The notes below the pieces were generated by a model. It saw only the letters and a program-made list of their open reading frames with translations. It was not told the origin of the DNA and did no database searches. A stretch of 64,000 bases of DNA. It comes from Candidatus Hadarchaeum sp. (GTDB lineage Archaea; Hadarchaeota; Hadarchaeia; Hadarchaeales; Hadarchaeaceae). Shown one piece after another: positions 1 through 64,000 of the stretch; position 1 is the stretch's first letter; the number at the start of each line of letters is the position of its first letter. The translations under genes and the position numbers were made by a program. The stretch spans positions 622 to 64,621 of the forward strand of contig DYFS01000002.1 of NCBI GenBank assembly GCA_020725055.1, read 5' to 3'.

Positions 1-2030
1 GTGTTCTGATAGATGGCTGCTTTAGCACCATGTACTATTTCCGCATTGCCGCTGTAAATAGACCTCCATTGTTGCCAAAACTCAGCAAAGGTATTAAAAC
101 TTCTGGTAGTATCCGAGAAAAGTACCCATATGTTACTGAAGGGTAACGAAATGGTATCGCTGCCATCATTATTGCTATCGATGATATCCCAGAGCGAGGC
201 CGCTACACGACCTTCAACCGTGTCGCCTGTATCAAACCACAACATATCTGCGTCTAACTCTAATCCTATACGACCGCCATAGTGTGCATGCATGAAGTTT
301 TCACAACAACCCCATGCCCAGTACGGGTCATTTTGCACGGCCAATGGGTAGAAATCTGCCCAGCCTTCGGACCATGCGGTGGTTGCATTGCTTGCGCTCT
401 CTATGAAATGGTTTTCGATGTAATCTGGAGGCTGAACTACGCCGCGTATCATATGCATGATGTAATGCCCATATTCATGTTGTAGAATGTCTCGGCTTCT
501 GTTATAACCCACCTCAACCTCGATCCATTTACCTATCTCAATTCCCCACAAGTAGTACACGACATAGCCCGTTCCAGCTGTTGGATATTCCACAGTTATT
601 TCCGGCATATCGTAGTTAACAGTATCGTAAAGATATTCCCAAGCGTTGTTAACATACGTAAGGATGCGTCCGATCCCTTGCTGTGTTTCATCCGCACCCA
701 GCAGTACATTTCCGAGATCTAACACACCGTCTGGAACGTCATAACTATCGTACCAGGTAGCGTAGTATGTACCGCCAAGCCAGCCGGGGGATTTTACGTT
801 GACGATACCATTTTGGGCAAAAATCTGTACGACGATATCAAGGGTGCCGGATTCACCAAACTCTGAATCTACATTTGATATCGGGCCGTAAGTGAACTCG
901 CCATTTGCATCTGTCAAAAGCTCGGTGAGAAGGGACCATCCCCACCACTCTTTATCAAAAATCTTGATTTTTGCCCACTTCAGTGGGCGAGAATAATCGT
1001 GTTCATCCTTATACAATACACGACCTGTTATCGTCAGCGAGGAACTCTGTAATTGTGTTCGCGCAGTTTCCCTATACTCGGGAGGGATCTCAGACTCCGA
1101 CAATTCTACGAGCTCCAACTTCGGGGGAGGTGGGGCATAACTCACCGAGGCATCATTTTCTCCAACTTCAACATAAAGATAGCTTCTGTCTTTAAGACGA
1201 TGCTCGCCGTTAACCAACTCAGCGAGTGTTCTTATCTCATAATCGCCAACCTCGAGTGCTTTCACTTTTAACGTAAATTCAACCTTGGAACTTTTTTCAA
1301 TCTTGCCCCTCCAGCTCTTATCTCCACTCACCACGGCGAAAGCATCTGGTAATTCAACTTGGGCTGTAACATCTGGCGCGTCGAATGCTGATTCTATATC
1401 GCATGAAAGATCCACTACTCGACCTAAAACTGGCGGATCGGAAAGGGATAGATTCACGCTAAGAGGGGGACGAGGTACGCTAGTGAATGGCAGCGGTTGC
1501 AAGTTCTCATTTTTGAGAGGAGGGCTTGATGGCGCATTCTCTACCCAAGCCGAGTTTTCTGTAACTGTAACATAAAGGTGGGAACCGAAGCCGCTACCGC
1601 CCCCAGCCATAAGCCCATACGCTCTTATGTGCCACCCTACTCCAGTTTGAACAGCTTTTATAGTCCCGCTTATTTCAATCGGTTGATTTAAAACCAATGT
1701 AATATTTTCGAGTAGAGTTCTGTTGTCTACGATTGTTCTTCCTTCAGGGATTTCGCCCACCCAAACGAATCCTTCAGGTAGCACGATCCCAACGGAACAA
1801 GATAGCTCGTTTTCCCTGCCCAGAGTTCTGGGGGTTATGACATACGTTAAAGTGGCGGTTTGATTCAACGCGGGCGGATCATGTAGAAGAAATATTCCCT
1901 TTACCCCCGGAGCAGGGGGGATCGAGAGCTGGTTACTAAGCAGGTACCTCCCTACGAGAGCACCCCCTATTGCTATTGCAACGGCAGTGATTATTAATGC
2001 AATACGTAATTGTTTTAACATTTTTTTCAT
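1..2030 (-). CDS. Secreted or membrane-anchored HExxH zinc metallopeptidase. The ATG is at 2030 and the C-terminus runs off the window start, so the gene is partial.
   Basis: The reverse-strand translation starts MKKMLKQLRIALIITAVAIAIGG (signal/TM) and later shows LQHEYGHYIMH, an HExxH zinc motif, near 400-460. There is no stop before position 1. It is absent from the ORF track only because it is open at the edge. Confidence 0.5.
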   Translation of the reverse strand, partial: MKKMLKQLRIALIITAVAIAIGGALVGRYLLSNQLSIPPAPGVKGIFLLHDPPALNQTATLTYVITPRTLGRENELSCSVGIVLPEGFVWVGEIPEGRTIVDNRTLLENITLVLNQPIEISGTIKAVQTGVGWHIRAYGLMAGGGSGFGSHLYVTVTENSAWVENAPSSPPLKNENLQPLPFTSVPRPPLSVNLSLSDPPVLGRVVDLSCDIESAFDAPDVTAQVELPDAFAVVSGDKSWRGKIEKSSKVEFTLKVKALEVGDYEIRTLAELVNGEHRLKDRSYLYVEVGENDASVSYAPPPPKLELVELSESEIPPEYRETARTQLQSSSLTITGRVLYKDEHDYSRPLKWAKIKIFDKEWWGWSLLTELLTDANGEFTYGPISNVDSEFGESGTLDIVVQIFAQNGIVNVKSPGWLGGTYYATWYDSYDVPDGVLDLGNVLLGADETQQGIGRILTYVNNAWEYLYDTVNYDMPEITVEYPTAGTGYVVYYLWGIEIGKWIEVEVGYNRSRDILQHEYGHYIMHMIRGVVQPPDYIENHFIESASNATTAWSEGWADFYPLAVQNDPYWAWGCCENFMHAHYGGRIGLELDADMLWFDTGDTVEGRVAASLWDIIDSNNDGSDTISLPFSNIWVLFSDTTRSFNTFAEFWQQWRSIYSGNAEIVHGAKAAIYQN

Positions 2031-2082
2031 CCTCGGTCAAGTAAATAATTTTTGACTTCTACTAAATAAATCGATGTTATAG

Positions 2083-2457
2083 TTAAAGACATAAGTATCG
2101 AAACATTTCGTCCGCAAAAAAATCCTTGTTTTTGATCTGTTTTCTAATCACGCGTTTCATTTCCTTTGTGCTGTATAAGAGCTTGTTCCCGAGCTCTTTT
2201 TTGATGTCTTTCCCGCGCGGCTCAACGGGGTTGAGCTCGGGCGTGTATGGCAGGAAGAACACGAACTTCAGCCTGTGTTCGTTCGCCGCAGCCCACGCTT
2301 TCACCTTCTTCCCTCTGTGCCACCGTGCGTTGTCCAGCAGAAGCAGAACTTTTTTTCTCTTTTTCAGCAGCTTGCGGAGAAATGCGATGAATACCCGTTG
2401 ATTCACCCTCTTGCTGAACTGACACCAGAAGCTGCGTCTCCCGAGCGCACCTGTCAT
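2083..2457 (-). CDS. IS630 transposase OrfB (DDE catalytic part). It is probably expressed as an OrfAB fusion by a -1 frameshift at 2615-2621.
   Basis: DNARWH and LPYTPELNPVE motifs. The -1 frame is open from the A7 run (2615-2621, minus strand) down to this ORF. The fusion reads ...HFKKK|IHRLIGRY...ALYCLDESAIVLQPYLTYCW...MTGALG. Confidence 0.55.
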   Translation of the reverse strand: MTGALGRRSFWCQFSKRVNQRVFIAFLRKLLKKRKKVLLLLDNARWHRGKKVKAWAAANEHRLKFVFFLPYTPELNPVEPRGKDIKKELGNKLLYSTKEMKRVIRKQIKNKDFFADEMFRYLCL

Positions 2458-2543
2458 GTAAAATCGTTCTCGGCTGTGATTGACGGCGGCGGTTGGCCTA
2501 CCACCCCGTCTGTGCCAACAATATGTCAGATATGGCTGCAGGA

Positions 2544-3119
2544 CTATTGCGCTCTCGTCCAGACAGTAGAGCGCGAATCCGCGCGCCCTGTATCTTCCGA
2601 TGAGTCGGTGAATCTTTTTTTAAAATGCTCCTGCGAGCGTTTTGGCGCGGCTTTGTAGTGCCTCTGTCTGGGCTTCTGGCAGGTGAAGCCGAGCTTGTGC
2701 AGCAACCTCGTCATGTGGCGCTCCACAAATGAGGCGCCGAATCTCTTTCGCACGTGTTCTTGTACAAGCTTTCTCGTCCACAGCTGCTCACCGTATCCGC
2801 ACGCCTGCGGACCTTTCAAAAGATCCGCTCTCAACTGTTTCAGTTGGCTCTTTTTCAGCTTGGGCGGTCTCCCTGGCTGTTTCTTATCACGAACACCAGC
2901 TAAGCCACGCTGTTCAAATCTGTGTAGCCAGCCATGTACAGTTCGTCTCGGCTTGTTAATCGATGCCGCGATATCATCTATTGACAGCCCTTCCTTCCTC
3001 TTTATCGCGGCAAGCAGCCTGAGCTTTCCCTTCGCGCTGTCCTCTTTATCATACAGCAAACGAAGCATACGCAAGGGTACCCCGCGCAAAAATGCATCGC
3101 CACGTTTGAGTTCCCACAT
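2544..3119 (-). CDS. IS630 transposase OrfA (HTH DNA-binding part)
   Basis: MWELKRGDAFLRG...GRPPKLKKSQLKQL is a helix-turn-helix of the IS630/Tc1 type. It ends just after an A7 run. Confidence 0.6.
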   Translation of the reverse strand: MWELKRGDAFLRGVPLRMLRLLYDKEDSAKGKLRLLAAIKRKEGLSIDDIAASINKPRRTVHGWLHRFEQRGLAGVRDKKQPGRPPKLKKSQLKQLRADLLKGPQACGYGEQLWTRKLVQEHVRKRFGASFVERHMTRLLHKLGFTCQKPRQRHYKAAPKRSQEHFKKRFTDSSEDTGRADSRSTVWTRAQ

Positions 3120-3183
3120 GAAACCACCTCCATTTTTACAGGGAAGAGGTGGTTTATAAAAGTTCCTAAATTAAAGTCTTAAC

Positions 3184-3833
3184 CTATAGATTAACGTTAG
3201 GTGGAGATGATAAAGGCTCAATAAAGACCTCAATCGGCCCATCGCTTGATGTTCGATCAAGAGAGTTGTCTAGGGTTGGATCGACAAATCCCGGCAAGCG
3301 AGGAGCAATCAATGGTTCCTCTTTGTAATTGGTGATGTACGCCGAGTTTTCTGAAACAAAAATCGAAATTTCTTTCATCTGCTCAGTAATACTGAAAGGA
3401 CTAGTGTAGATGTAACCGTTTTTTTCATTAACTTTCCTCAAACCATTCTCATATTCTATTCTGACGCGTATCGTCCACCCCCCCAACACTGACTGAAGTA
3501 ACTGCCCACGTGAAAGTTTTAGGAGTAGCATCGAACGTCAGATCCCCTTCCCAAGTGGTGTTATCACTAGTGACAAACCCCTCTGGCAAGAGCAACGTTA
3601 TTCTGACATGGCCTGAGAATATTCCATGCTTGAGCCAATCATCATGAAGAGATACGTAATATGTCAGGTTTGAGGTTTCATTTAATGGTGGCAAATTGAT
3701 CGAAGCGCAAATTTTGGACAAGCGGGAACACCTTGGAAGGTGTGGTGCTACCTGTAAATAACGAGAAGTATGTGTACCCCCCAACCGCTATTGTGACGAT
3801 TGCCACGAGTGCTACTACTTGAACTTTCCTCAT
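3184..3833 (-). pseudogene. Decayed gene for a secreted or membrane-anchored protein, truncated by IS630 copy 1
   Basis: Three consecutive minus-strand ORFs (3678-3902, 3449-3784, 3184-3531) join into one protein. It starts MRKVQVVALVAIVTIAVGG (signal/TM) only if two frameshifts are assumed. The final stop codon (3184-3186) lies inside the IS terminal repeat. The region is AT-rich. Confidence 0.4.
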
Positions 3834-3943
3834 CCCCGACTCACCTCTATTTGCCGCCCCGCATTTTAAAACACCACGCTGAAAGGCCCGGTCTCGCTCC
3901 ACTCCGAGTTCTCCATCCTATCGTACAAACGAAGGATTTAACA

Positions 3944-4129
3944 CTATCGAACCCTGAGCGCGTACTTGCCGGGGGCGCTGATGTTGAGCTTTTGGGCGAT
4001 CGCCGAGTTCGCCGGGTCGAGGATGATGACGTAGCCCGCCCAGTCGCTTGAGAGCGATGAGGTCTTGCAAACCGGACAAACGCTCCCAGGGGTGATCATG
4101 TGGCAGTTGCGGCAAGCCTTCTCGGTCAA
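3944..4129 (-). CDS. spt4: Transcription elongation factor Spt4 / RNA polymerase subunit E''
   Basis: 61 aa. It has a zinc ribbon (CRNCHMI...CPVCK) followed by DWAGYVIILDP. It sits immediately downstream of rpoE', as in other archaea. Confidence 0.8.
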   Translation of the reverse strand: MTEKACRNCHMITPGSVCPVCKTSSLSSDWAGYVIILDPANSAIAQKLNISAPGKYALRVR

Positions 4130-4704
4130 GCCTTCGCCTCCTTGGCCGCCTTACGCGCCTCCTCGATCCACTCGAGCTTGCCCAATCCAGGCTGGCGCAT
4201 CGTGAGCCCTATCTTGCCCGCCGCTCCCGCAGCCCCCGCAACCCCCCGCCTCATGCTCACCGTCACAATCCGCGCGCGGACCTTGTCGCCCTCCTTCAAA
4301 GCACGCTTTGTCTCTTTCCCGTAGAGGGAGCCCTTCTTCTTGTCGTACCCCACGAAGTCATCCGTGACCTGTGAGACGTGGATCAGCCCGTCAATCGGCC
4401 CAAGGCGCACGAAAGCCCCGAACTCAACTATCTCAACCACCTCGCCCAAAATCACCTCGTGCAGCTCGGGCCTGTATGTGAGGGCCTCCAAGGTGACGTC
4501 GTGGTAGCTGGCGCCATCCCCCATCACTATCTTTCCAGTACCGATCTCCTTGACCCCGGTGATCGCGAGCACCACACCGATGTCCTTGTCTGTTATCCCC
4601 TCATAGGTCTTGCGCAGGATATCGACGACAACTTCATCGAGCGGCTCCCCAAAGCGGCCCGGCGGCACCCGAACGGTATCGCGCACCGTCAAGATTCTGT
4701 ACAT
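4126..4704 (-). CDS. rpoE: DNA-directed RNA polymerase subunit E' (Rpb7 homologue, S1 domain)
   Basis: 192 aa with the conserved N-terminus and an S1 domain (LGEVVEIVEFGAFVRLGPIDGLIHVSQV). It overlaps spt4 by 4 nt. Confidence 0.8.
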   Translation of the reverse strand: MYRILTVRDTVRVPPGRFGEPLDEVVVDILRKTYEGITDKDIGVVLAITGVKEIGTGKIVMGDGASYHDVTLEALTYRPELHEVILGEVVEIVEFGAFVRLGPIDGLIHVSQVTDDFVGYDKKKGSLYGKETKRALKEGDKVRARIVTVSMRRGVAGAAGAAGKIGLTMRQPGLGKLEWIEEARKAAKEAKA

Positions 4705-6705
4705 TTATCCCAGCACCCCAGCCATCACGAAGATCAGTGCTACTATCGACATCAGCTTGATTAAAATGTTTAGCGACGGGCCCGCGGTGTCTTTGAACGG
4801 GTCCCCGACTGTGTCGCCGACCACGGCTGCCGCGTGCGTTGGTGTGCGCCTGCCCCCGAAGTGCCCCATCTCGATGAATTTCTTGGCGTTGTCCCAAGCC
4901 CCGCCGGCGTTCGCCATGAGGAGCGCAAAGATGAGCCCCGTGATGATGCTCCCCGCGAGAAAGCCGCCGAGCGCCGCTTTTCCAAGAACAAACCCCACTG
5001 CCACGGGCATTATTAGAGCCGTGATCCCGGGCGCTACGAGTTCCGTTAGTGCCCCCTTTGTGGCTATATCGATGCACCGCGCGTAGTCCGGCTTCGCCCT
5101 GCCCTCGAGTAACCCGGGGATTTGCCTGAACTGCCTCCGCACCTCCCCGACCATCCTGAAAGAATTCCTCCCAACCGCCATGATAGTCAACGCGCAGAAG
5201 AGCGCCACCACGCCACCGCCGAGGAACACGCCGGCCACAACTCGCGGCTCAAGCAAGTTCAACGCGGCAACGCCTGCTTTACGCGAATATGTCACGAAAA
5301 GCGCGACCGCCGTCAAAGCCGCTGCGCCTATCGCGAAGCCCTTGCATATCGCCTTCGTGGTGTTCCCAACGGAGTCGAGGGTATCCGTCACCCCTCGAAC
5401 TCTTTTTGGCATACCAGACTGCTCCACTATTCCGCCCGCGTTGTCAGCCACCGGGCCGTAGGCGTCCGAAGCAACTACCGTACCAGTGACCGAGAGCATC
5501 CCAACCCCAGCCAAACATATTCCGTAGAATCCGGCGAGCCCCCCGCCTAAGACCGCGTACGCAACCACCACTGACGCCGCTATCGCGACTATCGGGAGAA
5601 CCGTGCTGAACAGACCGATGGAGAAACCGCTCAGCAGATCTATGGCTGCCCCAGATTGCGCGGAACGGGCTATGAACTGGGCAGGGCGGTGAATCCTGTT
5701 TGTGAAATAATCCGATGTGAGGCCGATGACCACCCCCGCCACGAGGCCAGCAAGTATCGCGACGAAAAGCCTCCACCCGGTATCCCAACCGAACATGCGC
5801 TCCGCAACGAGGATTGAACCTATCGCCGTGATGGCGCACGCAGCTATCGTTGCGCTGTTGAGGGCGTAGCTCGGGTCGCACCCTTTCTTCACCCTGACGA
5901 AGGCGATGCTGATAATCGATGCGAGTATGCCGATCGCTGATATAACCAAAGGTAGGAGCACGGCGTTCGCACCAACGCCCAGCCCGGCTGTAACTCCCAT
6001 CATCATCGCAGCAACGATGCTCGCCACGTAAGATTCAAACAGATCCGCACCCATGCCTGCAACATCGCCGACGTTGTCCCCCACGTTGTCAGCTATCACC
6101 GCGGGGTTCCTCGGGTCGTCCTCGGGTATGCCGGCCTCGACCTTTCCGACGAGATCGGCCCCCACATCGGCGGTCTTGGTGTAGATGCCCCCACCCACCC
6201 TGGCGAAGAGCGCTACCGAACTCGCCCCAAAACAATAAGGCAGGATAAACTCAGGATTGCCGAACCAGGTGTAGAGCAGCAGCACGCCGAGGATGCCTAT
6301 ACCAACGACCGACATGCCCATCACAAGCCCGCCGCGGAACGCCACCTTGAGCGCCTTGCCGACGCCCGCGCGAGCCGCGGTCGCCGTCCTGGAGTTTGCT
6401 CTAACGGCGACGTGCATGCCCACGAATCCAGCGATCGTCGAAGAGAGCGCACCACCTATGAAGGCCACCGACGCCAGCCCCCCCCAACCAGGGGCGATGA
6501 AGAGCAGGGCTGCTATGATCGCCGCAACCGCCCAAATCGTTGTGTATTGCCTCTTCAGGTAGGCGCTTGCCCCTTGGTGAATCGCGCCGGATATCTCCCT
6601 GACCCTCGGAGGGCCCTGGTCCTCCCTGAGAACCAAGTAAGCCGATACCGCGGCGACGATGAGCGCAGCAACTCCCGTTATCAAAGGGATGAGTTCGAGC
6701 TCCAC
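4705..6705 (-). CDS. hppA: Membrane-bound H+/Na+-translocating pyrophosphatase
   Basis: 666 aa, polytopic. It carries the hallmark motifs GGIYTKTADVGADLVGKVE and DNVGDNVGDVAGMGADLFESY. Confidence 0.9.
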   Translation of the reverse strand: MELELIPLITGVAALIVAAVSAYLVLREDQGPPRVREISGAIHQGASAYLKRQYTTIWAVAAIIAALLFIAPGWGGLASVAFIGGALSSTIAGFVGMHVAVRANSRTATAARAGVGKALKVAFRGGLVMGMSVVGIGILGVLLLYTWFGNPEFILPYCFGASSVALFARVGGGIYTKTADVGADLVGKVEAGIPEDDPRNPAVIADNVGDNVGDVAGMGADLFESYVASIVAAMMMGVTAGLGVGANAVLLPLVISAIGILASIISIAFVRVKKGCDPSYALNSATIAACAITAIGSILVAERMFGWDTGWRLFVAILAGLVAGVVIGLTSDYFTNRIHRPAQFIARSAQSGAAIDLLSGFSIGLFSTVLPIVAIAASVVVAYAVLGGGLAGFYGICLAGVGMLSVTGTVVASDAYGPVADNAGGIVEQSGMPKRVRGVTDTLDSVGNTTKAICKGFAIGAAALTAVALFVTYSRKAGVAALNLLEPRVVAGVFLGGGVVALFCALTIMAVGRNSFRMVGEVRRQFRQIPGLLEGRAKPDYARCIDIATKGALTELVAPGITALIMPVAVGFVLGKAALGGFLAGSIITGLIFALLMANAGGAWDNAKKFIEMGHFGGRRTPTHAAAVVGDTVGDPFKDTAGPSLNILIKLMSIVALIFVMAGVLG

Positions 6706-6709
6706 ACCC

Positions 6710-7117
6710 TCACCAAATTCGACCGTCTAATGCAAGGTGTGACTTTTGCCTTAAAAATACCACAGGCACACCCAGCCCGCGGAGCCCTTTCCGCAGAGCC
6801 GCGTCAGTCGTAGCGGCTACGCAGTCGCCCCCACCAGCGGCGGCCAGAACAGCCTCATCCGCCGAGCCCCGGGCCTCGATTACCTTCCCGCGTTTGACCA
6901 ATGCCAGCGCGAGCCGGGCAGCCGACCGCTCAGCGGACGTGCCCAATTTGGAGAGTTTTTTTAGCTCTCCCACAACCGGCGATGGGACTACCAACACGTA
7001 ACGCCGCTCGACTAACCTATTTAGCTCGCTGATTACATCAACGCCGAACAACCCGGGTATCATCAGAAAACTCGTGTCAGCGATCACCTTTAACTCCGCC
7101 AAGTTTTCCCCTCGCAT
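6710..7117 (-). CDS. PIN-domain protein of the conserved aIF2gamma/RpoE neighbourhood (predicted RNA nuclease, Fcf1-like)
   Basis: 135 aa. The N-terminal IADTSFLM strand with an acidic residue is typical of PIN domains. Its position between aIF2gamma and rpoE' matches the conserved archaeal gene order. Confidence 0.5.
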   Translation of the reverse strand: MRGENLAELKVIADTSFLMIPGLFGVDVISELNRLVERRYVLVVPSPVVGELKKLSKLGTSAERSAARLALALVKRGKVIEARGSADEAVLAAAGGGDCVAATTDAALRKGLRGLGVPVVFLRQKSHLALDGRIW

Positions 7118-7139
7118 GACCTCAAATCGAACTGCACCG

Positions 7140-8372
7140 CTAGCCGATGATTCCGTGGCCTATGAGGCGCCACCTTCCGCCGATGCGCCTGCTTATCGCC
7201 ACCCTCGAGCCTCGCTCCGCACAAACAGGCAGCTTCAGCCGGGTTTCGACGGTGTTTCCGCGTGCGCTCGTTATCGCGCCCACCGTGGTTGTGGTGCCGA
7301 TGTTTATCATCAGCGGCTCCCCGGTGACGAGCGGCTTGACCTCTAGCTCCTCAGCCGTGCCGACGACGCGCTCCATCAGGTGGACGTCCAGAGTGAGCGC
7401 CTCCATGGTCGGCGGAAGGCTACCCGGCGCCCCCGCGACCGCCCCGGCCAAGCGATCCCCCTTGGTGAGCGCTGGGTCAAGCTTCGTACCAACACCCAAC
7501 AAACCACCCGGCAACGCCTCATCGACCGACTCGTCCCCGACCTGCAGGCTGACCACCTCCGAGGTGAGCGGCTGCCAGGAGGTCCTGCCCTTCTGCGTGA
7601 CCTGCACCCCCGGACGTATCTCCATCCGCTCGCCGACCCTCAACTTCCCCTGTACGAGCGAACCGCCGATCACGCCGCCTACAAGCTTCTCTGGCCTTGC
7701 CCCGGGGTGGTTGACGTCGAAAGAGCGTGCGACGCACACGCGCGGGGGTTTGGAGGGATCGTGCGCGGGGGTCGGGATCCGCTCCTCGATGGCGTTAATC
7801 AGCGCGTCGATGTTCGAGCGGTGGATTGCGGATATCGGGATGATTGGCGCGCCGGCCGCTGAGGTCCCATGGAGGAACTCCCTGATCTGATTGTAGTTTT
7901 CGACCACCTTCTCACGCGGGATGAGCTCTATTTTGTTCTGCGCCACGACGATGTTCTTCACGCCCAAGATGTCGAGCGCCATCAGGTGCTCCTTGGTCTG
8001 CGGCTTTGGGCATGGTTCATTTGCCGCGATCACGAGCACCGCGCCGTCCATGACCGCTGCCCCCGAGAGCATCGTCGCCATAAGGGTCTCGTGGCCTGGG
8101 GCATCGACGAAAGAGACACGGCGCAAGGATTCTGTCACAGAGCCGCAGTGAGAGCATCTTTCTTTGGTGGTGTAGCACGCGGGAGGATCGCAGGATGGGC
8201 ACTTTCTAAAAGTAACATCGGCGTATCCCAAGCGGATGGAGATGCCGCGGCGGATCTCCTCGCTGTGGGTGTCCGTCCAAATTCCAGAGAGGGCCTCGCA
8301 GAGTGTCGTTTTCCCGTGATCCACGTGCCCGACTAACCCGATATTCACAACAGCCTGAGGCATACCTACCAC
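7140..8372 (-). CDS. eif2g: Translation initiation factor aIF2 gamma subunit
   Basis: GTPase motifs [21 protein letters not shown] and NKIEL. A zinc knuckle ([21 protein letters not shown]) is also present. The true start is probably the ATG at 8363 (MPQAVVNIG). Confidence 0.9.
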
Positions 8373-8458
8373 TGTAAATTGGTGGCGCGGCTTTAGTTAT
8401 TAATGATTGGCTCACTCCGCGGTCTAGATTCCTCGCAATGTTTGTAAATTACGGGGTA

Positions 8459-8494
8459 ACAAACGTTTGACATGCCTGATAAACGTTTGACATC
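8459..8494. promoter_or_regulatory. Two copies of AAACGTTTGACAT in the S6e-aIF2gamma spacer, each with a perfect AAACGTTT palindrome. This is a candidate internal promoter or regulator site.
   Basis: The sequence reads gtaacAAACGTTTGACATgcctgatAAACGTTTGACATcatt. It is read directly from the 160-bp intergenic spacer upstream of aIF2gamma. Confidence 0.3.
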
Positions 8495-8531
8495 ATTAAA
8501 ATCGTAAACAGTGCAGTCATACGTCAAAATG

Positions 8532-8924
8532 CTATGCCTTCACCTCGGCTTTCTTGGGCACGAGCTCCTCGACCGGCTTCTCGCCCCGCTTCACTATTTT
8601 TGCGTTTATCTGCACGATGTCGTCCGAGATTGTCCGCCCGCGAACGCGCTTTCGCCTGCGCTCGCCCCGCTCCCGCGGCTTGTACCCCTGGCCGCCCGAG
8701 AGCACGAGGTAGACGCGCCCGGAACCCGAAACATCCGAGCGCATAGGGAAGCCGTCCTTATCCGTGCCCCCGGTTATCTCGAGCTCGTACCCCTGCAGGC
8801 CGACGATCGCGCCATCGAACTTCTCCCCGATTCTCAACCCGACCAGCTTCCTGGCGGCCGGCTCGTGCGCCTCGAGGGAGTAGGACTTCCTGCCTTCAGG
8901 ATCGGCCGCTACAACTTTAAACAC
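8532..8924 (-). CDS. rps6e: Ribosomal protein S6e
   Basis: 130 aa. Carries the S6e signature GYELEITGGTDKDGFPMRSDV and a basic C-terminal region. Confidence 0.85.
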   Translation of the reverse strand: MFKVVAADPEGRKSYSLEAHEPAARKLVGLRIGEKFDGAIVGLQGYELEITGGTDKDGFPMRSDVSGSGRVYLVLSGGQGYKPRERGERRRKRVRGRTISDDIVQINAKIVKRGEKPVEELVPKKAEVKA

Positions 8925-10742
8925 CTACATCACCCCATATGTTGAATCTCGCTTCTGTTTTATCGCGATTATCTCGTTCATCACCGCCAATTCATCCCCG
9001 GACAATAAATCCTTTAGCTCCCCCTTCAGCGCGAGCACGTGGTCGCGGGGGACGTCCACGTAAAGCGCGTCCCCCTCCCGGATGTGGCGGTCGACGATTG
9101 CGCCCTCGATAGAAACCGCAACTTCGTCCCCCAGCTTCGCCTCGTGCACACCTTTCTTCTCCCGCTGGATCTCGCGGATGGTCCCAACTTGGTGGCCGTC
9201 CTTGCGCATCACTGGATATTTCGGTTTGATCACGCCGCCGAGCACATCTACGCCCACGATCGCCGGGTGGCTGCGCCTGAAAACGTAGCCTGGTTTAATA
9301 ACAACTTTGCCTGGCCTAACGAAACCCTCCAAGCGTTGTGCCCTGACTTTTTCACGCTTCTCCTTGGACCACTTCTCATAGTTCTCCATCAGGCGGTAGA
9401 TCACGTTCTCCTGTAGAATTGATACCTGCTGTGCCTGCGCTTCGTCTTGGGCGTCCTGCAGGACCTTCACGTTGAATGCGAGGACTGCCCCGAGTAAGGG
9501 GTCGGTTTTCGCGACTGTCACGGCCTCAATCACGTCCCGGCGAGATACGTCACCTATATCGGCTTTTCGGATTGCCACCCCCTTCCCTCGGAGTTGCGTC
9601 TCAAGGGCCTCAAGCGACCCGAGCGCGTCCGCCTTGAGGACCACTCCGCTCACGTCTGCCTTGATGCGCACGCGTTCGACCTCTTTCAACAGCTCTTGCT
9701 TGAACTTCGCGACATCGGCCTCATCCTTCACCACCCACAGCGGGGCGCCAGCGATCACCCCTTCGAGACCTGGGGCTGCCACCTTTACCCCGGCTGCCGC
9801 AAAAACTCGTTCGACAGACCTGAACCTATCCTGGGGGTCACGGATTTCATCGAGCGGTTTCGGCTGCAACAGAGCGCGCACCCGTGAAGTTACCACCTTG
9901 TCGAGCCCCCCGGCGGCGAAATCATCCCCCTTTGAGAGCGTGCCATCGTAGATTATCACATCGATTGCCGGGCCAAGACCGACCTCCTCTTTTACCTCGA
10001 GGACCGTGCCGCGCGCCGGGCCGGTGACCTCCACCGCCAGCTCGCGCTCGAGGAAACGCTGGGCTAAGCCTGCTAGTATCGATAACATCTCGGGCACGCC
10101 CTCCCCCGTCTTCGCGCTAGCTGGGACTATCGCTACCTGCCTGCGAAAATCGCTCACACGATCAAAACGCTCCGCTTCGAACCCCAGCTCGTGGAGTTTG
10201 CCTATGAGTTCGTAGATTTTGTCGTCCAACGCGCGCTGGATGTCAGGACGCTGGCGGGCAAATGAATCTAAAAAACAAGCCTTCTGGATAGGCTGCCACC
10301 CCTGAATCAAATCGATCTTGTTTGCCACCAGCATGAAAGGCGTCTTGTACGATTTCAAAATAATCAGCGACTCGAGCGTCTGCGGCATGAATCCCTCGTT
10401 GATGTCGACGACGAGGGCGGCTAGGTCTGCGAGGGCACCGCCGCGTCTGCGCAGATTCGTGAAGGCTTCATGCCCCGGGGTGTCTATGAATAAGAGCCCT
10501 GGGATCGTGACTCGAATGCCGAATCTTTCAAGTAACTTGCCACAAACTTTCTGAATTACTGAAACTGGAACCTCTGACGCCCCAATCCATTGAGTTATCT
10601 GGCCGGGCTCTCTAGACGCAACTGCGGTCCCTCTGATCGTATCAAGCAATGTGGTCTTCCCGTGATCTACATGCCCCAAAATTGCCACTATGGGACATCG
10701 AAGCCGATTCATGCTGCTGCTCCCTCTAGAACTCTCTTGCAT
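8925..10742 (-). CDS. infB: Translation initiation factor aIF5B (archaeal IF-2)
   Basis: G-domain motifs [25 protein letters not shown] and NKID. Size and domain layout match aIF5B, and there is no intein. The likely start is MNRLR at 10712, which is preceded by AGGGAG. Confidence 0.9.
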   Translation of the reverse strand: MQESSRGSSSMNRLRCPIVAILGHVDHGKTTLLDTIRGTAVASREPGQITQWIGASEVPVSVIQKVCGKLLERFGIRVTIPGLLFIDTPGHEAFTNLRRRGGALADLAALVVDINEGFMPQTLESLIILKSYKTPFMLVANKIDLIQGWQPIQKACFLDSFARQRPDIQRALDDKIYELIGKLHELGFEAERFDRVSDFRRQVAIVPASAKTGEGVPEMLSILAGLAQRFLERELAVEVTGPARGTVLEVKEEVGLGPAIDVIIYDGTLSKGDDFAAGGLDKVVTSRVRALLQPKPLDEIRDPQDRFRSVERVFAAAGVKVAAPGLEGVIAGAPLWVVKDEADVAKFKQELLKEVERVRIKADVSGVVLKADALGSLEALETQLRGKGVAIRKADIGDVSRRDVIEAVTVAKTDPLLGAVLAFNVKVLQDAQDEAQAQQVSILQENVIYRLMENYEKWSKEKREKVRAQRLEGFVRPGKVVIKPGYVFRRSHPAIVGVDVLGGVIKPKYPVMRKDGHQVGTIREIQREKKGVHEAKLGDEVAVSIEGAIVDRHIREGDALYVDVPRDHVLALKGELKDLLSGDELAVMNEIIAIKQKRDSTYGVM

Positions 10743-10848
10743 ACCACTACCCCATTCTAAAGTGTTTGTCTTGATTTATAGCAAACTTGCTGGCGGGGGC
10801 ATTCGGTAGACTTGTTATATTTATAACAACTATCCGCACCGGGTGCTT

Positions 10849-11283
10849 TTATCGAAAAACAAAAAATTCGGGACCTAATCCTTCCTTGAAAAATATGGGT
10901 ATCTCGTACTCGGCACTTTCAAGCGAATCGGCAGCGTGAATGATGTTCTCCGTGATGCTTGACCCAAAATCTCCTCGAATAGTCCCCTTGGCGGCCTTCG
11001 CCGGGTCGGTTGCACCTATCAGCTCCCGCATCCGCGCTACCGCACTTTCACCTTCGACGAGCATCACGACAACCGGCCCCGACAACACGTGCTCGACCAG
11101 CCGCCCGAAGAACTCCTTACCGCGATGAACTGCATAAAGTCGCTCGGCAGTGGTGCGATTCATGTTTATTTGTTTCATGGAGACTATACGAAGGTCAGCC
11201 TGCTTGATCCTGCCGATTATCTCGTCCGTCAGGCCCTTCGCAACACCGTCTGGCTTTACCATGATGAAGGTGCGTTCGGTCAT
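10849..11283 (-). CDS. ndk: Nucleoside diphosphate kinase
   Basis: 144 aa. Motifs TFIMVKPDGV and NIIHAAD are present (the catalytic His is in NIIH). Confidence 0.9.
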   Translation of the reverse strand: MTERTFIMVKPDGVAKGLTDEIIGRIKQADLRIVSMKQINMNRTTAERLYAVHRGKEFFGRLVEHVLSGPVVVMLVEGESAVARMRELIGATDPAKAAKGTIRGDFGSSITENIIHAADSLESAEYEIPIFFKEGLGPEFFVFR

Positions 11284-11471
11284 GCCTTCGCCCTAGCTCG
11301 TCTCGCGCGCTCGGTCCACTTGACTCTAGCTGGCTTTCTCCCGAGCCCCAGGTTGCGCTCGCACTTGCTCGAACAAAAATACAGGATTGTGCCGTCCCGC
11401 TTGACCAGCATCAGCCCGGCCCCCGGCTCCACCCTTCCGCCGCAGAAAGAGCACTTTCTCGCGACTGGCAT
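11280..11471 (-). CDS. rpl24e: Ribosomal protein L24e
   Basis: 63 aa, [12 protein letters not shown]...LYFCSSKCE, a zinc-binding L24e. Its ATG overlaps the S28e stop as TGATG. The 205-aa ORF-track entry is a low-complexity upstream extension of this gene. Confidence 0.8.
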   Translation of the reverse strand: MPVARKCSFCGGRVEPGAGLMLVKRDGTILYFCSSKCERNLGLGRKPARVKWTERARRARAKA

Positions 11472-11695
11472 CAAGGCACCCTGATTTCCCTGGCCTCTCG
11501 ATCGGTCTCGCGCAACATCAGCACATCGCCAACGCGCACCGGGCCCTTGACGTTGCGGATGATTATCCTCCCCTTGTCGCGGCCCTCTAGCACGCGGCAC
11601 CTGACCTGCAGGATCTCGCCGGTTATACCCGTCCGCGTGCGAATTTCTATAACCTCGGCTGGGATGCCGAACTCCCCGACTTGCATTCGGCTCAC
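11471..11695 (-). CDS. rps28e: Ribosomal protein S28e
   Basis: 74 aa. [22 protein letters not shown] is the S28e C-terminal signature. Confidence 0.85.
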
Positions 11696-12063
11696 TTCTT
11701 AAGCTCTTTGATCCGCTCGATGATGCCCTTGACCGCGTGGGTCGCCTGCCCGGGATCCGCGATCGCGATCGCGGCGGTTGGCACATCAATGCCAGCTGCG
11801 GACCCGAGCTCGCGCTTGCTTGGGACGTAGACGTATTGGATTTTCTTCTCGTCACAGAGCGGCGGCAGGTGAGCGACAATCTCGGCCGGCTCGACATCCT
11901 CGGCGATCACCACAAGCACCGCCTGACCCCGCTCGACCGCCTTCGTCACCTCGTTCGTGCCTTTTCGGACCTTGCCTGTGTCGCGGGCCGCCTCCACCGC
12001 GGAGTAAACCTGATCAGCCAGCTCCTTCGGCACCTCGAATTTTACATAGATCGGCTTAGCCAC
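11692..12063 (-). CDS. rpl7ae: Ribosomal protein L7Ae (kink-turn RNA binding)
   Basis: 123 aa, [26 protein letters not shown]...GSAAGIDV. It appears to start on a GTG at 12061-12063, 5 nt after GGAGGTG. Confidence 0.85.
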
Positions 12064-12142
12064 ACAAACACCTCCTTCAGCTTCACCTCATCATTCACGG
12101 GCTGTGGCTCATACAATTTTTAGTTTAAGCTATTAAAGGCTA

Positions 12143-13870
12143 CTACCTGTGCCCAAAAATGGCCACAAATTTCGGCTCGGTTGCATCCACCATGACAAAG
12201 CCGAAGCGCTCGAACTGAACGACCTCGCCCACCCTAAGGACCGCGGCGGCTGGCTCGACAAGCCCCAGCTCGCGCGAGGCATCCGGCTTTATCACCTCGG
12301 CCTCGATTGCGCCCGCCGAGACCCACTGCAGCTTGGGCACATCCATGACCTCGCGGCTGTGAAACTCGGCCTTCAGCGGCTCGCGCGAGGTTAGCCGGAC
12401 ATTCATGAAATCCTTCAGCCTGAACACCTGCCCCTCCCGCAACGAGGCTGCATCCGCCCCCGGGATGTAGGCGGCGAGGGCATCACCCTCGTACAGCAGC
12501 GGCAACACCCGCTCCCCGCGCCCCGGGTGGCTCGGGTGGAGGCGCAGGCGGAGCTCCTTGAGCCTTGGCGCGCCCTCGACCAGCAGTTTGACGGCACCCG
12601 GCGCGAAGAAGTAGCGATTCGCGCGGGCGTCGGCCACCCTCCGGTTGTATGCGGCGAGGGTCTCCCAGCTCAACGCCGAATCCACATGGGTCGGGCCCAA
12701 GTCCAATATCACCTGCCTTATCGTTTCAGGTAGGAATCCACGGCGCCTGAGCGCTGCGATGGTGCCGAGCCTCGGGTCATCGTATCCGGAGAACTCCCCG
12801 CTGCGTATCCCCTTCATCGTCTGGGTCTTGCTCAGCACCGCCCCGCCTATCGTCAACCGCCCGTACTGCACCGCCGTCGGGTACCGCCAGTCGAGGTGAC
12901 CGAAGAGGAAGCGCTGCCTGAGCTCGTTGACGACGTGCTCCTTCCCGCGAATGACGTGCGTCACGCCCATCTCGTGGTCATCGACGGCGACAGAAAAGTT
13001 GTAGAGCGGCCACACCCGATAGCGATCCCCAACCCTCGGATGACTCACCGCAGCCACGCGCAGGGCGGGCCAGTCGCGCACCGCTGGATTAGGGTGCTTC
13101 AAATCCGTTTTGACGCGGACTACCCCGTGCTCCCCCTGGTATTTGCTCTCCAACATGGCGCGCCATCGCTCGAGCTGCTCGCTCGCTGGCAACCCCCTGC
13201 ATGGGCATGGCTTACCCCCGTCCCTCAACCGTCTGAATTTCATCACGTCGCATGTGCAGACGTATGCACCCCCGGCTTTCAAGAGCCCCTCGGCGTGTTT
13301 GTAGTATTTATCCAAGCGATCCGATTGCACGTATTCCTCGTCCCATTTGATTCCGAGCCACCGCAGGTCCTCTCTTATCTTGTCGTACATCTCAAGCATC
13401 GCGTTCGCCGGGTTGGTGTCCTCGAAACGCAGGATGAACTTGCCGCCGTATTTGCGAGCGTACTCGTAGCTCAGGAATGCCGCGCGGACGTGGCCGATGT
13501 GTAACGGACCGTTCGGGTTCGGGGCAAATCGCGTCACCACCTTTGGATATTTATCGACATCTGGCAACTCCGGAAGGCCCCGCCGCTCCTCCCGCTTCGG
13601 CGCCTCCGCAACGCCGAGCTCCTGCAATTTGGCCCGCTGTTCCTCGAGTGAAAGTTTATTGATTTCTTTCACGACCTTTTCGACCGTTTCCATCACTTGT
13701 CTGATCCTCGACCTGAGTTCGGGTTGGGTTGCGATCAATTTACCGACGACTGATTTTGCGTCTGCGTGACCGCCGTGTTCAACGGCATTCGTCAGCGCCC
13801 ACCGGAGCGCTTCCCTATCAAACTCTTTCAACCGATCACCGCCACATGAGGATTTTAGTTGCTCTCGCAT
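12143..13870 (-). CDS. gltX: Glutamyl-tRNA synthetase, archaeal type
   Basis: Class I HIGH motif (PNPNGPLHIGHVRAA) and a KMSKS-like motif (VLSKT). GatD and GatE are present in the window and no GlnRS is, which suggests the non-discriminating type. Confidence 0.85.
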   Translation of the reverse strand: MREQLKSSCGGDRLKEFDREALRWALTNAVEHGGHADAKSVVGKLIATQPELRSRIRQVMETVEKVVKEINKLSLEEQRAKLQELGVAEAPKREERRGLPELPDVDKYPKVVTRFAPNPNGPLHIGHVRAAFLSYEYARKYGGKFILRFEDTNPANAMLEMYDKIREDLRWLGIKWDEEYVQSDRLDKYYKHAEGLLKAGGAYVCTCDVMKFRRLRDGGKPCPCRGLPASEQLERWRAMLESKYQGEHGVVRVKTDLKHPNPAVRDWPALRVAAVSHPRVGDRYRVWPLYNFSVAVDDHEMGVTHVIRGKEHVVNELRQRFLFGHLDWRYPTAVQYGRLTIGGAVLSKTQTMKGIRSGEFSGYDDPRLGTIAALRRRGFLPETIRQVILDLGPTHVDSALSWETLAAYNRRVADARANRYFFAPGAVKLLVEGAPRLKELRLRLHPSHPGRGERVLPLLYEGDALAAYIPGADAASLREGQVFRLKDFMNVRLTSREPLKAEFHSREVMDVPKLQWVSAGAIEAEVIKPDASRELGLVEPAAAVLRVGEVVQFERFGFVMVDATEPKFVAIFGHR

Positions 13871-13888
13871 TAAAGTTGAGCCCGTTGA

Positions 13889-13923
13889 ATTTCGGTGACA
13901 CCTGTCACCGATATTTTTTTTTT
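13889..13923. promoter_or_regulatory. Repeat copy 1: 26-bp near-palindrome ATTTCGGTGACACCTGTCACCGATAT plus a T10/A10 tract, 19 nt upstream of the gltX ATG
   Basis: The core CGGTGACA-CC-TGTCACCG (13893-13910) is a perfect 8-bp inverted repeat. The A-run on the gltX strand sits where a TATA box would. The palindrome lies between that run and the start codon, a typical operator position. Confidence 0.4.
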
Positions 13924-13925
13924 GC

Positions 13926-14210
13926 TCATGCCAGCTCCTCTATAGCATAGATTTTTGCATTTTTACAACCATAATATTTGGCAAGCTCCATCACTGCCAT
14001 AGCTGTGGCCATGCGTTTAGTCGCGATAACACTGTACTGCAACATCCAACCATCTTGCATCAACTTAAAAATCCGTTTCAAATTATCAAAAAATTTTGGT
14101 GGTATCTTCTTGCCTTTGAAATCATAAATGATGAGCTTTAACTTTCTTGGCTTGGGGTCTACTTTTTCGACTGTTAAGCATATCTTGTCAGCGGTACTGC
14201 GTCTCCCCAT
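13926..14210 (-). CDS. Small basic protein (94 aa from the second Met) with a ferredoxin-like beta-alpha-beta pattern resembling Cas2/VapD. Function unknown.
   Basis: An AT-rich islet contains a clean 300-nt ORF. KLKLIIYDF...NLKRIFKLM...MLQYSVIA is reminiscent of the Cas2 beta1-alpha1-beta2 core. The start codon overlaps repeat copy 2, with TTTAAAAAATAT about 25-30 nt upstream, which suggests a leaderless promoter. Confidence 0.35.
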   Translation of the reverse strand: MGRRSTADKICLTVEKVDPKPRKLKLIIYDFKGKKIPPKFFDNLKRIFKLMQDGWMLQYSVIATKRMATAMAVMELAKYYGCKNAKIYAIEELA

Positions 14211-14239
14211 TTCGGTGACACCTGTCACCGATATTTTTT
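14209..14239. promoter_or_regulatory. Repeat copy 2 (identical 26-bp palindrome plus T6/A-rich TATA-like tract) overlapping the start codon of the small ORF
   Basis: ATTTCGGTGACACCTGTCACCGATATTTTTT at 14209-14239. The module layout is the same as copy 1. Confidence 0.4.
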
Positions 14240-14255
14240 AAACACCCATTTAAAG

Positions 14256-14285
14256 ATTTCGGTGGTGGGTATTACCGATATTTTT
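14256..14285. repeat. Repeat copy 3: degenerate copy that keeps the outer arms, ATTTCGGTG...ACCGATATTTTT
   Basis: ATTTCGGTGGTGGGTATTACCGATATTTTT lies 16 nt after copy 2, just downstream of the GGPP synthase stop. Confidence 0.4.
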
Positions 14286-14288
14286 ACG

Positions 14289-15287
14289 TCAAAATTCGCG
14301 CTCAATTGTGAAATCTGCAAGCTCGAGTAAAAATCGCTTCGCTTTGGAATCGGGCAACACACCCAATTTGGACTTCGCCCTTGCGACGAGCCCCCGTGCT
14401 TTTTTAGCGGCGTGGTCGATGGCGCCTGTGTCTTTCAGCACCCCGATGGTCGTTTTTATTTCTGCCCTTGAAGCTTTTCTGTTGCCAAGCGTGAGGGTGA
14501 GCGTTTTCCTGTCTTTAGGTGATGCAGTTTCAAGCGCCCGGACTATGATCAGCGTGCGCTTACCCTCGCGGATATCACTCCCTATCGGTTTTCCGAACTT
14601 CTCCTGCTCCCCGACCACACCAAGCACGTCGTCGTGGATCTGAAATGCCATGCCAATCAGTCTGCCGTACTCCGCGAGCGCCTTGACCTGCTCAGGCTTT
14701 CCCTTTCCGAGCAACGCGCCAACCTTGGTCGACGCCTCTATCAGCGCCCCCGTCTTTCCGCTCACCATCTTGAGGTACTCCTCCTCCCCGATGTCCTTCC
14801 TCCCCTCGAACAGCATGTCGAGCGCCTGCCCCTGGCATATTTCAAAGCTGGCTTTGCTCACGGTATCGAAAATCTCCACCACCCGATCCGCGGGCAGCCC
14901 CAACCTCCTCGCGTTCGCAGCCACCGCCTCAAAAACTTTTGCAAAAAGGGCATCCCCAGCTATGATTGCAACCGGCTCCCCCCACAGCTTGTGCACCGTC
15001 TTGACGTTGCGCCTGAACTCGTCGCGGTCCATTATGTCGTCGTGTATCAGGGTGAAGGTGTGCAGGAGCTCGAGTGCCGCCGCGGTCTCCAGCGCGTCCC
15101 CGGCCCGACCGCCGACAGCCTCGCACGCCAAGAGCACCAGGCACGGGCGGAGTCGCTTCCCCCCGGCCTCGAGCAGGTGCCGCGACGCCTTAGCCAAGAC
15201 CTCGGGCTCTATGCCGTCGGGGACCCATCTGTCCATCTCAGCCTCGATTTTTTTTGCCTGCTCTTGTATGTATTGCGTGAATTCCAT
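14289..15287 (-). CDS. idsA: Geranylgeranyl diphosphate synthase (polyprenyl synthetase)
   Basis: The first Asp-rich motif LIHDDIMD and the second motif DDVLG are both present. 332 aa. Confidence 0.85.
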   Translation of the reverse strand: MEFTQYIQEQAKKIEAEMDRWVPDGIEPEVLAKASRHLLEAGGKRLRPCLVLLACEAVGGRAGDALETAAALELLHTFTLIHDDIMDRDEFRRNVKTVHKLWGEPVAIIAGDALFAKVFEAVAANARRLGLPADRVVEIFDTVSKASFEICQGQALDMLFEGRKDIGEEEYLKMVSGKTGALIEASTKVGALLGKGKPEQVKALAEYGRLIGMAFQIHDDVLGVVGEQEKFGKPIGSDIREGKRTLIIVRALETASPKDRKTLTLTLGNRKASRAEIKTTIGVLKDTGAIDHAAKKARGLVARAKSKLGVLPDSKAKRFLLELADFTIEREF

Positions 15288-16613
15288 TTACCCACCCAGC
15301 CTCAGCGCCTCGCCGTTTTCCAACATGTGGAGCCTTTCGCGCGAATACCCGAGCCCGCGCCCGATGTCAGACATGAACTGCAGCTTGTCGCGTGTGCCGT
15401 GGCACGGGATGAGGTGCTCGGGGTTCACCAGCTTGAGGAACTCCACCGTGTCGCGCCGCCCCGCGTGGCCAGAGACGTGAACGTTGCGATGGATTCGCGC
15501 CCCCTGCGCCTGCAGTTTTGCCTCGAGGATCCTGCGGTTCGACTCGTTTATCGGGTTCGGGATGATGCTCGCGGAAAAAATCACCTCATCCCCCTTCACG
15601 ATCTTGAGGGGGCGCTCCCCATCCGCGATCCGCGTGAGGAGGGCGGTCGGCTCCCCTTGGTGACCGGTTGCTACCACCACGTAATCCCTCCGCGCTCGCT
15701 CGACCTCCCGAAGGGTGTTGCGCACCGCGTTCGGCCGCCCGTGGATGGTGAGCTCGTGCGGGAAATCAACCAGGCCGAGCTTTGTGGCGGCGGCGCAGTA
15801 ATTGCTCAGCGACCGCCCGAGCAGGACCGGGGTGCGCCCGAGCTCGAACGAGAGGTCGACTATCGATTTCAACCGAACGATGTGGGAGGAAAAGGTCGTG
15901 ACCAAAACCGCCCCCCTGCTCGGCGTGACGTCCTCCATCACCTCCCTCAACCTATCGCGGGCATAGGCCTCGGACGGTGTCGGCCCTGGCTCGTCCACCC
16001 GAATCGACCCAACGAGCGCCGCGAGCACCCCGCGCTTCCCAAGCCGCCTAAGCCTGCCGTAATCAGTACGCGCGCCCAGCAGCGGCTCGTCGTCCAGCTT
16101 AAAATCGCTCGCGAAAAGCACGGTGCTCCCACCCCCACTCGCCGCCACAAGCGCCGTCTGCAGGATGCTGTGGGTGGCGCGGATGAATTCCAGCCTGATG
16201 CCATCCACCTCGACGACCCCTCCCGGCTCAACCACCACCAGCCTGTTCTTCACCTTGCGGCTACGCTCCTCCCTGATCACTCGTTTCGCCAGCTCGATCG
16301 TGAACGGGGTGCCGTAAATCGCCGCATTGTACGCGCCTGCAAGCTTCCCGATCGCCCCGATGTGGTCGAGGTGCCCGTGGGTGAGCACGATCGCCCGCAC
16401 GTCCCGCCCGCGTAGCTTCCTGTCGTCGGGTATCCCGTTTATCGAGATGAGCTCCTCGCGGCTCATGGTGCCCAGATCCGCGTCCTCGTAGTTCAGGATG
16501 CTGTCGAGCCTTATCCCCATGTCCACGATGATGTACCTGCCGTCGAAGCCGATCGCGGTCATGTTCTTGCCTACTTCGCCGAGGCCGCCGAGGGGGAGGA
16601 TTTCGACCGCCAT
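15288..16613 (-). CDS. rnj: Archaeal RNase J (beta-CASP metallo-beta-lactamase ribonuclease)
   Basis: HGHLDHIG motif and beta-CASP motifs. The likely start [10 protein letters not shown] at 16613 overlaps the IDI-2 stop by 1 nt. Confidence 0.75.
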   Translation of the reverse strand: MAVEILPLGGLGEVGKNMTAIGFDGRYIIVDMGIRLDSILNYEDADLGTMSREELISINGIPDDRKLRGRDVRAIVLTHGHLDHIGAIGKLAGAYNAAIYGTPFTIELAKRVIREERSRKVKNRLVVVEPGGVVEVDGIRLEFIRATHSILQTALVAASGGGSTVLFASDFKLDDEPLLGARTDYGRLRRLGKRGVLAALVGSIRVDEPGPTPSEAYARDRLREVMEDVTPSRGAVLVTTFSSHIVRLKSIVDLSFELGRTPVLLGRSLSNYCAAATKLGLVDFPHELTIHGRPNAVRNTLREVERARRDYVVVATGHQGEPTALLTRIADGERPLKIVKGDEVIFSASIIPNPINESNRRILEAKLQAQGARIHRNVHVSGHAGRRDTVEFLKLVNPEHLIPCHGTRDKLQFMSDIGRGLGYSRERLHMLENGEALRLGG

Positions 16614-17698
16614 CACCCGCCCCTCTGCGCAAACTTGTCGGGATCTAGGCCACGGGCGATGAACCAATCGCGCGTCGCCCCGAGGATCGCCAGAGGGGTG
16701 CGGTGGAGATCCTCAACGCGCGTGCAACCCGTCAAAAACATCGCGGTCTGGAGCTCATCGATGAAATCTTTCAACAAGCTAACGACGGCTCCCCTCCCCT
16801 CAGCCGCCGCCCTCAAGAGCGGGAGCGCGACGCCTACGATATCCGCTCCGAGCGCCAGGGCCTTCGCGGCATCCAGCCCCGAGCGCACGCCGCCGCTCGC
16901 TATCACCGGCACATCGACTGCTCCGGCGACCTCAGCCGTGCAAACCGCCGTCGGGATGCCCCACTCCCAAAAAACGTAGCCGAGGCGTGAGGGGGAGCGG
17001 AGTGCCTCGACGCCTGCCCAAGAGGTTCCCCCAGCCCCGGCAACATCGATCGCCGAGGCGCCGGCGCCGACGAGCTTTCTCGCCGCCTGCACGCTTATCC
17101 CGCTGCCGGTTTCCTTCGCTATCACGGGTGAGCCGAGCTTATCGCAGAGCTCGGTGAATCTGTCGAGGCAGCCGCGGTACCACGGTTCGCCTTCGGGCTG
17201 CACCGCCTCTTGCAGCGGGTTGAAGTGGATGGACAGGGCGTTCGCGTCTATCATCTCCAGAGCCCGTCGCGCCTCCACCGCGCCGTAACCACGGACGAGC
17301 TGGGCCACACCCAGGTTGCCCACGAGGAAAACGTCGGGTGCGACGTCCCTGACCTGATACGTCCTCGCGAGCTTTGGGTTCTCGATTGCCGCTCGCTGGC
17401 TACCGACGCTGAAAACCAGCCCGAGCTCTTGAGCCGCCGCAGCCAACGCTAGGTTCAACTTGCGGCCGCGGGGGTGGCCACCGGTCATCGCGCATATCAT
17501 GATCGGTGCCTTGAGCTTTGCCCCCAAGAAAGAGGTGCCGAGGTCGACATCGCTCAAGTTTATCTCCGGCAACGCGTTGTGGATGAGCCCGACCTGCGTG
17601 AAGCCAGGGGCTTTTATGAGCGCCTCGACGTCCTCCCTCAAACATATGCTGATGTGGTCGAGCTTGCGGCTCGTGGTTTTTTTGCCCATCCTCATCAC
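16613..17698 (-). CDS. fni: Isopentenyl-diphosphate delta-isomerase type 2 (FMN-dependent)
   Basis: TIM-barrel FMN enzyme pattern (ICAMTGG..., [32 protein letters not shown]). It lies next to IPK. Confidence 0.8.
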
Positions 17699-18483
17699 CC
17701 CGTGGTTATCCTAGTCCCCAACCCCCGCTCGCCTGATACCTCACGCTTCAGGATGCCGGGCCTCGCCGCGTTTACGATTTCTGCCTCAATGCCCAGTTCG
17801 GCCAGGGTGAGGAGCTCCCTCACTTTATTTGCGATGCCCCCGGTCACGTCTGGGCCACCCGGCGCACCGAGGGATTTGGCGACCCCTGGCCAATTTTTTG
17901 GGGTTATGGCTGGAACCAACCTCGCCTCACGGTGTTTTCTTGGATCGAGGGTGTAGATGCCATCGACGTCAACGCCGAGGATGACGCGCGTCGCCCCAAG
18001 CTCCCGCGCGAGGTGGACGACGAGCTGATCGCCAGAGATGATGCTCATCCCCCTGCCGAGATCCGGCACCGCATCCCCATACAAAACCGGCACGAGACCT
18101 AGCTCGAGCAGCTTCCGCACGGGTGCCAGCTCCATGGATCTGATGCGTCCATCGCTGACCACCGCGCAAGCCGAGAGCTGAATCGCGATTGCAGGCAGGC
18201 CGGCCTTCTGAAGGGAGTCGACAACATAAGCGTTGAGCTTTTCCATCGCCCGGTGCGTGAGCGAGAGGCCCATCAGCTGCCGCTCGCTCTCGTAACCCCC
18301 CGCGATGTTGTACCTCGACGCCACCGGGTGCCCGAACGAGCCGCCGCCGTGCACGACGACGAGCGGCCCTTTCGCAGCTGCCAGCTCGCCGGCGAGGCGC
18401 TTGAGCGCGGCTTGCTTGACGGCGAACTTCCGGCGCTTGTCGGTTATCACGCTCCCGCCGAGTTTAACGATCAGAGGTCGCAT
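17695..18483 (-). CDS. ipk: Isopentenyl phosphate kinase (amino-acid kinase fold)
   Basis: [13 protein letters not shown]...[11 protein letters not shown]. 262 aa. The mevalonate-pathway context supports the call. Confidence 0.8.
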
Positions 18484-18487
18484 TCGG

Positions 18488-19330
18488 TCACCTCAAAACA
18501 GCGATCGAGCCATAGCCGACAACCTGTGACATGGGACCAGCAGTATCCCCGCTCGTCGCGTACTTCAGAAGCTCTGCCTGCTTCCCCCCGAGATCCGACG
18601 CGGCGCGCAACATCGCAGCGACTGGTCCGTAACCGCACATGGTGATGCCCTCATCGTGTACGGTACGGAGGAGTCCGCGCCAGTCGATCGCCAATATCCT
18701 TTCACTCGCCTTCCTATCCTTCGCAACGGCATGCTGCTGGGGCTCGTAGTGGGTGAAATCTGTGGAAGCGATGATCACAACATCCTTCTTGGCAGCTGCT
18801 TTGGCGATCGCGCGGCCGGCCTCCCCGCTCGTTTCTTCGTCCTGCATCATCATACAAATCGGTGCTATCTTGAACTTGTCGCCGAACAGGTGTTGCATGA
18901 ATGGGAGCTGCACCTCCAGTGAATGCTCCCCCGCGTGCGCGACGGCGTCTTCGTCAATTATCTCGGAGGCTTGCTTGATCGAACCCGCGAGTTGTTTGTC
19001 TATCTCGACTTCACCGAGCGGGGTTCGCCATTTTCCCGAAGTCATGATTGAAACGCCGGAGCCGGCGCCAGTGTGGTTGGGCCCGATTACCACAACCGAG
19101 CTCGGTATACCATCCTGTGCCATTAAGGCAAATCCGTGCGCAGCGACCGGGCCGGAGTACATGTAGCCTGCATGAGGGGAAACCAGCCCCACCAGCCGCC
19201 GTGGTCCAGCCTGCGCGCGGGGCACTTTGCCAGGCCCGTGGGCGTGTGTATAGCACCACTCGATCTGCTTTAGCAGGGCTTGCTTAGTGCCGGCGTAGAA
19301 CTGCCCCGCAACCACAGGTTGTCGAATCAC
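18488..19330 (-). CDS. MEMO1-family protein (AmmeMemoRadiSam system protein B-like)
   Basis: 280 aa. Motifs [23 protein letters not shown] and DFTHYEP are typical of the Memo family. Confidence 0.6.
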
Positions 19331-19959
19331 TCCTTCACCGCTCCGGGCTTGGTTTCAAATTCTTCAACCGAGACCCCAAAAGGCGCATCCGGCACAAGCT
19401 CCCCACGCTCCCTCAACACCTGCCGCGCCAGAAGCCAATAAACGAGCGCCAGCGCCTTTCGGCCCTTGTTGTTCGTCGGTATCACTAGGTCGATATCCGC
19501 GGTCTCGTTGTCCGTGTCGCAGAGCCCGATGACCGGTATGCCGGCCTCCGCCGCCTCGGAAACAGGCTGCGCGTCGGCGAGTGGGTCGGTCGCAACCAAG
19601 GCGTGCGGCTCCATGTACCCCTTGTAGGTGGGGTTCGTCAGCGTGCCTGGGATGAACCTGCCGGCGATCGCGATCGTCTTGGTCACCTCTCCGAACTTCA
19701 GCACCGGCTGCTGGCCGTACTGCCGGGCAGAAACCACGACCACGCGCGACGGCTCAAACTTCGCGAGGAGCTTGCCCGCCGCCCGGATGCGCTCGTCCGC
19801 CTTCCGAACGTCGAGCACGTAAAGCCCATCGGGTCTGACGCGGTAGATGAAAGGCGCCATCGCCCCCGTCTTCTGCCTCGTACCGATGTGGACGCCGCTC
19901 GACAGGTACTGGTCCATCTCCACAAGCCATTCCCTACCTTCGATTTCTCCTACTTCCAC
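19327..19959 (-). CDS. rps2: Ribosomal protein S2
   Basis: [14 protein letters not shown]...[24 protein letters not shown]. 210 aa. Confidence 0.85.
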
Positions 19960-21215
19960 GGCAACTCCCCCATTTTCGCCTTTTTGCCTAATTCTTCTTC
20001 AATGCGGATGAGCTCATTAAGCTTGGCTATCCGCTCGCCCCCAACGACCCCCGTCTTGATGAGCGGGCAACCCCAGCCAACAGCCAGGTGAGCGATCGTC
20101 TCGTCAGGCGTCTCTCCAGAGCGATGTGACATCACCGGGACGCAGCCGTGCTTTTTTGCAAGCTGCACGGCTTGGAAAGCATCGGTCAGCGTTCCTATCT
20201 GATTGGGCTTTATCAGCACGGCGTTGGCCGCACCAGCTTTTATCCCTTTTTTAATCCTCGCGGTGTTCGTCACGAAAAGGTCATCTCCACATACCAGACA
20301 TCGCTTGCCGATTTTTCTTGTCAATTCGGCGAAACCATCGAAATCCTCCTCTTCCAGCGGGTCCTCGACATAGAAAAGCTTGTATTTCTCAACCAGCCCA
20401 ACGACAAAATCTATCTGCTCCCCGGCATCGCGGGATTTACCTTCACGCTCATAGATGTACGCCCGTTTTTTATCATCGCAGAGGCTACTTGCTGCGACAT
20501 CCAACGCTAGCCTGACTTCGAACCCAACTTCATCGCTGATATCCCCACAGGCTTTATAAACAACTTTGAGGGCAGCCAAATTATCGAGGTTGGGGGCCCA
20601 GGCGCCCTCGTCGCCCTTGCCGCCCGTGAATGTTTTGTCTCTAGCCTCGATCAACGCCTTAACCCTCTTATGAACTTGGGTGTTCGCAAGCACCGCGTCT
20701 ACAAATTTCTTCGCGCCGACCGGTATCGCTATGAACTCTTGAATATCCGGCGCCATTTTGCCCGCGTGCGCCCCGCCGCCGAGCACGTTTCCGAGGGGGT
20801 ATGGTAACCTCGTCACTCGCTCGCCTCCGAGATATTTAAACAGAGGTATGCCGCGCGCTGAAGCCGCTGCTTTTGCCACGGCCATCGAAACCGCAACCGC
20901 TGCATTTCCACCTATCTTTGAAAAGTTCGATGTCCCATCAACCTCGTGAAGAAGCGAGTCAACTTTCTCTTGATTGTCCACGGCAACACCGAGCAACTTT
21001 GCGGCCACCGATTTTTTCACAGCCCTGACCGACGCACCAACACCGCCTTCTGGGAACGCAACTACTTCATGTTTGCCCCTGCTCGCGCCGCTCGGAGCCG
21101 CCGCTCGACCGAAACCGGCCACTCTGCCCTTAGCTGTCACTTCCACTTCTATCGTCGGATTGCCGCGGCTATCGAGAACCTCGCGAGCGGTCATGCTCTC
21201 AATAATCGCACCCAT
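19950..21215 (-). CDS. eno: Enolase
   Basis: [26 protein letters not shown]...[18 protein letters not shown]. 421 aa. Confidence 0.9.
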
Positions 21216-21312
21216 CCCATCGCCTACTGAACATGGTTATCTATAGTTTAAGTAAGCTGCGTCGAGAATTAGCTGGTTCAGGTGTTTAATAGGCAGGTGG
21301 CCAAAAAATATC

Positions 21313-22125
21313 TTGGTTGGGATGCGGACACAAAAACCTGTCTTAACTAGGCGCCGCGGGAGGGCGCGGCGGGTAACGCTGTTCAAAGCGGCTACGATTG
21401 CCACACTTGCGTTTTTGATCGGTGCCTGCGTTGGAACCACCGTCTACCGCCTTGGGGGTATGCGGCCCCATCCAAAACCCGTCGCATTTTTCGGGGAGAA
21501 CTACCGCGAGGCATCTGGCAACATCGCAGCGGTGCGCTCGGATGGCGCGGGTGTAATTGCCAATTTAACCGTCAGAGTAAGCCTTGGCGATGGCCGCATC
21601 TTAGTGGATACTCATCCCTTGATCGGATTCAATTTCCAGTACTCAGAGCGGATTGCGGTAAAGGTGGCCGCGGAACTCACGAATACCCTCCTCGATAACG
21701 ATGGCGTGGGGCTGCATGGGGCAAACGTCCTTTTCATTGTATCAAGCAAGGCCGGAGAAGTGGAAATTCATGCTATCGATGGGCCAAGCGCAGGGGCCGC
21801 AGCGACCATCGCCACTGTGGCCGCGATCGAAAACAGAAAGATGAGGGGGGATGTCATCATTACTGGCACCATCAATGAAGACCACAAAATCGGGTTCATC
21901 AGCGGGGTTGCTGCAAAAGCCAAGGCTGCCAACGACGCCGGGGTCCGCCTCTTCCTTGTCCCAAAAGGCCAGTATGTCGAGGTGTACGAGCAAGTGGGGA
22001 TGTTCACTATCGTGCGCCACAGGCCCATCTCTCATCTGCAAAACTACGCAGCTCAGCAGGGGTGGCAGATACAAATCCGAGAAGTGACAACAATGGAGGA
22101 AGCTGCTGAGCTCATGCTCGAATAG
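21313..22125 (+). CDS. Membrane-anchored Lon-like (S16) protease-domain protein without an ATPase module
   Basis: N-terminal TM (ATLAFLIGACVG). The Lon proteolytic core IDGPSAGAAATIATVAAI...K with a Ser-Lys dyad is present. Confidence 0.5.
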   Translation: MVGMRTQKPVLTRRRGRARRVTLFKAATIATLAFLIGACVGTTVYRLGGMRPHPKPVAFFGENYREASGNIAAVRSDGAGVIANLTVRVSLGDGRILVDTHPLIGFNFQYSERIAVKVAAELTNTLLDNDGVGLHGANVLFIVSSKAGEVEIHAIDGPSAGAAATIATVAAIENRKMRGDVIITGTINEDHKIGFISGVAAKAKAANDAGVRLFLVPKGQYVEVYEQVGMFTIVRHRPISHLQNYAAQQGWQIQIREVTTMEEAAELMLE

Positions 22126-22568
22126 GCGCTTAAGAGTTGCCCGTTTCTGCCGAAATCTGTCAACATGTCCCCAAACTAAATTCGCGGGTGGGTTTTGTTC
22201 TTTGAGGTGTTTTACGAAACCTTTTTCTGAGATGGTGGGGCCGCCGGGATTCGGAGTTCCAGAGCTGAATTCAGGGATTCGAAAAAGGAGCGAGAGAAAA
22301 GGCAAAAGCGGGTGCTACATCGCGAGGGGTATGGAATTGCCTAATGGAACCGAGAAGTCCTACCCCCATCCTGGGAGATGCACAATCATCTGCACCGATG
22401 GGAAGAAGCCGTTGGCGTACTGCTTGGACTCAAAAAAGACGATCGATGGCTCACGGTCAAATTAAGTCATTTCCCCCAAATCACACCGTAGTTTAAATAT
22501 AACATGGTCCAGTAATAGTGGAGGCTGACTAGGCGGTGGGAGGACAAAACCAAAAGAGGTGATGTCCC

Positions 22569-23102
22569 ATGGTCAGGCCGACCATTTTGCCCCTGAGCAA
22601 GGGGGAGATAAAGGAAATAGAGGAGTTCGCAGCCAAAGCGAAATCTTCAAGGGAGTACAAGAGAGCTCAAGCGGTGCTTTGTAAATCGAAGGGGATGTCG
22701 GCTACGAAGATAGCCGAGGCCCTCGGCGTGCACTGGAGGACGGTCCAAACGTGGATTGCGAATTACAGTGAGCGAGGGATGGTGAGTTTCAAAGATAGGT
22801 CGAGATCAGGAAGACCGCCGAAACTTACGGAGGAAGCCAAGCGGAAGCTCCTGAGCGCTGCGCTGAAGAGCCCGAGGCTTTTCGGCTTTTTGAAGAACAA
22901 CTGGAGTCTAGAGATGCTTGGGCTCTACCTGAAGCGCGAAACAGGGGTGGACATAAGCAAGAGCCACATCCAGAGACTCCTGAGAAAGCACGAAATAGTT
23001 TATAAGAGACCGAAGCTCGTTGCGCCCGAAAAACGTGGAAAGAGGGCCAAGAAAGTCGAAAACTACAAGCGGGTCGCCAGCGCCCTCCGAAAAAAAGGGT
23101 GA
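22569..23102 (+). CDS. IS630 transposase OrfA (HTH part)
   Basis: MVRPTILPLSKGE...GRPPKLTEEAKRKLL. It ends 4 codons after the A7 run at 23090-23096. Confidence 0.6.
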   Translation: MVRPTILPLSKGEIKEIEEFAAKAKSSREYKRAQAVLCKSKGMSATKIAEALGVHWRTVQTWIANYSERGMVSFKDRSRSGRPPKLTEEAKRKLLSAALKSPRLFGFLKNNWSLEMLGLYLKRETGVDISKSHIQRLLRKHEIVYKRPKLVAPEKRGKRAKKVENYKRVASALRKKG

Positions 23103-23596
23103 TGGTGGCTTTCGAGGACGAGACTTGGGCGGAACTTCTGCCGAAGCTGTGGAAGTGCTGGTACATCAAAGGCAAACAGCTCGAGATCGAGACGCCTGGG
23201 ATAAACGAGCGGATAAACGTGTTCATAACGCTGGACTTCGCCGGCGGCGAGCTGATCTACAGCATTCACCAGAGAAGGAGGAGCAGGGAATTCAAGTACC
23301 ACTTGAGGAAGGTGATGGAGCGAGCGAGGAAAGGGAGGTTCAAGCGGGTGATCCTGATAGCGGACAACTCGCCGGTACACCGTAGTGTCGAGAGCAGGAG
23401 ATTTCTCAGGAAAAACACGGGTTTCCTAAAGGTGCTCAACCTGCCTTCCTATTCGCCGAACCTGAATGAGGTCGAAGGCGTGAACAGGCAGCTCAAGCGA
23501 GATGTCTGCGCTAACTGGCACTACGGCAACCTCAAGGATCTAGGGAGGGTCGTCAGGGAATACCTCAAGAACTACACTACGGTAAAATTTAGGTGA
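23099..23596 (+). CDS. IS630 transposase OrfB (DDE part), in the -1 frame relative to OrfA
   Basis: ADNSPVHRS...LPSYSPNLNEVE (DDE motif). It overlaps OrfA by ATGA. cgA_AAA_AAA_ggg at 23090-23096 is in the X_XXY_YYZ register. A -1 slip gives ...ALRKK|RVMVAFEDETWAELLPKLWKCW. Confidence 0.6.
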   Translation: MMVAFEDETWAELLPKLWKCWYIKGKQLEIETPGINERINVFITLDFAGGELIYSIHQRRRSREFKYHLRKVMERARKGRFKRVILIADNSPVHRSVESRRFLRKNTGFLKVLNLPSYSPNLNEVEGVNRQLKRDVCANWHYGNLKDLGRVVREYLKNYTTVKFR

Positions 23597-23690
23597 TAAG
23601 ACTTAAAGATTGTTACAAAACAATTTTCGTCGCCGAATGCCCCTCGTGCAACTATTTAACTTTGTGAACCTTATTTTTTCGGGGGTTGAA

Positions 23691-24677
23691 ATGGAGTTGA
23701 TAACCGCCAGCGCGGGGAGTTATCCACGCATAGGTACTGCGCCTGAAAAACAACGGCTCAGGGCTGAGTACGCCCGCTTGGATAGGGGCGAGATCTCAAA
23801 GGAAGATTTCGCAAGGGTGCAGGATGAAGTGACCAAAGAAGTCATTGAGGAGCAGAGGCGCGCGGGAATTGAGCTGGCGACAGATGGGCAAGTGCGCTGG
23901 TATGACCAAATCTCCCACTTCGCTCGAAAACTCGATGGTTGTGAAATCAACGGTCTGCTCAGGCTGTTCGACACCAACTTCTATTTCCGCCAACCCGTGA
24001 TAAAAGGCAATGTTAGATGGGCCGCCCCAATAGTCGTCGGTGAATTTAAGTTTGCCAAAAAAGTTTCACCCATCCCAATCAAGCCCGTCGTGACCGGCCC
24101 TTACACGCTCGCCAGGCACTCTATCGACAAACACTACCACGATTTTTCGTCGCTCGTCGCTGATTTTGTCGTCGCGATTGGTAAAGAGGTGAATGCGTTG
24201 GCAAAAGCCGGAGCTGAGGTAATTCAGCTGGACGAACCTTCCATTCTGAAAAACCCTCAAGAGTTCAAAATTTTTGAGAGCGCGGTCGGAGAGGTCAGCA
24301 AAAACAAGGGGAAAGCGCGGTTGGCACTCTACACGTATTTTGGAGACGCCGCAAAGCTGTACGACAAGTTGCAAAGCCTCCCCATCGACATCCTTGGGCT
24401 GGACTTCAGCTACAGCCAAAAATTGGCGGCCGTCATCGAAGGCATGGGCTCCGAGAAAGAACTCGGGCTCGGGCTCGTCGACGGAAGAAACACGCGAATA
24501 GAAAACGTGAAGGAAACCGCGAAGGTTGTTGCAAAAATTCTGAAAAAGCTAGATGTTGATCGGGTTTACCTGAACCCATCATGCGGGCTCGACGAATACC
24601 TGCCGCGAGAGGTGGCGTTCGAGAAATTGAAAAACCTAGTCGCGATAGCCAAGCAGGTGAGGGCGGAGATGAAATGA
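23691..24677 (+). CDS. MetE N-terminal-domain-like protein (non-catalytic paralogue of cobalamin-independent methionine synthase)
   Basis: About 329 aa from MELITASAGSYPRIG. It has the UroD/MetE fold pattern (VVTGPYTL, NPSCGLD) but lacks the full His/Cys zinc set seen in the downstream gene. The 4-nt ATGA overlap with that gene suggests translational coupling. Confidence 0.5.
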   Translation: MELITASAGSYPRIGTAPEKQRLRAEYARLDRGEISKEDFARVQDEVTKEVIEEQRRAGIELATDGQVRWYDQISHFARKLDGCEINGLLRLFDTNFYFRQPVIKGNVRWAAPIVVGEFKFAKKVSPIPIKPVVTGPYTLARHSIDKHYHDFSSLVADFVVAIGKEVNALAKAGAEVIQLDEPSILKNPQEFKIFESAVGEVSKNKGKARLALYTYFGDAAKLYDKLQSLPIDILGLDFSYSQKLAAVIEGMGSEKELGLGLVDGRNTRIENVKETAKVVAKILKKLDVDRVYLNPSCGLDEYLPREVAFEKLKNLVAIAKQVRAEMK

Positions 24678-25681
24678 GGGAGAAACTCGAGTCGCTGGGA
24701 TTGGACCTGCCCCTGCTCCCGACGACGACCGTTGGTAGCTTCCCGAAGCCCAGGGAAGTGATGGAGGCCAGACAGAAACTCTTGGCTGGCAAGCTGACGA
24801 AGAAGGACCTGCGACCGCTAGAGGAGCAGGCGACGCGCTTCTGGATAAAGACGCAGGAGGAAATCGGGATCGATGTGTTGGTCGATGGCGAGATGTACCG
24901 CGGCGACATGGCCACGTACTTCGCTGAAAACCTCGATGGCTTCAAGATAAGCGGGCTCGTGCGCAGCTACGGCAACCGCTACTATCGAAAACCAATCATC
25001 TCCGGCAAGGTCAAGTGGCGCGGCCCCATCACCGTCGATTGGTGGAAGTTCGCACAGAGCCTGACGAAAAAACCGGTCAAAGGGATGCTCACGGGGCCGT
25101 ACACGATGATGGACTGGTCTTTCAACGAGTACTACCCGAACCGCCGAGAAGCCTGTCTCGATATGGCCCGCGCGTTGCACGAGGAGGTGAAGGCGCTCGC
25201 CGACGCTGGGGCCAAGATAATCCAAGTAGACGAGCCGGCTCTCTCGGCAAGGTCTGAGGAACTGGACGACTTCATCATCAAGGCGCTCGACATCGTCACA
25301 AAAGGCGTCGGCGCTTACTTCATCACCCACTCCTGCTACGGCGCGTTCGAGTTCATCTACCCGGACATGCTGAAGCTGCCCGTTGATAACTTTGACTTGG
25401 AGATGTCGAACTCCGAGCTCGACTTGGTTGAGATTTTTAGGCGCCACCCGTTCACAAAGGATATTTCATTCGGCGTGGTCGACGTTCACTCCCACGTGAT
25501 CGAGGATGTCGAAACTGTGAAGAAGCGAATCAAACGCGCGCTAGAGGTTTTGAAACCAGAGCAGCTCTGGGTAGACCCGGACTGCGGGCTCAAAACGCGG
25601 ACCCGGGAAGAAGCAATCGGAAAACTCCGGGCGATGGTGGGTGCAGCCGAAGAGGTAAGAAAATCGCTGAGCGAAAAATAG
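24674..25681 (+). CDS. metE: Cobalamin-independent methionine synthase, archaeal short form (MetE C-terminal catalytic domain)
   Basis: LPTTTVGSFPKP, ITHSCYGAF and DPDCGLKTRT provide the His/Cys/Cys zinc ligands. 335 aa. Confidence 0.75.
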   Translation: MREKLESLGLDLPLLPTTTVGSFPKPREVMEARQKLLAGKLTKKDLRPLEEQATRFWIKTQEEIGIDVLVDGEMYRGDMATYFAENLDGFKISGLVRSYGNRYYRKPIISGKVKWRGPITVDWWKFAQSLTKKPVKGMLTGPYTMMDWSFNEYYPNRREACLDMARALHEEVKALADAGAKIIQVDEPALSARSEELDDFIIKALDIVTKGVGAYFITHSCYGAFEFIYPDMLKLPVDNFDLEMSNSELDLVEIFRRHPFTKDISFGVVDVHSHVIEDVETVKKRIKRALEVLKPEQLWVDPDCGLKTRTREEAIGKLRAMVGAAEEVRKSLSEK

Positions 25682-25736
25682 CCTTAATATTGTTTTTATA
25701 CGTGAAATGAGAAGGGTTTTCGGAGGTGAAAGTAGA

Positions 25737-26045
25737 ATGGCGCAAACGTCTTCGCTGGCCTCGCGGATATTCTCGGAGTCTGTAGTTACTATTTGCATAG
25801 CAATCGGCGTACTTCTAATGTGGATTGCTACATTGGTCGGAACATTCGGCGAGGGAATTTCTGCAGTCAAAGCCATGATGGCATTAAGAAATACTGGGGT
25901 CGCTTTGGTAGGCGCGATGCTGGTCTGCGGAGGAGCGGCTAACCCGAAGATAGACAGGATCGTTAGGGTTGCAATGGTGGTAATGGGTACAATGATTCTG
26001 CTGGTGTTAGTTAGCGATGCCGTTACGACTCCGCGGATGTTCTAG
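25737..26045 (+). CDS. Small integral membrane protein, function unknown
   Basis: About 102 aa from MAQTSS, with three predicted hydrophobic helices. Confidence 0.35.
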   Translation: MAQTSSLASRIFSESVVTICIAIGVLLMWIATLVGTFGEGISAVKAMMALRNTGVALVGAMLVCGGAANPKIDRIVRVAMVVMGTMILLVLVSDAVTTPRMF

Positions 26046-26182
26046 AAGGGCCGCGTCGAAAAGTTTCCAATAAGTCAGCCTACTTTGCTCGAAAACGCAT
26101 CCGGGGCAGTTTAAGTGATAAGGTAGGGCATGGTATCAAACGTTACGGCGAGAACACTTCACGGCCGTGTATAGGTGAATGA

Positions 26183-26587
26183 GTGTCAAAAAAGGCGATT
26201 TGGGGTATCGACCGGGAGGCTCTCGAGCTAATCTTGGGAGCCTCGCGCTTGAGCCATCCCTGGGAATTCGCTGCGGTGCTACGCGCGAGGGAAAGTGTAA
26301 TCCGAGAGGTTTTGTTCTTGCCCGGGACCTTAGCTTTGAATCAATCGGCCGTACTCCGGCTTCACATGCTGCCCATCGACCCTAGCGCCTGCGGCACGGT
26401 ACACAGCCACCCATCCGGCAGCGCATCCCCATCGCAGGAGGACCTCATGCTTTTCACAAAGTACGGGCGCGTGCACATAATTGTTGCAGAACCTTTCGAT
26501 GAGCACTCTTGGCGGGCGTACGATTACCGCGGGAACGAGCTTAAGCTTGAAGTGACGGAGTTAAAAAAGCAGGTATCTAAAGGTTAG
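26183..26587 (+). CDS. Stand-alone JAMM/MPN+ metalloprotease (putative isopeptidase or deubiquitinase-like)
   Basis: 134 aa. GTVHSHPSGSASPSQEDL matches the H-x-H-x7-S-x2-D JAMM motif. The upstream Glu is in EFAAVLRARE. Confidence 0.6.
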   Translation: MSKKAIWGIDREALELILGASRLSHPWEFAAVLRARESVIREVLFLPGTLALNQSAVLRLHMLPIDPSACGTVHSHPSGSASPSQEDLMLFTKYGRVHIIVAEPFDEHSWRAYDYRGNELKLEVTELKKQVSKG

Positions 26588-26597
26588 TGAGTAAAAA

Positions 26598-28022
26598 ATG
26601 GGAAGCATCGCCCGAGGGAGGGCTTCACAAGTGAGGATGGATTTTGGCACGTCAAGGCGTAGAAACTTGGCCTTGGTTCTCGTTTTGGCGCTTGGGATTT
26701 CAATCGGGTTTTATGCAATTTTTCTGGTCCCTGAGAAGCCAAAGATACAGGAATACATGGAGGCCGTTTCCGAGATCCGGGGTCTGGGATTTAAGCGGCG
26801 GGTCCCTATGCGGACCATGACGCAGGAGAACCTTAGAAATTACCTAACAGAACGCTTAGACAGAGATTTCTCCCCAGAGAAATTGAAGAAGGCGGAAAGA
26901 ACCATTCGAGCTTTTGGGGTTTTCCCCGAAGACAGGGCCCTCAGAGAAACCGTGCTGGGCTTCTATAGCCAACTGATAATAGGTTTCTATGATCCGGAGA
27001 ACAAGGAATTTTTCCTAGTTGAGGAAGAAAACATTTCACAATATCTTCGCGAACAGGGAGCTCTGCTGGAAGCTTTCTTCAAAACTACGATAGAGGAGTA
27101 TGTGATCATCCACGAATTAACACATGCCCTTCAGGATCAGTACTTCGACCTGCAGACCCTCCCCATGAGGAAGGAAAATAACGATGACCTCTCTCTTGCC
27201 GTCTCAGCGTTGATCGAGGGTGATGCTCAATACACCACGCTGGACTACCTTTACCGGAAGATAGGCAAAAACCTCCAGATGTTTAGCACACTTATGAAAT
27301 CGAGTTATCTGCAGGTGATGAACACCGCGCAACCGATACCCGGACTCGAGAACTTCCCAATATTTTTGACGAAAATTTACATGTTTCCATACACTGGAGG
27401 ACTCCTCTTTACTATGGAGGGGCGAACGGAGAACTGGGGCGAAATCAATGAAGCTTACGCAGACCTCCCAGCTTCCACGGAGCAGATCCTCCATCCAGAA
27501 AAATACTTCGAAAATCGGGATTATCCCACCATCTTAACTCTGCCGGAGTTAGGCTCCATTCTAGGGGCAAAATGGGAACTGCAGGAAAACAACAACTTCG
27601 GCGAGTACGCTCTCGGCGTTCTGCTTCTACACTTCTTCCAAGAATCCGCAGATGTTCAGAAAAATCTGGAGGCTCGAGATGGATGGGATGGAGACTCCTA
27701 TTTTAGCTACTACAATGAGGATGAGAATACCGTCGCTCTGGTCTGGTTGACCACATGGGATAGCGAGGGGGATTCCGCTGAGTTCCAACAGCGATACCGG
27801 GAGCTACTAGAGAAAAAATACCCTGATGCGGAGATCCTCACCGAGGAGGAAAATTTACTGATTCTCGGAATCGAAAATAATCGAGTGCTCCTTCAGCGGA
27901 GGCAGAAAGACGTGCTCGTCTTGGAGAGAATCCCCGCCCGCCACCTTCAGGACGTTGCCGCAGAGATCTGGGAGAACACGGAGAGACACGAACTGAAGAA
28001 TGTCGAACGGGTTCCCGAGTAG
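26598..28022 (+). CDS. Membrane-anchored gluzincin-type metallopeptidase-like protein (HExxH...E), function unknown
   Basis: 474 aa with an N-terminal TM (LALVLVLALGISIGFYAIFLV). IIHELTHALQD (HExxH) is followed by EGDAQ about 28 aa downstream. The gene is visibly AT-richer than its neighbours. Confidence 0.45.
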   Translation: MGSIARGRASQVRMDFGTSRRRNLALVLVLALGISIGFYAIFLVPEKPKIQEYMEAVSEIRGLGFKRRVPMRTMTQENLRNYLTERLDRDFSPEKLKKAERTIRAFGVFPEDRALRETVLGFYSQLIIGFYDPENKEFFLVEEENISQYLREQGALLEAFFKTTIEEYVIIHELTHALQDQYFDLQTLPMRKENNDDLSLAVSALIEGDAQYTTLDYLYRKIGKNLQMFSTLMKSSYLQVMNTAQPIPGLENFPIFLTKIYMFPYTGGLLFTMEGRTENWGEINEAYADLPASTEQILHPEKYFENRDYPTILTLPELGSILGAKWELQENNNFGEYALGVLLLHFFQESADVQKNLEARDGWDGDSYFSYYNEDENTVALVWLTTWDSEGDSAEFQQRYRELLEKKYPDAEILTEEENLLILGIENNRVLLQRRQKDVLVLERIPARHLQDVAAEIWENTERHELKNVERVPE

Positions 28023-28083
28023 GTGTTTGCAGTGTTGAGCTCGAGAAGGCTTCCGGACCCGAGCTGGGTTTCAGAAAGATAGT

Positions 28084-28821
28084 TTGGGGGATTGCATGCG
28101 CTGGGAACTCTGGCGTCCGTGGTATGAAGAAATCGTGGCTAGGTTAGGGCTAGACAAAAAAGCAGATGAAGCCGCCGCAAAAATGTTAAACGATCTTTTG
28201 CCGAAGCCGGACATCAGAAAGTTGACGAGTTTGACCAAAGGAAAAGAATGCATTGTGCTCGGCGCCGGCCCGTCGCTCGACGACGACCTCAAGAAGCTCG
28301 AACGGGCTGGCTTCCCAAACAAAACATTGATATCTGCTGACGGCGCGACCTCAGCCGTGCTCAAGTACCGCGACCCTGAAATTATCGTCACCGACCTTGA
28401 TGGTAAAGTTGACGATCAGCTCTGGGCTTGGCGGCGGGGTTCGTGGCTCGTCGTGCACGCACACGGAGACAATATCGAACAGGTGCATAGAATTTTGCCC
28501 AAGCTGAGCGAACGCGTCATCGGCACCACGCAGGTCAAGCCCTTCGGCAGGCTCTTCAACTTTGGGGGGTTCACGGACGGTGACCGCGCGGCTTTCATGG
28601 CCCACGAGTTGGGGGCATGCAAGATTTATCTCGCGGGGATGGACCTAGGGACAAAAATCGGTAAACACTCGGGCGACAAGGATGTCAAACGAAAGCTCAT
28701 CAAGCTTGGGGTATGCAAGGAGTTGCTGGCATGGCTCGCGGGTAAACCCGGTGCGAACATCGTCAACCTAACGTCTAAAGGGGAGGAGATACTTAATGTG
28801 CGAAGGGAGGAATTGCCGTGA
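28084..28821 (+). CDS. DUF115/MptE-like Rossmann-fold protein (putative 6-hydroxymethyl-7,8-dihydropterin pyrophosphokinase)
   Basis: CIVLGAGPSLDDDL...ISADGATSAVL...HAHGDN is the pattern of the archaeal MptE family (COG1634). The assignment comes from motif recollection only. Confidence 0.4.
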   Translation: MGDCMRWELWRPWYEEIVARLGLDKKADEAAAKMLNDLLPKPDIRKLTSLTKGKECIVLGAGPSLDDDLKKLERAGFPNKTLISADGATSAVLKYRDPEIIVTDLDGKVDDQLWAWRRGSWLVVHAHGDNIEQVHRILPKLSERVIGTTQVKPFGRLFNFGGFTDGDRAAFMAHELGACKIYLAGMDLGTKIGKHSGDKDVKRKLIKLGVCKELLAWLAGKPGANIVNLTSKGEEILNVRREELP

Positions 28822-29171
28822 AAGACCCTGCCAGAAAATACTTTGGTAAAGTCACCGACCGCGAGCGCGCGATATTCGAAGGGGCGATCACCCTCGGCGC
28901 CCTCTACCACCAGTTCATCGGCGCTGCCGTTCACGACGCCAAGGCACTCGAGCGCGCGATGGAGCAAGCAGCAATCGCGCAACCGTTCATCGAGAGGGTG
29001 AGGGTCAAAATCAAGTGCCCCAAGAGGAAAAGAATACGCCCGTACGTCTATCCCGAGCTTTCTGCGGAGATGCTGGAAATCGCGCTAGTCGCGAAATACG
29101 GCGGGGCCCGTGTGCGCGTTGGCATGCGCTACGTTCGCGAGCTTGAGTACCCGCTGATGTTTATCGTCTGA
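28818..29171 (+). CDS. COG2098-like small protein (putative archaeal dihydroneopterin aldolase MptD)
   Basis: 117 aa, co-oriented with the MptE-like gene and overlapping it by 4 nt. FEGAITLGALYHQFIGAAV is consistent with the MptD family. Not verified. Confidence 0.35.
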   Translation: MKDPARKYFGKVTDRERAIFEGAITLGALYHQFIGAAVHDAKALERAMEQAAIAQPFIERVRVKIKCPKRKRIRPYVYPELSAEMLEIALVAKYGGARVRVGMRYVRELEYPLMFIV

Positions 29172-29172
29172 G

Positions 29173-29466
29173 CTACTCCTGCCCTTCCGTCTGCTCCGGT
29201 TGTTGCTCGGTTTGCTCCTGCTCTGCTTGTTCAGGCGGTTGCTCGGCTTGCTCCTGCCGCTCCTCTTTTTCGGGCGGCTTCTTCGAGACGAGCTCCAAGT
29301 ACAGCCGCTTAAGTTCCTCTTCCTTCTGCCTTTGGGCCTCCGCGGATGGTTTCGGCAGGCTCATGCTTTCCCCCGCCTCTCTGAGCTTTTGTTTGTATTT
29401 GATGATCTTCGCAGCCCGCGCAAGCTGCTTGGCCTTCACGGCCTTTGCCCCGGTTTTTCTGGTCAT
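29173..29466 (-). CDS. Small basic protein with an acidic E/Q-rich low-complexity tail, function unknown
   Basis: 97 aa, MTRKTGAKAVKAKQLARAAKIIKYKQKL...QEQAEQPPEQAEQEQTEQQPEQ. Confidence 0.3.
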   Translation of the reverse strand: MTRKTGAKAVKAKQLARAAKIIKYKQKLREAGESMSLPKPSAEAQRQKEEELKRLYLELVSKKPPEKEERQEQAEQPPEQAEQEQTEQQPEQTEGQE

Positions 29467-29507
29467 CTCCCCACCCTATTTCAAACGTACTCTCTATCGC
29501 CTCTGTT

Positions 29508-29858
29508 TTACCCCTTTGGCCCCTCCGACATGAGCCAGTACTCGGCCTCTTTCCTTATCTCTCTCAAGAACTGGCTGAACCCCTCATAGCTTAGGTAATA
29601 AACCGCCTTCCCCCCTGCCCGCCTAGTCGAGATCATCCCAGTCTCGCGCAACGGCCTGAGCAACAAGTAGAAATGTTTTCTCCCCGCCGCCGAATTTGGA
29701 TCCAAACTGAGGGCCCCCATGAGTTGCCCCATGTTTTGGGCTCCGCCCTCTCGCAAAGTTTTCAATACTTTCAGCCCCTCGGGTTTCAGCGAAACGCTCT
29801 TCGGGTGATTCCCGTACGCCAATTCCAACAGCCGATTGACACCGCTCTTTGCCTCCAT
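29508..29858 (-). CDS. Winged-helix (ArsR/MarR-like) transcriptional regulator
   Basis: 116 aa. LKVLKTLREGGAQNMGQLMGALSL...GMISTRRAGGKAVYYLS is a wHTH pattern. A strong SD (GGAGGGAGG) precedes the ATG. Confidence 0.5.
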   Translation of the reverse strand: MEAKSGVNRLLELAYGNHPKSVSLKPEGLKVLKTLREGGAQNMGQLMGALSLDPNSAAGRKHFYLLLRPLRETGMISTRRAGGKAVYYLSYEGFSQFLREIRKEAEYWLMSEGPKG

Positions 29859-29870
29859 TTCCTCCCTCCA

Positions 29871-29889
29871 ATGACTCTTGTAGAGTCAT
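29871..29889. promoter_or_regulatory. Perfect palindrome ATGACTCT-TGT-AGAGTCAT in the leader of the wHTH regulator gene. It is a candidate autoregulatory operator.
   Basis: An 8-bp inverted repeat sits 13-31 nt upstream of the ATG at 29858. A second AGAGTCA half-site lies near 29955, and a TTTAAATA TATA-like box lies near 29921-29933. Confidence 0.35.
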
Positions 29890-30105
29890 TTCTACCTTAC
29901 TTATGAGTAATTCTAGTATTTAAACCTTATCCTGAGTAATAAAATAACTCATTAAGAGTCAAAAAGGGATATAACCTACGTGTTCTTAGCTTATCGACAT
30001 TACTTTATACAAGGTAACTAGCCCACTCGATGGGGGTAGATTGGCGCAAGATTGCAAAGCAGGGGACCGTTGTCTTTAGATTGTTACTCTACAAGAGTAT
30101 TTTCA

Positions 30106-30603
30106 TTATCCAGGCCGCAATCCGGTGGCTTCTGCCCAGATATCATCTACCTTTTTTAAAAGTTTTTTTGCTAATTCTTGAATTTTTTGAGGTTTTTCTG
30201 CAATTAAATTAGTTAATTCTCCCCTAATCGATGTTAAATACTTAGATATGGCGTTTTTATCCATCTGCTCCCTCAAACGGCCTTTAATCTCTCGTTCAAA
30301 AAGTCTCTCTAGTTCTAGCTCTAATTCGGACAATTTTGCCATATAAAAGAGGTTTTCAATAATATCAGCCGTTTCTATGCCTAATTCTGTAAGTTTTACG
30401 AATTTAACTCTCCCAATCTCATCAAAACTGACTAATTTTAGCTCATTTAGTTTAAAAATCACATTTAAAGTGTGTGCATACGTGCTATCTATCTTTTTTG
30501 AAATTATTGCCGGATATAATGGTTTATTTTCCTTTTTTAAAGTTAAAAGTACTTTTACAGGCTTTTCTTGCAATAGCAACGATTTTAAGTCGTTTTTTAC
30601 CAT
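30106..30603 (-). CDS. AT-rich gene encoding a winged-helix DNA-binding protein with a C-terminal coiled coil
   Basis: The start is assigned to MVKNDLKSLL at 30603 because GGGGTGGTGAT lies immediately upstream. The longer ORF-track extension lacks such a site. LYPAIISKKIDSTYAHTLNVIFKLNELKLVSFDEIGRVKFVKLTELG is a wHTH pattern. GC is well below the window average. Confidence 0.45.
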   Translation of the reverse strand: MVKNDLKSLLLQEKPVKVLLTLKKENKPLYPAIISKKIDSTYAHTLNVIFKLNELKLVSFDEIGRVKFVKLTELGIETADIIENLFYMAKLSELELELERLFEREIKGRLREQMDKNAISKYLTSIRGELTNLIAEKPQKIQELAKKLLKKVDDIWAEATGLRPG

Positions 30604-30760
30604 ATCACCACCCCTGCGTTTTAAATCTCGATCCTCCATCCTTATAAATGTATCGTTTGATAAATTTATTTTAGTGTATATACACTTTATTAAATTCTTT
30701 ATAGTGAAGTTGTGAAAATGTCGAATCCAAAAATATGGGCGGCGCAAAAAAAAAGGAGGG

Positions 30761-32170
30761 GTGGGGAAGGCCAAAAAATTTATCAGCCCGAGAATCGATG
30801 CAAGAAGCGCGATGGGGGAAGAGGTGATAGAGTTGAAAGCGGTGAAGAGACCGAAGATAGTTGCACCGCCGCCTGGCCCGAAGGCGCGGGCGTTCATCGA
30901 AAGGGACCACGCCGTGACCTCGCCTTCGTTGACGAGGACCGTGCCACTCGTTGGTGTTGAGGAGGAGGGTGTGTGGGTGAAAGATATCGATGGAAACGTG
31001 TTTTTGGACTTCAGCTCGGGCATAGCTGTAACTAACGTGGGGCACCGCCACCCAAAGGTTGTGGAGGCGATGAGGCGCCAGATGGAGAAGCTGATCTTCA
31101 TCAACAGCTGCGATTTCTACACTTTACCCCAGGTCGAGCTCGCTGAGCGATTGTTTGAGGTGACGCCCGGAAAATTCAAGAAGCGTGCGTTCTTCTCGAA
31201 CTCTGGCGCCGAAGCCGTTGAGGCAGCGTTGAAGATCGCGCAGTGGCACACCCGCAACTACTACGTGATAGGTTTCATCGGGGGCTTCCACGGCCGGACG
31301 ATGGGCTCACTCCAGCTCACCACCACGAGCGTCGCGGTGCGCAGGCACTTCAAGGGGATGATGCCGGGGGTATTCCATACCCCGTACGCCTACTGCTACC
31401 GCTGCCCATTCAAGCAGGGCTACCCTGGCTGCGGGCTGTGGTGCGTTGGGTACATCGAAGACATCCTGCTCAAGAAAGTCGTGCCCCCGGACGATGTCGC
31501 ATGCATGGTGGTTGAGCCGATCCAGGGGGCTGGCGGCTACATCGTGCCCCCGGATGAGTACCTGCCGGCCCTCGCCGACCTCTGCAAGCGGAACGGTATC
31601 ATCTTGGTGATCGACGAGATACAATCGGGCTTCTGCCGCACGGGCAAGTGGTTCGCGTGCGAGCACTGGGGGGTTGAGCCGGATATAATCACAATGTCGA
31701 AGGCGATAGCCGCTGGCATGCCGTGCGGAGCCACGGTCGCGCGAGCCGAGCTAATGGATTGGGAGCCGGGGGCGCATGAGAACACCCTCGGCGGCAATCC
31801 CGTCGCTTGCGCAGCTGCGTTGGCGGTGCTCGACATCCTGAAGTCTGAGAAACTCGCCGACAACGCCACAAAGGTTGGCGGATACCTACTCAAGCGCTTG
31901 CGCGAACTGGCGGAGAAGCACGAGCTCGTTGGCGACGTCCGGGGGAAGGGGTTGATGATTGGCGTTGAGTTTGTCAAAGATAAACGCACTAAAGAGCCGG
32001 CGAGGGAGGAGCGCGACAGGGTCTTGGAGGAGGCGTTCAAGCACGGTCTGGTGTTGCTCGGCGCCGGGGCGTCGTCGCTCAGGCTCGCACCGCCGCTGAT
32101 CCTGACCCGCGAACAGGCCGATGTTGGACTTGAGATATTTGAGGAAGCGCTCAACGCGATCGAGCGATGA
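30761..32170 (+). CDS. Class III (omega) aminotransferase, 4-aminobutyrate/acetylornithine aminotransferase-like
   Basis: PLP fold-type I. Motifs LVIDEIQSGFCRTGKWFA, MSKAIAAG (Schiff-base Lys) and GGNPVACAAALAVLD are present. Confidence 0.75.
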   Translation: MGKAKKFISPRIDARSAMGEEVIELKAVKRPKIVAPPPGPKARAFIERDHAVTSPSLTRTVPLVGVEEEGVWVKDIDGNVFLDFSSGIAVTNVGHRHPKVVEAMRRQMEKLIFINSCDFYTLPQVELAERLFEVTPGKFKKRAFFSNSGAEAVEAALKIAQWHTRNYYVIGFIGGFHGRTMGSLQLTTTSVAVRRHFKGMMPGVFHTPYAYCYRCPFKQGYPGCGLWCVGYIEDILLKKVVPPDDVACMVVEPIQGAGGYIVPPDEYLPALADLCKRNGIILVIDEIQSGFCRTGKWFACEHWGVEPDIITMSKAIAAGMPCGATVARAELMDWEPGAHENTLGGNPVACAAALAVLDILKSEKLADNATKVGGYLLKRLRELAEKHELVGDVRGKGLMIGVEFVKDKRTKEPAREERDRVLEEAFKHGLVLLGAGASSLRLAPPLILTREQADVGLEIFEEALNAIER

Positions 32171-32189
32171 AGATGATGAAATCCCGTAG

Positions 32190-33149
32190 GTGAAAAACAC
32201 GTTAGGTGGATACCTAGGCACCGCCATCCTCACCGTGGTCCTACTTGGAATCGGGGCCGCTGCACAGCGCGTTTGGGTGGCCAGACCCTTTTTCCGCGTT
32301 ATCGACAAGCTGGCGCTCTGGGTGTTATTGCCGGCGATCGTGTTCACTTCGATAGCGTACCGGACCATCCCGGAGATCCGGGGCTTAGCCGCCGCCGTCT
32401 TATTCGCGTTCGTTGGGCTCGGCGTTTGTTTTGTCCTATCAGTCATCGTGGCGAGCGCCGCGCGTATGGACAGAAAGATGACCACCGCTGTCACCATGAA
32501 CGCGTCTTTCATGAACGTCACGTACCTCGGCCTCCCAATCGTTTACGCCCTAGTTGGAGAACAGGGGATGGCGCCAGCTAGCTTATACGCGATGGCGATA
32601 GGAGTTCTACACCTCATATTCGGTGTTGCCCTCGCCTCCTCCGCCGCCGGGAAAAAATTGAGTGCCCGTCCAATAATTTTGGGAGTTCTAACGTTTCCTG
32701 CAGCCTTTGCCGCGATCGTCTCGCTGCTCTTCGTGGGGTTTAAGGCACCTCCTCCGTTCCGGACCGAGATGCAAACGGCACTTGGCTACTTAATCAAACC
32801 GTCGACCGTCCTCTTCTTGTTGCTCGTTGGGTATTACATGCCAATCGTGAACCCGCGTAAATACTTGTCACCACTCGCGACAGCGGGTACAATCCGCCTG
32901 CTGGTATGCCCGCTCGTCACATTCGCCTGTATGGCGCTGCTCGGGCTAGAACTCGGGGAGATCACCCCACGACCAGCGCTGATAATGTCCGTGATGCCCC
33001 CGGCGGTCTTTAACGTGTACCTAGCCCACCGCTTTAAGCTGGATCTAAAACTCTACGGAGCAACGGTATTCTACCTCACCTTGATATCGCTTTTCATCGC
33101 TCTGCCGCTCATGGCGTATCTCGTCGGAATTCCTCTGGGAGGCGCTTAG
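32190..33149 (+). CDS. Auxin-efflux-carrier (AEC) family membrane transporter
   Basis: 319 aa with about 10 TM segments. Its length and hydrophobicity pattern fit the AEC/malate-permease-like family. Confidence 0.45.
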   Translation: MKNTLGGYLGTAILTVVLLGIGAAAQRVWVARPFFRVIDKLALWVLLPAIVFTSIAYRTIPEIRGLAAAVLFAFVGLGVCFVLSVIVASAARMDRKMTTAVTMNASFMNVTYLGLPIVYALVGEQGMAPASLYAMAIGVLHLIFGVALASSAAGKKLSARPIILGVLTFPAAFAAIVSLLFVGFKAPPPFRTEMQTALGYLIKPSTVLFLLLVGYYMPIVNPRKYLSPLATAGTIRLLVCPLVTFACMALLGLELGEITPRPALIMSVMPPAVFNVYLAHRFKLDLKLYGATVFYLTLISLFIALPLMAYLVGIPLGGA

Positions 33150-34668
33150 CCCCAACCTGGGCTCCGGCCTCTCCGAACTTGATTTCATCACGGAGCAACG
33201 AACGCAGCACGCCGTGGAGCCCCCCTACCAGAACTCGGATTTGCGTCATGGTGTCGCGGTCCCTAATCGTCACGGTATCATCTTCGAGGGTTTTGTGGTC
33301 GACTGTCACGCAATAAGGCGTCCCGACCTCATCGGCGCGCGCGTACCTGCGCCCGATCGAGCCGGAGTTGTCGTGCACCGCCATTAGCCCCTCGCGCTTT
33401 AACTTCTCGCATACCTCACGAGCCTTCTCAGGCATGCCGTCACGGTTGAGGAGCGGGAAGACGCCAACATCGATCGGAGCTAGACTCTTCTTCAGCCGCA
33501 TATACGTGCGCTTCTTTTCCTCCGCGTACGCATGCTCGAGCACGCAGTAGAGCGGGCGGTCTATGCCGTAGGATGGCTCGACCACGTGGCAGAGCACCTT
33601 CCGCTTTTTATCCGCAGAAAACATCGTGAGGTCTTTGCCGCTGAATTTAGCGTGGCCGGAGAGGTCGTAATCCGTGCGGTAAGCTAGCCCCGCGACCTCA
33701 ACCCAACCAAACCGCTCGGTCGACACCTCCGCATCCCACGTTTCCGCTGAGTAGTGGGCTCTCTGGCCCTTGGTCTGCTCCCTGAACCTAATCGCCCCCT
33801 CTGGGATTCCAAGGTCCAACAAGAAACGTTTGGTGAGGGCGAGGTAGTAAGCCATCAGCTCGTTGCACACGAGTTTCTTCTTCACCGCTTGCTCCGCCGT
33901 GACCTCGGTCAATCGCTCCTTGCCCTTCTCCTGGTCGCCCGCCAGCCAAAGCCTGAGCACCTCGTTCGCCGCATCCTTGAATTTTGGGTGATGCGGATCC
34001 TCGGGGTCGAAAAAGACCTCTGCCTCGGCCATCGTGAACTCCCTCAACCTTATTATCCCCTGCCTGGGCGAGATCTCGTTGCGGTAGCCGCGACCTATCT
34101 GCACAACACCGAAGGGCAGCCGCCCACGGGCGTAACGCTGGAGCCTGTTGAAATCCACGAAAATCCCTTGGGCCGTCTCAGGCCTCAGATAACCGACTTT
34201 CCGGCTTCCTGGCCCGATTGTTGTTCGAAACATCGCGTTGAAATCAAAAATCTTGCCCAGTACCCCGCCGCAGTCAGGGCAACGCACCTTGTGCCTCTCT
34301 ATGAACTGCTCAATCTCCCCTTTGGGCATACCTTCGATGTCCCTGCCGGTGGCCTCGCGAGCAACGTCCGCCACCCTTAACGCCGTGCCGCATTTTTGGC
34401 ATTCCACCATGGCATCTATGAAATGATCAACATGTCCGCTCGCCTTCAACACTTCTTCGGGCATTACGCTCGGCGAATCTATTTCGAAGAACCCTTCTTC
34501 GAGCACGTAATGCTCGCGCCACTTTTGGATTATTTTATTTTTCAAAAGCGAGCCGAGGGGGCCAAAATCGTAAAAACCGCCAACCCCGCCGTAAATCTCA
34601 AACGACGGCCAGATGAAGCCGCGCCTTTTGGCGAGGTCCATGAGCTTCTCACTTTTACCCGATGGCAC
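33109..34668 (-). CDS. glyS: Glycyl-tRNA synthetase (archaeal/eukaryotic alpha2 type)
   Basis: KRRGFIWPSFEIYGGVGGFYDFGPLG at the N-terminus, class II motifs, and an anticodon-binding C-terminal domain. Confidence 0.85.
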   Translation of the reverse strand: MPSGKSEKLMDLAKRRGFIWPSFEIYGGVGGFYDFGPLGSLLKNKIIQKWREHYVLEEGFFEIDSPSVMPEEVLKASGHVDHFIDAMVECQKCGTALRVADVAREATGRDIEGMPKGEIEQFIERHKVRCPDCGGVLGKIFDFNAMFRTTIGPGSRKVGYLRPETAQGIFVDFNRLQRYARGRLPFGVVQIGRGYRNEISPRQGIIRLREFTMAEAEVFFDPEDPHHPKFKDAANEVLRLWLAGDQEKGKERLTEVTAEQAVKKKLVCNELMAYYLALTKRFLLDLGIPEGAIRFREQTKGQRAHYSAETWDAEVSTERFGWVEVAGLAYRTDYDLSGHAKFSGKDLTMFSADKKRKVLCHVVEPSYGIDRPLYCVLEHAYAEEKKRTYMRLKKSLAPIDVGVFPLLNRDGMPEKAREVCEKLKREGLMAVHDNSGSIGRRYARADEVGTPYCVTVDHKTLEDDTVTIRDRDTMTQIRVLVGGLHGVLRSLLRDEIKFGEAGAQVGAKRLPEEFRRDTP

Positions 34669-34714
34669 CAGCCCACCGCACCTCTCAAGGCTTCCAAACC
34701 TAAAAAGTTACTCT

Positions 34715-35554
34715 TTACCCAACGAGCGCCCGGAGGAGGTCGATGTCCCGAACCATCCCGACAAACTCATCCTCGCCTGATATGACCGGGACTTGCTCAA
34801 TCTTGTGTTGTTTCATCAACTCGGCGCACTTGCTCACGGTGGTGCGCTTGGTGATGGTCACGAGTTCCTTACACATCACCTCTCGGGCTAGTTTGTCGGG
34901 GAGCTCCATTCTCTTTTTTGTGATGTAAATCCTGTCCTCACTGTCCCACGTCCAGGCGTCGCCCTCACTCCGCCCCGCCATGTGGCTCATCCTCGACTCC
35001 GTCTTGACCTCGCTCAAACCTATGATATCCGCGTCATCCACCATACCGATAAGCTTGCCCTCGGTATCAATCACCGGTAGCGCGCGGAGGCCTGCTAATC
35101 CCATTATCTCTATTGCTGCCCTAATCGGGGTCCCCTCCCACACTGCTGCGAGGCGGCGGCGCATGAAATCCGAGGCCGGCCTCTCTATACCCATCGCCGC
35201 GACTGCGCGGTAGACTATGTCCCTCACCGTGACGATGCCAACCAGCTTGCCCTCCCTGATAACGGGAAGCCTCCTGGCCCCGGTCTCCAGCATACACCTC
35301 ACCGCATCCTCGAGGGGATCATCCGGCGAAACCTGCGGGACTTCGCGGTCGACCAGCATCGCGAGCTGCTCCTCGTCCGGGTGGTCGAACAAATTTCTAA
35401 GGGTGACCATGCCTGCGAGCTCACCCGTGTCCCGCTTGACGACTGGCACGGCACTCACATCGAGTTTTCTCAGGAGCTCCAGCGCCTCTGCCCTGCTCCC
35501 AGGTATCTCAACCCATTTGACGTCTGTGGTCATCACATCTTTGACCTTCATCAA
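34715..35554 (-). CDS. Protein with four tandem CBS domains
   Basis: Four repeats of the V(K/R)D(V/I)M...hxhV motif. 279 aa. Confidence 0.6.
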   Translation of the reverse strand: MMKVKDVMTTDVKWVEIPGSRAEALELLRKLDVSAVPVVKRDTGELAGMVTLRNLFDHPDEEQLAMLVDREVPQVSPDDPLEDAVRCMLETGARRLPVIREGKLVGIVTVRDIVYRAVAAMGIERPASDFMRRRLAAVWEGTPIRAAIEIMGLAGLRALPVIDTEGKLIGMVDDADIIGLSEVKTESRMSHMAGRSEGDAWTWDSEDRIYITKKRMELPDKLAREVMCKELVTITKRTTVSKCAELMKQHKIEQVPVISGEDEFVGMVRDIDLLRALVG

Positions 35555-35605
35555 CCAACCCTCCGATATCCTCCACCGATAACAGCGTAGAATTTCAAAG
35601 AAATC

Positions 35606-36748
35606 TTAGTCGCTTGGCTTAAATCTTTTACCGTTCACAAAAATCGCTCTGAGGTTGCCTGCCCTAGCGCGGTTCACCAACCCCGCGTAGGTTTCAGTTA
35701 GATCGAGTAGGTTATTCCTCCTCGATAGGGCCAAAAACGTCGCCCGGGCCCCCTCTTGAACAGCGCTCCAAGGCAAATCAAAAATCTTGAGTGGTTCAAC
35801 CGTGGCGGCCCGCAAAAGCGCTCGCGCCTCCTCCCCCCCAACTCTGCTATCGGCGCGGCGCAGGCATGCCCACGCAAACGAGAGCTCACTAAACATATCG
35901 GGCTGGCTGACCGCGACGTTGTCAGTTCCGAGGCAAAATCTCACCCCATACCCAAGCGCGCGCCTTATCGGTGGCACACCAACACCCAACAGGCTATTCG
36001 CTCTCGCGCAAAAAACCACTGGCGTGTCAGCCCGGTGTAGGGCGACTAAATCGTCCTCGCTAGCCCAAGTCGCGTGTACAACGAACGAGGGGTGCAGCTC
36101 GAGCGCCCGCCTAACCTCAGATTTCTTTGTTACCCTAATAGATGCAGCGTTAGCTTCCGCGGTTTCGGCGGCGTGCATGGCGAGGATTTTATTTGCCCCC
36201 AAAACCTCCCGCACCACTTCCTTGAGCGCCCGGGCCCTAATTGCATCTAAAGAGGGCAACCCGAGACCATCGCACGCACGTAAGAGTCTGCTCAGCTCCG
36301 CCCATTTCGAGGAGCGGCCCAAAATTACGCTCTTTGGAAGAGCGCCCCCAGCTTTTTGGAGAACCCTTACCCCGGCCAAACCGCCCTCCCTAAAGTCGCA
36401 GTGGGCGAGCGTTCCGGTGCACAGCATATCTAGAAGTACCGAGCGGATTGCCCGGATGAGCTGTGACTTAGGTCCCTTGAGCGCGCGAAATTTGGCCCCC
36501 CTAGGCCCAACCACTTCCGGCTGGGTTTTTTTGAGGTAGAGCTCTTTGGCGATTGAGTCGGCAACGTGGGTGTGGGCGTTGACGAACGGGGGGAGCACAA
36601 AACCGCGCTTGAGATCAACACCCCGGTTGCGCGGCATACCAACCCCAATTTTTTCAATCACATCATCGCGGACAACGAGATAACCGCGCGCCTCATCTAA
36701 CTCCTCGCCCTCCAGTATCGTTGCGTTGTAGAGTACGAGTTTGCCCAT
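35606..36748 (-). CDS. Metal-dependent amidohydrolase (chlorohydrolase/deaminase-like, e.g. MTA/SAH-deaminase family)
   Basis: PPFVNAHTHVADS (HxH metal site), HAAE and GTD motifs. 380 aa. Confidence 0.5.
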   Translation of the reverse strand: MGKLVLYNATILEGEELDEARGYLVVRDDVIEKIGVGMPRNRGVDLKRGFVLPPFVNAHTHVADSIAKELYLKKTQPEVVGPRGAKFRALKGPKSQLIRAIRSVLLDMLCTGTLAHCDFREGGLAGVRVLQKAGGALPKSVILGRSSKWAELSRLLRACDGLGLPSLDAIRARALKEVVREVLGANKILAMHAAETAEANAASIRVTKKSEVRRALELHPSFVVHATWASEDDLVALHRADTPVVFCARANSLLGVGVPPIRRALGYGVRFCLGTDNVAVSQPDMFSELSFAWACLRRADSRVGGEEARALLRAATVEPLKIFDLPWSAVQEGARATFLALSRRNNLLDLTETYAGLVNRARAGNLRAIFVNGKRFKPSD

Positions 36749-36772
36749 GTACCCACCTGTTATAGCTTAGAT

Positions 36773-37297
36773 TTGTTATATTTAATTGGGACCATGCAGC
36801 TCGTCGTTTACAGCGCCCGGGAGTGCGACCCAAAAAAATGCACCGCCGTGCGCCTGCGCCGCGCTGGAAAAATTCGCATGGTTTATAGGCCGGGGAACTT
36901 GCCAACCGGCGCCGTTTTGCTCGACCCATTCGCACAGAGGGCGCTCTCCAAGGCGGATGCTGCCATCGCTGAAAAACACGGACTCGTAGCTCTCGACTGC
37001 TCGTGGAAAAAAATTCAATGGATTGGGGAACTCAGGGCCCGAATGGTGCCGCGAAGCCTCCCCTACCTTGTCGCGGCCAACCCAACCTACTACGGACGGC
37101 CGACAACGCTGAGCACCGCCGAAGCGCTCGCCGCTGCACTTTTCATCTTGGGGAATCGTGAACGGGCGAAAGAAATTCTCGCTGGGTTCAAGTGGGGATC
37201 GACTTTCTTTGATTTAAATCACGACCCGCTGGAAGCCTATGCTGGCGCAAAAGATAGCGCTGAAGTAATCGCTGCCCAATCCGGGTTCCTACCGTAG
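36773..37297 (+). CDS. tsr3: 16S rRNA aminocarboxypropyltransferase Tsr3 (DUF367)
   Basis: RECDPKKCTAVRL...ALDCSW...LVAANPTYYGRP matches the Tsr3 family signature. Confidence 0.7.
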   Translation: MLYLIGTMQLVVYSARECDPKKCTAVRLRRAGKIRMVYRPGNLPTGAVLLDPFAQRALSKADAAIAEKHGLVALDCSWKKIQWIGELRARMVPRSLPYLVAANPTYYGRPTTLSTAEALAAALFILGNRERAKEILAGFKWGSTFFDLNHDPLEAYAGAKDSAEVIAAQSGFLP

Positions 37298-37340
37298 AAA
37301 AGTTTTAACCCATGAAAAATTAGTAAAAGATGGTGCTGAC

Positions 37341-37517
37341 ATGCGCAGGCGAGAAGGTGAGATGCCAGCGACCGGGGCCGGCTTGATACGTTACTTTAAG
37401 GAGGAGGGCCACGGATACAAGATCTCGCCGAAAGCCGTACTCGGCGTAGCTATCGGCCTAATAGTTTTTGAAGTGCTCCTACGGATGGGCCTCGGCTCGG
37501 CATTACTCGGCTTCTAG
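37341..37517 (+). CDS. secG: Preprotein translocase subunit Sec61beta (SecG). It is 58 aa, so it falls below the ORF-track cutoff.
   Basis: MRRREGEMPATGAGLIRYFKEEGHGYKISPKAVLGVAIGLIVFEVLLRMGLGSALLGF. The GAGLIRYF...KISP..V.GV motif and the single TM helix match archaeal Sec61beta. Confidence 0.65.
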   Translation: MRRREGEMPATGAGLIRYFKEEGHGYKISPKAVLGVAIGLIVFEVLLRMGLGSALLGF

Positions 37518-38413
37518 AACCTGCCGCTGGCCGCCATTTCCTCCAGCCGTCTGATCCGCTCCTCGGTAGACGGATGGGTCGAGAAAAGCTCCTTCCTAAA
37601 CGGGTTCACAATAAACATGTGCGAAGTCGATGTGTTCCCTTGCTCAATGGGTTTGCTCCTCGCTGCCGCTTGTAACTTCCGCAAGGCGCCTGCTAGCGCG
37701 AGGGGTTTCCGAGAGACTCTGGCCCCATCTCGGTCCGCCCCGTATTCACGCCCGCGGGATATCGAGAGCCTGACCAACATGGCGGCGAAAGGTATCAAAA
37801 CTATTCCGATGAGCGCTAGGGCTGAGGCGCCCCCACCACGACCCCTGCGCCCGCCAGCAAACATCGAAAAATACATCACGTAGGAGATCACCGCACCTAT
37901 AATCGCCGCCATGGTGTTGATCAGCATGTCGCGGTTTTTGATGTGGGCGAGCTCATGCCCCAACACGCCCTCAAGCTCATCGTCGTTCAGCAGCTTCATC
38001 GCACCATCGGTTACGGCAATCACCGAGTGGGAGGGGGAACGACCCGTTGCGAAGGCGTTCGGCGTGTCCATCGGAACGATCGCGACTTTGGGTTTCGGCA
38101 GGCGTTCGCTTAACGCCAAGCGAGTGACCATCTGGTGAAGCTTGGGCTGCTCAGCCTCACTAACGACTTTCGCGCGGTAAAGCTTCAGCACCCACCTATC
38201 AGCATACCAATAGATGAAGAGGTTCATCAACACGGCGATGGAGAGGAAGATGCCGAGGGTGTAGGTTACATTAATACCGGTGAGGTAACCTGCGGCCAAA
38301 CCTATCAACATCAAAAGCCCTGTAAGCGTGCCCATCAAGAGCGCCGTTCGCGCGGTTCCACCCATGATTATCCCATCGTTTCTTTCGTTTTCATCGTTAA
38401 AAAACTTCCTCAA
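37514..38413 (-). CDS. htpX: HtpX-like M48 zinc metalloprotease
   Basis: TM segments, HELAHIKNRD (HExxH), and a downstream EYGADRDGA glutamate. The start is probably at an internal Met near 38365, since the listed start overlaps the upstream gene. Confidence 0.8.
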   Translation of the reverse strand: MRKFFNDENERNDGIIMGGTARTALLMGTLTGLLMLIGLAAGYLTGINVTYTLGIFLSIAVLMNLFIYWYADRWVLKLYRAKVVSEAEQPKLHQMVTRLALSERLPKPKVAIVPMDTPNAFATGRSPSHSVIAVTDGAMKLLNDDELEGVLGHELAHIKNRDMLINTMAAIIGAVISYVMYFSMFAGGRRGRGGGASALALIGIVLIPFAAMLVRLSISRGREYGADRDGARVSRKPLALAGALRKLQAAARSKPIEQGNTSTSHMFIVNPFRKELFSTHPSTEERIRRLEEMAASGRF

Positions 38414-38936
38414 GCCAGCTGACCTTGCCTGGCCTGAGTGAGATTTCTCCGACCAGCGCGTCCAAGAACGATTTTACCGCCGTATCTGGCTTTACCCTAG
38501 TAACGTCTATCTCGTAAACTCTATCGATACCGTGGGCTTGAATGGCCTCCCACAGAATTACGTCGAGCGCCTCCGCCTCCACATTCTCGCGCGTTTTTGC
38601 CACCGAATACCCCCGATCTCGAAGGCGGCGCTCGAGCACCTTTGGATTAGTCCGGAGGACGACCACATGGGTGATGATCTGCTTCGGCAGCAAGTGTGCG
38701 AGTAGTCCCTCGACAACGACCGGACCTGGAGAACCTCGAGTTGCGCGGGCGAACTCCATCCGCATTTTTGGGATGCTAGCAACCTTCGTGCCATCGACGT
38801 CGAGTGTGTAAATTTTTTTCCTGTTAATCAGCGCGTTGAGGTCAATCACCCTCGCACCGAGCTTTTTCGCGAGCGCCCGGGCAAAAACTGACTTCCCCGT
38901 TCCCGGGGTACCGCTGACTGCGACCACAACTCTCAT
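38397..38936 (-). CDS. Adenylate kinase isoenzyme 6 / Fap7-like P-loop NTPase
   Basis: VVAVSGTPGTGKSVFARALAKKLG is a Walker A motif. The 179-aa length fits the AK6 family. Confidence 0.65.
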   Translation of the reverse strand: MRVVVAVSGTPGTGKSVFARALAKKLGARVIDLNALINRKKIYTLDVDGTKVASIPKMRMEFARATRGSPGPVVVEGLLAHLLPKQIITHVVVLRTNPKVLERRLRDRGYSVAKTRENVEAEALDVILWEAIQAHGIDRVYEIDVTRVKPDTAVKSFLDALVGEISLRPGKVSWLEEVF

Positions 38937-38944
38937 AAAATCAG

Positions 38945-40057
38945 CTAAAGTTTTTCCGCGCGTAGGTCTATTACGTCCCCGATGCCTTGGCCGACCGATA
39001 TCATTGTGACCGGGACGCCCAGCTCACCCTCGACGCGCTTGACGAAAGCTTGGGCATCGGCCGGGAGCTGTTCGAATTTTTTCGCCCCCGCACAGCCTTT
39101 GAACAGCCTGTCCAAGCATGTTATCACAATCTGCGTCGCGCTGTTTGTCATCACTGCCCGCCTCGCCAGCTCGAAGTCAAACGTGCCGATGCGCCTGCGC
39201 CTCCCCGTAACTGTGCCGAACTCGACGATGCCCATGCGCTCCGCTTCCCCCTGCGGAATCTCTGTTGGAAACGGCCCCGCACCAACCCTGCTCGCGTAAG
39301 CCTTGAACACGAGCATCACCTCGTCGACCATCGTTGGCCCCACCCCGACATCGGCGGCAGCGGTGCTCGCACACGTGTCTTTACTCGTGACGTACGGATA
39401 GGTGCCGTGAACGAGCGAGAGTCCAAAGCCCTGTGATCCCTCTATCAGCACGAGTTCACCCCTGCGCAGGACGTCATTTACCTCCTTGGGCACGTCCGCG
39501 AGGAAGCGCTGGAGCTCCTGAACGCTTTCTGCGAGCCTTGCGGTGCGGTTCACCCGTGCGACGTTCGCCGGACCGCAACCGGTGCCCGTCGTGCCTATCT
39601 TACCTTTGAGGTGCGCCGAGGTTCGATCCTGCTCCACGTGACTCGCCTCGATAACGGCGCAACGGCGGTCGACGCCAAATCTGTTGCCGGTGCCCGTTTC
39701 AGCTACCTCTTTCACCACAATTTCAGGATTGACGAGCACCCCGGGCCCTATGAGCATTCGAGCGCCCTCGTAAACGAAACCGCACGGGACTTGGCGTAAA
39801 CCGAATTTTTTTCCTTGAAAGTACACGGTGTGGCCTGCGTTAGGGCCGACTCCCGCGCGAGCGACAATCTTCGGTTTGTCGTGGAGCGCTAGGTGAGCAA
39901 CAATCTTCCCCTTGCCTTCGTCGCCGAATTCGCCGCCCACCACGATGGTGCAGGGCAACCCATCACCTCTGCCCACTACGCAACTGTAGTTTAAAATGTT
40001 TCGTGAAGAAGCTCTCCACAAGCTCCACAGGAAACGGTGCTTTAGAAAGAAAAGCAT
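38945..40057 (-). CDS. purA: Adenylosuccinate synthetase
   Basis: [31 protein letters not shown] and GVTGRRRR motifs are present. The true start is probably downstream of the listed Met. Confidence 0.85.
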
Positions 40058-40182
40058 AAAAAAGTTGTTTTAAACAAATAAAGGAAGAGAAATGCCGCTT
40101 CTACAGAAAGCTTTAAATAACTACCCCCTAAAAGAAAAATCTGCTTAGGGAAGGGCTGGCTGAATTACCGAGGAGGTAGGAA

Positions 40183-40389
40183 ATGGTTGAATTACCTGTC
40201 GCAGCTGTTGACCGCGTCATTCGGAAATCAGGGGCTAAGCGCGTCAGCGAGAATGCCGCAGTTGCTCTGGCCGAAGTTTTGGAGGAACGCGCCATAGTCA
40301 TCGCTGCCGAAGCGGCAAAGCTCGCGGAGCACGCGGGGCGGAGAACCGTTCGCGATGTCGACATCCGCCTGGCCGCGAAGCGAGTTTAG
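40183..40389 (+). CDS. Archaeal histone (HMf-like histone fold)
   Basis: 68 aa, MVELPVAAVDRVIRKSGAKRVSENAAVALAEVLEERAIVIAAEAAKLAEHAGRRTVRDVDIRLAAKRV. Upstream lie a TTTAAATA box and GGAGGT. Confidence 0.85.
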   Translation: MVELPVAAVDRVIRKSGAKRVSENAAVALAEVLEERAIVIAAEAAKLAEHAGRRTVRDVDIRLAAKRV

Positions 40390-40465
40390 TACTCAAAATT
40401 TAAATTGTGCTGGCCTGAATATCTCAGGGGTAAAGGTGGATAGCGAAGAGATACGCGTAAGCCAA

Positions 40466-40750
40466 ATGCCTCGCCTTTACGACGTTTTCAAGATGCCCGA
40501 GATCAAAGCCCTTCGCGCCGTAACTGCCCTGCGTTTCAAAGTGGGCCTTGAGGAAGTCCTGAAACTCCCCCGCGTGAGGAAAATACGAACGGCGGGCAAG
40601 GAGGTCGTGAAATTTGAGTTCCGCCGCGGCACCTACCTCCTGCTTTTCCCTAACGGTTATGTTGAGGTGCGCGCGCCGAGTGAGGAAGGCGTGCGTGAGG
40701 CTCTACTCGCTTTTAGAGATGAGCTGTTCAAACACGGCTTGATCAAATAG
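40466..40750 (+). CDS. Small conserved-looking protein of unknown function
   Basis: 94 aa from MPRLYDVFKMPEIK. It has a mixed alpha/beta pattern and no recognisable motif. The start is uncertain (alternative at 40493). Confidence 0.3.
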   Translation: MPRLYDVFKMPEIKALRAVTALRFKVGLEEVLKLPRVRKIRTAGKEVVKFEFRRGTYLLLFPNGYVEVRAPSEEGVREALLAFRDELFKHGLIK

Positions 40751-40760
40751 CGGCGAGATC

Positions 40761-41711
40761 ATGGGGCTACTGAGAGCTGCGCGTATCGCCGTTCGGACGT
40801 GCATGGGTGTAAAACCGTCTGAAACTGTGCTGGTTGTGACCGACGGGTTGCGGGTGAAAATCGCGGAGGCTCTGACTGAGGCCGCGGGGGAGGTTGCGGG
40901 TGAAACTTTACTCATGGTGATGCGGGAGCGGAGACGGCACGGTGAGGAGCCGCCGAAAGTCGTCGAGCGGGCGATGTGTGCGGCCGACGTCGTTCTCGCC
41001 CCAACCACCCACTCGCTCACCCACACCCAAGCGCGGATGAGGGCCTGCGAGGCCGGCGCAAGGGTGGCAACGATGCCTATGATAACCGAAAGCATGATGC
41101 GGCGCGGCGCCATGCTCGCGAATTATAAAAAAGTCAGAACACTCACCCTAAAAGTTGCTAGGATGCTCAACGCGGCACCGAGCGTCAAGGTCGAGACGCG
41201 GGCTGGAACGAGGTTACGTCTGGACATCTCCGGCAGAAAAGCCCACCCAGATACCGGCATTTACCTCAACCCCGGTGACTTCGGCAACCTACCAGCCGGC
41301 GAGGCATTCATCGCACCGGTTGAAGGTTCCGGCGAAGGCGTGGCGATAGTCGATGGCTCAATGGTCGATGTGCTCCGCGCGCCGGTCAAAATAGAGGTGC
41401 TGAGGGGGCGGGCGTTGAGGATTACTGGAAAACCCGCACGAAAACTGCGCAGCATGTTAGACGGGGCAGGCCCAAAGGCGTACAATCTGGCCGAATTCGG
41501 TATAGGGACAAATTATGCGGCTAGGCTCATAGGCAACGTGCTCGAGGACGAGAAGGTCCTAGGCACATGCCACATCGCGCTCGGGGATAACTCGACGTTT
41601 GGTGGGCGGGTAAAAGCTGGAATCCACCTTGACGGTATCATGCTGCGCCCGACGGTAAAGCTGGATGGAAAAACCATCATGCGCGACGGTAAACTGATGT
41701 TGCAAACTTAA
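40761..41711 (+). CDS. M29-family (AmpS/aminopeptidase T-like) metallopeptidase-like protein
   Basis: GEAFIAPVEGSGEGV...GTCHIALGDN resembles the M29 metal-binding core. At 316 aa it is shorter than the canonical enzyme. Confidence 0.4.
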   Translation: MGLLRAARIAVRTCMGVKPSETVLVVTDGLRVKIAEALTEAAGEVAGETLLMVMRERRRHGEEPPKVVERAMCAADVVLAPTTHSLTHTQARMRACEAGARVATMPMITESMMRRGAMLANYKKVRTLTLKVARMLNAAPSVKVETRAGTRLRLDISGRKAHPDTGIYLNPGDFGNLPAGEAFIAPVEGSGEGVAIVDGSMVDVLRAPVKIEVLRGRALRITGKPARKLRSMLDGAGPKAYNLAEFGIGTNYAARLIGNVLEDEKVLGTCHIALGDNSTFGGRVKAGIHLDGIMLRPTVKLDGKTIMRDGKLMLQT

Positions 41712-41745
41712 AATAGAACCGCGTACAACTCTGCTTAGTGATGAC

Positions 41746-43569
41746 ATGTGTGGCATCTTCGGTTGCCTGTTGAAAGGGGGTAGTGCTGCACCCCTCATTC
41801 ACGTGGCGTTGAAGCGCCTGGAGTACCGCGGTTACGACTCAGTCGGGGCGGCGACGGTTTACGAAGGCCGCTTGTACGTGAAGAAAGACCAAGGAAACGT
41901 CGATGCTGTCCACGCAAAGCTGCACTTGGACAACTTGCCGGGCAGGCTGGGAATCGGCCATACGCGCTGGGCGACACACGGGGCGCCACTCCAGAAAAAC
42001 GCTCATCCACAGCTCGACTGCGACAACCGTATAGCGGTGGTTCACAACGGCGTGCTCGAAAATTTTTCTGGCCTCAGGCAGGAGCTGGAGGAGCGGGGGC
42101 ACGTCTTCAGATCAAAAACGGACACCGAAGTCATCCCGCACTTGATCGAGGAATCCATGAAGGCTGGGCTTGGTTTTGCCGATGCAGTGCGTGAGGCCGT
42201 GAAGAGGCTTGAGGGATCATACGCGATAGCTGCGATCTGTACCCAGGAGCCAGACAAAATAGTCTGCGCGCGCAAGGAGAGCCCGTTGGTCGTGGGGATC
42301 GGTGATAGCTCAATTTACTGTGCGTCTGATATCCCCGCGTTCCTCCCGCTGACAAAACGGGCGATTGCCATGCGCGACGGCGAGTTTGCCATCCTATCCG
42401 ACGCCGGGGCCGAGATCAAAAAAATCGCCGACTGGAGCCCGGTTGAGCGGGAGCCCGAAACCATCACGTGGGATCTCGAAATGGCTGAAAAACTCGGTTA
42501 CCCGTACTTCATGATCAAAGAGATCCACGAACAACCGGAATCCCTGAGGAACACACTCAGGCTTCAGGATACCTACTTGGACCTGATGGCGACTTTTCTC
42601 GACAGGGCGCGGGAGGTCTTCCTCGTGGCGTGCGGCACCTCCTACCACGCCTGCCTCGCAGCCTCGCACATGTTCTCCAAGCTCGCGTTCAGGAGCACCC
42701 AGCCGATAATTGCTTCAGAATTCGTCCAGCGCGCCGGTGACTCGATCAGCGTTGACAGCACCGTGCTTGCGGTGAGCCAATCGGGGGAGACAGCCGATAC
42801 CCTGAGCGCTGTGATGCATGCGAGCAACCGCGCTGCGACCATCTTGGGGTTGACGAACGTCATCGGCTCAACCTTGACGAGGGTTTCAAGGACCTACACA
42901 TGCCAGCAGTCCGGGCCTGAGATAGGGGTGGCTGCGACAAAAACATTCACGGCGCAGGTCTCGGTGCTCGCGCAAATCGCGATAAAACTCGGCGAGAAGC
43001 GAGGGAAGCTATTCCACGAAGAGGCAAAGACGCTCAGGAAAAAGCTACAGCAGATTCCTGAGATCGTTGAGCGGATAATCGCGACCCAAGAAGAGAAAAT
43101 CAAGGGGCTAGCGAAAAAATATAGGGACAAGCGGTGCTTCTTCTTCCTCGGGCGGGGGATAAGCACGGCGACCGCCTCTGAGGGCATGCTGAAACTTATG
43201 GAAATCGCCTACGTGCCAGCGATCACCTACCCTGCCGGTGAGAGCAAGCACGGCCCCATCAGCCTAATAGAGGAGGGCTTCCCCGTGGTTTTCGTCTGCC
43301 CTAACGACAGTACGCGCAAGGCGACAATCGGCAACATCATGGAGATGAAGGCAAGGGGGGCCGTTGTTCTCGCGATCATCGAGGAGGGAGACGAGGAGAT
43401 AAAGAATTTGGCGGACGATTACGTTGAGGTGCCTAAAGGCGTGCCGGAGGTCTTAACCCCGATCCCTTACGTCGTGCCGCTGCAGCTTTTCGCATATCAT
43501 ATGGCGATAGAGCGTGGATGTAACCCGGATATGCCGAGAAATCTTGCGAAGTCTGTCACGGTCTTATGA
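41746..43569 (+). CDS. glmS: Glutamine--fructose-6-phosphate aminotransferase
   Basis: MCGIFG gives the N-terminal nucleophile Cys. The glutaminase domain is followed by two SIS domains. 607 aa. Confidence 0.9.
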   Translation: MCGIFGCLLKGGSAAPLIHVALKRLEYRGYDSVGAATVYEGRLYVKKDQGNVDAVHAKLHLDNLPGRLGIGHTRWATHGAPLQKNAHPQLDCDNRIAVVHNGVLENFSGLRQELEERGHVFRSKTDTEVIPHLIEESMKAGLGFADAVREAVKRLEGSYAIAAICTQEPDKIVCARKESPLVVGIGDSSIYCASDIPAFLPLTKRAIAMRDGEFAILSDAGAEIKKIADWSPVEREPETITWDLEMAEKLGYPYFMIKEIHEQPESLRNTLRLQDTYLDLMATFLDRAREVFLVACGTSYHACLAASHMFSKLAFRSTQPIIASEFVQRAGDSISVDSTVLAVSQSGETADTLSAVMHASNRAATILGLTNVIGSTLTRVSRTYTCQQSGPEIGVAATKTFTAQVSVLAQIAIKLGEKRGKLFHEEAKTLRKKLQQIPEIVERIIATQEEKIKGLAKKYRDKRCFFFLGRGISTATASEGMLKLMEIAYVPAITYPAGESKHGPISLIEEGFPVVFVCPNDSTRKATIGNIMEMKARGAVVLAIIEEGDEEIKNLADDYVEVPKGVPEVLTPIPYVVPLQLFAYHMAIERGCNPDMPRNLAKSVTVL

Positions 43570-45465
43570 AGTTTCAGTTCTAAATTCAAACTTTCGTAGC
43601 TCGCGCTCCAGCAGCTGGTGCACGAGCTTCCCGTCAACCCGGCCGCGGACTTTCCCCATTAAAACACCCATCAGCGGCTGTAGGGCACCAACGCCGCGCT
43701 TTTTGACTAACTCCCAGTTCTCCCGAACCACCTCAGAAACCATCTTCGAGAGCTCAGCTTCTGTGATTCTCCCAAGACCTAGCCGCTGCACAGCGTCCTG
43801 CACGCCGATTCCGCCTGCAACCTCCCGCAGCACATCGGGCACCGCTTCCTTCGCAAGCTCGCCCTTGGCGATGAGACTAAAAATTTCGTCAAAAACCGCC
43901 TTCTGGATGTTATCCACCGCCACCCCCTCGCGTTTCAGGCCGACGAGCGTCTCTTCCAAGGTTGTGGCGACCAGCGTCGGCTCGACCGCGTGTTTTCTCA
44001 CGAGCTCTTCGAACAGCCCGAGATTTTCAGATAGACTCATCCGCTCCGCAAGCTCTCTGCTCAGCCCGTACTCCTCCACGTACCGCTTGCGCCTCTGTTC
44101 CAGCGGCTCTGGTAGCCTCTTTCTGATTTGCTCCAACCTTTTCTCATCTATGACCATCGGCGGGATATCGGTCTCAACGTACATCCGTGCCGCCCCTGGC
44201 AGCGGGCGCATGAACTCCGTGTTACCGTCGGGCAATGCCCTCCGCGTCTCCTCGGGTACAGCGAGCAGGGCTTGGTTGGCTCTAACAACCACCGCGCCGA
44301 GCGCCTTCTCTGCACTTTCCTTCCCAGCCGCCACGATCACCACCGCATCGCCCGGGGATGCCCTCAGCACCCCTCTTAGCTTTTCGACCTCCCCCACAGA
44401 TATCCCGTAGCCGGGCAATTCGTCGGTGTGGAAGATGCCACCAACTCCGCCGTAGACCTTGGCGTAATCCGCAAGTTCGGTCCCAAACCTCCTGCCGGGC
44501 TGCAGCTCCCCCCCAACCAAACCAGCGAACTTCGGCAACTTGACCGCCAAAACCACGCCTCGCCTCGCCAGAACGCTCGCTATTACCTTACACCTAGTGC
44601 CAGAGAAGATTTTGCTCACGTCCACGATTTCACGCGCGACCTCGGTGGCGCCGCGCTTCTTTAGCTCATCACTCACTCCCAAAAGCGCGAGCTGCCTTCT
44701 AACCTCTCTCTCGATGACCGCCGGGATCAAAGCGAGCTCCTGGACCCCCTTGATCTCCTGCCGCGCCCCATCCCTGATCGAGACGTTTATGTCTTGGCGA
44801 ATTGTCCCGATGCCGCGCTTCACCTTGCTTGTGGCACGCATGAGCTGCCCAACCATCAGCGCAACCTCAGCTGGCGTCTGGGGGTCTGTGAAATCGGGCC
44901 CGGTGGCGATTTCAACGAGCGGTATCCCCAGCCTGTCCAGCCTGTAGTCGATGAACTCCGCATCCTCACCCACTTTTCTTGCCGCGTCCTCCTCTAAGCA
45001 GATAGTTTGAATTCGCGCCATGCCTTTTTTCGTTTCCAGGTAGCCTTCGGTTGCTATGAGCATCGTCCGCTGAAAGCCGGAGGTATTGCTCCCGTCGATG
45101 ATAGTTTTGCGCATAACGTGGATTTCGTCGACTGGTTTAGCATTAAGCAACAGTGCAACTTCAAGCGCGATATCAAGTGCTTCTTCGTTGACCGGGTGCG
45201 GTGGTTCACAATCAAGCTCGACTAGGCAAACATTATCAGTAACTTGATACCTAAATCCCTTGCCTTTTATTGCCTCCGCAAGCGCGGCTCGATCCACCTC
45301 GCCCAACTCGCTTTGCGTTGGACGCAACCTTCGCTTCACCTTAAGAGCGGGTTCCACATCATACAAAACTGATGGGCAATTGCAGAACAATTTATGGGTG
45401 TCCAGCTCTTGGTGTATCTCAAAGCCTACCTTCAGTCCTAATTTTTCATACATGTTTTCTCTCAT
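43564..45465 (-). CDS. gatE: Glu-tRNA(Gln) amidotransferase subunit E
   Basis: YEKLGLKVGFEIHQELDTHKLFCNCPS. 633 aa with GatB-like and GAD domains. Overlaps glmS by 6 nt. Confidence 0.85.
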   Translation of the reverse strand: MRENMYEKLGLKVGFEIHQELDTHKLFCNCPSVLYDVEPALKVKRRLRPTQSELGEVDRAALAEAIKGKGFRYQVTDNVCLVELDCEPPHPVNEEALDIALEVALLLNAKPVDEIHVMRKTIIDGSNTSGFQRTMLIATEGYLETKKGMARIQTICLEEDAARKVGEDAEFIDYRLDRLGIPLVEIATGPDFTDPQTPAEVALMVGQLMRATSKVKRGIGTIRQDINVSIRDGARQEIKGVQELALIPAVIEREVRRQLALLGVSDELKKRGATEVAREIVDVSKIFSGTRCKVIASVLARRGVVLAVKLPKFAGLVGGELQPGRRFGTELADYAKVYGGVGGIFHTDELPGYGISVGEVEKLRGVLRASPGDAVVIVAAGKESAEKALGAVVVRANQALLAVPEETRRALPDGNTEFMRPLPGAARMYVETDIPPMVIDEKRLEQIRKRLPEPLEQRRKRYVEEYGLSRELAERMSLSENLGLFEELVRKHAVEPTLVATTLEETLVGLKREGVAVDNIQKAVFDEIFSLIAKGELAKEAVPDVLREVAGGIGVQDAVQRLGLGRITEAELSKMVSEVVRENWELVKKRGVGALQPLMGVLMGKVRGRVDGKLVHQLLERELRKFEFRTETS

Positions 45466-46862
45466 TTTCTCGCCTGCGAGTGAGTTGGAGTGAAAGCCGG
45501 CTTCGGGAACACATCGGGTCTAGTCCTCGGGGTGATCTCACCGGCCAAGTTCTTCCGCATCAGCTCGGAAACTTTTTTGGGATTCTTGGTTTGGCCGAGC
45601 GCGTACATCAATTTCACCCAGGCTACTTCTGGAAGCATATCCTCCCCTGGTATCACCCCGAGCTGGAGCAAATCACGACCCGTCGAGTAGACCTTCATGT
45701 CAACCCGTCCCCAGAGGCACTGCGAGGTCATCACGACCGCCGTGCCGCGTTTCACCGCTCGCTTGATGGCGGGAAACAGGTATTCAGGGGTATGGCCGAG
45801 GCCGGTGCCCTCGAGGACGATGCCCCTGTAACCAGAATTGAGCAGCGAGTCTACGACCTTTGGCTTCATGCCGGGACAAACCTTAACAAGCGCCACCATC
45901 GGATCAAACCTCGCATCTACCCTGACCCTGCCCCCTTTTGCCCTGTTGTACCCGCCGAGCGTGGTTATTTCGCCACCTCTGACCATCCCGATCGGCAAAT
46001 CGTTTACCGTTTGGAAAGTGTCCCTACGGCTGGTGTGGCATTTTCTGACCTTCGCGCCACGGTGAATTAAGCAAAAATCGTCTTCAGCTGAACCGTGCAT
46101 GACCACGCAAACTTCGGCTATATCTGACTTGCTCGCGACCGACACGGCACTGAGCAGGTTCAACGCTGCATCGCTGCTCGGCCTGTCCGAGGAACGCTGC
46201 GAGCCGACGAGCACGACAGGCCCGGAAAGGTTTTTTAAGGCGAAGCTTAGAGCTGCTGCAGTGTACCCCATCGTGTCCGTGCCGTGAGCGATCACAACAC
46301 CCCGCGCCCTGGAGTTCAGCTCCCTCGCCGCAGCCCTGGCGATTTTTATCCAGAGCTCTGGCGTCATGTTTTCGCTGAACACGTTGCACACGGGGGCGGT
46401 TCTGATGTTCGCGAGCCCCACCAGCTCTGGTACTGCAGCATAGAGCTCCTTTGCTGTGAAAGCGGGATAAACGGCACCGGTGCGGTAGTCCACGCGGCTC
46501 GCTATGGTTCCCCCGGTGCCCAAAATCGACACGCTGGGTTTGCTGGGGTCGGGCTTGAATTCCGGGGGGGGCAGGCCCATCTTCGGCACCCTCCCAACCC
46601 CGACTTTGCTAACCTTCGCCCCCCTCGTCAGCCTTACCCCGATGTTATAGCCGCTGTTGAGTTTTATCACGAGATGGTTCGGATCACCGAGCTCGGTGCG
46701 CGGCATTAGAATCCCCTCGTGGATTTGGCCGGCTTTTTCTATCCGTAGCCTATCCCCAACTTTAGCTGAAATTGACCTGAGGGTTTTCAAAGCTTTGCCC
46801 TGATAACCGAACACGCGAGCACCAGTAAGACTAACGTCTGCACGCTTAAATCGGTAATCCAA
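45462..46862 (-). CDS. gatD: Glu-tRNA(Gln) amidotransferase subunit D (asparaginase-like)
   Basis: ILGTGGTIASRVDYRTG...HGTDTM is an asparaginase motif. It overlaps gatE by 4 nt. Confidence 0.85.
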   Translation of the reverse strand: MDYRFKRADVSLTGARVFGYQGKALKTLRSISAKVGDRLRIEKAGQIHEGILMPRTELGDPNHLVIKLNSGYNIGVRLTRGAKVSKVGVGRVPKMGLPPPEFKPDPSKPSVSILGTGGTIASRVDYRTGAVYPAFTAKELYAAVPELVGLANIRTAPVCNVFSENMTPELWIKIARAAARELNSRARGVVIAHGTDTMGYTAAALSFALKNLSGPVVLVGSQRSSDRPSSDAALNLLSAVSVASKSDIAEVCVVMHGSAEDDFCLIHRGAKVRKCHTSRRDTFQTVNDLPIGMVRGGEITTLGGYNRAKGGRVRVDARFDPMVALVKVCPGMKPKVVDSLLNSGYRGIVLEGTGLGHTPEYLFPAIKRAVKRGTAVVMTSQCLWGRVDMKVYSTGRDLLQLGVIPGEDMLPEVAWVKLMYALGQTKNPKKVSELMRKNLAGEITPRTRPDVFPKPAFTPTHSQARK

Positions 46863-46926
46863 AAGTGGCTGTTCAAAGCGTGAAAAGCTTTAAGGCTGTG
46901 GCAGTTAAGAGAACTTGGCGTTTGAA

Positions 46927-47394
46927 ATGAAAGTTCTAATCCAGGGGCTCGGCGAGGTTCCGACTACAATCGAGTTTGCGTTGGAGAAAGAAAGGCCAGA
47001 CGTCACCCATATCTTGTGCTCCGAGTACCAGATGCAAATCGTGGCATCTCACGCCGGTTATAACGAAACCAACGAAGCAGTCATCAAAAAGGCTGCTGAA
47101 AAAACAAACACCAAAGTCCTGTTTCAGAAATGTGATATCTTTGATCCGAAGTCAGTTGGCGAGGCAATTGCTGGAGTGATCAAGCAACTCAAGCCCGAAG
47201 ATGAAATTGTGATAAACTACACGGGCGGCGGCGCCAGCGTCAAGCTGCTCCTAGGCGCAACCGCGGTCGTCCTTTCGCGACTCATGCCGATCCGCATCAT
47301 CTATGCGCTCCGCTACAAGGGCGGCATCGAGAGATACGCGGACCAGACTAAGGAGCTGAAAGAGATTTTCAAGAACCTCTACGAGTTCTTCTGA
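46927..47394 (+). CDS. Small stand-alone Rossmann-like protein with CARF-like features (Csa3 N-domain-like), copy A
   Basis: MKVLIQGLGEV...PDVTHILCSE...KCDIFDP...EIVINYTGGGASVKLLLGATAVVLS. The pattern h-N-x-(S/T)-G-G...K after beta4 and the overall spacing resemble CARF (compare Csa3 VVNLSGGMRILTLA). 155 aa with no HTH. Tentative. Confidence 0.35.
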   Translation: MKVLIQGLGEVPTTIEFALEKERPDVTHILCSEYQMQIVASHAGYNETNEAVIKKAAEKTNTKVLFQKCDIFDPKSVGEAIAGVIKQLKPEDEIVINYTGGGASVKLLLGATAVVLSRLMPIRIIYALRYKGGIERYADQTKELKEIFKNLYEFF

Positions 47395-47404
47395 GTGATT
47401 CCAG

Positions 47405-47871
47405 ATGAAGGTTCTCGTTCAGGGTCTCGGTGAAGTTCCTGCGACCATCGAGCTCGCCCTAGAAAAAGAGAGGCCTGATGTCACCTATGTCGTGTGCTCT
47501 GAGTATCAGTTGAAAAAAGTCGCCTCTGCCGCAGGCTACACCGAGCCGAACGAGAGCGTCATCAGGGGGCAGCCGAAAAATTAAACACGAAGGTAATCTT
47601 CAAGTTATGTGATATTTTTGACCCAGCATCCATGTGCGCTACAATTGCCGAGGTTGTCCGAGAGCTAAAACCAACCCATGATGTAGTGGTAAATTACACG
47701 GGCGGAGCTGCGAATGTGAAGCTGTTCTTGGGTACTACGGCTGTTGCTCTATCGAGTTTCCTCCGCGTCAAGATTATTTACGCGCTTCGGTACGAGGATA
47801 GAATAGAGGTGTATAAAAACCAGACCGAGGAACTCAAGTCCATCTTCAAGCGGCTTTACGAGTTCCTTTAA
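47405..47871 (+). pseudogene. Paralogue (about 65% identical) of the CARF-like gene, copy B. It is interrupted by a 1-nt frameshift in a G5 run near 47570-47574.
   Basis: The N-terminal part (MKVLVQGLGEVPATIELALEKERPDVTYVVCSEYQ...ESVIRG) is in one frame. The remainder (AAEKLNTKVIFKLCDIFDP...VVNYTGGAANVKLFLGTTAVALS...YEFL) is in the -1 frame. The join aligns codon for codon with copy A. Confidence 0.4.
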
Positions 47872-47874
47872 ATT

Positions 47875-49068
47875 CTAGCCGATTTTATTCATGAACTCCT
47901 CGATCCTGTCCATCCCTTTCGCAATATTCTCCATCGAGGTAGCATACGAGAGCCTTAGGTGGTTGTCATCGCCGAAGACAGCCCCTGGAACCACAGCTAC
48001 TCTGGACTCTGTGAGGAGCAGCTCGGTCAACGAAATCGAGTCTTTGATCGTTTGCCCCCCATGCCTCTTACCCAAGATTTGCGACACGTCTGGAAAAGCG
48101 TAGAAAGCACCTTCCGGCATGAGGCAACTGATCCCCCGGATGGAATTCAGCCTCTCCACGATATAGTTTCTCCTCTCTGCAAACGCTCGAACCATCTCCC
48201 CCGCGCTCTCCTGCGGGCCTTCTAGGGCTTCCAAAGCGGCTTTTTGGCTGATCGATGTTGGATTCGAAGTGGAGTGATCTTGCAGGTTGGACATCACCTG
48301 GATTATCTCCCTCGGGCCCGCGGCGTAGCCAATCCGCCAACCGGTCATGGAATAGGATTTGGAGACGCCGTTCACCACGATGGTCAACCCCTTCATCTCT
48401 GGATTCAGGGAAGCGATGCTGACGTGCTCTCTGCCATCGTAGATGATTTTTTCATAAATTTCGTCGGAGATGCAGCAGATCCCGGCCTCCACCAAAATTT
48501 CGGCGAGGGGGCGCAGCTCTTCCTTGGTGTAAACCATCCCTGTTGGGTTTGAGGGGGAATTCAGGATGACGAGTTTTGTTCTCGGCGTGATTGAATCGCG
48601 CAGTTGTTCGGGCGTGATTTTGAAATTGTTTTGCTGGGTGGTTTTAATCACGACCAAGTTTGCCCCCGCGAGCTTGATCATCTCGGGGTAGCTGACCCAG
48701 TAGGGGGAAGGCAGAATCACCTCGTCACCCCCGTCACACAAGGCGAGGATTGCGTTGAAAATAGAATGTTTCGCCCCGCATGATACGAGGATCTCCTCTT
48801 GCATGTAGTCAAGGTCATTGTCCCTTTTGAGTTTTTTACAAATCGCCCTTTTTAACTCCGGGATGCCAGAGGTGGGAGTATATTTCGTGAAGCCGGCATC
48901 TACCGCTTTCTTCGCCGCTTCTTTGATGTTCGCCGGTGTATCAAAATCTGGCTCCCCCGCACCAAACCCGATGATGTCGATGCCCTTGGCCTGCATCTCC
49001 TTCGCCTTTGCCGTTATGCCCAAAGTCGGCGAGGGGGCGATTGAGCTCACCCTTTTCGAGAACCGCAT
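47875..49068 (-). CDS. Aspartate/aromatic aminotransferase (fold-type I, class I)
   Basis: NPTGMVY, GVSKSYSMTGWRIGYAAGP (PLP Lys) and FGAGEPDF motifs. 397 aa. Confidence 0.8.
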   Translation of the reverse strand: MRFSKRVSSIAPSPTLGITAKAKEMQAKGIDIIGFGAGEPDFDTPANIKEAAKKAVDAGFTKYTPTSGIPELKRAICKKLKRDNDLDYMQEEILVSCGAKHSIFNAILALCDGGDEVILPSPYWVSYPEMIKLAGANLVVIKTTQQNNFKITPEQLRDSITPRTKLVILNSPSNPTGMVYTKEELRPLAEILVEAGICCISDEIYEKIIYDGREHVSIASLNPEMKGLTIVVNGVSKSYSMTGWRIGYAAGPREIIQVMSNLQDHSTSNPTSISQKAALEALEGPQESAGEMVRAFAERRNYIVERLNSIRGISCLMPEGAFYAFPDVSQILGKRHGGQTIKDSISLTELLLTESRVAVVPGAVFGDDNHLRLSYATSMENIAKGMDRIEEFMNKIG

Positions 49069-49276
49069 GGAGTCACCTCACTGGAGCCTTTCCCCTGTTA
49101 GTTTTTCTAGTGCGCTTAAATACTCCTCGCCAATTTGTCAGGTTGGATGTAATCTCCGTATTTTTCCCTCGCCTCGATCAGCCGCCGCTTTTGCTCCTCT
49201 AACACTTCAAACGATATCTTTGGCGCACCTGGGGCCTGCGTTTTGTAGGTTTTTTTATCCTCTCGATTAAGTCCTT

Positions 49277-50449
49277 ATGGCCCCTCACCATCTAAAGCTT
49301 TTGGGACGAGTATTTCAATTATCAGTCGGTGACAGAATGGTTGAAACCCTCGTGCTAAAGGTAAACCCAAAACAACCAGAGCTAGAGAAGATTCGGGTTG
49401 CGGCACAAGTCGTTCGTAAGGGTGGGTTAGTCGTATTTCCAACCGAAACCGTGTATGGTCTCGGCGCCAACGCACTCGACGATGCGGCTGTTTTGAAGAT
49501 CTTTAAAGCGAAGGAAAGGCCCGCGGATAACCCTTTAATCGTGCACATAGCTGACGGGGACGATTTACACATCCTGGCTGAGCACGTTCCGAGCGAGGCA
49601 AAAAAACTCATCACCCAATTTTGGCCTGGTCCCCTAACGCTGCTTCTGAGAAAGTCAGAGCTTGTGCCGGATGCTACGACCGCTGGTTTGGCCACGGTGG
49701 CGATCAGGATGCCGAGCCACCCGATAGCCAGGGCGCTAATAGCTGAAGCAGACGTGCCAATAGCCGCGCCGAGCGCGAACCTTGCGGGTAGGCCAAGTCC
49801 GACGACCGCTAAGCACGTGCTAGATGACCTCTCAGGCAGGATAAATATCGTAATCGATGGCGGTGCAGTTGGTTTCGGCGTTGAATCGACTGTTCTTGAC
49901 CTAACTACTGAGGTGCCTACCGTTCTCCGGCCAGGCCCTGTGACGGTTGAGGAACTCGGCCAAGTTTTGGGCGAGGTCAAAGTCCACCCGGTTGCGAAGG
50001 CTGAGGCACCGGCAGAAGTCGTCGTAGCGCAGGCCCCTGGGATGAAATACAAACACTATGCACCGAGAGCCGAAGTGATTTTAGTTGAAGGGGCGCTGGA
50101 CGGCATGGTTTCAAAGATTCAAGAGCTAACAGTCAAGCACAAAAGCGCTGGTAAAAAGGTCGGCATCATGGCAACCGTAGAAACCGCACGCAAATATCGC
50201 GCCGACGTTGTGAAGGTAGTTGGGGTGCGTCGAAAACCTAAAACGATTGCTAAAAACTTGTTCAAAGCATTCAGGGAGTTTGATGAGATGGGAGTCGACA
50301 TCGTCCTAGCTGAAGGCTTGAAACCCAAGAGTATCGGACTCGCGATCATGAATAGACTGAGAAAGGCAGCAGGTTACAACATCGTCCGTGTACGTGGTTC
50401 AACGAAACGGCTAAGATCGAACGCAAAACGTGGGTTTTATAAAAGCTAA
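49277..50449 (+). CDS. sua5: Threonylcarbamoyl-AMP synthase Sua5 (YrdC domain plus Sua5 C-terminal domain)
   Basis: VVFPTETVYGLGANALDDAAVLKIFKAKERPADNPLIVHIAD. The start may be at 49337 (MVETLV). Confidence 0.8.
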   Translation: MAPHHLKLLGRVFQLSVGDRMVETLVLKVNPKQPELEKIRVAAQVVRKGGLVVFPTETVYGLGANALDDAAVLKIFKAKERPADNPLIVHIADGDDLHILAEHVPSEAKKLITQFWPGPLTLLLRKSELVPDATTAGLATVAIRMPSHPIARALIAEADVPIAAPSANLAGRPSPTTAKHVLDDLSGRINIVIDGGAVGFGVESTVLDLTTEVPTVLRPGPVTVEELGQVLGEVKVHPVAKAEAPAEVVVAQAPGMKYKHYAPRAEVILVEGALDGMVSKIQELTVKHKSAGKKVGIMATVETARKYRADVVKVVGVRRKPKTIAKNLFKAFREFDEMGVDIVLAEGLKPKSIGLAIMNRLRKAAGYNIVRVRGSTKRLRSNAKRGFYKS

Positions 50450-50487
50450 GGCCCAACCCATATCGGTTGATATCGCGAGGTTGAAAA

Positions 50488-50736
50488 ATGTTCTGGAAAA
50501 TACTGGGGGAATTGATGGCCAGCGGTTATTTGTCCCATCTCGAAAAGCTCGGCATTGTCAGGGCTCTCCGGTGGGATGCGGTGACTGGGCCTTCAGGCGT
50601 GCCCCTGCCCCTCAAAGCTGGCTATACGATGAATCACGCGGCCTTGCTGCTTTTCAGCGCGTTTGTTATCACCCTATTCATCTTGTACCGATTACGCTCG
50701 AGTGGTGCTAAATTCATGGTGCGAAAAACCAAGTGA
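50488..50736 (+). CDS. Possible small membrane protein. Uncertain because it overlaps the convergent small ORF at 50714-50905.
   Basis: 82 aa with a hydrophobic C-terminal helix. There is no motif support. Confidence 0.2.
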   Translation: MFWKILGELMASGYLSHLEKLGIVRALRWDAVTGPSGVPLPLKAGYTMNHAALLLFSAFVITLFILYRLRSSGAKFMVRKTK

Positions 50737-50905
50737 GCAAGAAAAACAACAACGTCAGAAGACCAGTGATGGCGTGAGCGACCCTGAGCGGTCGGTACCA
50801 TCCTTTGGGTTTCTTGAAAAATAACATGACGCCTGTTGCAGTAGCCATCAGTAGGAAAAACAGCGTTATCGTAGCAAACGTGATATGCAACTCGAGGTTG
50901 TACAT
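50714..50905 (-). CDS. Small two-TM membrane protein, start-stop adjacent to the upstream nitroreductase-like gene
   Basis: 63 aa with two clean hydrophobic helices. Its ATG abuts the stop of the upstream gene. Confidence 0.35.
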   Translation of the reverse strand: MYNLELHITFATITLFFLLMATATGVMLFFKKPKGWYRPLRVAHAITGLLTLLFFLLTWFFAP

Positions 50906-51631
50906 TTAACTCACCGGATGCCCGATCGGGATGATGTAGAGCGGCTTCTGATCTGTGGGTAACTGCAGGAGCTCTTGAACCTGATCGTCGTCGAAAGCTC
51001 CAACCACCACCATGCCAAGCCCCCTGGCCTCGGCTTGCAGGTACAGGTTCTGCCCGACGTGCCCAACCTCCATATGCACGTAGCGGATACCGCGGTCGCC
51101 ATACCTGCGCGTTGTGCGCTCGTAGACCGCCGCGATGACGATGTTAACCGGGGCTTCTCTCACACAGCTCTGCCCCAGCGCAGCATCCGCCAACCTCGAG
51201 CGCAGGTCGCCTCTCAGGACATTCTCCAGTTGGTGTTCGGAAGGATCATAGCGGTAAACGCCTTCCGCTATCCCTGTTACACCGTTGCTGCCGACGACGA
51301 TGTAGACCTCAAGCGGATAAGTAGCACCTGCAGATGGGGCTGCCCTGAACTTTCGGGCGGGATCTGTAATCCCTTGGGCCGCCCACACCAGTTGCGAGAT
51401 GTCCTGCAAACTCAAGGGCGCGTCTGTATAGCTCCTTATCGATCGCCTCCGCAGAATCGCCTCTTCGACCGACATCGGGCCAGTGGTCTCTGGGCTGGGG
51501 AGCTTCACGGTGCCAAAAGCCTTTGGGAACACATCTCCATTAGGTCTGAGCCAAACCAGGTAAACCGCGGCGAGCCCAACCAATATTGCTGTAGCCACGA
51601 TTACTGCGGTAGTCCTTTTCTTCTTGAACAT
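50906..51631 (-). CDS. Membrane-anchored nitroreductase-family (SagB-type dehydrogenase-like) protein
   Basis: N-terminal TM, then RRRSIRSYTD...QNLYLQAEARGLGMVVVGAFDD, a nitroreductase fold pattern. Confidence 0.55.
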   Translation of the reverse strand: MFKKKRTTAVIVATAILVGLAAVYLVWLRPNGDVFPKAFGTVKLPSPETTGPMSVEEAILRRRSIRSYTDAPLSLQDISQLVWAAQGITDPARKFRAAPSAGATYPLEVYIVVGSNGVTGIAEGVYRYDPSEHQLENVLRGDLRSRLADAALGQSCVREAPVNIVIAAVYERTTRRYGDRGIRYVHMEVGHVGQNLYLQAEARGLGMVVVGAFDDDQVQELLQLPTDQKPLYIIPIGHPVS

Positions 51632-51641
51632 CCGTTTACCT

Positions 51642-53033
51642 TTATGCCTTGGGTTTGAAGTAACCCCAGTGGTCTAAAACCCTTTTGAGTTCCTTATGTG
51701 TTTCGGCATATTCCTCAAGCGAAATCCTCTTCATAACCGCATCCACTGCCTGTCTCGCCGCTATCGTGCCTGCTCTACTGCCATCAGGATGTCCGTGTAT
51801 GCCACCGCCAAACTGTATGCCCACATCATTACCAAATTTTTCAACAATTTCTGGAACGAGTCCTGGGTGTAGGCCGCCAGAAGAAATAGCAAGAACTGGT
51901 TTCATGCCACACCAATTCTGCTCAAAAACTCTCTGTTCAGCATTTGGAAATTCTTTGAATTTCGGTACGAAAGCCGTTTTGACCCCTTTCGTTACTTTAG
52001 CTTCAAGCATCGCCTGACTAGCTTTAACTTCTGCTAATTCACCATGCATCTTACCAACGACTGTCCCAATATGGAATTGATCACCGCCGGCCAATCTCAC
52101 AAGTTTCGCAAGAACATTCATAGAGATCCCATGGAATCTATTTCGTGTGAAAGAAGCGTGCATGCATCTGTGCACATGAATAGGGACTTTTATCGCTCCC
52201 CTCAGTTCTTTTAGACCAGGGAATCCGCAGGTAATAACGTCCATCATTACGGCATTGGCACCCATCTCGGTTAATTCCTCAGCCCTTTCTATCATTTTTG
52301 CATTGTCATGCGTGACATTTACCGTGTAAAGCACTGTTTTGCCTGTCTCGCTTTTTGCCTTATCAAGTGCTTCCATCATTTTGCTTAATCTCCGCTCAAT
52401 TGGACATATTTTCCTTTGATCGGCAAGCGTCTCATCATCCTTTATGTGATCTATACCTCCCATAGCAACTTCGTAACCAACTTTCGCCGTAATTTTTGGC
52501 GTCAAACCCACTTTCGGCTTTATTATAGTTCCAACATGGGGTCTTCTGTATTTTGTAGTGCCGACAATCTTTCTGATGCCTTCAAGACCAAACCTTGGTC
52601 CTTTGAAACCCCTCACATATTTTTTAGGAAGCCTGATGTCGAGGAGTCTGCAGTTTTTGATTGCTTTTAAACCAAAAAGATTTCCAGCAACGACTGATAG
52701 CAATTGGGGGATATTTCCTGGTTCAAATAACTCAATAGGGAAGGCCACCATCGCATAATTTCCTTTTACATCAATAACCCTGCCAGCAAATCTCCATGCC
52801 CGTTTTGTCTCCGTCAACACATGGGTCCATGTTCCTATGCTGCTTTCAGCCGCTATCGCCGCGGCCACATTCGTTGGCGTATATCCCTCAGAGCCTTCAA
52901 CATAGTAGTAGCACACGAGCCAGTCTTCGAGGCCTATCCTCTCCCCCAATGCAAGAAATTCATTAAACTTTCTTTCTAGCTCATATGTTTCTTCTTCGTA
53001 TTCGCCAACTTGTACGACTTTTTCTTTCGGCAC
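51642..53033 (-). CDS. rbcL: Ribulose-1,5-bisphosphate carboxylase/oxygenase large subunit, archaeal type III-like
   Basis: IIKPKVGLTPK (carbamylated Lys region), GGIDHIKDDE and VGKMHGE motifs. 463 aa. No small-subunit or PRK gene is nearby. Confidence 0.8.
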   Translation of the reverse strand: MPKEKVVQVGEYEEETYELERKFNEFLALGERIGLEDWLVCYYYVEGSEGYTPTNVAAAIAAESSIGTWTHVLTETKRAWRFAGRVIDVKGNYAMVAFPIELFEPGNIPQLLSVVAGNLFGLKAIKNCRLLDIRLPKKYVRGFKGPRFGLEGIRKIVGTTKYRRPHVGTIIKPKVGLTPKITAKVGYEVAMGGIDHIKDDETLADQRKICPIERRLSKMMEALDKAKSETGKTVLYTVNVTHDNAKMIERAEELTEMGANAVMMDVITCGFPGLKELRGAIKVPIHVHRCMHASFTRNRFHGISMNVLAKLVRLAGGDQFHIGTVVGKMHGELAEVKASQAMLEAKVTKGVKTAFVPKFKEFPNAEQRVFEQNWCGMKPVLAISSGGLHPGLVPEIVEKFGNDVGIQFGGGIHGHPDGSRAGTIAARQAVDAVMKRISLEEYAETHKELKRVLDHWGYFKPKA

Positions 53034-53049
53034 TTTCGCACCTCACCCA

Positions 53050-53802
53050 TCAGACTAATTTAGGGGGATATATGCATGCACGTTCCCGCCCCCACTTCAA
53101 TTTTAGCGCTTGCGCCATCTCCATCATAACCTTAAACGGAACACGCGCTTTCACGATCGCGCTTCCGGCACCAACTCCCACCACCCCGAGGTCTAAAGCC
53201 GCTTCTACGTCTTTCCCGCTTGTGATGCCCGCACCACATACCACGTAAACCTTTGGGTTGACACGTTCGACCGCTTCGAGAGTTTTTGTGATGATCTCGG
53301 GTTTTGCTTTGGACACGGCACGTCCCGTCCCGATCAACTCTGGGTGTTCGATCAATATCATGTCTGGATTGAATCCTGCGACCGTCGCGCTTAACTCGGG
53401 ACTATCTGTACAAACGCACGAGATCAGACCGACTTCTCTGGCCCTTTTCACAGCTTTTTCGATATCATCCAATTGAAGTTTCTTCTCGGAGTGGTTGATC
53501 AGGGTTCCGGCTGCCCCCGCCTCCTTTACCGCCTCTGGGAGAACGTGTCCCGTAAAGCTTCCGGGTTTTATGGGGTCTATATGCTGCGCAAATACTTGTA
53601 CGTTGACTTGGCGGACAATCGCTGCGATATCAGTGTACTGGGGAATCGAAACTATGCTGATGCCTGTTTTTTTAGCGATTTTCTTGGCGATCTTTGCAAG
53701 TTGGAGTGCGTTTTTTCCAGTAGCTTCGGTGTATGTTTTGAACCCGACTAGAAGAAGTGGAAGACGTATTTTTTGCGCCACCATAGTTCCCACATCACCC
53801 AA
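53050..53802 (-). CDS. tpiA: Triosephosphate isomerase, archaeal short type
   Basis: LLVGFKTYTEATG...INHSEKK...IEHPELIGTG...VVCGAGI. The likely start is MVAQKIR. Confidence 0.8.
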   Translation of the reverse strand: MGDVGTMVAQKIRLPLLLVGFKTYTEATGKNALQLAKIAKKIAKKTGISIVSIPQYTDIAAIVRQVNVQVFAQHIDPIKPGSFTGHVLPEAVKEAGAAGTLINHSEKKLQLDDIEKAVKRAREVGLISCVCTDSPELSATVAGFNPDMILIEHPELIGTGRAVSKAKPEIITKTLEAVERVNPKVYVVCGAGITSGKDVEAALDLGVVGVGAGSAIVKARVPFKVMMEMAQALKLKWGRERACIYPPKLV

Positions 53803-53814
53803 AATAAGTGTGAT

Positions 53815-54798
53815 TCATGTCTTCGCTGAGATCAATTCAACTATCGCTCGATGCGTTTCGATCGGTGGTTTGACGGTATTGACGAGGTATACATCGGTCT
53901 GGTCCATGAGCCCATTGAAGAACCCCTTCCTGAGCTCCATCTTGCGCTTGTCTCTGACCAACTGGTGCGGGTTGCAGAAATCGTTCGCCAAGAGGTAATC
54001 CAGTCCTTCGTCCGAGTCGATTTTCCTCGCCAAGCTCACATCGTGTTCATCCCTCTTCAAAAGGATCACCTTCCTGAGCGTGGTCATCGGAATGACCCCA
54101 CCGCTGCCGACGATCCATCTGACGTTGACGATCGCCCGCCCTCTCTGGTCGAAGCGCGCTTTCTCGACCAGCTCCTCGTATTCCCCCCAGATTTTTCCTA
54201 TGTCGGCTTCAACGTAGGAGTTCTTTTCCGAGCCGAATGCCAGCGCTCCGCGCTCGAACATCCGAACGAAGAACCAGTCGTCCGCCACCAGCCTTGCCCC
54301 CTTGAGCCTGAGCAGGCCGAAGGAGTGCGTAGTCTTCCCCGTGCCGGCCGGAGCGATTATCGACACGCCGATTCCTTCGACATCGATCGCCGCGCCGTGG
54401 ACGTGATATATCCCATGCTCATCCTCGAGGATGTCTCCCGCCATAGCGAGCGCGATGCTTTTTATCCAGCCGTAGTAGTCGGTGCCCGTCAAAAAGGCGG
54501 TGTTCGTGTATGGGTCGTACTTCACCCTGGGTCTGTCTCCCTCCTTGAGCACGATGAGGCGGCCGTGGGAGCGGATGTTCTCGTCCATGGTGAAAAAATT
54601 GTCTTCCCAGCGATCCTTCACCTCCTCGATTTCGGTGAGCAGCTTTATGCAGCAGCCGTAGATGTTCGCCTTCCTCGTGTAGAGGTAGCGATCAGAGTAG
54701 CAATCGAAGAGTTCGGCCTTCTCCTCAGGCGTGATGACCTCGACCTCGTATTTCAAACACTCACCTTTGTCCCAAGTTTGGTATCGATTAAATAACAT
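53815..54798 (-). CDS. HprK-related (PEPCK-fold) P-loop kinase-like protein, function unknown
   Basis: A mid-protein Walker A (VSIIAPAGTGKTTHSFGLL) is followed by about 175 aa, as in the HprK C-terminal domain. The listed start overlaps the carbonic anhydrase gene by 46 nt. Confidence 0.35.
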   Translation of the reverse strand: MLFNRYQTWDKGECLKYEVEVITPEEKAELFDCYSDRYLYTRKANIYGCCIKLLTEIEEVKDRWEDNFFTMDENIRSHGRLIVLKEGDRPRVKYDPYTNTAFLTGTDYYGWIKSIALAMAGDILEDEHGIYHVHGAAIDVEGIGVSIIAPAGTGKTTHSFGLLRLKGARLVADDWFFVRMFERGALAFGSEKNSYVEADIGKIWGEYEELVEKARFDQRGRAIVNVRWIVGSGGVIPMTTLRKVILLKRDEHDVSLARKIDSDEGLDYLLANDFCNPHQLVRDKRKMELRKGFFNGLMDQTDVYLVNTVKPPIETHRAIVELISAKT

Positions 54799-55118
54799 TT
54801 AACTTTCATTTGGGGAAACGTTTCGGAGAGAAACTTTTTGACGTGTTTGAGGTCGGAGAGGTAGTGAGTTTGTTCATCCTGACCGAGCTGTTTGTAAAAT
54901 CCGCAATCGGTGTGGTTGGTGAGGATAATTTTGTTTGCGCCGAATCCCTTTGCGAGAATGTTGATTTGCTCAACAAGGTTGGATAATTCATCCCGCACTA
55001 AAAAATATTTGATGCTGCCAGTATTGGCGATGACTGAGTATTCTTTTTCCACGTCCAGGAGCTCGTCAACCGCTTTGTTGATTCTGGGGTCTGAGCAGCG
55101 GATCAATATTGTTATCAT
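54753..55118 (-). CDS. Minimal beta-class carbonic anhydrase (Cab-type), 122 aa
   Basis: LIRCSDPRI (CxDxR), VIANTGSI and ILTNHTDCGF (HxxC) align in order with the Cab-type zinc ligands. GGAGG lies 7 nt upstream of the ATG at 55118. The gene is AT-rich. Confidence 0.55.
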   Translation of the reverse strand: MITILIRCSDPRINKAVDELLDVEKEYSVIANTGSIKYFLVRDELSNLVEQINILAKGFGANKIILTNHTDCGFYKQLGQDEQTHYLSDLKHVKKFLSETFPQMKVKCYLIDTKLGTKVSV

Positions 55119-56155
55119 CCACTTGCCTCCACCGCTGCTGAAGCAGGTTGAGGAACTTCGCGCGCCCGCCTCCTTCTGACCAAGACGTACGCGACACACA
55201 CCATTACCGCCGCCATCGCAATACCAACGTAAAACAAGGGAATAGGTTCTTCGGCAAACAGATTTCTACCCTCGGCATTCGCTGGAGCTCGGAGCCCAAA
55301 CAGCGCGGTTACTGTAGGCGCTACGTCGATTATTTTGCCGCCCTCAAATTTGCCTACTCGAACCCCTGGGCCTGAAAAAATCAGCAGGATGCTCATGTCG
55401 CCAGGATCTTGAGAGCCATGGTCGGTTCCGGTCATACCATGGTCGGAGACGATGACGAGCAGCGTGTTCTCATAAATACCCAACCCCTTCAAGTTGTCAA
55501 CGAGCATCCCGATTGCTTGATCCGCCCTCTCGATGGCTTGCAAGTAATTGTGGCTGGTGTGCGAGTAGATGTGGCCAGTAACATCGACTACTGGTAGCAA
55601 GATAAACATCAATGTGGGTTGATTCTCTACAAAGATCTGAATCGCATTCTCCATCACGCGGATGTCGCCATTCGGGTCCTCGTACCCGGGCTGATATACT
55701 GCCCCATTTCTCCACCGGTAGTCAACGTTGTTTTTCACGTAACTCACGCCCACTTCCAATCCAGCTATCCTGCCCCCCTTGCCATCCACGAGAGCTGTTT
55801 TGTAGCCGGCTCCCTCGAAGACTTGAAATATCGTCTCGGTCTCCAACCTACTGCCAGGGCCTGTATACCGATGTACACCCGGCAAAGCCCCCGTGAACAA
55901 CGACGCGTGAGCCTGGGGAGTTTTGGACGGGTAAACCGTTTGCGCGCTCCAGCTGTATGCCGCGTCTTGTACTATCTCATCGATGTTCGGAGTACTGGCC
56001 TCAAGTAGGCTATCGGGCCTGCAGCCATCGATTGTGACGATGATCACATAAATGGGTCGCTCTGGTCGTGCTGTGGCACCAACAGCAACCGCTGGGACAA
56101 ATAACACGAAGAGAGCGATGAAAATACCTGAAATTATCAGAACTTTACGCATCAC
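55115..56155 (-). CDS. Alkaline-phosphatase-superfamily ectoenzyme (type I phosphodiesterase/nucleotide pyrophosphatase-like) with an N-terminal signal and a C-terminal TM anchor
   Basis: IVTIDGCRPD and VSDHGM metal-site motifs. Hydrophobic segments at both termini. Confidence 0.55.
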   Translation of the reverse strand: MMRKVLIISGIFIALFVLFVPAVAVGATARPERPIYVIIVTIDGCRPDSLLEASTPNIDEIVQDAAYSWSAQTVYPSKTPQAHASLFTGALPGVHRYTGPGSRLETETIFQVFEGAGYKTALVDGKGGRIAGLEVGVSYVKNNVDYRWRNGAVYQPGYEDPNGDIRVMENAIQIFVENQPTLMFILLPVVDVTGHIYSHTSHNYLQAIERADQAIGMLVDNLKGLGIYENTLLVIVSDHGMTGTDHGSQDPGDMSILLIFSGPGVRVGKFEGGKIIDVAPTVTALFGLRAPANAEGRNLFAEEPIPLFYVGIAMAAVMVCVAYVLVRRRRAREVPQPASAAVEASG

Positions 56156-56173
56156 ACCATGCTCCCCTGGCCC

Positions 56174-57820
56174 TTAACCGAGCGAACCCCGCATCTTGCC
56201 GAGCTTCGAAAGCAGGTCACGTGCGAGGGGGTCGAGCTTCGCGAGCTCCATCGCTGGCAACGTTTCAGCCTTGCCGCGCATTATGCTCAGGTAGGGTTCG
56301 ACGATGCTCACCATGGAGCCATAGCTCGGATCTGGTTCGAATTCTAGGCCGAGGAGCTCGCGGATTAAATCGATGTCCTCGGTCACGTCGCGGATGACCT
56401 CTTGAGGTAAGAAGTGCCCAGCTTTCTTCAGATCGAGAAAACGCCCGGCGAACTCTAGGTCGGCAGGCAAGCTCGGATAGTACTCCTTCAGCAATACTTC
56501 AAACACGTCCTTGTTTTTCTGACTCAATTCCAGCAAACCGCGCCCCGTGCCCACGAACTCAGGCGGCAGACACGCTGTGTAAAGCGAGCCGGTATAGCCA
56601 ATTGCACGTGGCAGCTCAAGGTCTTCTCCCTTTAGCTCGACCAGCTGCTTTGCGAGGTCTGTTTCTCCAGCCAGTGGTTTACACAGCTCGGCTAACTCAC
56701 GGGTCTGCGGTCCCCAGCGGGCGTAGCCAGCTTTGCCCGCGCGAACGAGTCTATCCCTTTGCTGGGGCAGGATATCCGAGATCTGTTTCACCGCAGGGGC
56801 AACGCGCATTAGGGTTGAGATGTAGTGCTTTGCGAACACGCCACATATGTAAAATACGTGCTGCCGTTGTTCCCCGGTGTAAGACAAGGGGCGCCCCTTC
56901 GGCAACTCTTGACGTAGGATTTTCACCAATTGTCTCGCTTTTTCTAGCTCATGGTCGTAACGGATGCCGGATTGAACTGTTATCGTGCGGACGCCGCAAT
57001 ACTCACGCAACACATTCTGGATGTTTTCAACCGTTACGTGTCCTCGGAACGGTAGCGCGCCGCCGCCGAATATAGGCGCCACGGGTACCCCCTCCTCCGC
57101 CCCGAATACGTAGGCATCCGCTATCGCAAGCTTGCACGCCATAACGGAGGCGATCTGACCGTACATTAGGGCTGAGTCCGACTTGCCGACGAAGACGCGT
57201 AGGTAGGGTATCTGCACACCAAGTTCGCTTCTGCACCCATGAGTATACTCAGCGAGCATTTTGCGGATGGATAGCTGTTGTGGCACCTCCTCGACCAAAG
57301 GGATTAACTCGATCGCTTGGCGGGTGGCCTCGCCGCCTGCAGCCCTCGCTAACCCTTCCATGGCAATTATCCGCTGACGGACCTCAACCAGCTCTGCGCC
57401 CGTCATCGTCATCGGATGTACCACCTCTATGACGCTCGCGCCAATGTGACGGGTGCGGTAGTTCGCTTCGACGGCAGCGAGTATCGACGCATACTGCCTA
57501 AAAATAGTTTCTTTCTCGGCGCTGGGCACCCGGGGCGTGATGAACACGTCGCGTCCGGGGACCAGCTTGAGTTCGTCGAGCAATTTGGTCGCGATATTCG
57601 CCACTTGGTGGTAGGGTGTCATTTTGCCCTCGTAGTCGACCATATACTCATCGCAGCCCAATCCAGCATCCTGCGGGGCCAGGCACTGTAGCGCTTCGAT
57701 TTCCTCGTCCTGCACAGGCACGTATCGCGACGCCGAGTCTGGGTGCTGTGTGGCCATGGCGCACGGGACGCGGGCACCGCGGCGTTCAACGAGTTTGCCC
57801 ATTTCTCCCACGCTTATCAC
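56174..57820 (-). CDS. ppcA: Phosphoenolpyruvate carboxylase, archaeal type
   Basis: 548 aa. N-terminal CAMATQHPDS plus overall size matches archaeal-type PEPC. Confidence 0.7.
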   Translation of the reverse strand: MISVGEMGKLVERRGARVPCAMATQHPDSASRYVPVQDEEIEALQCLAPQDAGLGCDEYMVDYEGKMTPYHQVANIATKLLDELKLVPGRDVFITPRVPSAEKETIFRQYASILAAVEANYRTRHIGASVIEVVHPMTMTGAELVEVRQRIIAMEGLARAAGGEATRQAIELIPLVEEVPQQLSIRKMLAEYTHGCRSELGVQIPYLRVFVGKSDSALMYGQIASVMACKLAIADAYVFGAEEGVPVAPIFGGGALPFRGHVTVENIQNVLREYCGVRTITVQSGIRYDHELEKARQLVKILRQELPKGRPLSYTGEQRQHVFYICGVFAKHYISTLMRVAPAVKQISDILPQQRDRLVRAGKAGYARWGPQTRELAELCKPLAGETDLAKQLVELKGEDLELPRAIGYTGSLYTACLPPEFVGTGRGLLELSQKNKDVFEVLLKEYYPSLPADLEFAGRFLDLKKAGHFLPQEVIRDVTEDIDLIRELLGLEFEPDPSYGSMVSIVEPYLSIMRGKAETLPAMELAKLDPLARDLLSKLGKMRGSLG

Positions 57821-57865
57821 CCCAATTACTAAAACGTTAAGCTTTTAAGCATTTTCGTTAACAAA

Positions 57866-58363
57866 ATGTTAAGGATAAGAATGAAGAAGTTGGACAAAGA
57901 AATACTGCTTCAACTGATAGAAGACAGCGAGCAACCCACATATCAAATAGCAAAAAAAGTCGGGACCACCAGGCAAACCGTCGCCAAAAAAATCGCTCAA
58001 TTCAAAGAAGCAGGGATAATCAGTTCATTCGTACCCAAGCTGAATCCGGAGAAGTTCGGCCTAGCCACGAAGGCATATGTGTTTCTACGTGAGGATCCGC
58101 GAACAGAGCTCAGAAGGAAAAACGAGGATGCCATCAAGAAGTTTCACGAGGTCTCCGGGTTCTACCGCCTCTTCGGCAGATACAGCGCAATCCTAGAAGT
58201 CAGGGTGAGGGGCAGCAAGGAGCTGACAAACCTGGTTAAGCGAATCCATGGCCTGAGGGGGGTGAGGGAAACCGAGACATTCATAGTTCACAGCTCGGTG
58301 AAAGACATGCCCGAGGCGCCATTTGTGCAAATTTTGAAATTAGGAGCTAAAACACCCGGCTAG
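57866..58363 (+). CDS. Lrp/AsnC-family transcriptional regulator
   Basis: An N-terminal HTH (LDKEILLQLIEDSEQPTYQIAKKVGTTRQTVAKKI) is followed by a RAM domain. Confidence 0.8.
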   Translation: MLRIRMKKLDKEILLQLIEDSEQPTYQIAKKVGTTRQTVAKKIAQFKEAGIISSFVPKLNPEKFGLATKAYVFLREDPRTELRRKNEDAIKKFHEVSGFYRLFGRYSAILEVRVRGSKELTNLVKRIHGLRGVRETETFIVHSSVKDMPEAPFVQILKLGAKTPG

Positions 58364-59121
58364 GTGAGGTCGCCACACGCGCAAAAAACCTCGTGCACGA
58401 TGTCGTAGAGCTCCCGCATCCCCTCGCCAGTTTTTGCGCTCGCCTTCACCACCCTGGCAGCGGGCAGAAGATCCGGCAACACCCTCGATAACCCTAACGT
58501 AAGGTCTATCATCACCCCCGAGCTTTCCTTCACCACTCGCTCCTTCAGAAGCTCTGCGTCTGCTAGCATGCGGTCGATTTCAGCCAGCTTGCCTTGGGCC
58601 AGATCTATCTTGTTCAAGACACTGATGGCAGGAACCCCCAGCCTGAGCCCTATCGATAGCCCAAGCAAACGTGTAAACACGAGCCCAGTCGCTTTCGCTG
58701 CGACCTCTGCGTCTGTCAGGAAGAGCGAGATTGTCACCCCCTCCATGAGCTTCGCTATCTCGGGTCCACCATGAAAGAGAAAAACTTCCATCTGCCCTGG
58801 GGTATCGATGAGCCTGATGTCGGCTTCGATCTCATTGATCTGCTTCGAAAATTCCCCCGCCCTCTGCTCTAGCATCTCAGAAGCGCGGACCATAGCCCCG
58901 TTCGGCCCGAGACTCTCATCGCGCATTATCTGAGCAATGGTGAAGTAGTCACGGATGTCGAAGTCCGGCTCAAACGGAACGAAGTCGCACCCGGGGTCGA
59001 GGTTGATGTAGGCCACCTTTTGGTCGGTGTTTTGTTCGATCCACTTGCCGAAGGTTGCCGTCAGCGCACTCTTCCCAGCACCAGCCGTGCCTAATACAAT
59101 CAGGTTGAGTGGGCGTGGCAT
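58360..59121 (-). CDS. GPN-loop GTPase (PAB0955/XAB1 family)
   Basis: LIVLGTAGAGKSALT is a P-loop. IDTPGQMEVF and NKIDL are also present. Confidence 0.75.
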   Translation of the reverse strand: MPRPLNLIVLGTAGAGKSALTATFGKWIEQNTDQKVAYINLDPGCDFVPFEPDFDIRDYFTIAQIMRDESLGPNGAMVRASEMLEQRAGEFSKQINEIEADIRLIDTPGQMEVFLFHGGPEIAKLMEGVTISLFLTDAEVAAKATGLVFTRLLGLSIGLRLGVPAISVLNKIDLAQGKLAEIDRMLADAELLKERVVKESSGVMIDLTLGLSRVLPDLLPAARVVKASAKTGEGMRELYDIVHEVFCACGDLT

Positions 59122-59125
59122 GCTT

Positions 59126-59626
59126 TCAACTCGTTATGGATTTCATGATTTCAGCGTAAACCTCGGCAGAACATCTCCAGCCGAGCTTTATCATCTCATC
59201 CACCTTCGCTTCCTCCACTGTTAACAGCCCAAGTTTCAAGAGCCTGAGCAGGATGTAACCAGTACCTCTATTAAGGACATCGTTAACGTCTGCCACCCCT
59301 CTAGCTTTGTCTTCATCCACGATAGCGGTTGCGTTCAACTCCTTGGCTAGGGCCAAAACCTCAGCGTCCGCTTTGTATAAGCCGGGGATCCGAGACAAAG
59401 TTTGGAGAAATTTTTTGTTTTTGACTTCTTTGACCTCAAGAACCCTCCTATCGAGAACTTTTTCAATCAGGAGGGCATCAGCCGCTCCTCTTTTCTTACC
59501 CTTAACAACAACCTCTTGGTGTACCGTACCCGGAATAACCTTTTTCTCGGGCAGTTTTTCCAGAAGTTCCAAAACGTTAACTTTAGCCAAGTAAATCAAG
59601 GGGGTCGAGTTTAAGACCAAGGCCAT
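59126..59626 (-). CDS. COG2405/DUF3368 PIN-like predicted nucleic-acid-binding protein (putative toxin)
   Basis: 166 aa. Starts MALVLNSTPLIYLAKVNVLELL, a PIN-like first strand. It is paired with the upstream UPF0175 gene. Confidence 0.45.
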   Translation of the reverse strand: MALVLNSTPLIYLAKVNVLELLEKLPEKKVIPGTVHQEVVVKGKKRGAADALLIEKVLDRRVLEVKEVKNKKFLQTLSRIPGLYKADAEVLALAKELNATAIVDEDKARGVADVNDVLNRGTGYILLRLLKLGLLTVEEAKVDEMIKLGWRCSAEVYAEIMKSITS

Positions 59627-59629
59627 GTG

Positions 59630-59932
59630 CTATTCCGCCGCAGCCTTTATGTCTGCCCTGATTTTTTCAACCGATTTTATCCACGTTACACCGGAACGCC
59701 TCACCAAATCCGCAAAACTCCACACATCCACGCCGGCGATCTCTGCGGCCTTTGTAAACGTGACTTCTCCCCGCTCAAGCAGCTCGAGGGCCTTTTTTTG
59801 TTTCCATTCCTGTAGCCCTGTCCAGAGGAGTTTCCTTACTGCAGCCGACTTCTCTAATTTTTCAGCCTGCATGAACTCCTCCACTCCTTCCTCGAGCTCT
59901 TTGGGTATTCTAGCCGATATAGCCTCCGTCAT
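59630..59932 (-). CDS. UPF0175-family small protein (putative antitoxin partner of the COG2405 protein)
   Basis: GEVTFTKAAEIAGVDVWSFADLVRRSGV matches the UPF0175 signature (..LGKAAELAG.S.WEF..LL...GI). It ends 4 nt before the COG2405 gene. Confidence 0.45.
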   Translation of the reverse strand: MTEAISARIPKELEEGVEEFMQAEKLEKSAAVRKLLWTGLQEWKQKKALELLERGEVTFTKAAEIAGVDVWSFADLVRRSGVTWIKSVEKIRADIKAAAE

Positions 59933-60037
59933 GCCAATTCCGTATTTATTTGTATACAGTTTACACATAAGCTTTGCTGGCCCTCGCCCGAGCCAGCGGT
60001 GCCTAGCCACAATTAGGTTGAACGAGGGGGCTCCACA

Positions 60038-60394
60038 TCATTTTTTACGAGTGCCCCACGCTCGGAATCCTGCCGCAACCGTCAGAATACCAATCAACAC
60101 GACAAACCCCGCCAAGGCCGCGATAACTGAGATCCTAGCGCTCAGAAACCACAACGCTCCTCCACCAAGCATTATGGCTCCCCAGATTCCCACGACGAAT
60201 GCCCCCATCTCGTATTTTTCTGGACTTGCGTGTTTTATAGCCGCTAAAATGATGGCCCAGATCCCGTACAAGACGGCGACGAGCGGCACCGTTTCCCACG
60301 GCGTTATGAGGTTAGCTGCGTAAGCAAACCCTGCCACGCCACATATCGCTAGGAAAACTCCGAATGAAATTGCACCGATTGGTCTTTTTACCAT
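60038..60394 (-). CDS. Small four-TM membrane protein, function unknown
   Basis: 118 aa with four hydrophobic helices. Divergent from the Spo0M-like operon. Confidence 0.4.
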   Translation of the reverse strand: MVKRPIGAISFGVFLAICGVAGFAYAANLITPWETVPLVAVLYGIWAIILAAIKHASPEKYEMGAFVVGIWGAIMLGGGALWFLSARISVIAALAGFVVLIGILTVAAGFRAWGTRKK

Positions 60395-60465
60395 TTACCC
60401 CACAGATACAGAAATGCAAGACAACCTTTTTAAAGTTCCGAACCACGTTATGACTGAGGGAGACA

Positions 60466-61059
60466 TTGGGATTTTTCAAGAGGCTGAATCCAATAAATGC
60501 CAAAGTCTCCGTTCTCCTCGATAAATCGGCATTTGCTGAGAGAGAGCCGGTTACTGGTCGTTTGGTTTTGGATTGTGATGAAGACGTTCGCGCCGATGAA
60601 ATCAGGCTCGAAATCCGGATAACGGAAACTGGTTACAGCTACGGTGGCCCATCTGTAAGCGTGGGAGGGATCACTATATCGGGTCGCTCGCGACCCCCAG
60701 AGAGGCATGTGATACGGAGGCATGCAGAAGATGTTAAGCTATCGGGTTCGCTTGATCTCTACAAGGGTTATAAGGGAGAGTTTCCGTTTTCGGTGAGCAT
60801 ACCCCCGATAGTTCCCACGATGCCGAGCGGAGCAATCGAACGAAAGATCAAAGGAGTGGTGGCAGCGAAGGGGCGACCGGACAAGACCCAAGAAATTAAC
60901 GTTAACATCATGCCAGGTTATGCCCCAGGAGCTGCACCAGCGCCGTCTAGGGAGGTCGTAGTCAAGGAGATCGTCAAAGTGCCGTGCAAGTACTGCGGTG
61001 CCCTTATACCGGTAGAAGCCGACAGATGCTCAACTTGTGGGGCCCAGCTCAGGAGATAA
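60466..61059 (+). CDS. Spo0M-like (prokaryotic arrestin-like) protein with a C-terminal CxxC...CxxC zinc ribbon
   Basis: The Spo0M-type N-terminus reads MGFFKRLNPINAKVSVLLDKS...GRLVLDCDEDVRADEIRLEIR. The C-terminus is CKYCGALIPVEADRCSTCG. Confidence 0.5.
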   Translation: MGFFKRLNPINAKVSVLLDKSAFAEREPVTGRLVLDCDEDVRADEIRLEIRITETGYSYGGPSVSVGGITISGRSRPPERHVIRRHAEDVKLSGSLDLYKGYKGEFPFSVSIPPIVPTMPSGAIERKIKGVVAAKGRPDKTQEINVNIMPGYAPGAAPAPSREVVVKEIVKVPCKYCGALIPVEADRCSTCGAQLRR

Positions 61060-61063
61060 AAAA

Positions 61064-61600
61064 ATGGCGAGAGAAGTACCTCTGAAAAAAGTCGAACGCG
61101 AGACGGCCCTTCTCGAAAAAATCTCGTTGGCGATTCCGGGATTCAGGGGGTACAAATTGAAGGAGATGCGAAGGGAGGCAGATAAGCTCATAAGGGACCA
61201 CTTATACCGAAGGCTCGTGGAGGCAAAATCGAGCATGAAGGAAATATTCCAGCGTTTAGTCATCAACAAACTCATGGATGTTTTGGAAGATACAGATCGA
61301 TTGATCGCCAAGTTCGACAGGGTGGCGGAGCTGATAAACCACGCGCCCTACGGGTACAGCGGATTTTTCAGCGCTGTCAAGATCGAAGAAGATGATCTCG
61401 AAAACATGATTGACTTTGACTTGAAACTTGTCGGCAGCGTCAAAGGGATAGAGGCGAAGGTCAAGCAACTCAGAAGCGAAGTCATGAGTGGAAAGTTCGA
61501 AAATGTGAGGACCCACGTGGATGACATCCGCGGGTCAATAGAAGACTTGGAAAACACATTTAACGAGAGAAAAGAAGTGATAATGGGGGTGCAGTTCTAA
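61064..61600 (+). CDS. All-helical coiled-coil protein, function unknown (PspA/ESCRT-III-like not established)
   Basis: About 178 aa from MAREVPLKK with heptad-like periodicity throughout. It starts 5 nt after the Spo0M-like stop, and its own stop overlaps the next start. Confidence 0.35.
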   Translation: MAREVPLKKVERETALLEKISLAIPGFRGYKLKEMRREADKLIRDHLYRRLVEAKSSMKEIFQRLVINKLMDVLEDTDRLIAKFDRVAELINHAPYGYSGFFSAVKIEEDDLENMIDFDLKLVGSVKGIEAKVKQLRSEVMSGKFENVRTHVDDIRGSIEDLENTFNERKEVIMGVQF

Positions 61601-62574
61601 TGCCACAGGTCATAGGGTGGACGAATCCGGGAGCGAACGACATCGTTTGGAAATACCCCGATGAGAACATAATGTGGGGCGCCCAGTTGATAGTCCGGGA
61701 GATGGAGGCAGCCGTTTTCTTCAGGGATGGAAAGGCCTATGACGTGTTCGGGCCCGGAAGGCACACTTTGACGACGAGGAATTTGACCCTGCTCACGAAG
61801 GTCCTCACACGGATAGCGGGGTACAAAGAGACGCCGTTCAAGTCGATGGTTGTGTTTGTGTCTACTAAGCAGTTTGACGGGAAATACGGGATGAGGGCCC
61901 AGACCACCGAGCTCGCACCCCTGATGGCCCACGGCTCATTCTGGTTCAAGATCGAAAATCCACAGCTCTTCGTGAACGAGGTCGTGGGCGGACAAGGCGC
62001 ATTTCACACGATCGATGTCAACGAGTTCCTGAGAGGCTTCGTGAACGAGAAAATGATCGACGAACTTTCCCAGTACGACTTGCTCACGGTATTCACAAGG
62101 CTTGATGAAACTTCTATGGTCGTCAAGGCGCACATCTTGGATGCTTTCAAGAGGCTGGGGATGGAACTCGTAGACCTCAAGTTTGAAGGGATAGATACAG
62201 AACCCGTGTACAGAGAGAGGTTGTTCTGGATTAAAGCCGGAAGAGCTGCACCAACAGAGGTCCTCAGGATGGAAACGGTGAAGGAGTCGGCGAAGGAGCT
62301 CGGCAAGTCCCAGGGGGCCGGCCTCGGGGCCGGGATGATGATAATCCCGCCGATGTTCCAGCAGCCAGCCGCTCCTGCAGCGCCAGCGGTAGCATTGGTC
62401 ATCTGCGCGAAATGTAATGCACAAGTCCCAGCAACTTCAAGGTTCTGCCCGAGTTGTGGCATTGCGATTGTTGCACCAGCCGCCCCAACTCAAACTAAGA
62501 AATGCTCAAAGTGCGGGCAAGAGGTTGCGGCTGAAGCCAAGTTCTGCCCAAGTTGCGGGAAGAAAATACCATAG
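61600..62574 (+). CDS. SPFH/band-7-like protein with a C-terminal double zinc ribbon (COG4260-like)
   Basis: The N-terminal domain resembles the SPFH-with-Zn-ribbon family. The C-terminus carries two CxxC-x10-CPSCG ribbons (CAKCNAQVPATSRFCPSCG; CSKCGQEVAAEAKFCPSCG) after a low-complexity linker. Confidence 0.45.
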   Translation: MPQVIGWTNPGANDIVWKYPDENIMWGAQLIVREMEAAVFFRDGKAYDVFGPGRHTLTTRNLTLLTKVLTRIAGYKETPFKSMVVFVSTKQFDGKYGMRAQTTELAPLMAHGSFWFKIENPQLFVNEVVGGQGAFHTIDVNEFLRGFVNEKMIDELSQYDLLTVFTRLDETSMVVKAHILDAFKRLGMELVDLKFEGIDTEPVYRERLFWIKAGRAAPTEVLRMETVKESAKELGKSQGAGLGAGMMIIPPMFQQPAAPAAPAVALVICAKCNAQVPATSRFCPSCGIAIVAPAAPTQTKKCSKCGQEVAAEAKFCPSCGKKIP

Positions 62575-62688
62575 GTCGCCGAAAAGCGCTAGAGCTCTTT
62601 TACCATGTAGGGCCGTGCCTGCAAACACGATGATTCTATGCACATCGAGCTTCAGTGCACCGTGTTCGTCACGGTGACATCACTCCCG

Positions 62689-63096
62689 CTAGCTTATCCT
62701 CTCCACCAACCCATCGAAGCCGGTGTCGAAACTCGCGATTCTCCCTATCCTATTTTTCTCAACGAGTGCAAGCGAGGTGCAGTCCGTGAAGCTCATGGGT
62801 CTTTCCTTGAGCGACTTGAACCGCTCCCATGCCGCGTCGAAGACCTCTTCGGAGACCCGCAACTTCCCTATCCTAGGCGAACTCAAGATGTATTCTCCAA
62901 CGTCGATCGCGAGTTCGAGCCTTTTCGTTCTAGCCAAAGCTGTGGTTATCGCTTCATCTATCACGTAATCCGAGGTATAGATAACGCCGAATTCAGCCCG
63001 GAGGATGCGCGCCATCAGCTCCTTGGCCCTTCGATGATATCTATCTGCTGCGTTTCTCAGCGCGATGAAGACCCCCGTATCAACAAAGACAGACAA
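62689..63096 (-). CDS. vapC: VapC-type PIN-domain toxin
   Basis: MSVFVDTGVFIAL...FTDCTSLAL...SFD carries the PIN acidic residues. 135 aa. Confidence 0.7.
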   Translation of the reverse strand: MSVFVDTGVFIALRNAADRYHRRAKELMARILRAEFGVIYTSDYVIDEAITTALARTKRLELAIDVGEYILSSPRIGKLRVSEEVFDAAWERFKSLKERPMSFTDCTSLALVEKNRIGRIASFDTGFDGLVERIS

Positions 63097-63387
63097 TTAT
63101 CCACCGTAAACGTATTCGTCTATCTTCTCGGATGCGTCTTTGACTCCCCAATTTTTCGGCTTCTGGAGCATTTTCCAAGCTGGGTCCTCCTCCAAGGGCG
63201 GCAGTTCCTCAAGCTTCTCGGCGAACTTCTCGCACTCGAGAGCGTGATCCACCATCATCCCTAAGGCTTTTTGCATCGGGATTTTCTCGCCCCGTTTGAT
63301 CAGACGTGAGGCGAGGTACCTCTCGAGCTTCTGCTTGTGCTCCTCATCAATTTTCACGGTTGTTGCCACTTTTCCACCAGTATACAA
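63097..63387 (-). CDS. vapB: VapB-type antitoxin (adjacent to vapC)
   Basis: 96 aa, directly upstream of vapC and end-to-end with it. Its N-terminus is TVKIDEEHKQKLERYL. Confidence 0.5.
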   Translation of the reverse strand: MYTGGKVATTVKIDEEHKQKLERYLASRLIKRGEKIPMQKALGMMVDHALECEKFAEKLEELPPLEEDPAWKMLQKPKNWGVKDASEKIDEYVYGG

Positions 63388-63423
63388 GTTTCTTTTTCTA
63401 CTTATAAACCTTGTGGAGCCGAG

Positions 63424-64000
63424 TCAGCTCAGCTCCTTCACCATGTAGGGCCCCTCACGCCCGTAACCGAACCGCCTGTAGTACTCCCGAGCCCCTATCC
63501 CCGCGAGCACGATGACCCTGCACGCATCGAACTCCTCGCGTGAAACCCGCTCCGCCTCCTCGAGCAACCTTGCGCCGTAGCCGCGGTGTTGCCAAGCGGA
63601 AGTGGGGGCTTCCGCCCGACCTCCAACCCGAACGAGCGGCCCGTAAACGTGTAGCTCCCGCACCAGCGTTGCCCGCGCCGCCTTAGCCTCTGGTCGGTGG
63701 GCCTTCTCCGATGGGTACCTGAGCCTGAGCAGCCCGATCAAGATATCCTGCTTCACATCCTCAAAAGAAAGGAAGAGCTCTTCCCCTCCGGAGGCGCGAT
63801 ATCTCTCGGTCACTAGCTTTACATCATCTGGGTTCGGATCTGCCCCCTGCTCACGCTTTATATGCCCGACCTCGCGGCAGCGGATGCACCGGCAGCGGGC
63901 ACCCTCATTTCTCAGTTTTTCCTTGACTAAAGCCCGTAGGTCTCCTCGCCTGACTCCTTCGACTATCAGGTTTGATGGGATATCTCTCTGAATGCGTTGA
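63424..64000 (-). CDS. elp3: Elongator protein 3 (Elp3) homologue, C-terminal GNAT half only. The gene continues beyond the window end.
   Basis: The reverse frame stays open to position 64000 (...CRCIRCREVGHIKREQGADPNPDDVKLVTERYRASGGEELFLS...). It ends with WQHRGYGARLLEEAE...RRFGYGREGPYMVKELS, the Elp3 C-terminal signature. Confidence 0.6.
   Translation of the reverse strand, partial: QRIQRDIPSNLIVEGVRRGDLRALVKEKLRNEGARCRCIRCREVGHIKREQGADPNPDDVKLVTERYRASGGEELFLSFEDVKQDILIGLLRLRYPSEKAHRPEAKAARATLVRELHVYGPLVRVGGRAEAPTSAWQHRGYGARLLEEAERVSREEFDACRVIVLAGIGAREYYRRFGYGREGPYMVKELS

Follow-up and report, generated by a model that had tools for sequence, protein, structure and literature searches.

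Ss-LrpB of Sulfolobus is an archaeal autoregulator with three 15-bp boxes in its own promoter, and NikR, which joins a ribbon-helix-helix to an ACT-like ferredoxin domain, binds two half-sites around two helical turns apart over the promoter. In the type III toxin-antitoxin systems ToxIN, CptIN and TenpIN, at least two direct repeats of ~36-47 nt lie upstream of a small gene with RNase relatives, as they do at the locus described here. REPtrons (RAYT with REP palindromes) and IS200/IS605 ends share with it a small ferredoxin-like protein flanked by possibly recognised palindromes. Finally, proteins of the Cas2 and VapD type have ~90-100 aa and the topology predicted for the protein of this locus, and a stand-alone member, Burkholderia BPSL1038 (PMC10491678), occurs without CRISPR or cas1, as does our gene.

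The gene, here called gene X, was analyzed within a 64-kb stretch of DNA from a Hadesarchaeon (the window). It occupies 13926..14210 on the minus strand, encodes a protein of 94 aa with a pI of 9.8, and sits between idsA and gltX in an islet of low GC content (0.38-0.40 over 13900-14300, against 0.55-0.70 in the flanks), as the ~40% of an earlier note on this DNA had indicated. The 26-mer ATTTCGGTGACACCTGTCACCGATAT is present in two exact copies in the window (13889-13914 and 14209-14234), and 100 dinucleotide-preserving shuffles gave zero matches with up to 3 mismatches tolerated. The exact repeat spans 31 nt (13889-13919 is identical to 14209-14239), and a third, degenerate copy at 14256-14286 is 74% identical to it, which confirms the triplicated palindrome with A/T-rich arms that the earlier note had described. 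For the half-site AATATCGGT, 0.3 copies are expected in 64 kb; there are 3, all of them at the gene X locus. A match to TCGGT-N10-ACCGA at 38007 was considered as a fourth site; it lies inside a coding sequence, is devoid of the flanks and was attributed to chance. Beyond the gene X locus, no box copies were found in the 64-kb window. A wider motif search, over 150 kb of Hadesarchaeal DNA, returned a single solo box, located in a close relative where gene X is missing from that site, and boxes are likewise absent away from the gene X locus in L127-L131. An Rfam search gave one meaningless miRNA match, far below threshold.

All three boxes lie on the minus strand and are described in the direction of gene X. 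Box A (14256..14281) is a degenerate palindrome with the gene-strand sequence ATATCGGTAATACCCACCACCGAAAT; it follows a run of five A (14282-14286) and starts 7 nt past the idsA stop codon (14291-14289). On direct reading of the sequence, inverting its core improves the fit to the other A boxes, from 6 mismatches to 3. Further downstream, at 14231..14242 on the same strand and 22-33 nt upstream of the gene X ATG, the sequence contains an A/T-rich TATA-like box, TTTAAAAAATAT, the final four bases of which form the outer arm of box B. Its position agrees with that of the TATA-like boxes of other leaderless-type genes in the window, and we regard it as a putative promoter element. Box B (14209..14234) is the perfect dyad ATATCGGTGACAGGTGTCACCGAAAT, and it ends on the A and T of the gene X start codon (14210-14208). 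The core of the box covers 3-20 nt upstream of the ATG, and the box lies exactly between the A/T box and the ATG, in keeping with the overlap reported earlier and with the geometry of a leaderless or very-short-leader archaeal promoter. Box C (13889..13914) is identical to box B, is preceded by a run of ten A (13915-13924), and starts 12 nt past the gene X stop codon (TGA, 13928-13926). The boxes are spaced 47 and 320 nt apart from start to start.

The same layout, with box A, box B ending in the ATG, gene X, and box C past the stop, was found at every locus examined. It is present in 13 close loci from three genomic contexts, namely idsA/gltX, radA, and a third. Locus L120 came from a scan of the genome collection with ATATCGGT-N10-ACCGAAAT (16 fixed bases), which otherwise gave mostly chance matches, while a metagenome scan with alignment A2 gave 6 loci. 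Box B starts at position -24 from the ATG in 12 of the 13 close loci; in L126, with a frameshift at the N-terminus, the box ends 2 nt sooner, and in L142 it is unchanged although the gene X protein differs at 7% of residues. Equivalents of box A are found 67-128 nt upstream of the ATG at all related loci with sequence available there. Box C follows the stop by 1-12 nt at all loci with an intact 94-aa frame and downstream sequence, and at the pseudogene locus L137 it trails the original, now unused, stop codon. Spacings elsewhere are 36-104 and ~311-320 nt, and three or four boxes bracket gene X per locus, with a box D in some lineages. Relatives with only 35-37% identity keep the layout with a different palindrome, GGGCGTAATTACGCCC. 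In one such distant relative, L127, the order is box, Shine-Dalgarno, ATG.

The 94-aa ORF is a real gene. It belongs to an archaeal family of 197 clusters at E<=1e-3, nearly all of ~94 aa (92 representatives at 50% identity), with dN/dS of 0.05-0.29. The close homologues all have 94 aa and the common N-terminus MGR(K/R)S. The family has a median pI of 9.1 and conserved basic residues at positions 3, 4, 9, 32, 35, 39, and 46. It has no description in Pfam, NCBIfam or the literature, and searches of PHROGs and NCBIfam gave nothing usable for gene X.

An AlphaFold2 model of the gene X protein (pLDDT 93; an earlier model on 9 sequences only, with pLDDT 57.6, was discarded) predicts a ferredoxin-like fold with the Cas2 topology beta1-alpha1-beta2-beta3-alpha2-beta4, to which a conserved basic N-terminal helix carrying MGRKS is added. 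This N-terminus is too short for the ribbon-helix-helix that the earlier note had listed among the folds to compare. Links to Cas2 at the sequence level are weak but recurrent. The window protein scores 12.6-12.8 bits against the Cas2 Pfam model PF09827, below the gathering cutoff of 23.8, and 28 of 71 family members match that model at E<=1 (best 4.4e-5). Between 16 and 42 of 68 members match PADLOC Cas2 models (best 2e-4), with Cas2g at 42/68. The diverse alignment A3 retrieved 8 Cas2 entries from the PDB in a profile search (E 0.3-1.3), and the narrower alignment A4 zero. Because the Cas2 signal is lost with A4, homology is not treated as established here; the likeness to the Cas2 core suggested earlier holds for the fold topology and for these recurrent weak matches. 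According to HMMER alignments, D30 at the C-terminal end of beta1, invariant in 68 sequences, aligns with the Cas2 YD(I) motif. More specifically, YD(I/V) and Q-S-V-F of Cas2 align with Y29-D30-F31 and the Q-x-S motif of beta2, respectively.

No tandem repeats or CRISPR array are present in the 64-kb window, and no cas genes were among the called neighbors at any locus examined, as the earlier note had observed for the window. The boxes themselves were rejected as a CRISPR array, as their spacings are irregular (47 and 320 nt here) and show no regular repeat-spacer pattern. A VapD-VapX toxin-antitoxin pair was also rejected: gene X stands alone among unrelated housekeeping genes, and there is no conserved small partner ORF.

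The boxes are under constraint. Between the window and L142, 1 of 78 box positions changed, compared with 10 of 54 in the spacers and 11 of 94 third codon positions. For four pairs taken together, the change rates are 8.3% for boxes, 18.3% for spacers, and 19% for third codon positions. The two arms of the dyad covary. Pair 8-19 is T-A in 16 copies, G-C in 12, and broken in 0; overall, 86.7% of dyad cells are complementary, and the observed covariation was reached by 0 of 500 shuffles. Furthermore, the boxes evolve in concert. Similarity within a locus averages 22.7/26, versus 17.8/26 for the same position across clades (p=2e-6), and from one lineage to the next the boxes change along with the protein. 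Such likeness within a locus is what a single factor, encoded there and reading every copy, would be expected to produce. Conservation is concentrated in blocks 1-6, 12-15, and 21-26; these blocks are 10 bp apart and therefore lie on one face of B-DNA.

The explanation we tentatively favor, at somewhat less than even confidence and on comparative sequence evidence together with the predicted fold, is that the gene X locus is a self-contained, autoregulated DNA-binding module. The gene X protein, probably as a dimer, would bind the 26-bp dyads placed around its own gene. Box B would fill the interval from the TATA-like box to the transcription start, which may lie at or just before the ATG, and its occupancy would block TBP, TFB, and RNA polymerase, switching off essentially leaderless transcription of gene X. 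Boxes A and C, and D where present, may serve as auxiliary sites for cooperative binding or for a DNA loop that takes in the gene (320 bp), and might insulate gene X from the flanking idsA and gltX. In favor of such an autoregulator are the layout kept across three genomic contexts and, with a changed palindrome, at 35-37% identity; the placement of a box between TATA-like box and predicted start both here and in a distant relative; the low rate of change in the boxes; the unbroken pair 8-19; the concerted change of the copies within a locus and their confinement to it; the spacing of the conserved blocks along one helix face; and the basic charge of the family.

Compared with the Ss-LrpB type, the locus likewise has several dyad boxes at its own gene, one of them over the TATA-to-start interval, and cooperative occupancy would be expected. 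It differs in that the protein has no helix-turn-helix or ribbon-helix-helix domain, one box lies past the stop, and the box is private to the locus rather than regulon-wide. NikR gives weak structural matches over ~100 columns (TM-scores ~0.46); however, the N-terminal segment of the gene X protein, with ~20 residues and one helix, is too short for a ribbon-helix-helix, and metal-binding His or Cys are missing. Several observations count against autoregulation. No recognized DNA-binding domain was found in the protein, the fold is a generic ferredoxin-like one whose nearest relatives, Cas2 and VapD, are better known as nucleases or scaffolds than for sequence-specific regulation, a box directly past the stop is unneeded for simple autorepression, and the A-to-B spacing is variable (36, 38, 43-47, 57, and 103 bp) and out of helical phase.

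The boxes could alternatively act in RNA, as transcript hairpins bound or cleaved by the Cas2/VapD-like protein, an explanation that we consider unlikely. In the X mRNA, hairpins would occupy the 5' end or Shine-Dalgarno region as well as the 3' end, and the idsA mRNA would carry one at its 3' end, resulting in autoregulation of translation or stability, or in a repeat RNA that neutralizes an RNase in the manner of type III toxin-antitoxin systems. Endoribonucleases do occur among Cas2 and VapD relatives, and boxes A and C lie just past stop codons. A covarying stem around a conserved AGGT center (AGGU as an RNA loop) with conserved A/U flanks is also a classic signature of a protein-recognized RNA or single-stranded DNA hairpin, which counts against the autoregulator. 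The center of box B is always AGGTG or GGGTG, Shine-Dalgarno-like and 8 nt before the ATG, and in L127 the two upstream copies stand in direct tandem, as a 38-nt repeat immediately ahead of the gene. G-T mismatches are commoner than A-C mismatches on the sense strand (36 versus 22; p=0.087), which hints weakly at pairing within that strand and likewise speaks against the autoregulator. Yet the predicted fold energies are similar on both strands, with averages of -7.70 (sense) and -7.43 kcal/mol (antisense; p=0.46), and this apparent lack of strand bias would, if anything, fit duplex DNA better than RNA. Several copies are even far more stable on the antisense strand, such as box C of L133 (-7.4 sense, -15.2 kcal/mol antisense). 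Of 28 copies, 16 lack pairing at stem position 10-17, and both upstream copies in L129 have mid-stem G-G and T-C mismatches. Moreover, with a TATA-like arm in each box, transcription would start downstream of the hairpin. When the whole cassette was folded as RNA, boxes A and C paired at long range, which was discarded as a trivial outcome of the palindromes. Unlike type III toxin-antitoxin loci, the repeats here are mostly non-contiguous, have TATA-like arms, and include an extra, third copy downstream of the gene, at odds with ToxIN; there is no antitoxin gene, and the gene X protein is unrelated to ToxN or AbiE.

A miniature mobile cassette, which the earlier note had raised as its other reading, strikes us as quite unlikely. 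The boxes would then be att-like recombination sites with a central GG giving polarity, and the gene and its boxes would enter or leave a solo box by means of the encoded protein or a host recombinase. Such a cassette would account for the occurrence of one subfamily in three intergenic contexts with sharp boundaries in each, for the identity of boxes B and C over 31 nt, and for the deviant GC of the islet. In L139, the closest locus by IdsA (88%), idsA-gltX carries one box and gene X is missing there; this solo box consists of a box-A-like sequence joined to the right flank of box C. At the same site, the window type (GGTGAC boxes, 40% GC, protein 67-68% identical) differs from the GGGGGAC-type cassettes of L132 and L136, and box C of L125 is of another type than its A and B. 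Homologous recombination between A and C, however, would explain the solo box equally well by deletion. There is a single copy per contig, no dispersed boxes occur in the 150 kb, and synteny is long-lived, with the radA context spanning protein identities of 51-97%. The identity of B and C and the box types are kept in L142 and are therefore maintained rather than recent. The protein has no recombinase or transposase motif, and searches of IMG/VR and of phage and plasmid collections gave no relatives. A REP/RAYT or IS200/IS605 element was rejected because there is no HUH motif, no conserved His, and no dispersal of boxes in 150 kb; without a conserved His in the family, the protein is not an HUH enzyme, and its boxes are in direct orientation as opposed to the inverted one of those elements. 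An integron gene cassette was rejected as well, since the box has no attC core (GTTRRRY) and there is no integrase in the flanks.

A related possibility, which we rate as improbable, is a minimal two-part unit of a Cas2-fold protein and a private palindrome read as a hairpin or recombination site, which may behave as a selfish or mobile cassette or as an addiction module of repeat RNA and RNase.

It is very unlikely that X is a regulator of a wider set, with box C as an operator tying expression of the essential gltX to X. A box does precede gltX in five genomes (the window, L142, L132, L136, and L139), L139 retains it although X is absent at that site, and it ends ~12 nt upstream of the TATA-like element of gltX, where a bound protein could disturb TFB/TBP. 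The earlier note had placed this copy in a TATA-palindrome-ATG arrangement before gltX and, in one of its readings, took it as an operator duplicated onto that gene. However, in the orthologous loci L136 and L139 the ATG at 13870 falls out of frame or its frame is broken, while a TTG at 13831-13829, 57 nt downstream of box C, is conserved, and the gene caller picked the equivalent start in L132. The elements of gltX itself (13829..13877, minus strand) adjoin the module and lie outside it: a TATA-like AACTTTAAT at 13877-13869, a leader, a Shine-Dalgarno GGTGAT at 13840-13835, and the TTG start of a 562-aa product with full GluRS Pfam matches. Conservation of the leader extends to L132, L136, L139, and L142 and, in part, to L141, where TATA-like box, Shine-Dalgarno, and TTG also persist without any box. 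The operator reading is not supported, since gltX possesses a promoter-like element of its own and begins at TTG 13831; the start is hereby corrected, and the relation of gltX to the palindrome differs from the one first proposed. The box C-gltX arrangement is unlike that of box B and X, box C trails the X stop whatever the context, even if the gene that follows is unrelated or convergent (the latter in L001, L120, and L135), and the box is absent from all other genes in the 64 kb.

It is hardly likely, too, that host factors read the boxes simply as cis-acting promoter, terminator or insulator sequences, which gene conversion (in itself able to yield concerted evolution) keeps alike, and that the protein has an unrelated function: each box does have a TATA-like arm, and T runs resembling archaeal terminator signals follow some C boxes (L001, L120, and L135), but sites for host factors should recur at other genes and these do not, and a palindrome that varies by lineage yet stays tied to the gene X family down to 35% identity points to a partner inherited with the boxes.

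As a whole, the gene X family is a sizeable archaeal one, and its bracketing by private palindromes is unusually regular. As the protein is short and the site only 26 bp, either outcome, duplex binding or hairpin action, is directly testable. If the boxes act as hairpins, the locus would represent a new kind of small unit with ties to Cas2, either mobile or engaged in RNA or DNA processing. A two-part unit, for its part, would parallel in free-living form the association of Cas2 with CRISPR repeats, with a bearing on the origin of that association. If the protein instead binds the duplex, as we tentatively favor, a Cas2-type ferredoxin fold would serve as a sequence-specific regulator and represent a new class of archaeal transcription factor.

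The genes idsA, X and gltX follow one another in that order, with the whole region on the minus strand. X is a 94-aa ORF at 13926-14210, bracketed by palindromes. More specifically, the TGA of idsA (geranylgeranyl-diphosphate synthase, 14289-15287, minus strand) is followed by cgt, AAAAA and the first palindrome, box A (14281-14256). After a 21-nt spacer comes box B (14234-14209), whose last two bases are the A and T of the X start codon at 14210-14208. The X stop codon (TGA, 13928-13926) is followed by GC, ten A residues and box C (13914-13889), from which 57 nt lead to gltX. The earlier note had described a 26-mer at 13889 and 14209, a degenerate third copy at 14256, and an islet of about 40% GC that holds the ORF. 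These observations hold: the first two copies match exactly (no match in 100 shuffles) and are identical over 31 nt, the third is present at 74% identity, and the islet has a GC content of 0.38-0.40 compared with 0.55-0.70 in its surroundings. In 64 kb there are three occurrences of the half-site AATATCGGT, every one at the X locus. A TCGGT-N10-ACCGA at 38007 was rejected as a further box, being a chance match inside coding sequence, and a 593-aa ORF at 14634-16415 (plus strand), which overlaps idsA and the RNase J gene in antisense, is a high-GC artefact and not a gene. The core of box A (14256-14281) has a central CC, not GG, as has the box C core (about 848-868) of L126, a locus from another genome; both match other boxes better when inverted, with their A/T flanks in standard orientation.

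X is a genuine gene, and its family has no earlier description. Among its close homologues (n=11, 60-93% identity), nine have exactly 94 aa, one continues into a longer and divergent C-terminus, and two are cut short. An MG(R/K)RS N-terminus is common to all except the 79-aa P0010, which was miscalled past a frameshift. Pairwise dN/dS is 0.05-0.29. Searching 1.8 billion cluster representatives with a family profile gave 92 relatives at E<=1e-3, mostly of 87-105 aa, and a second search gave 197 clusters, none of which has a Pfam domain or an informative name. S5, A7, Y29, D30, F31, N43, Q58, Y59, S60 and Y80 are invariant in 68 family sequences, and the protein has a basic pI of 9.8 (the family median is 9.1). 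One X homologue sits in a Hadesarchaea MAG, and the closest homologues of the window's IdsA carry the names Hadesarchaea or Hadarchaeaceae, which marks the window as Hadesarchaeal. At two loci X is decaying, through a premature stop at codon 52 in L137 (3001-3156) and a frameshifted N-terminus in L126 (555-600), with the flanking palindromes retained. Pfam, NCBIfam, PHROGs, PADLOC and the searched literature contain no description of the family or of its bracketing architecture.

The AlphaFold2 model of X, from a 68-sequence alignment, is confident (pLDDT 93, pTM 0.85) and shows an N-terminal helix (6-13) followed by beta1-alpha1-beta2-beta3-alpha2-beta4, the Cas2 topology. This predicted fold agrees with the Cas2/VapD likeness proposed earlier; the Pfam profile PF09827 scores the window protein at 12.8 bits, below its cutoff of 23.8. 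Within the family this profile matches 28 of 71 members (best E 4.4e-5). Among 5027 PADLOC models, nearly all that match recurrently are for Cas2, reaching up to 42 of 68 members; anything else matches only 1-3 members. A PDB profile search with a diverse family alignment gave eight Cas2 entries (E 0.3-1.3), with YD(I/F) and Q-x-S-V as the aligned motifs, and one with a narrower alignment gave no Cas2 match. Foldseek found nothing in the PDB at E<=1e-3, its weak top matches being Cas2, ACT and NikR domains. Since this sequence signal is recurrent yet weak, we regard X as a Cas2-type fold and a probable remote relative of Cas2/VapD, not an established member. The absence of a CRISPR array and of cas genes that had been noted for the window holds, and neither a cas gene nor an antitoxin gene neighbours X there or at the related loci. 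Stand-alone Cas2/VapD-like proteins such as BPSL1038 exist (PMC10491678), and X resembles BPSL1038 in this respect.

The bracketing of X by palindromes is a solid observation and general across archaeal lineages. Thirteen close-subfamily loci occupy three genomic contexts: idsA-X-gltX (window, L142, L132, L136), radA-X (L001, L002, L003, L120, L125, L126, L135, L137) and a third (L124, L133, L138). One box layout is common to them all. Box A lies 67-128 nt upstream, and box B starts at -24 and ends in the ATG in 12 of 13 loci, ending 2 nt earlier in the frameshifted L126. Box C follows 1-12 nt past the stop, or past the original stop in the pseudogene L137. A further copy, box D, is present in the L001-type radA loci (L001, L002, L120, L135, L137). 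The C-D spacer of about 57 nt (GCAACCAC...CTATAAATGCTAGCGTTGGTGC; L001 4311-4372, L120 1447-1505, L135 about 1753-1812) is kept between these genomes without an ORF, perhaps as a small transcript or as a remnant. In L125, box C (1824-1849) is of the type CGAGGGT...CCCTC and boxes A and B are CGGTG...TACCG, which suggests exchange between cassette types at a box. Distant relatives of X (35-37% identity) come from a different archaeal lineage, in which the neighbouring genes are archaellin, Alba and TFIIB-like. Their palindrome is different (ATATGGGGCGTAATTACGCCCTTTAT) and the layout is the same, with two copies upstream, one right after the stop, and a Shine-Dalgarno sequence between box B and the ATG. 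In two species of this lineage (L127 4255-4791, L129 4124-4660), X is divergently paired with a 178-aa protein that combines a TFIIB repeat with a C2H2 zinc finger.

No dispersed boxes turned up when 150 kb of Hadesarchaeal DNA were scanned with a weight matrix: apart from one solo copy, all lay beside X, compared with six weak matches in 874 kb of control DNA; the distant relatives have only their three copies in 10 kb. Two Methanomassiliicoccales genomes have ATATCGGTTTGCCGG(A/C)GGACCGAAAT (L040 5193-5218, L046 4789-4814) at a distance of about 45 nt upstream of a gene for an Asp/Asn-tRNA synthetase; no X homologue lies within 8 kb, and a TATA region that happens to resemble the box is the probable explanation.

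Selection acts on the boxes, and the copies evolve in concert. In L142, whose X protein is 93% identical to the window's, 1 of 78 box positions differs from the window, against 10 of 54 spacer positions and 11 of 94 third codon positions; four pairs taken together give rates of 8.3%, 18.3% and 19%. In a set of 28 distinct copies, the dyad is complementary at 86.7% of cells, and 6 of 11 dyad pairs have changed on both sides. Pair 8-19 is T-A in 16 copies and G-C in 12, with none broken, and none of 500 shuffles reached the observed covariation. Copies within a locus are more alike (22.7 of 26) than same-position copies between clades (17.8 of 26; p=2e-6). The conserved blocks (1-6 ATATCG, 12-15 AGGT, 21-26 CGAAAT) are spaced at 10 bp and therefore lie on one face of B-DNA.

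An A/T box, TTTAAAAAATAT, is located 22-33 nt upstream of the X ATG, and its last four bases form the outer arm of box B. Since the usual archaeal TATA-to-start distance is about 25 nt, the transcript would start with the ATG or a few bases ahead of it. The X mRNA is thus predicted to be leaderless or near-leaderless, and the core of the box would occupy the interval between TATA and start. This interval is the classic position of archaeal repressors, where box B would accordingly be placed. Other window genes have TATA-like boxes near -38 and a Shine-Dalgarno at -12 to -6; in a few, the box lies near -27 to -32 and there is no Shine-Dalgarno. By the same rule, the predicted start in a distant relative falls just after box B and before the Shine-Dalgarno.

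Our tentative preference is for a self-contained module in which the X protein would recognise its own boxes as duplex DNA, occupancy of box B would repress X, and boxes A, C and D would be auxiliary or insulating sites. This is favoured because the boxes lie on the promoter and are private to the locus, their conserved blocks share one helical face, the protein is basic and strand bias is absent. The last point also bears on an unlikely RNA-level alternative, in which a Cas2/VapD-like RNase would bind or cut transcript hairpins, possibly in a type III toxin-antitoxin-like manner. A covarying stem with a conserved loop, the Shine-Dalgarno-like AGGTG in box B and the boxes after stop codons speak for it; neither folding (sense -7.70, antisense -7.43 kcal/mol, p=0.46) nor mismatch counts (G-T 36, A-C 22, p=0.087) gave a clear sign of strand-specific RNA structure.

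Less probable still is that X and its boxes are a mobile unit, as the three contexts, deviant GC, a solo box and a type swap at one site might suggest. The solo box, tgtAAAAATATAGGGGACAGGTGCCCCCGAAATTCAAAGGGCTCAACTTTAATG (5004-5035), is the only box in L139, whose IdsA is closest to the window's (88%) and where gltX directly follows idsA with no small gene. It has one mismatch to box A of L132 and the right flank of a box C, and would be equally expected of an A x C deletion product or an unoccupied att-like site. The window cassette is not a simple positional orthologue of those in L132 and L136, because protein identity (67-68%, against 84-86% for IdsA), box type (GGTGAC against GGGGGAC) and GC (40% against 49-50%) all differ. 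L142 has the window's type at the same site with boxes B and C again identical, so this identity is maintained and not recent. In the more distant L140 and L141, idsA is followed by other genes and there is no box. Against mobility, there is no recombinase, no multiplicity of copies and no link to mobile elements; IMG/VR, phage and plasmid collections yielded no X relatives.

It had also been proposed that box C stands before gltX in the same TATA-palindrome-ATG arrangement. This parallel fails: the frame that opens at ATG 13870 runs into a stop at codon 4 in L136 and is shifted in L139. With that frame broken, GCGGTGATCG(G/A)TTGAAAG conserved between the window and L132 (L136 and L139 each differ by one substitution), and the TTG start chosen by the gene caller in L132, gltX probably begins at TTG 13831. 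It has its own Shine-Dalgarno (GGTGAT, 13840-13835, minus strand) and TATA-like AACTTTAAT (13877-13869, minus strand), an element retained as TCAACTTTA(A/T)T in the box-less L141; its leader with TCAACTTTAAT (13829-13877, minus strand) is conserved across Hadesarchaeal genomes, one without the palindrome. L132, which has the window's gene order, carries an IS605-type OrfB/TnpB (Cas12f-like) element at 5711-6908, between gltX and the L7Ae gene. That X is a regulator whose operator controls gltX is improbable, and we give equally little weight to boxes acting purely in cis. As a whole, we class X as a putative small, autoregulated nucleic-acid-binding protein of Cas2-type fold, with unusual private palindromes that bracket its gene.

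Follow-up and report, generated by a model that had tools for sequence, protein, structure and literature searches.

Stand-alone CARF proteins encoded among housekeeping genes in Hadarchaeota, and a tandem paralogue that has become a pseudogene

Results

A tandem pair of CARF genes between gatD and an aminotransferase gene

The window, by which we mean the whole 64-kb stretch of Candidatus Hadarchaeum sp. DNA analysed here, contains two adjacent genes, copy A and copy B, that lie between gatE/gatD and a gene for an AspAT-like aminotransferase (Table 1). The start of copy A was assigned to an ATG on the basis of the N-termini of its homologues (MKVLIQGLGE), in place of the TTG at 46915 that the open reading frame list had given. 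Copy B is open for 59 codons, up to a stop at 47582-47584, and the remainder of its homology continues in another frame; in a six-frame search its two halves match the family HMM with E-values of 2e-27 and 1.7e-44, far beyond chance. Inserting one G in the G5 run restores a protein that aligns to copy A without a gap, with 101 of 155 residues identical (65%; 66% at the nucleotide level). The layout anticipated by the original prediction, in which tandem paralogues of about 155 aa and about 65% identity sit between gatD and an aminotransferase gene and the second is split by a 1-nt frameshift in a G5 run into halves that align to the first, is thus borne out. The short spacer between the two genes suggests that they are co-transcribed, and a putative archaeal promoter, made up of a BRE-like purine-rich GAAAAG followed by a TATA-like CTTTAAGG, precedes the copy A ATG by about 35 nt.

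Table 1. Features of the tandem pair and its flanks (window positions)
Feature	Position	Strand	Description
gatE/gatD	43564-46862	-	Flank of the A-B pair
Putative archaeal promoter	46882..46895	+	BRE-like element, then TATA-like element
Copy A	46927..47394	+	468 nt, intact ORF of 155 aa; single-domain CARF, A-type, clade 1
A-B spacer	47395..47404	+	10 nt; 6-7 nt in the intact A-B pairs of relatives
Copy B	47405..47871	+	467 nt, frameshifted B-type paralogue; 155 aa with one G restored
G5 run in AGGGGGC	47565..47569	+	Where the loss of 1 nt shifts the frame of copy B
Second 1-nt deletion in copy B	47611	+	Haplotypes L001 and L003, not the window; outside a homopolymer
AspAT-like aminotransferase	47875-49068	-	Flank on the copy B side
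Sua5	49277-50449	+	Next after the AspAT-like aminotransferase

Profile and fold comparisons place both copies in the CARF superfamily

The PADLOC profile PDLC01794 ('CARF1--CARF') matches both proteins over their full length (residues 1-152), with an E-value of 1.4e-42 and 143 bits for copy A and of 1.9e-38 and 130 bits for repaired copy B, and weaker PADLOC matches fall on Csx1, Csm6, Can1 and other CARF profiles. Neither protein matches a Pfam or NCBIfam profile above threshold; the Pfam family PF19810 (HFX_2341_N) reaches 23.3 and 18.3 bits where 30 are required. Searching PDB sequences with the single protein or the family profile yielded nothing beyond weak SDR-like noise, so that a fold comparison was needed. 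The AlphaFold2 model of copy A, built from a 62-sequence alignment, has a pLDDT of 95.4 and a pTM of 0.91 and shows a Rossmann-like alpha/beta fold of CARF topology that takes up all 155 residues, and the nearest solved structures are CARF domains. Additionally, hhalign aligns the family to P0151, a CRISPR-associated CARF protein of the TIGR02710 type, over 133 columns with a probability of 96% and an E-value of 2e-9. The viral fold library BFVD gave no convincing match (TM ≤0.5), and hence no hint of a relative among viral ring nucleases. By fold and by profile, then, copies A and B are members of the CARF superfamily, and the CARF-like fold proposed for them from the sequence pattern holds.

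That the proteins are instead a truncated or minimal SDR, LOG/SLOG or DprA-like Rossmann family with an enzymatic role is scarcely credible: weak SDR matches cover beta3-beta4 (CDv.d...v.....vvNnaG, E 0.007-0.1), some sources name family members SDR, homoserine dehydrogenase or GAPDH, and the invariant Cys69 would suit an enzyme, but the best profile and fold placement is CARF, which rules out SDR membership as well as the LOG/TIGR00725 assignment that had been named as grounds for refuting the prediction.

The putative ligand site is conserved and its second motif is altered

Eleven residues are invariant in the family (Q6, L8, G9, P12, C69, N97, Y98, G101, V105, Y126 and T141), and conservation is concentrated in three stretches, namely QGLGEVP in beta1 and the loop that follows it, CDxFD after beta3, and NYTGGxA after beta4. 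In the secondary structure of the model, most of the invariant residues lie at or just past the C-terminal ends of strands. To judge from the general architecture of CARF domains, this is the region that forms their ligand crevice. An invariant cysteine in the crevice region is, to our knowledge, not a usual CARF feature.

Motif I of CARF domains is a polar, Gly-containing loop after beta1, typically LG[ST]. In its place the family has the invariant or nearly invariant Q6-G-L8-G9-E10-V11-P12, which aligns to LGGSLP of P0151; the glycine is kept, and the Ser/Thr position is occupied by Glu10-Val11. In the alignment to P0151, MKVLIQGLGEVP stands opposite MKVLLISLGGSLP, and NYTGGaAsVK stands opposite DYTGGTKSMS. 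Of motif II, [DN]-x-[ST]-x-x-x-[RK], the family has only the first half, as N97-Y-T99-G-G-x-A103: the canonical lysine is replaced by a nearly invariant Ala103, and the nearest lysine is K106, three residues further on. Copy B differs consistently from copy A at residues 104 and 108, which share one face of the helix after motif II.

The family is small, free of fusions and confined to Hadarchaeota

A k-mer-seeded search recovered 134 homologues, nearly all of 153-184 aa, and those with a named source come from MAGs of Hadarchaeota or Hadarchaeales. When 1.84 billion cluster representatives were searched exhaustively with the family HMM, only 32 hits emerged, none longer than 215 aa apart from two marginal ones, which are a spurious repeat protein and P0151, a CARF-HEPN protein (E 4.6e-4). 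No effector or HTH fusion was detected in copies A and B or in any family member among these 32 hits; the absence of such domains noted for the pair therefore extends to its homologues elsewhere. Scanning GTDB with a single genome for each species, we found 31 loci, all of them in Hadarchaeota or Hadesarchaea MAGs, and several genomes carry two or three unlinked paralogues of the family.

Two of these loci, L009 (JASEJC010000026.1) and L017 (JASEGJ010000020.1), belong to MAGs labelled 'Candidatus Hodarchaeaceae', which is an Asgard family in the NCBI taxonomy. With copy A, the CARF proteins of both share 73-74% identity, as do those of Hadarchaeota loci, and L009 shares the downstream order PEPCK-AsnC-GPN-ELP3-Hel308 whereas L017 shares the upstream order gatE-gatD; the label is probably a naming error between Hadarchaeaceae and Hodarchaeaceae. 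One of the most divergent members, P0135 (181 aa; L040, 4002-5994), carries the label 'bacterium' and has an archaeal-type Pilin_N gene nearby. It lies 31 nt downstream of a DHH/DHHA1 phosphoesterase gene on the same strand, a pairing that would suit the turnover of a nucleotide signal and that occurs as a single instance. The member at L036 (3375-3834; CAZCRN010000060.1) is broken into three frame pieces that cover HMM positions 1-87, 89-113 and 113-154, and is either a second, independent pseudogene or the product of a poor assembly.

A- and B-type genes are old paralogues

A neighbour-joining tree divides the family into four groups: clade 1, to which copy A belongs and which has one A-type gene per genome; clade B, which comprises the copy B of the window together with the second gene of Yes71-22 (L009) and is sister to all of clade 1; and two deeper paralogue groups. 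B-type genes are 68-73% identical to one another in amino acid sequence and 61-65% identical to A-type genes. The former range also describes copy B and its intact orthologues in L009 and L042-L044, and B-type genes are found only in A-B pairs, where they come second after a spacer of 6-10 nt (the window, L009 (= L004) and L042-L044).

The A genes of such pairs are not monophyletic in the tree, and the closest relative of the window, whose A is 88% identical in amino acid sequence, shows no remnant of B: its A gene stands alone, 45 nt from the next gene. Together these observations indicate that B is a paralogue of long standing, lost on several occasions, and most lineages would by now lack it. 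Copy A is under strong purifying selection, with a dN/dS of 0.077 against its orthologue in L045.

Each clade has its own conserved housekeeping neighbourhood

Every clade of the family shows a conserved synteny of its own among housekeeping genes (Pfam annotation also identifies the window as a housekeeping region). In clade 1 the CARF gene comes after gatE-gatD and is followed by the AspAT-like aminotransferase in some genomes and then by PEPCK of the ATP or GTP type, AsnC, a GPN-loop GTPase, ELP3 and Hel308, in an arrangement of convergent or divergent neighbours and not of co-oriented ones. The window departs from this order: its AsnC-GPN block lies 9 kb off (56174-59121) and is led by an archaeal PEP carboxylase (PEPcase_2, E 1e-109), not by PEPCK; the interval holds AspAT, Sua5, a nitroreductase, form III RuBisCO, TIM and others.

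Clade 2, with loci L019-L023, L027, L029 and L034-L036 (e.g. L027, 10001-11725), is placed directly before a threonine synthase gene (NF006050, 347 bits), which lies on the same strand at a distance of -4 to 77 nt in nine loci; given this spacing and orientation, the CARF gene and thrC may be an operon. Upstream of clade 2 are an HD/HD_assoc_2 phosphohydrolase and a 190-aa membrane protein. A subclade of the remaining deep group (L026 and L030-L033) follows MoaE and precedes a hexapeptide-repeat protein, with TBP, ThiI and EPSP synthase upstream. The enzymes that recur beside the family are AspAT, PEPCK or PEPC, threonine synthase, a carbamoyltransferase and Sua5. The recurrence of oxaloacetate, aspartate and threonine enzymes is a suggestive hint of a functional tie, although gene order shared inside one phylum is weak support for it. 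The conserved housekeeping neighbourhoods of the clades and the finding of all 31 loci in Hadarchaeota MAGs show that the family is vertically inherited.

Upstream of gatE, glmS differs between the window and its closest relative: in L045 (1-1687) the gene carries an intein (Intein_splicing and LAGLIDADG) and its product has 1094 aa, whereas glmS of the window (41746-43569, 607 aa) has none.

No cas genes found beside the family at the loci examined

A PADLOC scan of the 69 ORFs of at least 90 aa detected no cas genes in the window, and a tandem-repeat scan detected no CRISPR-like array. Apart from the CARF genes themselves, the one PADLOC hit is a 166-aa ORF (59126-59626, minus strand) that matches the candidate-defence profile PDC-S70 (E 1.4e-21) and looks PIN-like. 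We extended the scan to 10-20 kb around each related locus; PADLOC was run on 143 proteins that represent the neighbours of the 31 loci and matched neither Cas proteins nor CBASS components nor nucleotide cyclases, the hits being isolated and generic (PDC-S01, mad2/3/8, QatD, AriA and BrxP), and cas genes were likewise absent from further related loci with Pfam-annotated neighbours. The lack of cas genes nearby, which had been remarked for the pair, is accordingly a feature of the loci examined as a whole. From the literature on CRISPR in Hadarchaeota we obtained no information on type III systems in the phylum.

Elsewhere in the window, at about 2083-3119 (minus strand) and at 22569-23596 (plus strand), two ORFs match DDE_3 and two match HTH_23/28/29/32/33; these are probably two IS630-like elements, each with its HTH and DDE parts in separate ORFs. 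GC content is lower in the window's first 4 kb, at 0.47 against 0.55-0.62.

Copy B is a fixed pseudogene

Three further contigs (L001-L003) encode the exact copy A protein and derive from a 62-kb JGI contig (sample 3300029892) and from Logan assemblies of SRR13164376 and SRR6828126. They are 99.7-99.95% identical to the window and, being near-identical yet not identical to it, represent distinct haplotypes of one population. The same G5 run and the same broken copy B are present in all three, and no G6 allele was seen at the break among the four assemblies. Two of the haplotypes carry in addition the second 1-nt deletion listed in Table 1. Thirteen sites vary among the haplotypes over about 12.5 kb; four of them fall within copy B and none in copy A. 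The four comprise a synonymous change, V39I, the deletion and R133G, and at position 133 it is the window haplotype that has lost a glycine conserved in the family.

The intact B orthologues read AGA AGG GCG GCC or AGA AAT GCC GCC at the site of the break, so that the G run is specific to the lineage of the window. All eleven invariant family residues are kept in copy B, and its dN/dS against the orthologue in L009 is about 0.11, an estimate that is indicative only, as dS against orthologues is saturated or undefined; it implies that copy B was under constraint for most of its history. Copy B is thus a gene that was constrained until recently and is now a fixed pseudogene gathering further lesions. 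A 1-nt deletion in a former G6 run, now fixed, inactivated it recently, and further lesions are building up in the population of a species that is now losing what is best read as a dispensable B paralogue.

The location of the break in a homopolymer and the integrity of the invariant residues could also be reconciled with a copy B that still gives a full-length product, whether the frameshift is an error of sequencing or assembly, one state of a phase-variable G tract, or a site of programmed ribosomal or transcriptional frameshifting. We consider this very improbable, however: an identical G5 was recovered from different samples and by different pipelines (JGI and two Logan runs), a tract of five is shorter than known slippage tracts, AGG GGG C as read from the sequence does not fit the X XXY YYZ pattern of a slippery heptamer, one recoding event could not restore a copy that carries the second, non-homopolymer deletion, and copy B is enriched in polymorphism that includes the loss of Gly133. 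Among the options first put forward for the frameshift, pseudogenisation is therefore retained, on account of the shift shared by four assemblies and the second lesion in two haplotypes, while sequencing error and phase variation are dropped; together with programmed recoding, they are rejected on account of the missing G6 allele, the short and non-slippery tract and the second deletion, which one recoding event could not repair.

Discussion

We describe a family of proteins made up solely of a CARF domain, and in this sense they resemble the group behind PDLC01794, whose 'CARF1--CARF' label we take to follow the CARF census of Makarova et al. 2020. Since copies A and B fit a profile that already exists for stand-alone proteins of the CARF1 group, their kind as such is known. 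In contrast to that group, the present family is confined to Hadarchaeota, vertically inherited and without CRISPR linkage in the loci examined. So far as we could establish, what had not been described is the restriction to Hadarchaeota, the syntenic paralogue lines, one of which lies directly 5' of threonine synthase, and the replacement of the motif-II lysine.

The differences from characterized CARF proteins are considerable. The CARF domains of the type III effectors, including Can2 (8bao), Card1 (6wxw), TtCsm6 (8jbc), EiCsm6 (6tug), Can1 (6sce), Cad1 and Cam1, are joined to effector domains, whereas the family has none, shares 12-18% sequence identity with them, has Ala103 in place of the motif-II lysine and is not encoded near cas genes. 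The Crn1 ring nucleases (Sso2081, Sso1393 and Sis0455) are likewise small and essentially CARF alone, with no fused effector, but the family does not belong to the Crn1 clade, which is marked by a catalytic beta1-loop serine and a C-terminal lysine. TIGR02710 P0151 (396 aa) is the nearest multi-domain relative by sequence, in a relationship that is marginal by HMM; unlike the family, TIGR02710 proteins have a C-terminal extension past the CARF domain and the canonical lysine in GGTK.

A closer parallel in biology is offered by the CARF-HTH regulators of the HFX_2341/Csa3 type (PF19810), which are also archaeal CARF proteins and vertically inherited, and to which the family has weak Pfam similarity (23 bits). 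The haloarchaeal, Csa3-like HFX_2341 is kept in species without CRISPR-Cas (PMC11434293) and is a precedent for an archaeal CARF protein that is inherited vertically and is independent of CRISPR. The family does not belong with these regulators, however, as it has no C-terminal wHTH and stays below the 30-bit threshold of PF19810, and without an HTH domain the protein cannot itself be a transcription factor.

With moderate confidence, we favor a CRISPR-independent, housekeeping-type role for copy A as a vertically inherited, ligand-binding CARF protein. Since all characterized CARF proteins act as dimers, copy A is presumably a dimer as well, and it would bind a small ligand, probably one that contains an adenine nucleotide, in the pocket formed by the conserved loops. 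Having no effector, it would sequester or process the ligand or signal through a partner protein, and its role may be tied to the oxaloacetate, aspartate and threonine genes that recur next to the family. In genomes with an intact pair, A and B may form heterodimers. Against a CRISPR-independent role stand the closest solved structures, all of which are cyclic oligoadenylate (cOA) receptors of type III systems, and the placement of the family together with Csm6 and Csx1 in the CARF1 group. The suggestion in the original prediction that the proteins sense signals of the cOA type finds no evidence here, given the alanine in motif II and the vertically inherited, housekeeping-like behavior of the genes.

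It is tempting to go further and hypothesize that these minimal CARF proteins are non-defence housekeeping sensors or enzymes for an endogenous ligand that is not a cOA, wired into oxaloacetate, aspartate and threonine metabolism and working in the A-B pairs as asymmetric heterodimers. The altered pocket, with alanine for lysine and with the invariant Cys69, Gln6, Tyr98, Tyr126 and Thr141, would fit such a ligand. This fuller scheme is one that we entertain only tentatively, as a possibility that may well not hold in all its parts.

Another possibility is that copy A acts in trans as a type III component, either as a Crn1-like ring nuclease or as a cOA sponge that damps the signals of a distant Cas10. 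There is no cas gene near any of at least 31 loci, whereas genes for ring nucleases usually lie within type III loci (PMC12409355, PMC12669027). Vertical inheritance, two to three conserved paralogues per genome and a dN/dS of 0.08 are also unlike defence genes, and neither copy matches a PADLOC Crn1 profile. In CARF ring nucleases the catalytic Ser/Thr lies in the beta1 loop. In the family this loop has Glu-Val where P0151 has Gly-Ser, and the lysine of the P0151 GGTK is alanine. We consider a role as ring nuclease or sponge unlikely, and, in view of the gene neighbourhoods and the change in motif II, judge a CRISPR-independent role the likelier of the two.

The frameshift in copy B is, by comparison, an ordinary event, in which the loss of a redundant paralogue has been caught in progress. 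The broader relevance of the family comes from what is known of CARF domains in general. According to the 2025 CRISPR classification, CARF homologues are abundant outside CRISPR-Cas systems (PMC12669027). Nevertheless, CARF domains have been studied almost entirely as receptors for type III cyclic oligoadenylates, and few homologues outside CRISPR loci have been characterized, HFX_2341 being one. The family described here provides a clean, phylum-wide case of a 155-aa protein, highly conserved and well modelled, with an altered ligand motif, which makes it a tractable target for finding out what CARF domains sense without Cas10. Its interest would rise if the ligand of the family is not a cyclic oligoadenylate, and if the housekeeping reading with a non-cOA ligand is true, a CARF lineage would have been co-opted for, or would be ancestral in, core metabolic regulation.

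Follow-up and report, generated by a model that had tools for sequence, protein, structure and literature searches.

Organization of the locus

In the window analysed here, a stretch of 64 000 nucleotides from Candidatus Hadarchaeum sp., six tightly packed genes occupy the minus strand between positions 51642 and 57820. ORF listing and profile scans agree with the initial annotation, which had placed six co-oriented genes, two of them carboxylases, at these coordinates. The cluster and its flanking features are as follows.

57866..58363, plus strand: Lrp/AsnC-family transcription regulator, divergent from PEPC (Pfam AsnC_trans_reg and HTH_24)
57821..57865, no strand: short, AT-rich divergent intergenic region, a putative shared promoter/operator
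56174..57820, minus strand: archaeal-type PEP carboxylase (PEPC; PF14010, 367 bits; TIGR02751 equivalog)
55115..56155, minus strand: NPP/alkaline-phosphatase-superfamily phosphodiesterase (PDE; Pfam Phosphodiest, 96 bits)
54753..55118, minus strand: beta-carbonic-anhydrase-like (CA-like) protein, 121 aa (Pfam Pro_CA_2, PF20393; longer ORF 54753-55199)
53815..54756, minus strand: predicted mini-PEPCK-like P-loop phosphotransferase, 313 aa (longest ORF 53815-54798)
53050..53802, minus strand: archaeal triose-phosphate isomerase (TIM; PF00121, 122 bits; NF003302, 291 bits)
51642..53033, minus strand: form III-type RuBisCO large subunit (RuBisCO_large, 269 bits; NF003252)
50906..51631, minus strand: SagB-type nitroreductase-family protein (PF00881, 122 bits; TIGR03605, 143 bits)
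50714..50905, minus strand: hydrophobic ORF, 63 aa, abutting the nitroreductase gene; may not be a gene

Neighbouring genes in the cluster either overlap by 4 nt (ATGA or TTGA) or are separated by 10-21 nt, and GGTGA/GGAGG-type motifs precede most of the internal starts. From this spacing we infer that the six-gene region is co-transcribed as one operon. PEPC and the regulator are 45 bp apart; with the alternative PEPC start, ATG 57802, the distance grows to 63 bp. For TIM, a check for Shine-Dalgarno-like motifs makes ATG 53784, with GGTGAT upstream, the more likely start. The nitroreductase gene begins after a 10-nt gap behind RuBisCO and is possibly co-transcribed with the cluster; no such gene was seen downstream of the cluster on any relative's contig. 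The 63-aa ORF has GGTGA 5 nt upstream and a Kyte-Doolittle maximum of 2.07.

The PEPC, a consumer of HCO3-, scores 401.7 bits against TIGR02751 (cut-off 146). An enolase gene lies in the same window at 19950-21215. Residues 1-31 and 303-328 of the PDE form hydrophobic segments, and the protein carries the motifs DGCR43, T79PQAH, D191VTGH and D238HG; together with the Phosphodiest match these fit its earlier description as an ecto-phosphodiesterase-like enzyme, and the protein is probably membrane-anchored and extracytoplasmic.

The CA-like and kinase genes had both been described as AT-richer than their neighbours. This holds for the CA-like gene (GC 0.46) but not for the kinase gene, whose GC of 0.55 and GC3 of 0.76 are typical for the window (0.549). 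The compositional outlier is the RuBisCO gene, with a GC of 0.445 and a GC3 of 0.405.

Conservation of the cluster in related lineages

We compared four lineages: the window, L005/L006, L105/L106 and L110. Each has the Lrp/AsnC regulator divergently adjoining PEPC. From there the window reads PEPC-PDE-CA-miniPEPCK-TIM-RuBisCO, L005 reads PEPC-CA-miniPEPCK-RuBisCO-TIM, L105/L106 reads PEPC-PDE-CA-TIM-RuBisCO, and L110 reads PEPC-CA-RuBisCO. The conserved core thus consists of the regulator (66-72% identity), PEPC (82-89% between the window and the three related lineages), the 121-aa CA-like protein (67-80%) and a form III-type RuBisCO, whereas TIM, the mini-PEPCK gene and the PDE gene are each found in some lineages and missing from others. 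The PDE gene, present in the window and L105/L106 and absent from L005 and L110, is a lineage-specific insertion. The PEPC-CA-RuBisCO core can do without the mini-PEPCK gene, since the L105/L106 and L110 operons lack it and are equivalent in other respects.

None of the four lineages recovered separates PEPC, the CA-like gene and RuBisCO from one another, so the CO2/bicarbonate theme proposed for this neighbourhood is not due to chance. Unrelated housekeeping genes could lie side by side by accident, with no functional meaning, and the coming and going of PDE, mini-PEPCK and TIM would suit such a view, as would the fairly close relationship of the four lineages, in which shared order could partly be inheritance. 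We nevertheless regard this as very unlikely: the core has outlasted rearrangements, one gene insertion and a swap to a RuBisCO xenologue of 47% identity, neighbours share 4-nt start/stop codon overlaps, and the pairing of mini-PEPCK with RuBisCO arises again independently in Hadarchaeia.

Type and origin of the RuBisCO

The initial annotation called this enzyme a type III RuBisCO. All eight of the eight catalytic and substrate motifs checked are present, and the best solved relatives (6hun, 2cwx and 3a13) are single-subunit 'ribulose bisphosphate carboxylase' entries that we take to be archaeal form III enzymes. The score exceeds the cut-off of NF003252 (451.5 bits against 438), but that of the type III model TIGR03326 is not reached (451 bits against 497).

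RuBisCO encoded on contigs with a GC content of 33%, one of which is labelled Pacearchaeota, shares 80-81% identity with this protein. The enzyme from L005, the operon of the nearest relative, shares only 47%, and compared with it the window's RuBisCO carries an insertion of ~20 residues. Because of this disparity and its outlying composition, we consider it a form III-type enzyme of a DPANN-associated clade that was probably acquired laterally. A low-GC DPANN-type xenologue appears to have taken the place of the ancestral RuBisCO with which the mini-PEPCK gene was coupled.

Like the Thermococcus kodakarensis-type form III enzymes (3a13, 6hun; E 1e-94 to 1e-99) of the AMP/pentose-bisphosphate pathway, it consists of a large subunit only and has all catalytic motifs. 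Unlike them, it belongs to a small clade with low-GC DPANN-type genomes and lies not beside deoA/e2b2 but beside TIM, PEPC and the CA-like gene. A Pfam scan of 30 further window ORFs of at least 253 aa revealed neither PRK nor a DeoA-type phosphorylase nor an IF-2B-type isomerase; as noted before, the route to the RuBisCO substrate is thus not evident among the window ORFs scanned. Within 10 kb of two annotated Hadarchaeia loci, PRK, DeoA and e2b2 were likewise not found.

A small beta-carbonic-anhydrase-like protein

Read from ATG 55118, the CA-like protein is 121 aa long; the ATG has GGTGGAGG upstream and overlaps the stop codon of the preceding PDE gene as ATGA. It contains the motifs C8-x-D10-x-R12 and H69-x-x-C72. 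C8, D10, H69 and C72 do not vary across 18 homologues, of which at least 90% also keep R12; an N-x-G motif is conserved as well. In the Pfam scan the protein scores 29.4 bits against PF20393, just below the cut-off of 30, and the classical Pro_CA model gives no match. A literature search found nothing on PF20393.

The profile of the family matches PDB 1g5c, which we take to be Methanobacterium Cab, as its best solved structure (E 0.005). In the alignment with Cab that had been proposed as a check, the Cys/Asp/Arg and His/Cys residues line up on 1g5c, as do the N-x-G motif and the final beta-strand. The earlier description of a minimal Cab-type carbonic anhydrase is therefore upheld for the zinc-ligand and Asp-Arg motifs but not for the family: Cab belongs to PF00484, while this protein falls in the separate, uncharacterised PF20393. 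It is also shorter (121 aa against 170 aa), lacking an N-terminal arm of ~27 residues and an internal segment of ~30 residues.

These missing segments, a score just short of the threshold for a family whose very name says only 'putative', and the presence of CS2 hydrolase and COS hydrolase among the weak PDB matches would suit a zinc enzyme of the beta-CA fold with another activity, for instance hydrolysis of COS or CS2, or a zinc protein with no catalytic role. So would the varied neighbours of more distant homologues, which include ATP synthase, an MFS transporter and squalene-hopene cyclase. We find this unlikely, though it retains appreciable weight, because the zinc ligands, Asp-Arg dyad and N-x-G motif are all conserved and the best solved match is itself a carbonic anhydrase. 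Furthermore, the gene always adjoins that of the bicarbonate-using PEPC in close relatives, and a more distant homologue sits between purC and purE (PurE is another carboxylase). Some homologues have signal-peptide-like N-termini; periplasmic carbonic anhydrases carry signal peptides too.

A half-size relative of PEPCK

The 46-nt overlap previously described between the kinase gene and the end of the CA-like gene arises only from the longest kinase ORF (start 54798) and disappears with the start that we consider most likely from sequence comparison, TTG 54756. Homologues begin at the position of L15 of the longest ORF, a GGTGA Shine-Dalgarno-like motif lies upstream of this TTG, and it overlaps the CA stop by 4 nt as TTGA, a junction that is identical in L005.

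The protein had been called HprK-like, within the HprK/PEPCK fold. The fold is confirmed, since hhalign and Foldseek (TM-score 0.64-0.76, normalised to the query) place it on PEPCK, but the architecture is that of PEPCK rather than HprK. Although it shows only a weak match to the NCBIfam PEPCK model (E 3e-5) and does not reach the threshold of Pfam PEPCK_ATP (PF01293), it aligns to PckA residues 92-469 with both PEPCK domains present. Aligned conserved sites are Y207, K212/K213, H232, the GTGKTT P-loop, D268/D269, E282/Y286, R333 and the LVNT adenine site. Within the family (alignment 24-82% identical), K99, H120, G140-K141, D160-W161 and E177 are invariant.

Compared with PckA (PF01293; PDB 1ii2, 2pc9, 1aq2), the P-loop is identical, and the other motifs correspond as DYYGxIKS/WYGGEMKK, VHGA/SMHCSA, DDW/DDEH, SEKNxY/FEGGCYAK, Arg/R333 and VNT/LVNTGW, with the mini-PEPCK given first. 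The position of PckA S250 varies (A, S or P). The mini-PEPCK is shorter, with 313 aa against about 510-540 aa: it has large deletions in the nucleotide-binding domain, the C-terminal 70 residues are missing, and E. coli PckA residues 1-91, Arg65 included, have no counterpart. We conclude that it is a complete but minimal, half-size PEPCK fold.

A protein kinase/phosphorylase like HprK/P (PF07475), regulating RuBisCO, iPGM or another enzyme of central metabolism, would explain why HprK models are matched in Pfam (Hpr_kinase_C, 34.6 bits against a cut-off of 33.3, residues 132-186 only) and NCBIfam, and why the signature segment of HprK lines up with the GRAxVNV motif; the variable gene partners could be its targets. 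However, the sequence match is confined to residues ~120-190 and the structural match to the C-terminal 135-153 residues, while the N-terminal domain and the DYYGxxKS motif are PEPCK-like. None of the loci showed an HPr or PTS gene, and the identity of 62-84% across Hadarchaeia, Bathyarchaeia and some Methanomassiliicoccales, with all PEPCK-type small-molecule and metal motifs kept, would be more typical of a metabolic enzyme. We thus judge a regulatory kinase improbable.

Gene partners and proposed function of the mini-PEPCK

A literature search found nothing on this family. The window's gene is closest to those of Hadarchaeia, where the mini-PEPCK gene directly follows RuBisCO on the same strand, with a gap of 9-33 nt, in 22 of 27 loci, even where the paired RuBisCOs are only ~50% identical among themselves. 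The link between RuBisCO and this kinase-like protein is real and much stronger than the window alone shows. The two genes overlap by 4 nt in L005, and three contigs of one Hadarchaeales species have the mini-PEPCK gene without an adjacent RuBisCO. In Bathyarchaeia the family is near-ubiquitous; the gene precedes that of archaeal phosphoglycerate mutase (iPGM) in 33 of 46 loci (median 78 nt), and no RuBisCO was found within 10 kb. Homoserine dehydrogenase lies upstream in all five Methanomassiliicoccales/Thermoplasmata loci. In three distant cluster representatives (E 1e-14 to 1e-23) an aspartate-aminotransferase-like domain, scoring below equivalog cut-offs, is fused to the mini-PEPCK module. 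In the window and in L005 the gene belongs to the same operon as PEPC.

RuBisCO and iPGM lie on the PEP/3-PGA side of metabolism, and PEPC, homoserine dehydrogenase and the aminotransferase fusions on the oxaloacetate/aspartate side. The partners iPGM, homoserine dehydrogenase and the aminotransferase-like domain suggest chemistry on C3/C4 acids around the PEP/oxaloacetate node, not the sugar-phosphate kinase considered in the initial annotation. Our best reading is that of a putative minimal phosphotransferase of the PEPCK type, placed where 3-PGA, PEP and oxaloacetate meet. In E. coli PckA, Arg65 binds substrate and CO2; with its segment absent, a defining feature of PEPCK is lacking and a true carboxykinase reaction is uncertain. 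Co-expression of PEPC and a PEPCK would also create an ATP-wasting cycle unless regulated, and the tight pairing in Hadarchaeia equally fits an enzyme acting directly on the substrate or product of RuBisCO.

A PEPCK-fold small-molecule kinase with a different C3 substrate is the less probable reading, but a substantial one. Such an enzyme could be a pyruvate-kinase-like PEP/pyruvate phosphotransferase, a glycerate 2-kinase, a non-homologous phosphoglycerate kinase, or a 2- or 3-phosphoglycerate kinase forming 2,3-bisphosphoglycerate. 3-Phosphoglycerate is common to RuBisCO and iPGM, the two commonest partners; the gene precedes TIM in the window, resembling the bacterial order gap-pgk-tpi-pgm-eno; absence of the segment that binds CO2 and the distal carboxylate in PckA fits a substrate without a C4 carboxylate; and the retained Mn2+-ligand motifs suit a chelate formed by a 2-oxo or 2-hydroxy acid. 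This reading would, however, leave the PEPC operon, homoserine dehydrogenase and the aminotransferase-like fusions unexplained.

A non-homologous kinase making the RuBisCO substrate (ribulose-1,5-bisphosphate or ribose-1,5-bisphosphate) would account for the close pairing with divergent RuBisCOs, the overlap in L005 and the failure to find PRK, DeoA and e2b2 in the places searched; published MAG surveys also describe some RuBisCO-bearing archaea without detectable PRK (PMC6783470). Yet the iPGM-coupled family is widespread in Bathyarchaeia away from RuBisCO, the L105/L106 and L110 operons hold RuBisCO without it, and the Hadarchaeales contigs hold it without an adjacent RuBisCO. The PEPCK-type Mn2+ site, moreover, is built for carboxylic acids. 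We consider such a kinase highly improbable.

A proposed carboxylase module

Taken as a whole, the locus is best explained, with slightly less than even confidence, as one carboxylase operon with a mini-PEPCK at the PEP/oxaloacetate node and a RuBisCO xenologue. The CA-like protein would equilibrate CO2 and HCO3-, supplying HCO3- to PEPC and CO2 to RuBisCO. From ribulose-1,5-bisphosphate, made by enzymes encoded outside the window, RuBisCO would form two 3-phosphoglycerates. Phosphoglycerate mutase and enolase would then yield PEP, and PEPC would carboxylate PEP to oxaloacetate. The mini-PEPCK may catalyse a phosphoryl transfer that depends on ATP and Mn2+ and acts at the C2 oxygen of a 2-oxo or 2-hydroxy acid of the C3/C4 size, most likely PEP + CO2 + ADP <-> oxaloacetate + ATP, and TIM would provide the link with triose phosphates and gluconeogenesis.

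C4/CAM plants and cbb-type operons combine carbonic anhydrase, PEPC and RuBisCO, and PEPCK-type C4 plants add PEPCK. As a functional analogy, the window would unite the same trio of CO2/HCO3- equilibration and PEP and RuBP carboxylation, accompanied by a PEPCK-type enzyme. In contrast to those systems, its components all come from different, archaeal families and lie in a single operon of a presumably anaerobic heterotroph, in which neither a concentrating cycle nor PRK is evident. An uncultured archaeon would thus hold two CO2-fixing enzymes, RuBisCO and PEPC, together with a tiny CA-like protein and a half-size PEPCK relative in one operon, and this uncharacterised PEPCK relative adjoins RuBisCO in many other archaea.

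Organization of the gene cluster

A listing of open reading frames (ORFs) combined with family scans bore out the six co-oriented minus-strand genes described in the initial annotation. They are given below with the genes on either side.

Genes of the cluster and its flanks (window coordinates)
57866-58363, divergent from PEPC with 45-63 bp between them: Lrp/AsnC regulator
56174-57820, minus strand: archaeal PEP carboxylase (PEPC); TIGR02751, 401.7 bits against a cut-off of 146, residues 18-548 covered
55115-56155, minus strand: alkaline-phosphatase/NPP-type phosphodiesterase (PDE); Pfam Phosphodiest PF01663, 96 bits
inside ORF 54753-55199, minus strand: small beta-carbonic-anhydrase-like (CA-like) protein
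ORF 53815-54798, minus strand: P-loop 'kinase'
53050-53802, minus strand: archaeal TIM
51642-53033, minus strand: RuBisCO large subunit
50906-51631, 10-nt gap after RuBisCO: SagB-type 'peptide dehydrogenase'/nitroreductase-family gene

The PEPC match is full length and above the equivalog cut-off. The nitroreductase-family gene encodes a probable N-terminal membrane anchor and is abutted by a 63-aa hydrophobic ORF; both may lie on the same transcript as the RuBisCO cluster. The remainder of the window is plainly archaeal, with genes for aIF2-gamma, aIF5B, GatDE, the mevalonate pathway, an H+-pyrophosphatase and enolase (19950-21215). It also holds two adjacent, partly overlapping half-size paralogues of cobalamin-independent methionine synthase (MetE-type; 23610-25681) and, at 29860-30760, about 900 bp at 28-39% GC with no convincing gene. 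This AT-rich segment, in a window of 54.9% mean GC, carries a 13-nt perfect inverted repeat (29874 and 30086) and a 16-nt T-rich repeat in three copies, with a switch in the sign of the GC skew near 30700. A replication origin is one possibility, a regulatory or mobile remnant another.

For the CA-like gene the start is ATG 55118, preceded by GGTGGAGG and giving a protein of 121 aa; this ATG and the PDE stop codon overlap as ATGA. The 46-nt overlap between the kinase and CA-like genes noted initially turned out to be an artefact of choosing the most upstream ATG. Nearly all kinase homologues begin at Leu15, whose codon (TTG 54756) is preceded by GGTGA and overlaps the CA-like stop codon as TTGA, and the closest relative has an identical TTGA junction. 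Motifs of the GGTGA/GGAGG type lie 4-9 nt 5' of the preferred start in most internal genes, those before the PDE and nitroreductase starts being weaker, and the intergenic gaps in the cluster measure 10-21 nt. This tight spacing, together with the overlaps, is the anatomy of a predicted translationally coupled operon. A scan for sigma-70 promoters and terminators, a type of scan not applicable to archaea, gave fewer sites than shuffled sequence, and the Rfam and tRNA scans returned no match. The kinase gene had been described as AT-rich, but its 55% GC (GC3 0.76) is that of the window; the CA-like gene is at 46% GC, and the compositional outlier is the RuBisCO gene (44.5% GC, GC3 0.405).

Conservation of the cluster in relatives

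Contigs with close homologues of the cluster's genes provided three further arrangements, in which the proteins are 82-89% (PEPC), 74-79% (TIM), 67-80% (CA-like) and 83% (kinase) identical to those of the window.

Gene orders in relatives (CA, CA-like gene; the gene before the semicolon is the divergent regulator)
L005: AsnC; PEPC - CA - kinase - RuBisCO - TIM
L105/L106: AsnC; PEPC - PDE - CA - TIM - RuBisCO, kinase gene absent
L110: AsnC; PEPC - CA - RuBisCO

The invariant core is the regulator, PEPC, the CA-like gene and RuBisCO. Its retention across the window lineage and all three further arrangements supports the view, put forward in the initial annotation, that this is an inorganic-carbon neighbourhood. 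The PDE is an insertion, found in just two of the four lineages. Because its NPP-type motifs are intact (D43, T79, D191/H195, D238/H239) and it has hydrophobic segments at both the N and C terminus, it is probably an ecto-enzyme, with a topology taken from hydropathy alone. We found no description of a PEPC/Pro_CA_2/RuBisCO operon in the searchable literature.

A minimal PEPCK fold in the P-loop protein

The protein had been called an HprK-like P-loop kinase, and this holds for about 55 residues around the P-loop, which are all that Pfam and NCBIfam recognize as such: the HprK C-terminal model is matched at profile positions 8-61 of 171, and TIGR00679 scores 32 bits against a cut-off of 240. 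The architecture as a whole is that of a minimal PEPCK, and we refer to the protein (313 aa, 53815-54756) as mini-PEPCK. The Pfam scan gave no match to the PEPCK model PF01293, and for NF006821 the score is 22.9 bits (cut-off 369). Homologues are abundant. There were more than 2,200 matches, the best 120 of them 66-84% identical, and in species-representative genomes homologues at 62-78% identity came from Hadarchaeia, Bathyarchaeia and some Methanomassiliicoccales/Thermoplasmata. An exhaustive profile search yielded 315 cluster representatives, diverged full-length members included.

An AF2 model built from a shallow 17-sequence alignment was unusable (pLDDT 60) and was replaced by an AlphaFold model from a diverse 30-sequence alignment, with pLDDT 95 and pTM 0.91. 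The latter contains the two-domain PEPCK fold, an N-terminal domain followed by the P-loop nucleotide domain. All of the top 50 Foldseek matches were PEPCKs; their query-normalised TM-scores range from 0.64 to 0.76.

Structural comparison of the mini-PEPCK model (score; residues aligned)
ATP-PEPCK (1ii2): 28.9; 296 of 313
GTP-PEPCK (9e32): 23.4; 301
PPi-PEPCK (8e1u): 17.0; 294
HprK/P (four entries): 14.2-14.8; 135-153

With hhalign, 308 columns of the family aligned to residues 92-469 of Escherichia coli PckA (probability 91.8%, E 7e-7), and the active-site motifs correspond as follows.

Motifs of E. coli PckA and their mini-PEPCK counterparts
WY207GGEMK212K213: DYYGxIKS
SMH232CSA: VHGA
GTGKTT (P-loop): identical
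D268D269EH: DDW
FE282GGCY286AK: SEKNxY
R333: conserved Arg
LVNTGW: VNT

Thus the Lys, His and Asp that are the Mn2+ ligands of PckA (K213, H232, D269), the P-loop and R333 all have counterparts. In the 30-sequence alignment (24-82% identity), K99, H120, G140-K141, D160-W161 and E177 are invariant down to 24% identity, and at least 90% of the sequences have R207. A protein kinase like HprK/P is therefore improbable in our view, since the N-terminal domain is of PEPCK type and the metal-ligand and substrate-binding motifs are preserved; the match to HprK around the P-loop speaks for it. No HPr or PTS genes were present in the approximately 90 loci examined.

There are also marked differences from PckA. 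The first 91 residues of PckA, with the TGRSPKDK motif and its Arg65, have no equivalent in mini-PEPCK, which is also shorter by about 100 residues in the nucleotide domain and by 70 at the C terminus. In PEPCK, Arg65 is a ligand of substrate and CO2. An RSHGR motif is invariant in the core mini-PEPCK family, but it aligns elsewhere than the Arg65 motif. Mini-PEPCK would thus work like a PEPCK-type phosphotransferase, yet it lacks one defining PEPCK feature, and classing it among the orthologues of PckA would be inappropriate. We came across no description of a half-size PEPCK-like family in the searchable literature.

Two unusual homologues were set aside. P0290 (899 aa; L102:6001-8700, also L103 and L104), a type of protein found on three assemblies, has an N-terminal mini-PEPCK-like domain fused to a complete ATP-PEPCK (PEPCK_ATP), whose motifs DYYGEAKKG and TATGKTTHS resemble those of the mini family. 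We rejected this fusion as a Rosetta-stone link: its mini-domain has lost the P-loop (ENDIAT for GTGKTT) and the His, is probably a pseudo-enzyme domain and has the look of a tandem duplicate that has degenerated. The low-complexity extensions of P0259 (555 aa) resemble a mis-called ORF.

Gene neighbourhoods of the mini-PEPCK family

We collected 85 loci of 20 kb bearing the gene, and grouped the 84 outside the window's lineage by the label in the record title. In 22 of 27 Hadarchaeia loci, a RuBisCO gene ends 9-33 nt upstream of mini-PEPCK on the same strand, in the order L18e-L13-S9-RpoN-RuBisCO-miniPEPCK. The five exceptions comprise three contigs of a single species, in which mini-PEPCK directly follows rpoN, and two contigs whose upstream sequence is too short. 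These RuBisCOs differ among themselves by up to 50%, which means that the two genes have stayed paired while RuBisCO itself diverged widely or was replaced. Two of the loci (L108:7267-10948 and L109:6164-10939) have RuBisCO and mini-PEPCK directly behind the ribosomal-protein/RNA-polymerase cluster, a position held in many archaea by rpoK, enolase and S2. This placement suggests constitutive, high expression.

No RuBisCO was found within 10 kb of mini-PEPCK in the 46 Bathyarchaeia loci. Here the gene is followed on the same strand by an archaeal cofactor-independent phosphoglycerate mutase (iPGM) in 33 of the 46 (median distance 78 nt), a phosphoglycerate mutase lies within 10 kb in seven more, and phosphoglucomutase, PfkB kinase and glycosyltransferase genes are often nearby. 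In Methanomassiliicoccales/Thermoplasmata, a homoserine dehydrogenase gene lies upstream in all five loci, with a gap of 60-90 nt in four. Three distant representatives from the representative library (E 1e-14 to 1e-23; P0319, P0328 and P0392, 740-785 aa) have an aspartate-aminotransferase-like domain fused to the mini-PEPCK module. There are also relatives of about 550 aa (P0313, P0354, P0375) with no Pfam match, and several families within the PEPCK/HprK superfamily seem to be undescribed. In the searchable literature we found no description of the synteny of mini-PEPCK with RuBisCO as a gene pair, nor of that with iPGM.

The partners of mini-PEPCK flank a single metabolic node. RuBisCO, iPGM and TIM belong to its 3-PGA, 2-PGA and PEP side, whereas PEPC, homoserine dehydrogenase and the aspartate-aminotransferase-like fusion belong to its oxaloacetate and aspartate side. 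Interconversion of PEP and oxaloacetate is the one activity that would reach both and also fit the fold, so we rank this putative function first, with at most moderate confidence. A different C3-acid kinase (pyruvate-kinase-like, a glycerate 2-kinase, a 2,3-BPG-forming kinase or a PGK analogue) is possible, if on the unlikely side; it would accommodate the missing Arg65 segment, and RuBisCO and iPGM have 3-PGA in common.

The initial annotation had suggested a missing sugar-phosphate kinase. The Hadarchaeia pairing, and the PRK gaps reported in archaeal MAGs (PMC6783470), would fit a kinase that makes the RuBisCO substrate, but the Bathyarchaeia loci, the operons with RuBisCO and no mini-PEPCK, and the fold itself all argue against it and make it very unlikely. 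Equally drawn from the 22 Hadarchaeia gene pairs is the doubtful idea of a dedicated archaeal RuBisCO partner, a non-homologous kinase that would make ribulose- or ribose-1,5-bisphosphate, or process the RuBisCO product, in an unrecognised pathway. If true, it would supply what is missing in archaea with RuBisCO and without a recognisable PRK.

The small carbonic-anhydrase-like protein

In Pfam, the CA-like protein matches PF20393 alone (Pro_CA_2, putative carbonic anhydrase), where its 29.4 bits fall just under the cut-off of 30. A word-indexed search found 18 homologues, all of 120-138 aa, which share C8, D10, H69, C72 and the N32-x-G34 motif without exception; at least 90% of them also have R12. 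The family profile matches the beta-carbonic anhydrase Cab (1g5c, E 0.005) and Rv1284; CxDxR, HxxC and the last strand align with Cab. A comparison with E. coli Can aligned the same motifs at an hhalign probability of 3.8%, too weak for use. The proposal of a minimal beta-carbonic anhydrase therefore stands as regards the Cys, His and Cys zinc ligands and the Asp-Arg dyad, all of which occupy the Cab columns. It does not extend to the classical family model, since the Pfam scan gave no match to PF00484, or to the full-length architecture: compared with Cab, the protein lacks the N-terminal arm (about 27 residues) and about 30 internal residues, and is some 50 residues shorter overall.

A role in CO2/HCO3- metabolism is supported by gene context. 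In close relatives the CA-like gene always follows PEPC, and at L007:3404-5331 and L008, from an unrelated lineage, a Pro_CA_2 homologue is flanked by purC (SAICAR synthase) and purE (AIR carboxylase), which is a second, independent association with a carboxylase (PurE). An archaeal FBP aldolase/phosphatase gene follows these three genes. More distant homologues have varied contexts and some have signal-peptide-like N termini; two with such extensions (L095:2167-2634, L096:1419-1910) adjoin squalene-hopene cyclase genes and are presumably bacterial, exported versions. No members or biochemistry of PF20393 turned up in the literature searched. The carboxylase context makes a 121-aa minimal carbonic anhydrase plausible, and is the first contextual support that we found for Pro_CA_2 proteins serving carboxylases.

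Origin of the RuBisCO

The window RuBisCO passes the general large-subunit model NF003252 (451.5 bits, cut-off 438) and scores 451 bits against the cut-off of 497 for the type III equivalog. Among solved structures it is best matched by the single-subunit entries 6hun, 2cwx and 3a13, which we take to be archaeal form III enzymes. We checked the equivalents of spinach E60, N123, K175, K177, K201, D203, E204, H294, R295, H327, K334, S379, G381, G403 and G404. Because all eight catalytic and substrate-binding motif blocks are present (positions 63, 117, 172, 198, 286, 321, 385 and 409), the protein is a predicted bona fide carboxylase, not a RuBisCO-like protein. As the initial annotation stated, PRK, a DeoA-type (AMP) phosphorylase and an IF-2B-type (R15P) isomerase are absent from the window ORFs scanned, 38 in all, including the cluster and every ORF of at least 250 aa (30 of them, 253 aa or longer, outside the cluster).

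This RuBisCO belongs to a small clade (63-90% identity) beyond which identity falls to 53% or less. Clade members at 80-81% identity are on contigs of 33% GC, one of which is labelled Pacearchaeota and has its RuBisCO among ordinary housekeeping genes. The RuBisCO of L005 is 47-50% identical to that of the window and the rest of the operon 80-86%; its gene, at a GC of 0.524, is near the locus value of 0.517. All this points to lateral acquisition, and the simplest history would be that a DPANN-type xenologue replaced the ancestral RuBisCO in the window's lineage and has since partly ameliorated in composition. Form III RuBisCO is documented to have moved laterally among DPANN, CPR and other archaea (PMC6389311); for replacement within an operon, we found no description in the searchable literature.

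The RuBisCO homologue of this nearest relative (L005:11307-12746) overlaps the mini-PEPCK gene by 4 nt. It has KPNVG in place of KPKVG, so that the equivalent of catalytic K177 is Asn, an altered E60-region motif (AEQSTGTW) and additional residues at both termini. Instead of a standard carboxylase, this may be a variant enzyme or a RuBisCO-like one.

A proposed inorganic-carbon module

Taking PEP/oxaloacetate interconversion as the role of mini-PEPCK, the genes can be arranged in a tentative scheme. The CA-like protein would keep CO2 and HCO3- in equilibrium, and PEPC would turn HCO3- into oxaloacetate that feeds the aspartate family and an incomplete TCA cycle; at a distance of 2.5 kb there is a gene of aspartate-aminotransferase type (47875-49068). 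RuBisCO would convert CO2 and RuBP, the latter from a nucleotide/pentose route encoded elsewhere, to 3-PGA, which could reach PEP via iPGM and enolase. Mini-PEPCK would provide the ATP-linked counter-reaction at the PEP/oxaloacetate node, either gluconeogenic from oxaloacetate or conserving energy from PEP, and TIM would provide the link to triose phosphates. For control of the module, the obvious candidate is the Lrp/AsnC regulator. More speculatively, the ecto-phosphodiesterase could free extracellular nucleotides, which would fit a nucleotide-fed RuBisCO.

The components of the cluster all come from known superfamilies. The metabolic wiring of RuBisCO in non-autotrophic archaea is only partly understood, and many RuBisCO-bearing MAGs have no recognisable substrate route. 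The putative replacement of RuBisCO by a DPANN-type xenologue in a conserved operon would be a further instance of the lateral mobility already known for form III RuBisCO. Mini-PEPCK represents a widespread, highly conserved and unannotated family, labelled 'hypothetical' or 'HPr kinase' in databases, with a minimal PEPCK fold and genomic coupling to RuBisCO, phosphoglycerate mutase and PEPC. Among known PEPCK-type enzymes it may be the smallest. If it is a real carboxykinase, four of the six genes in this cluster would handle inorganic carbon.
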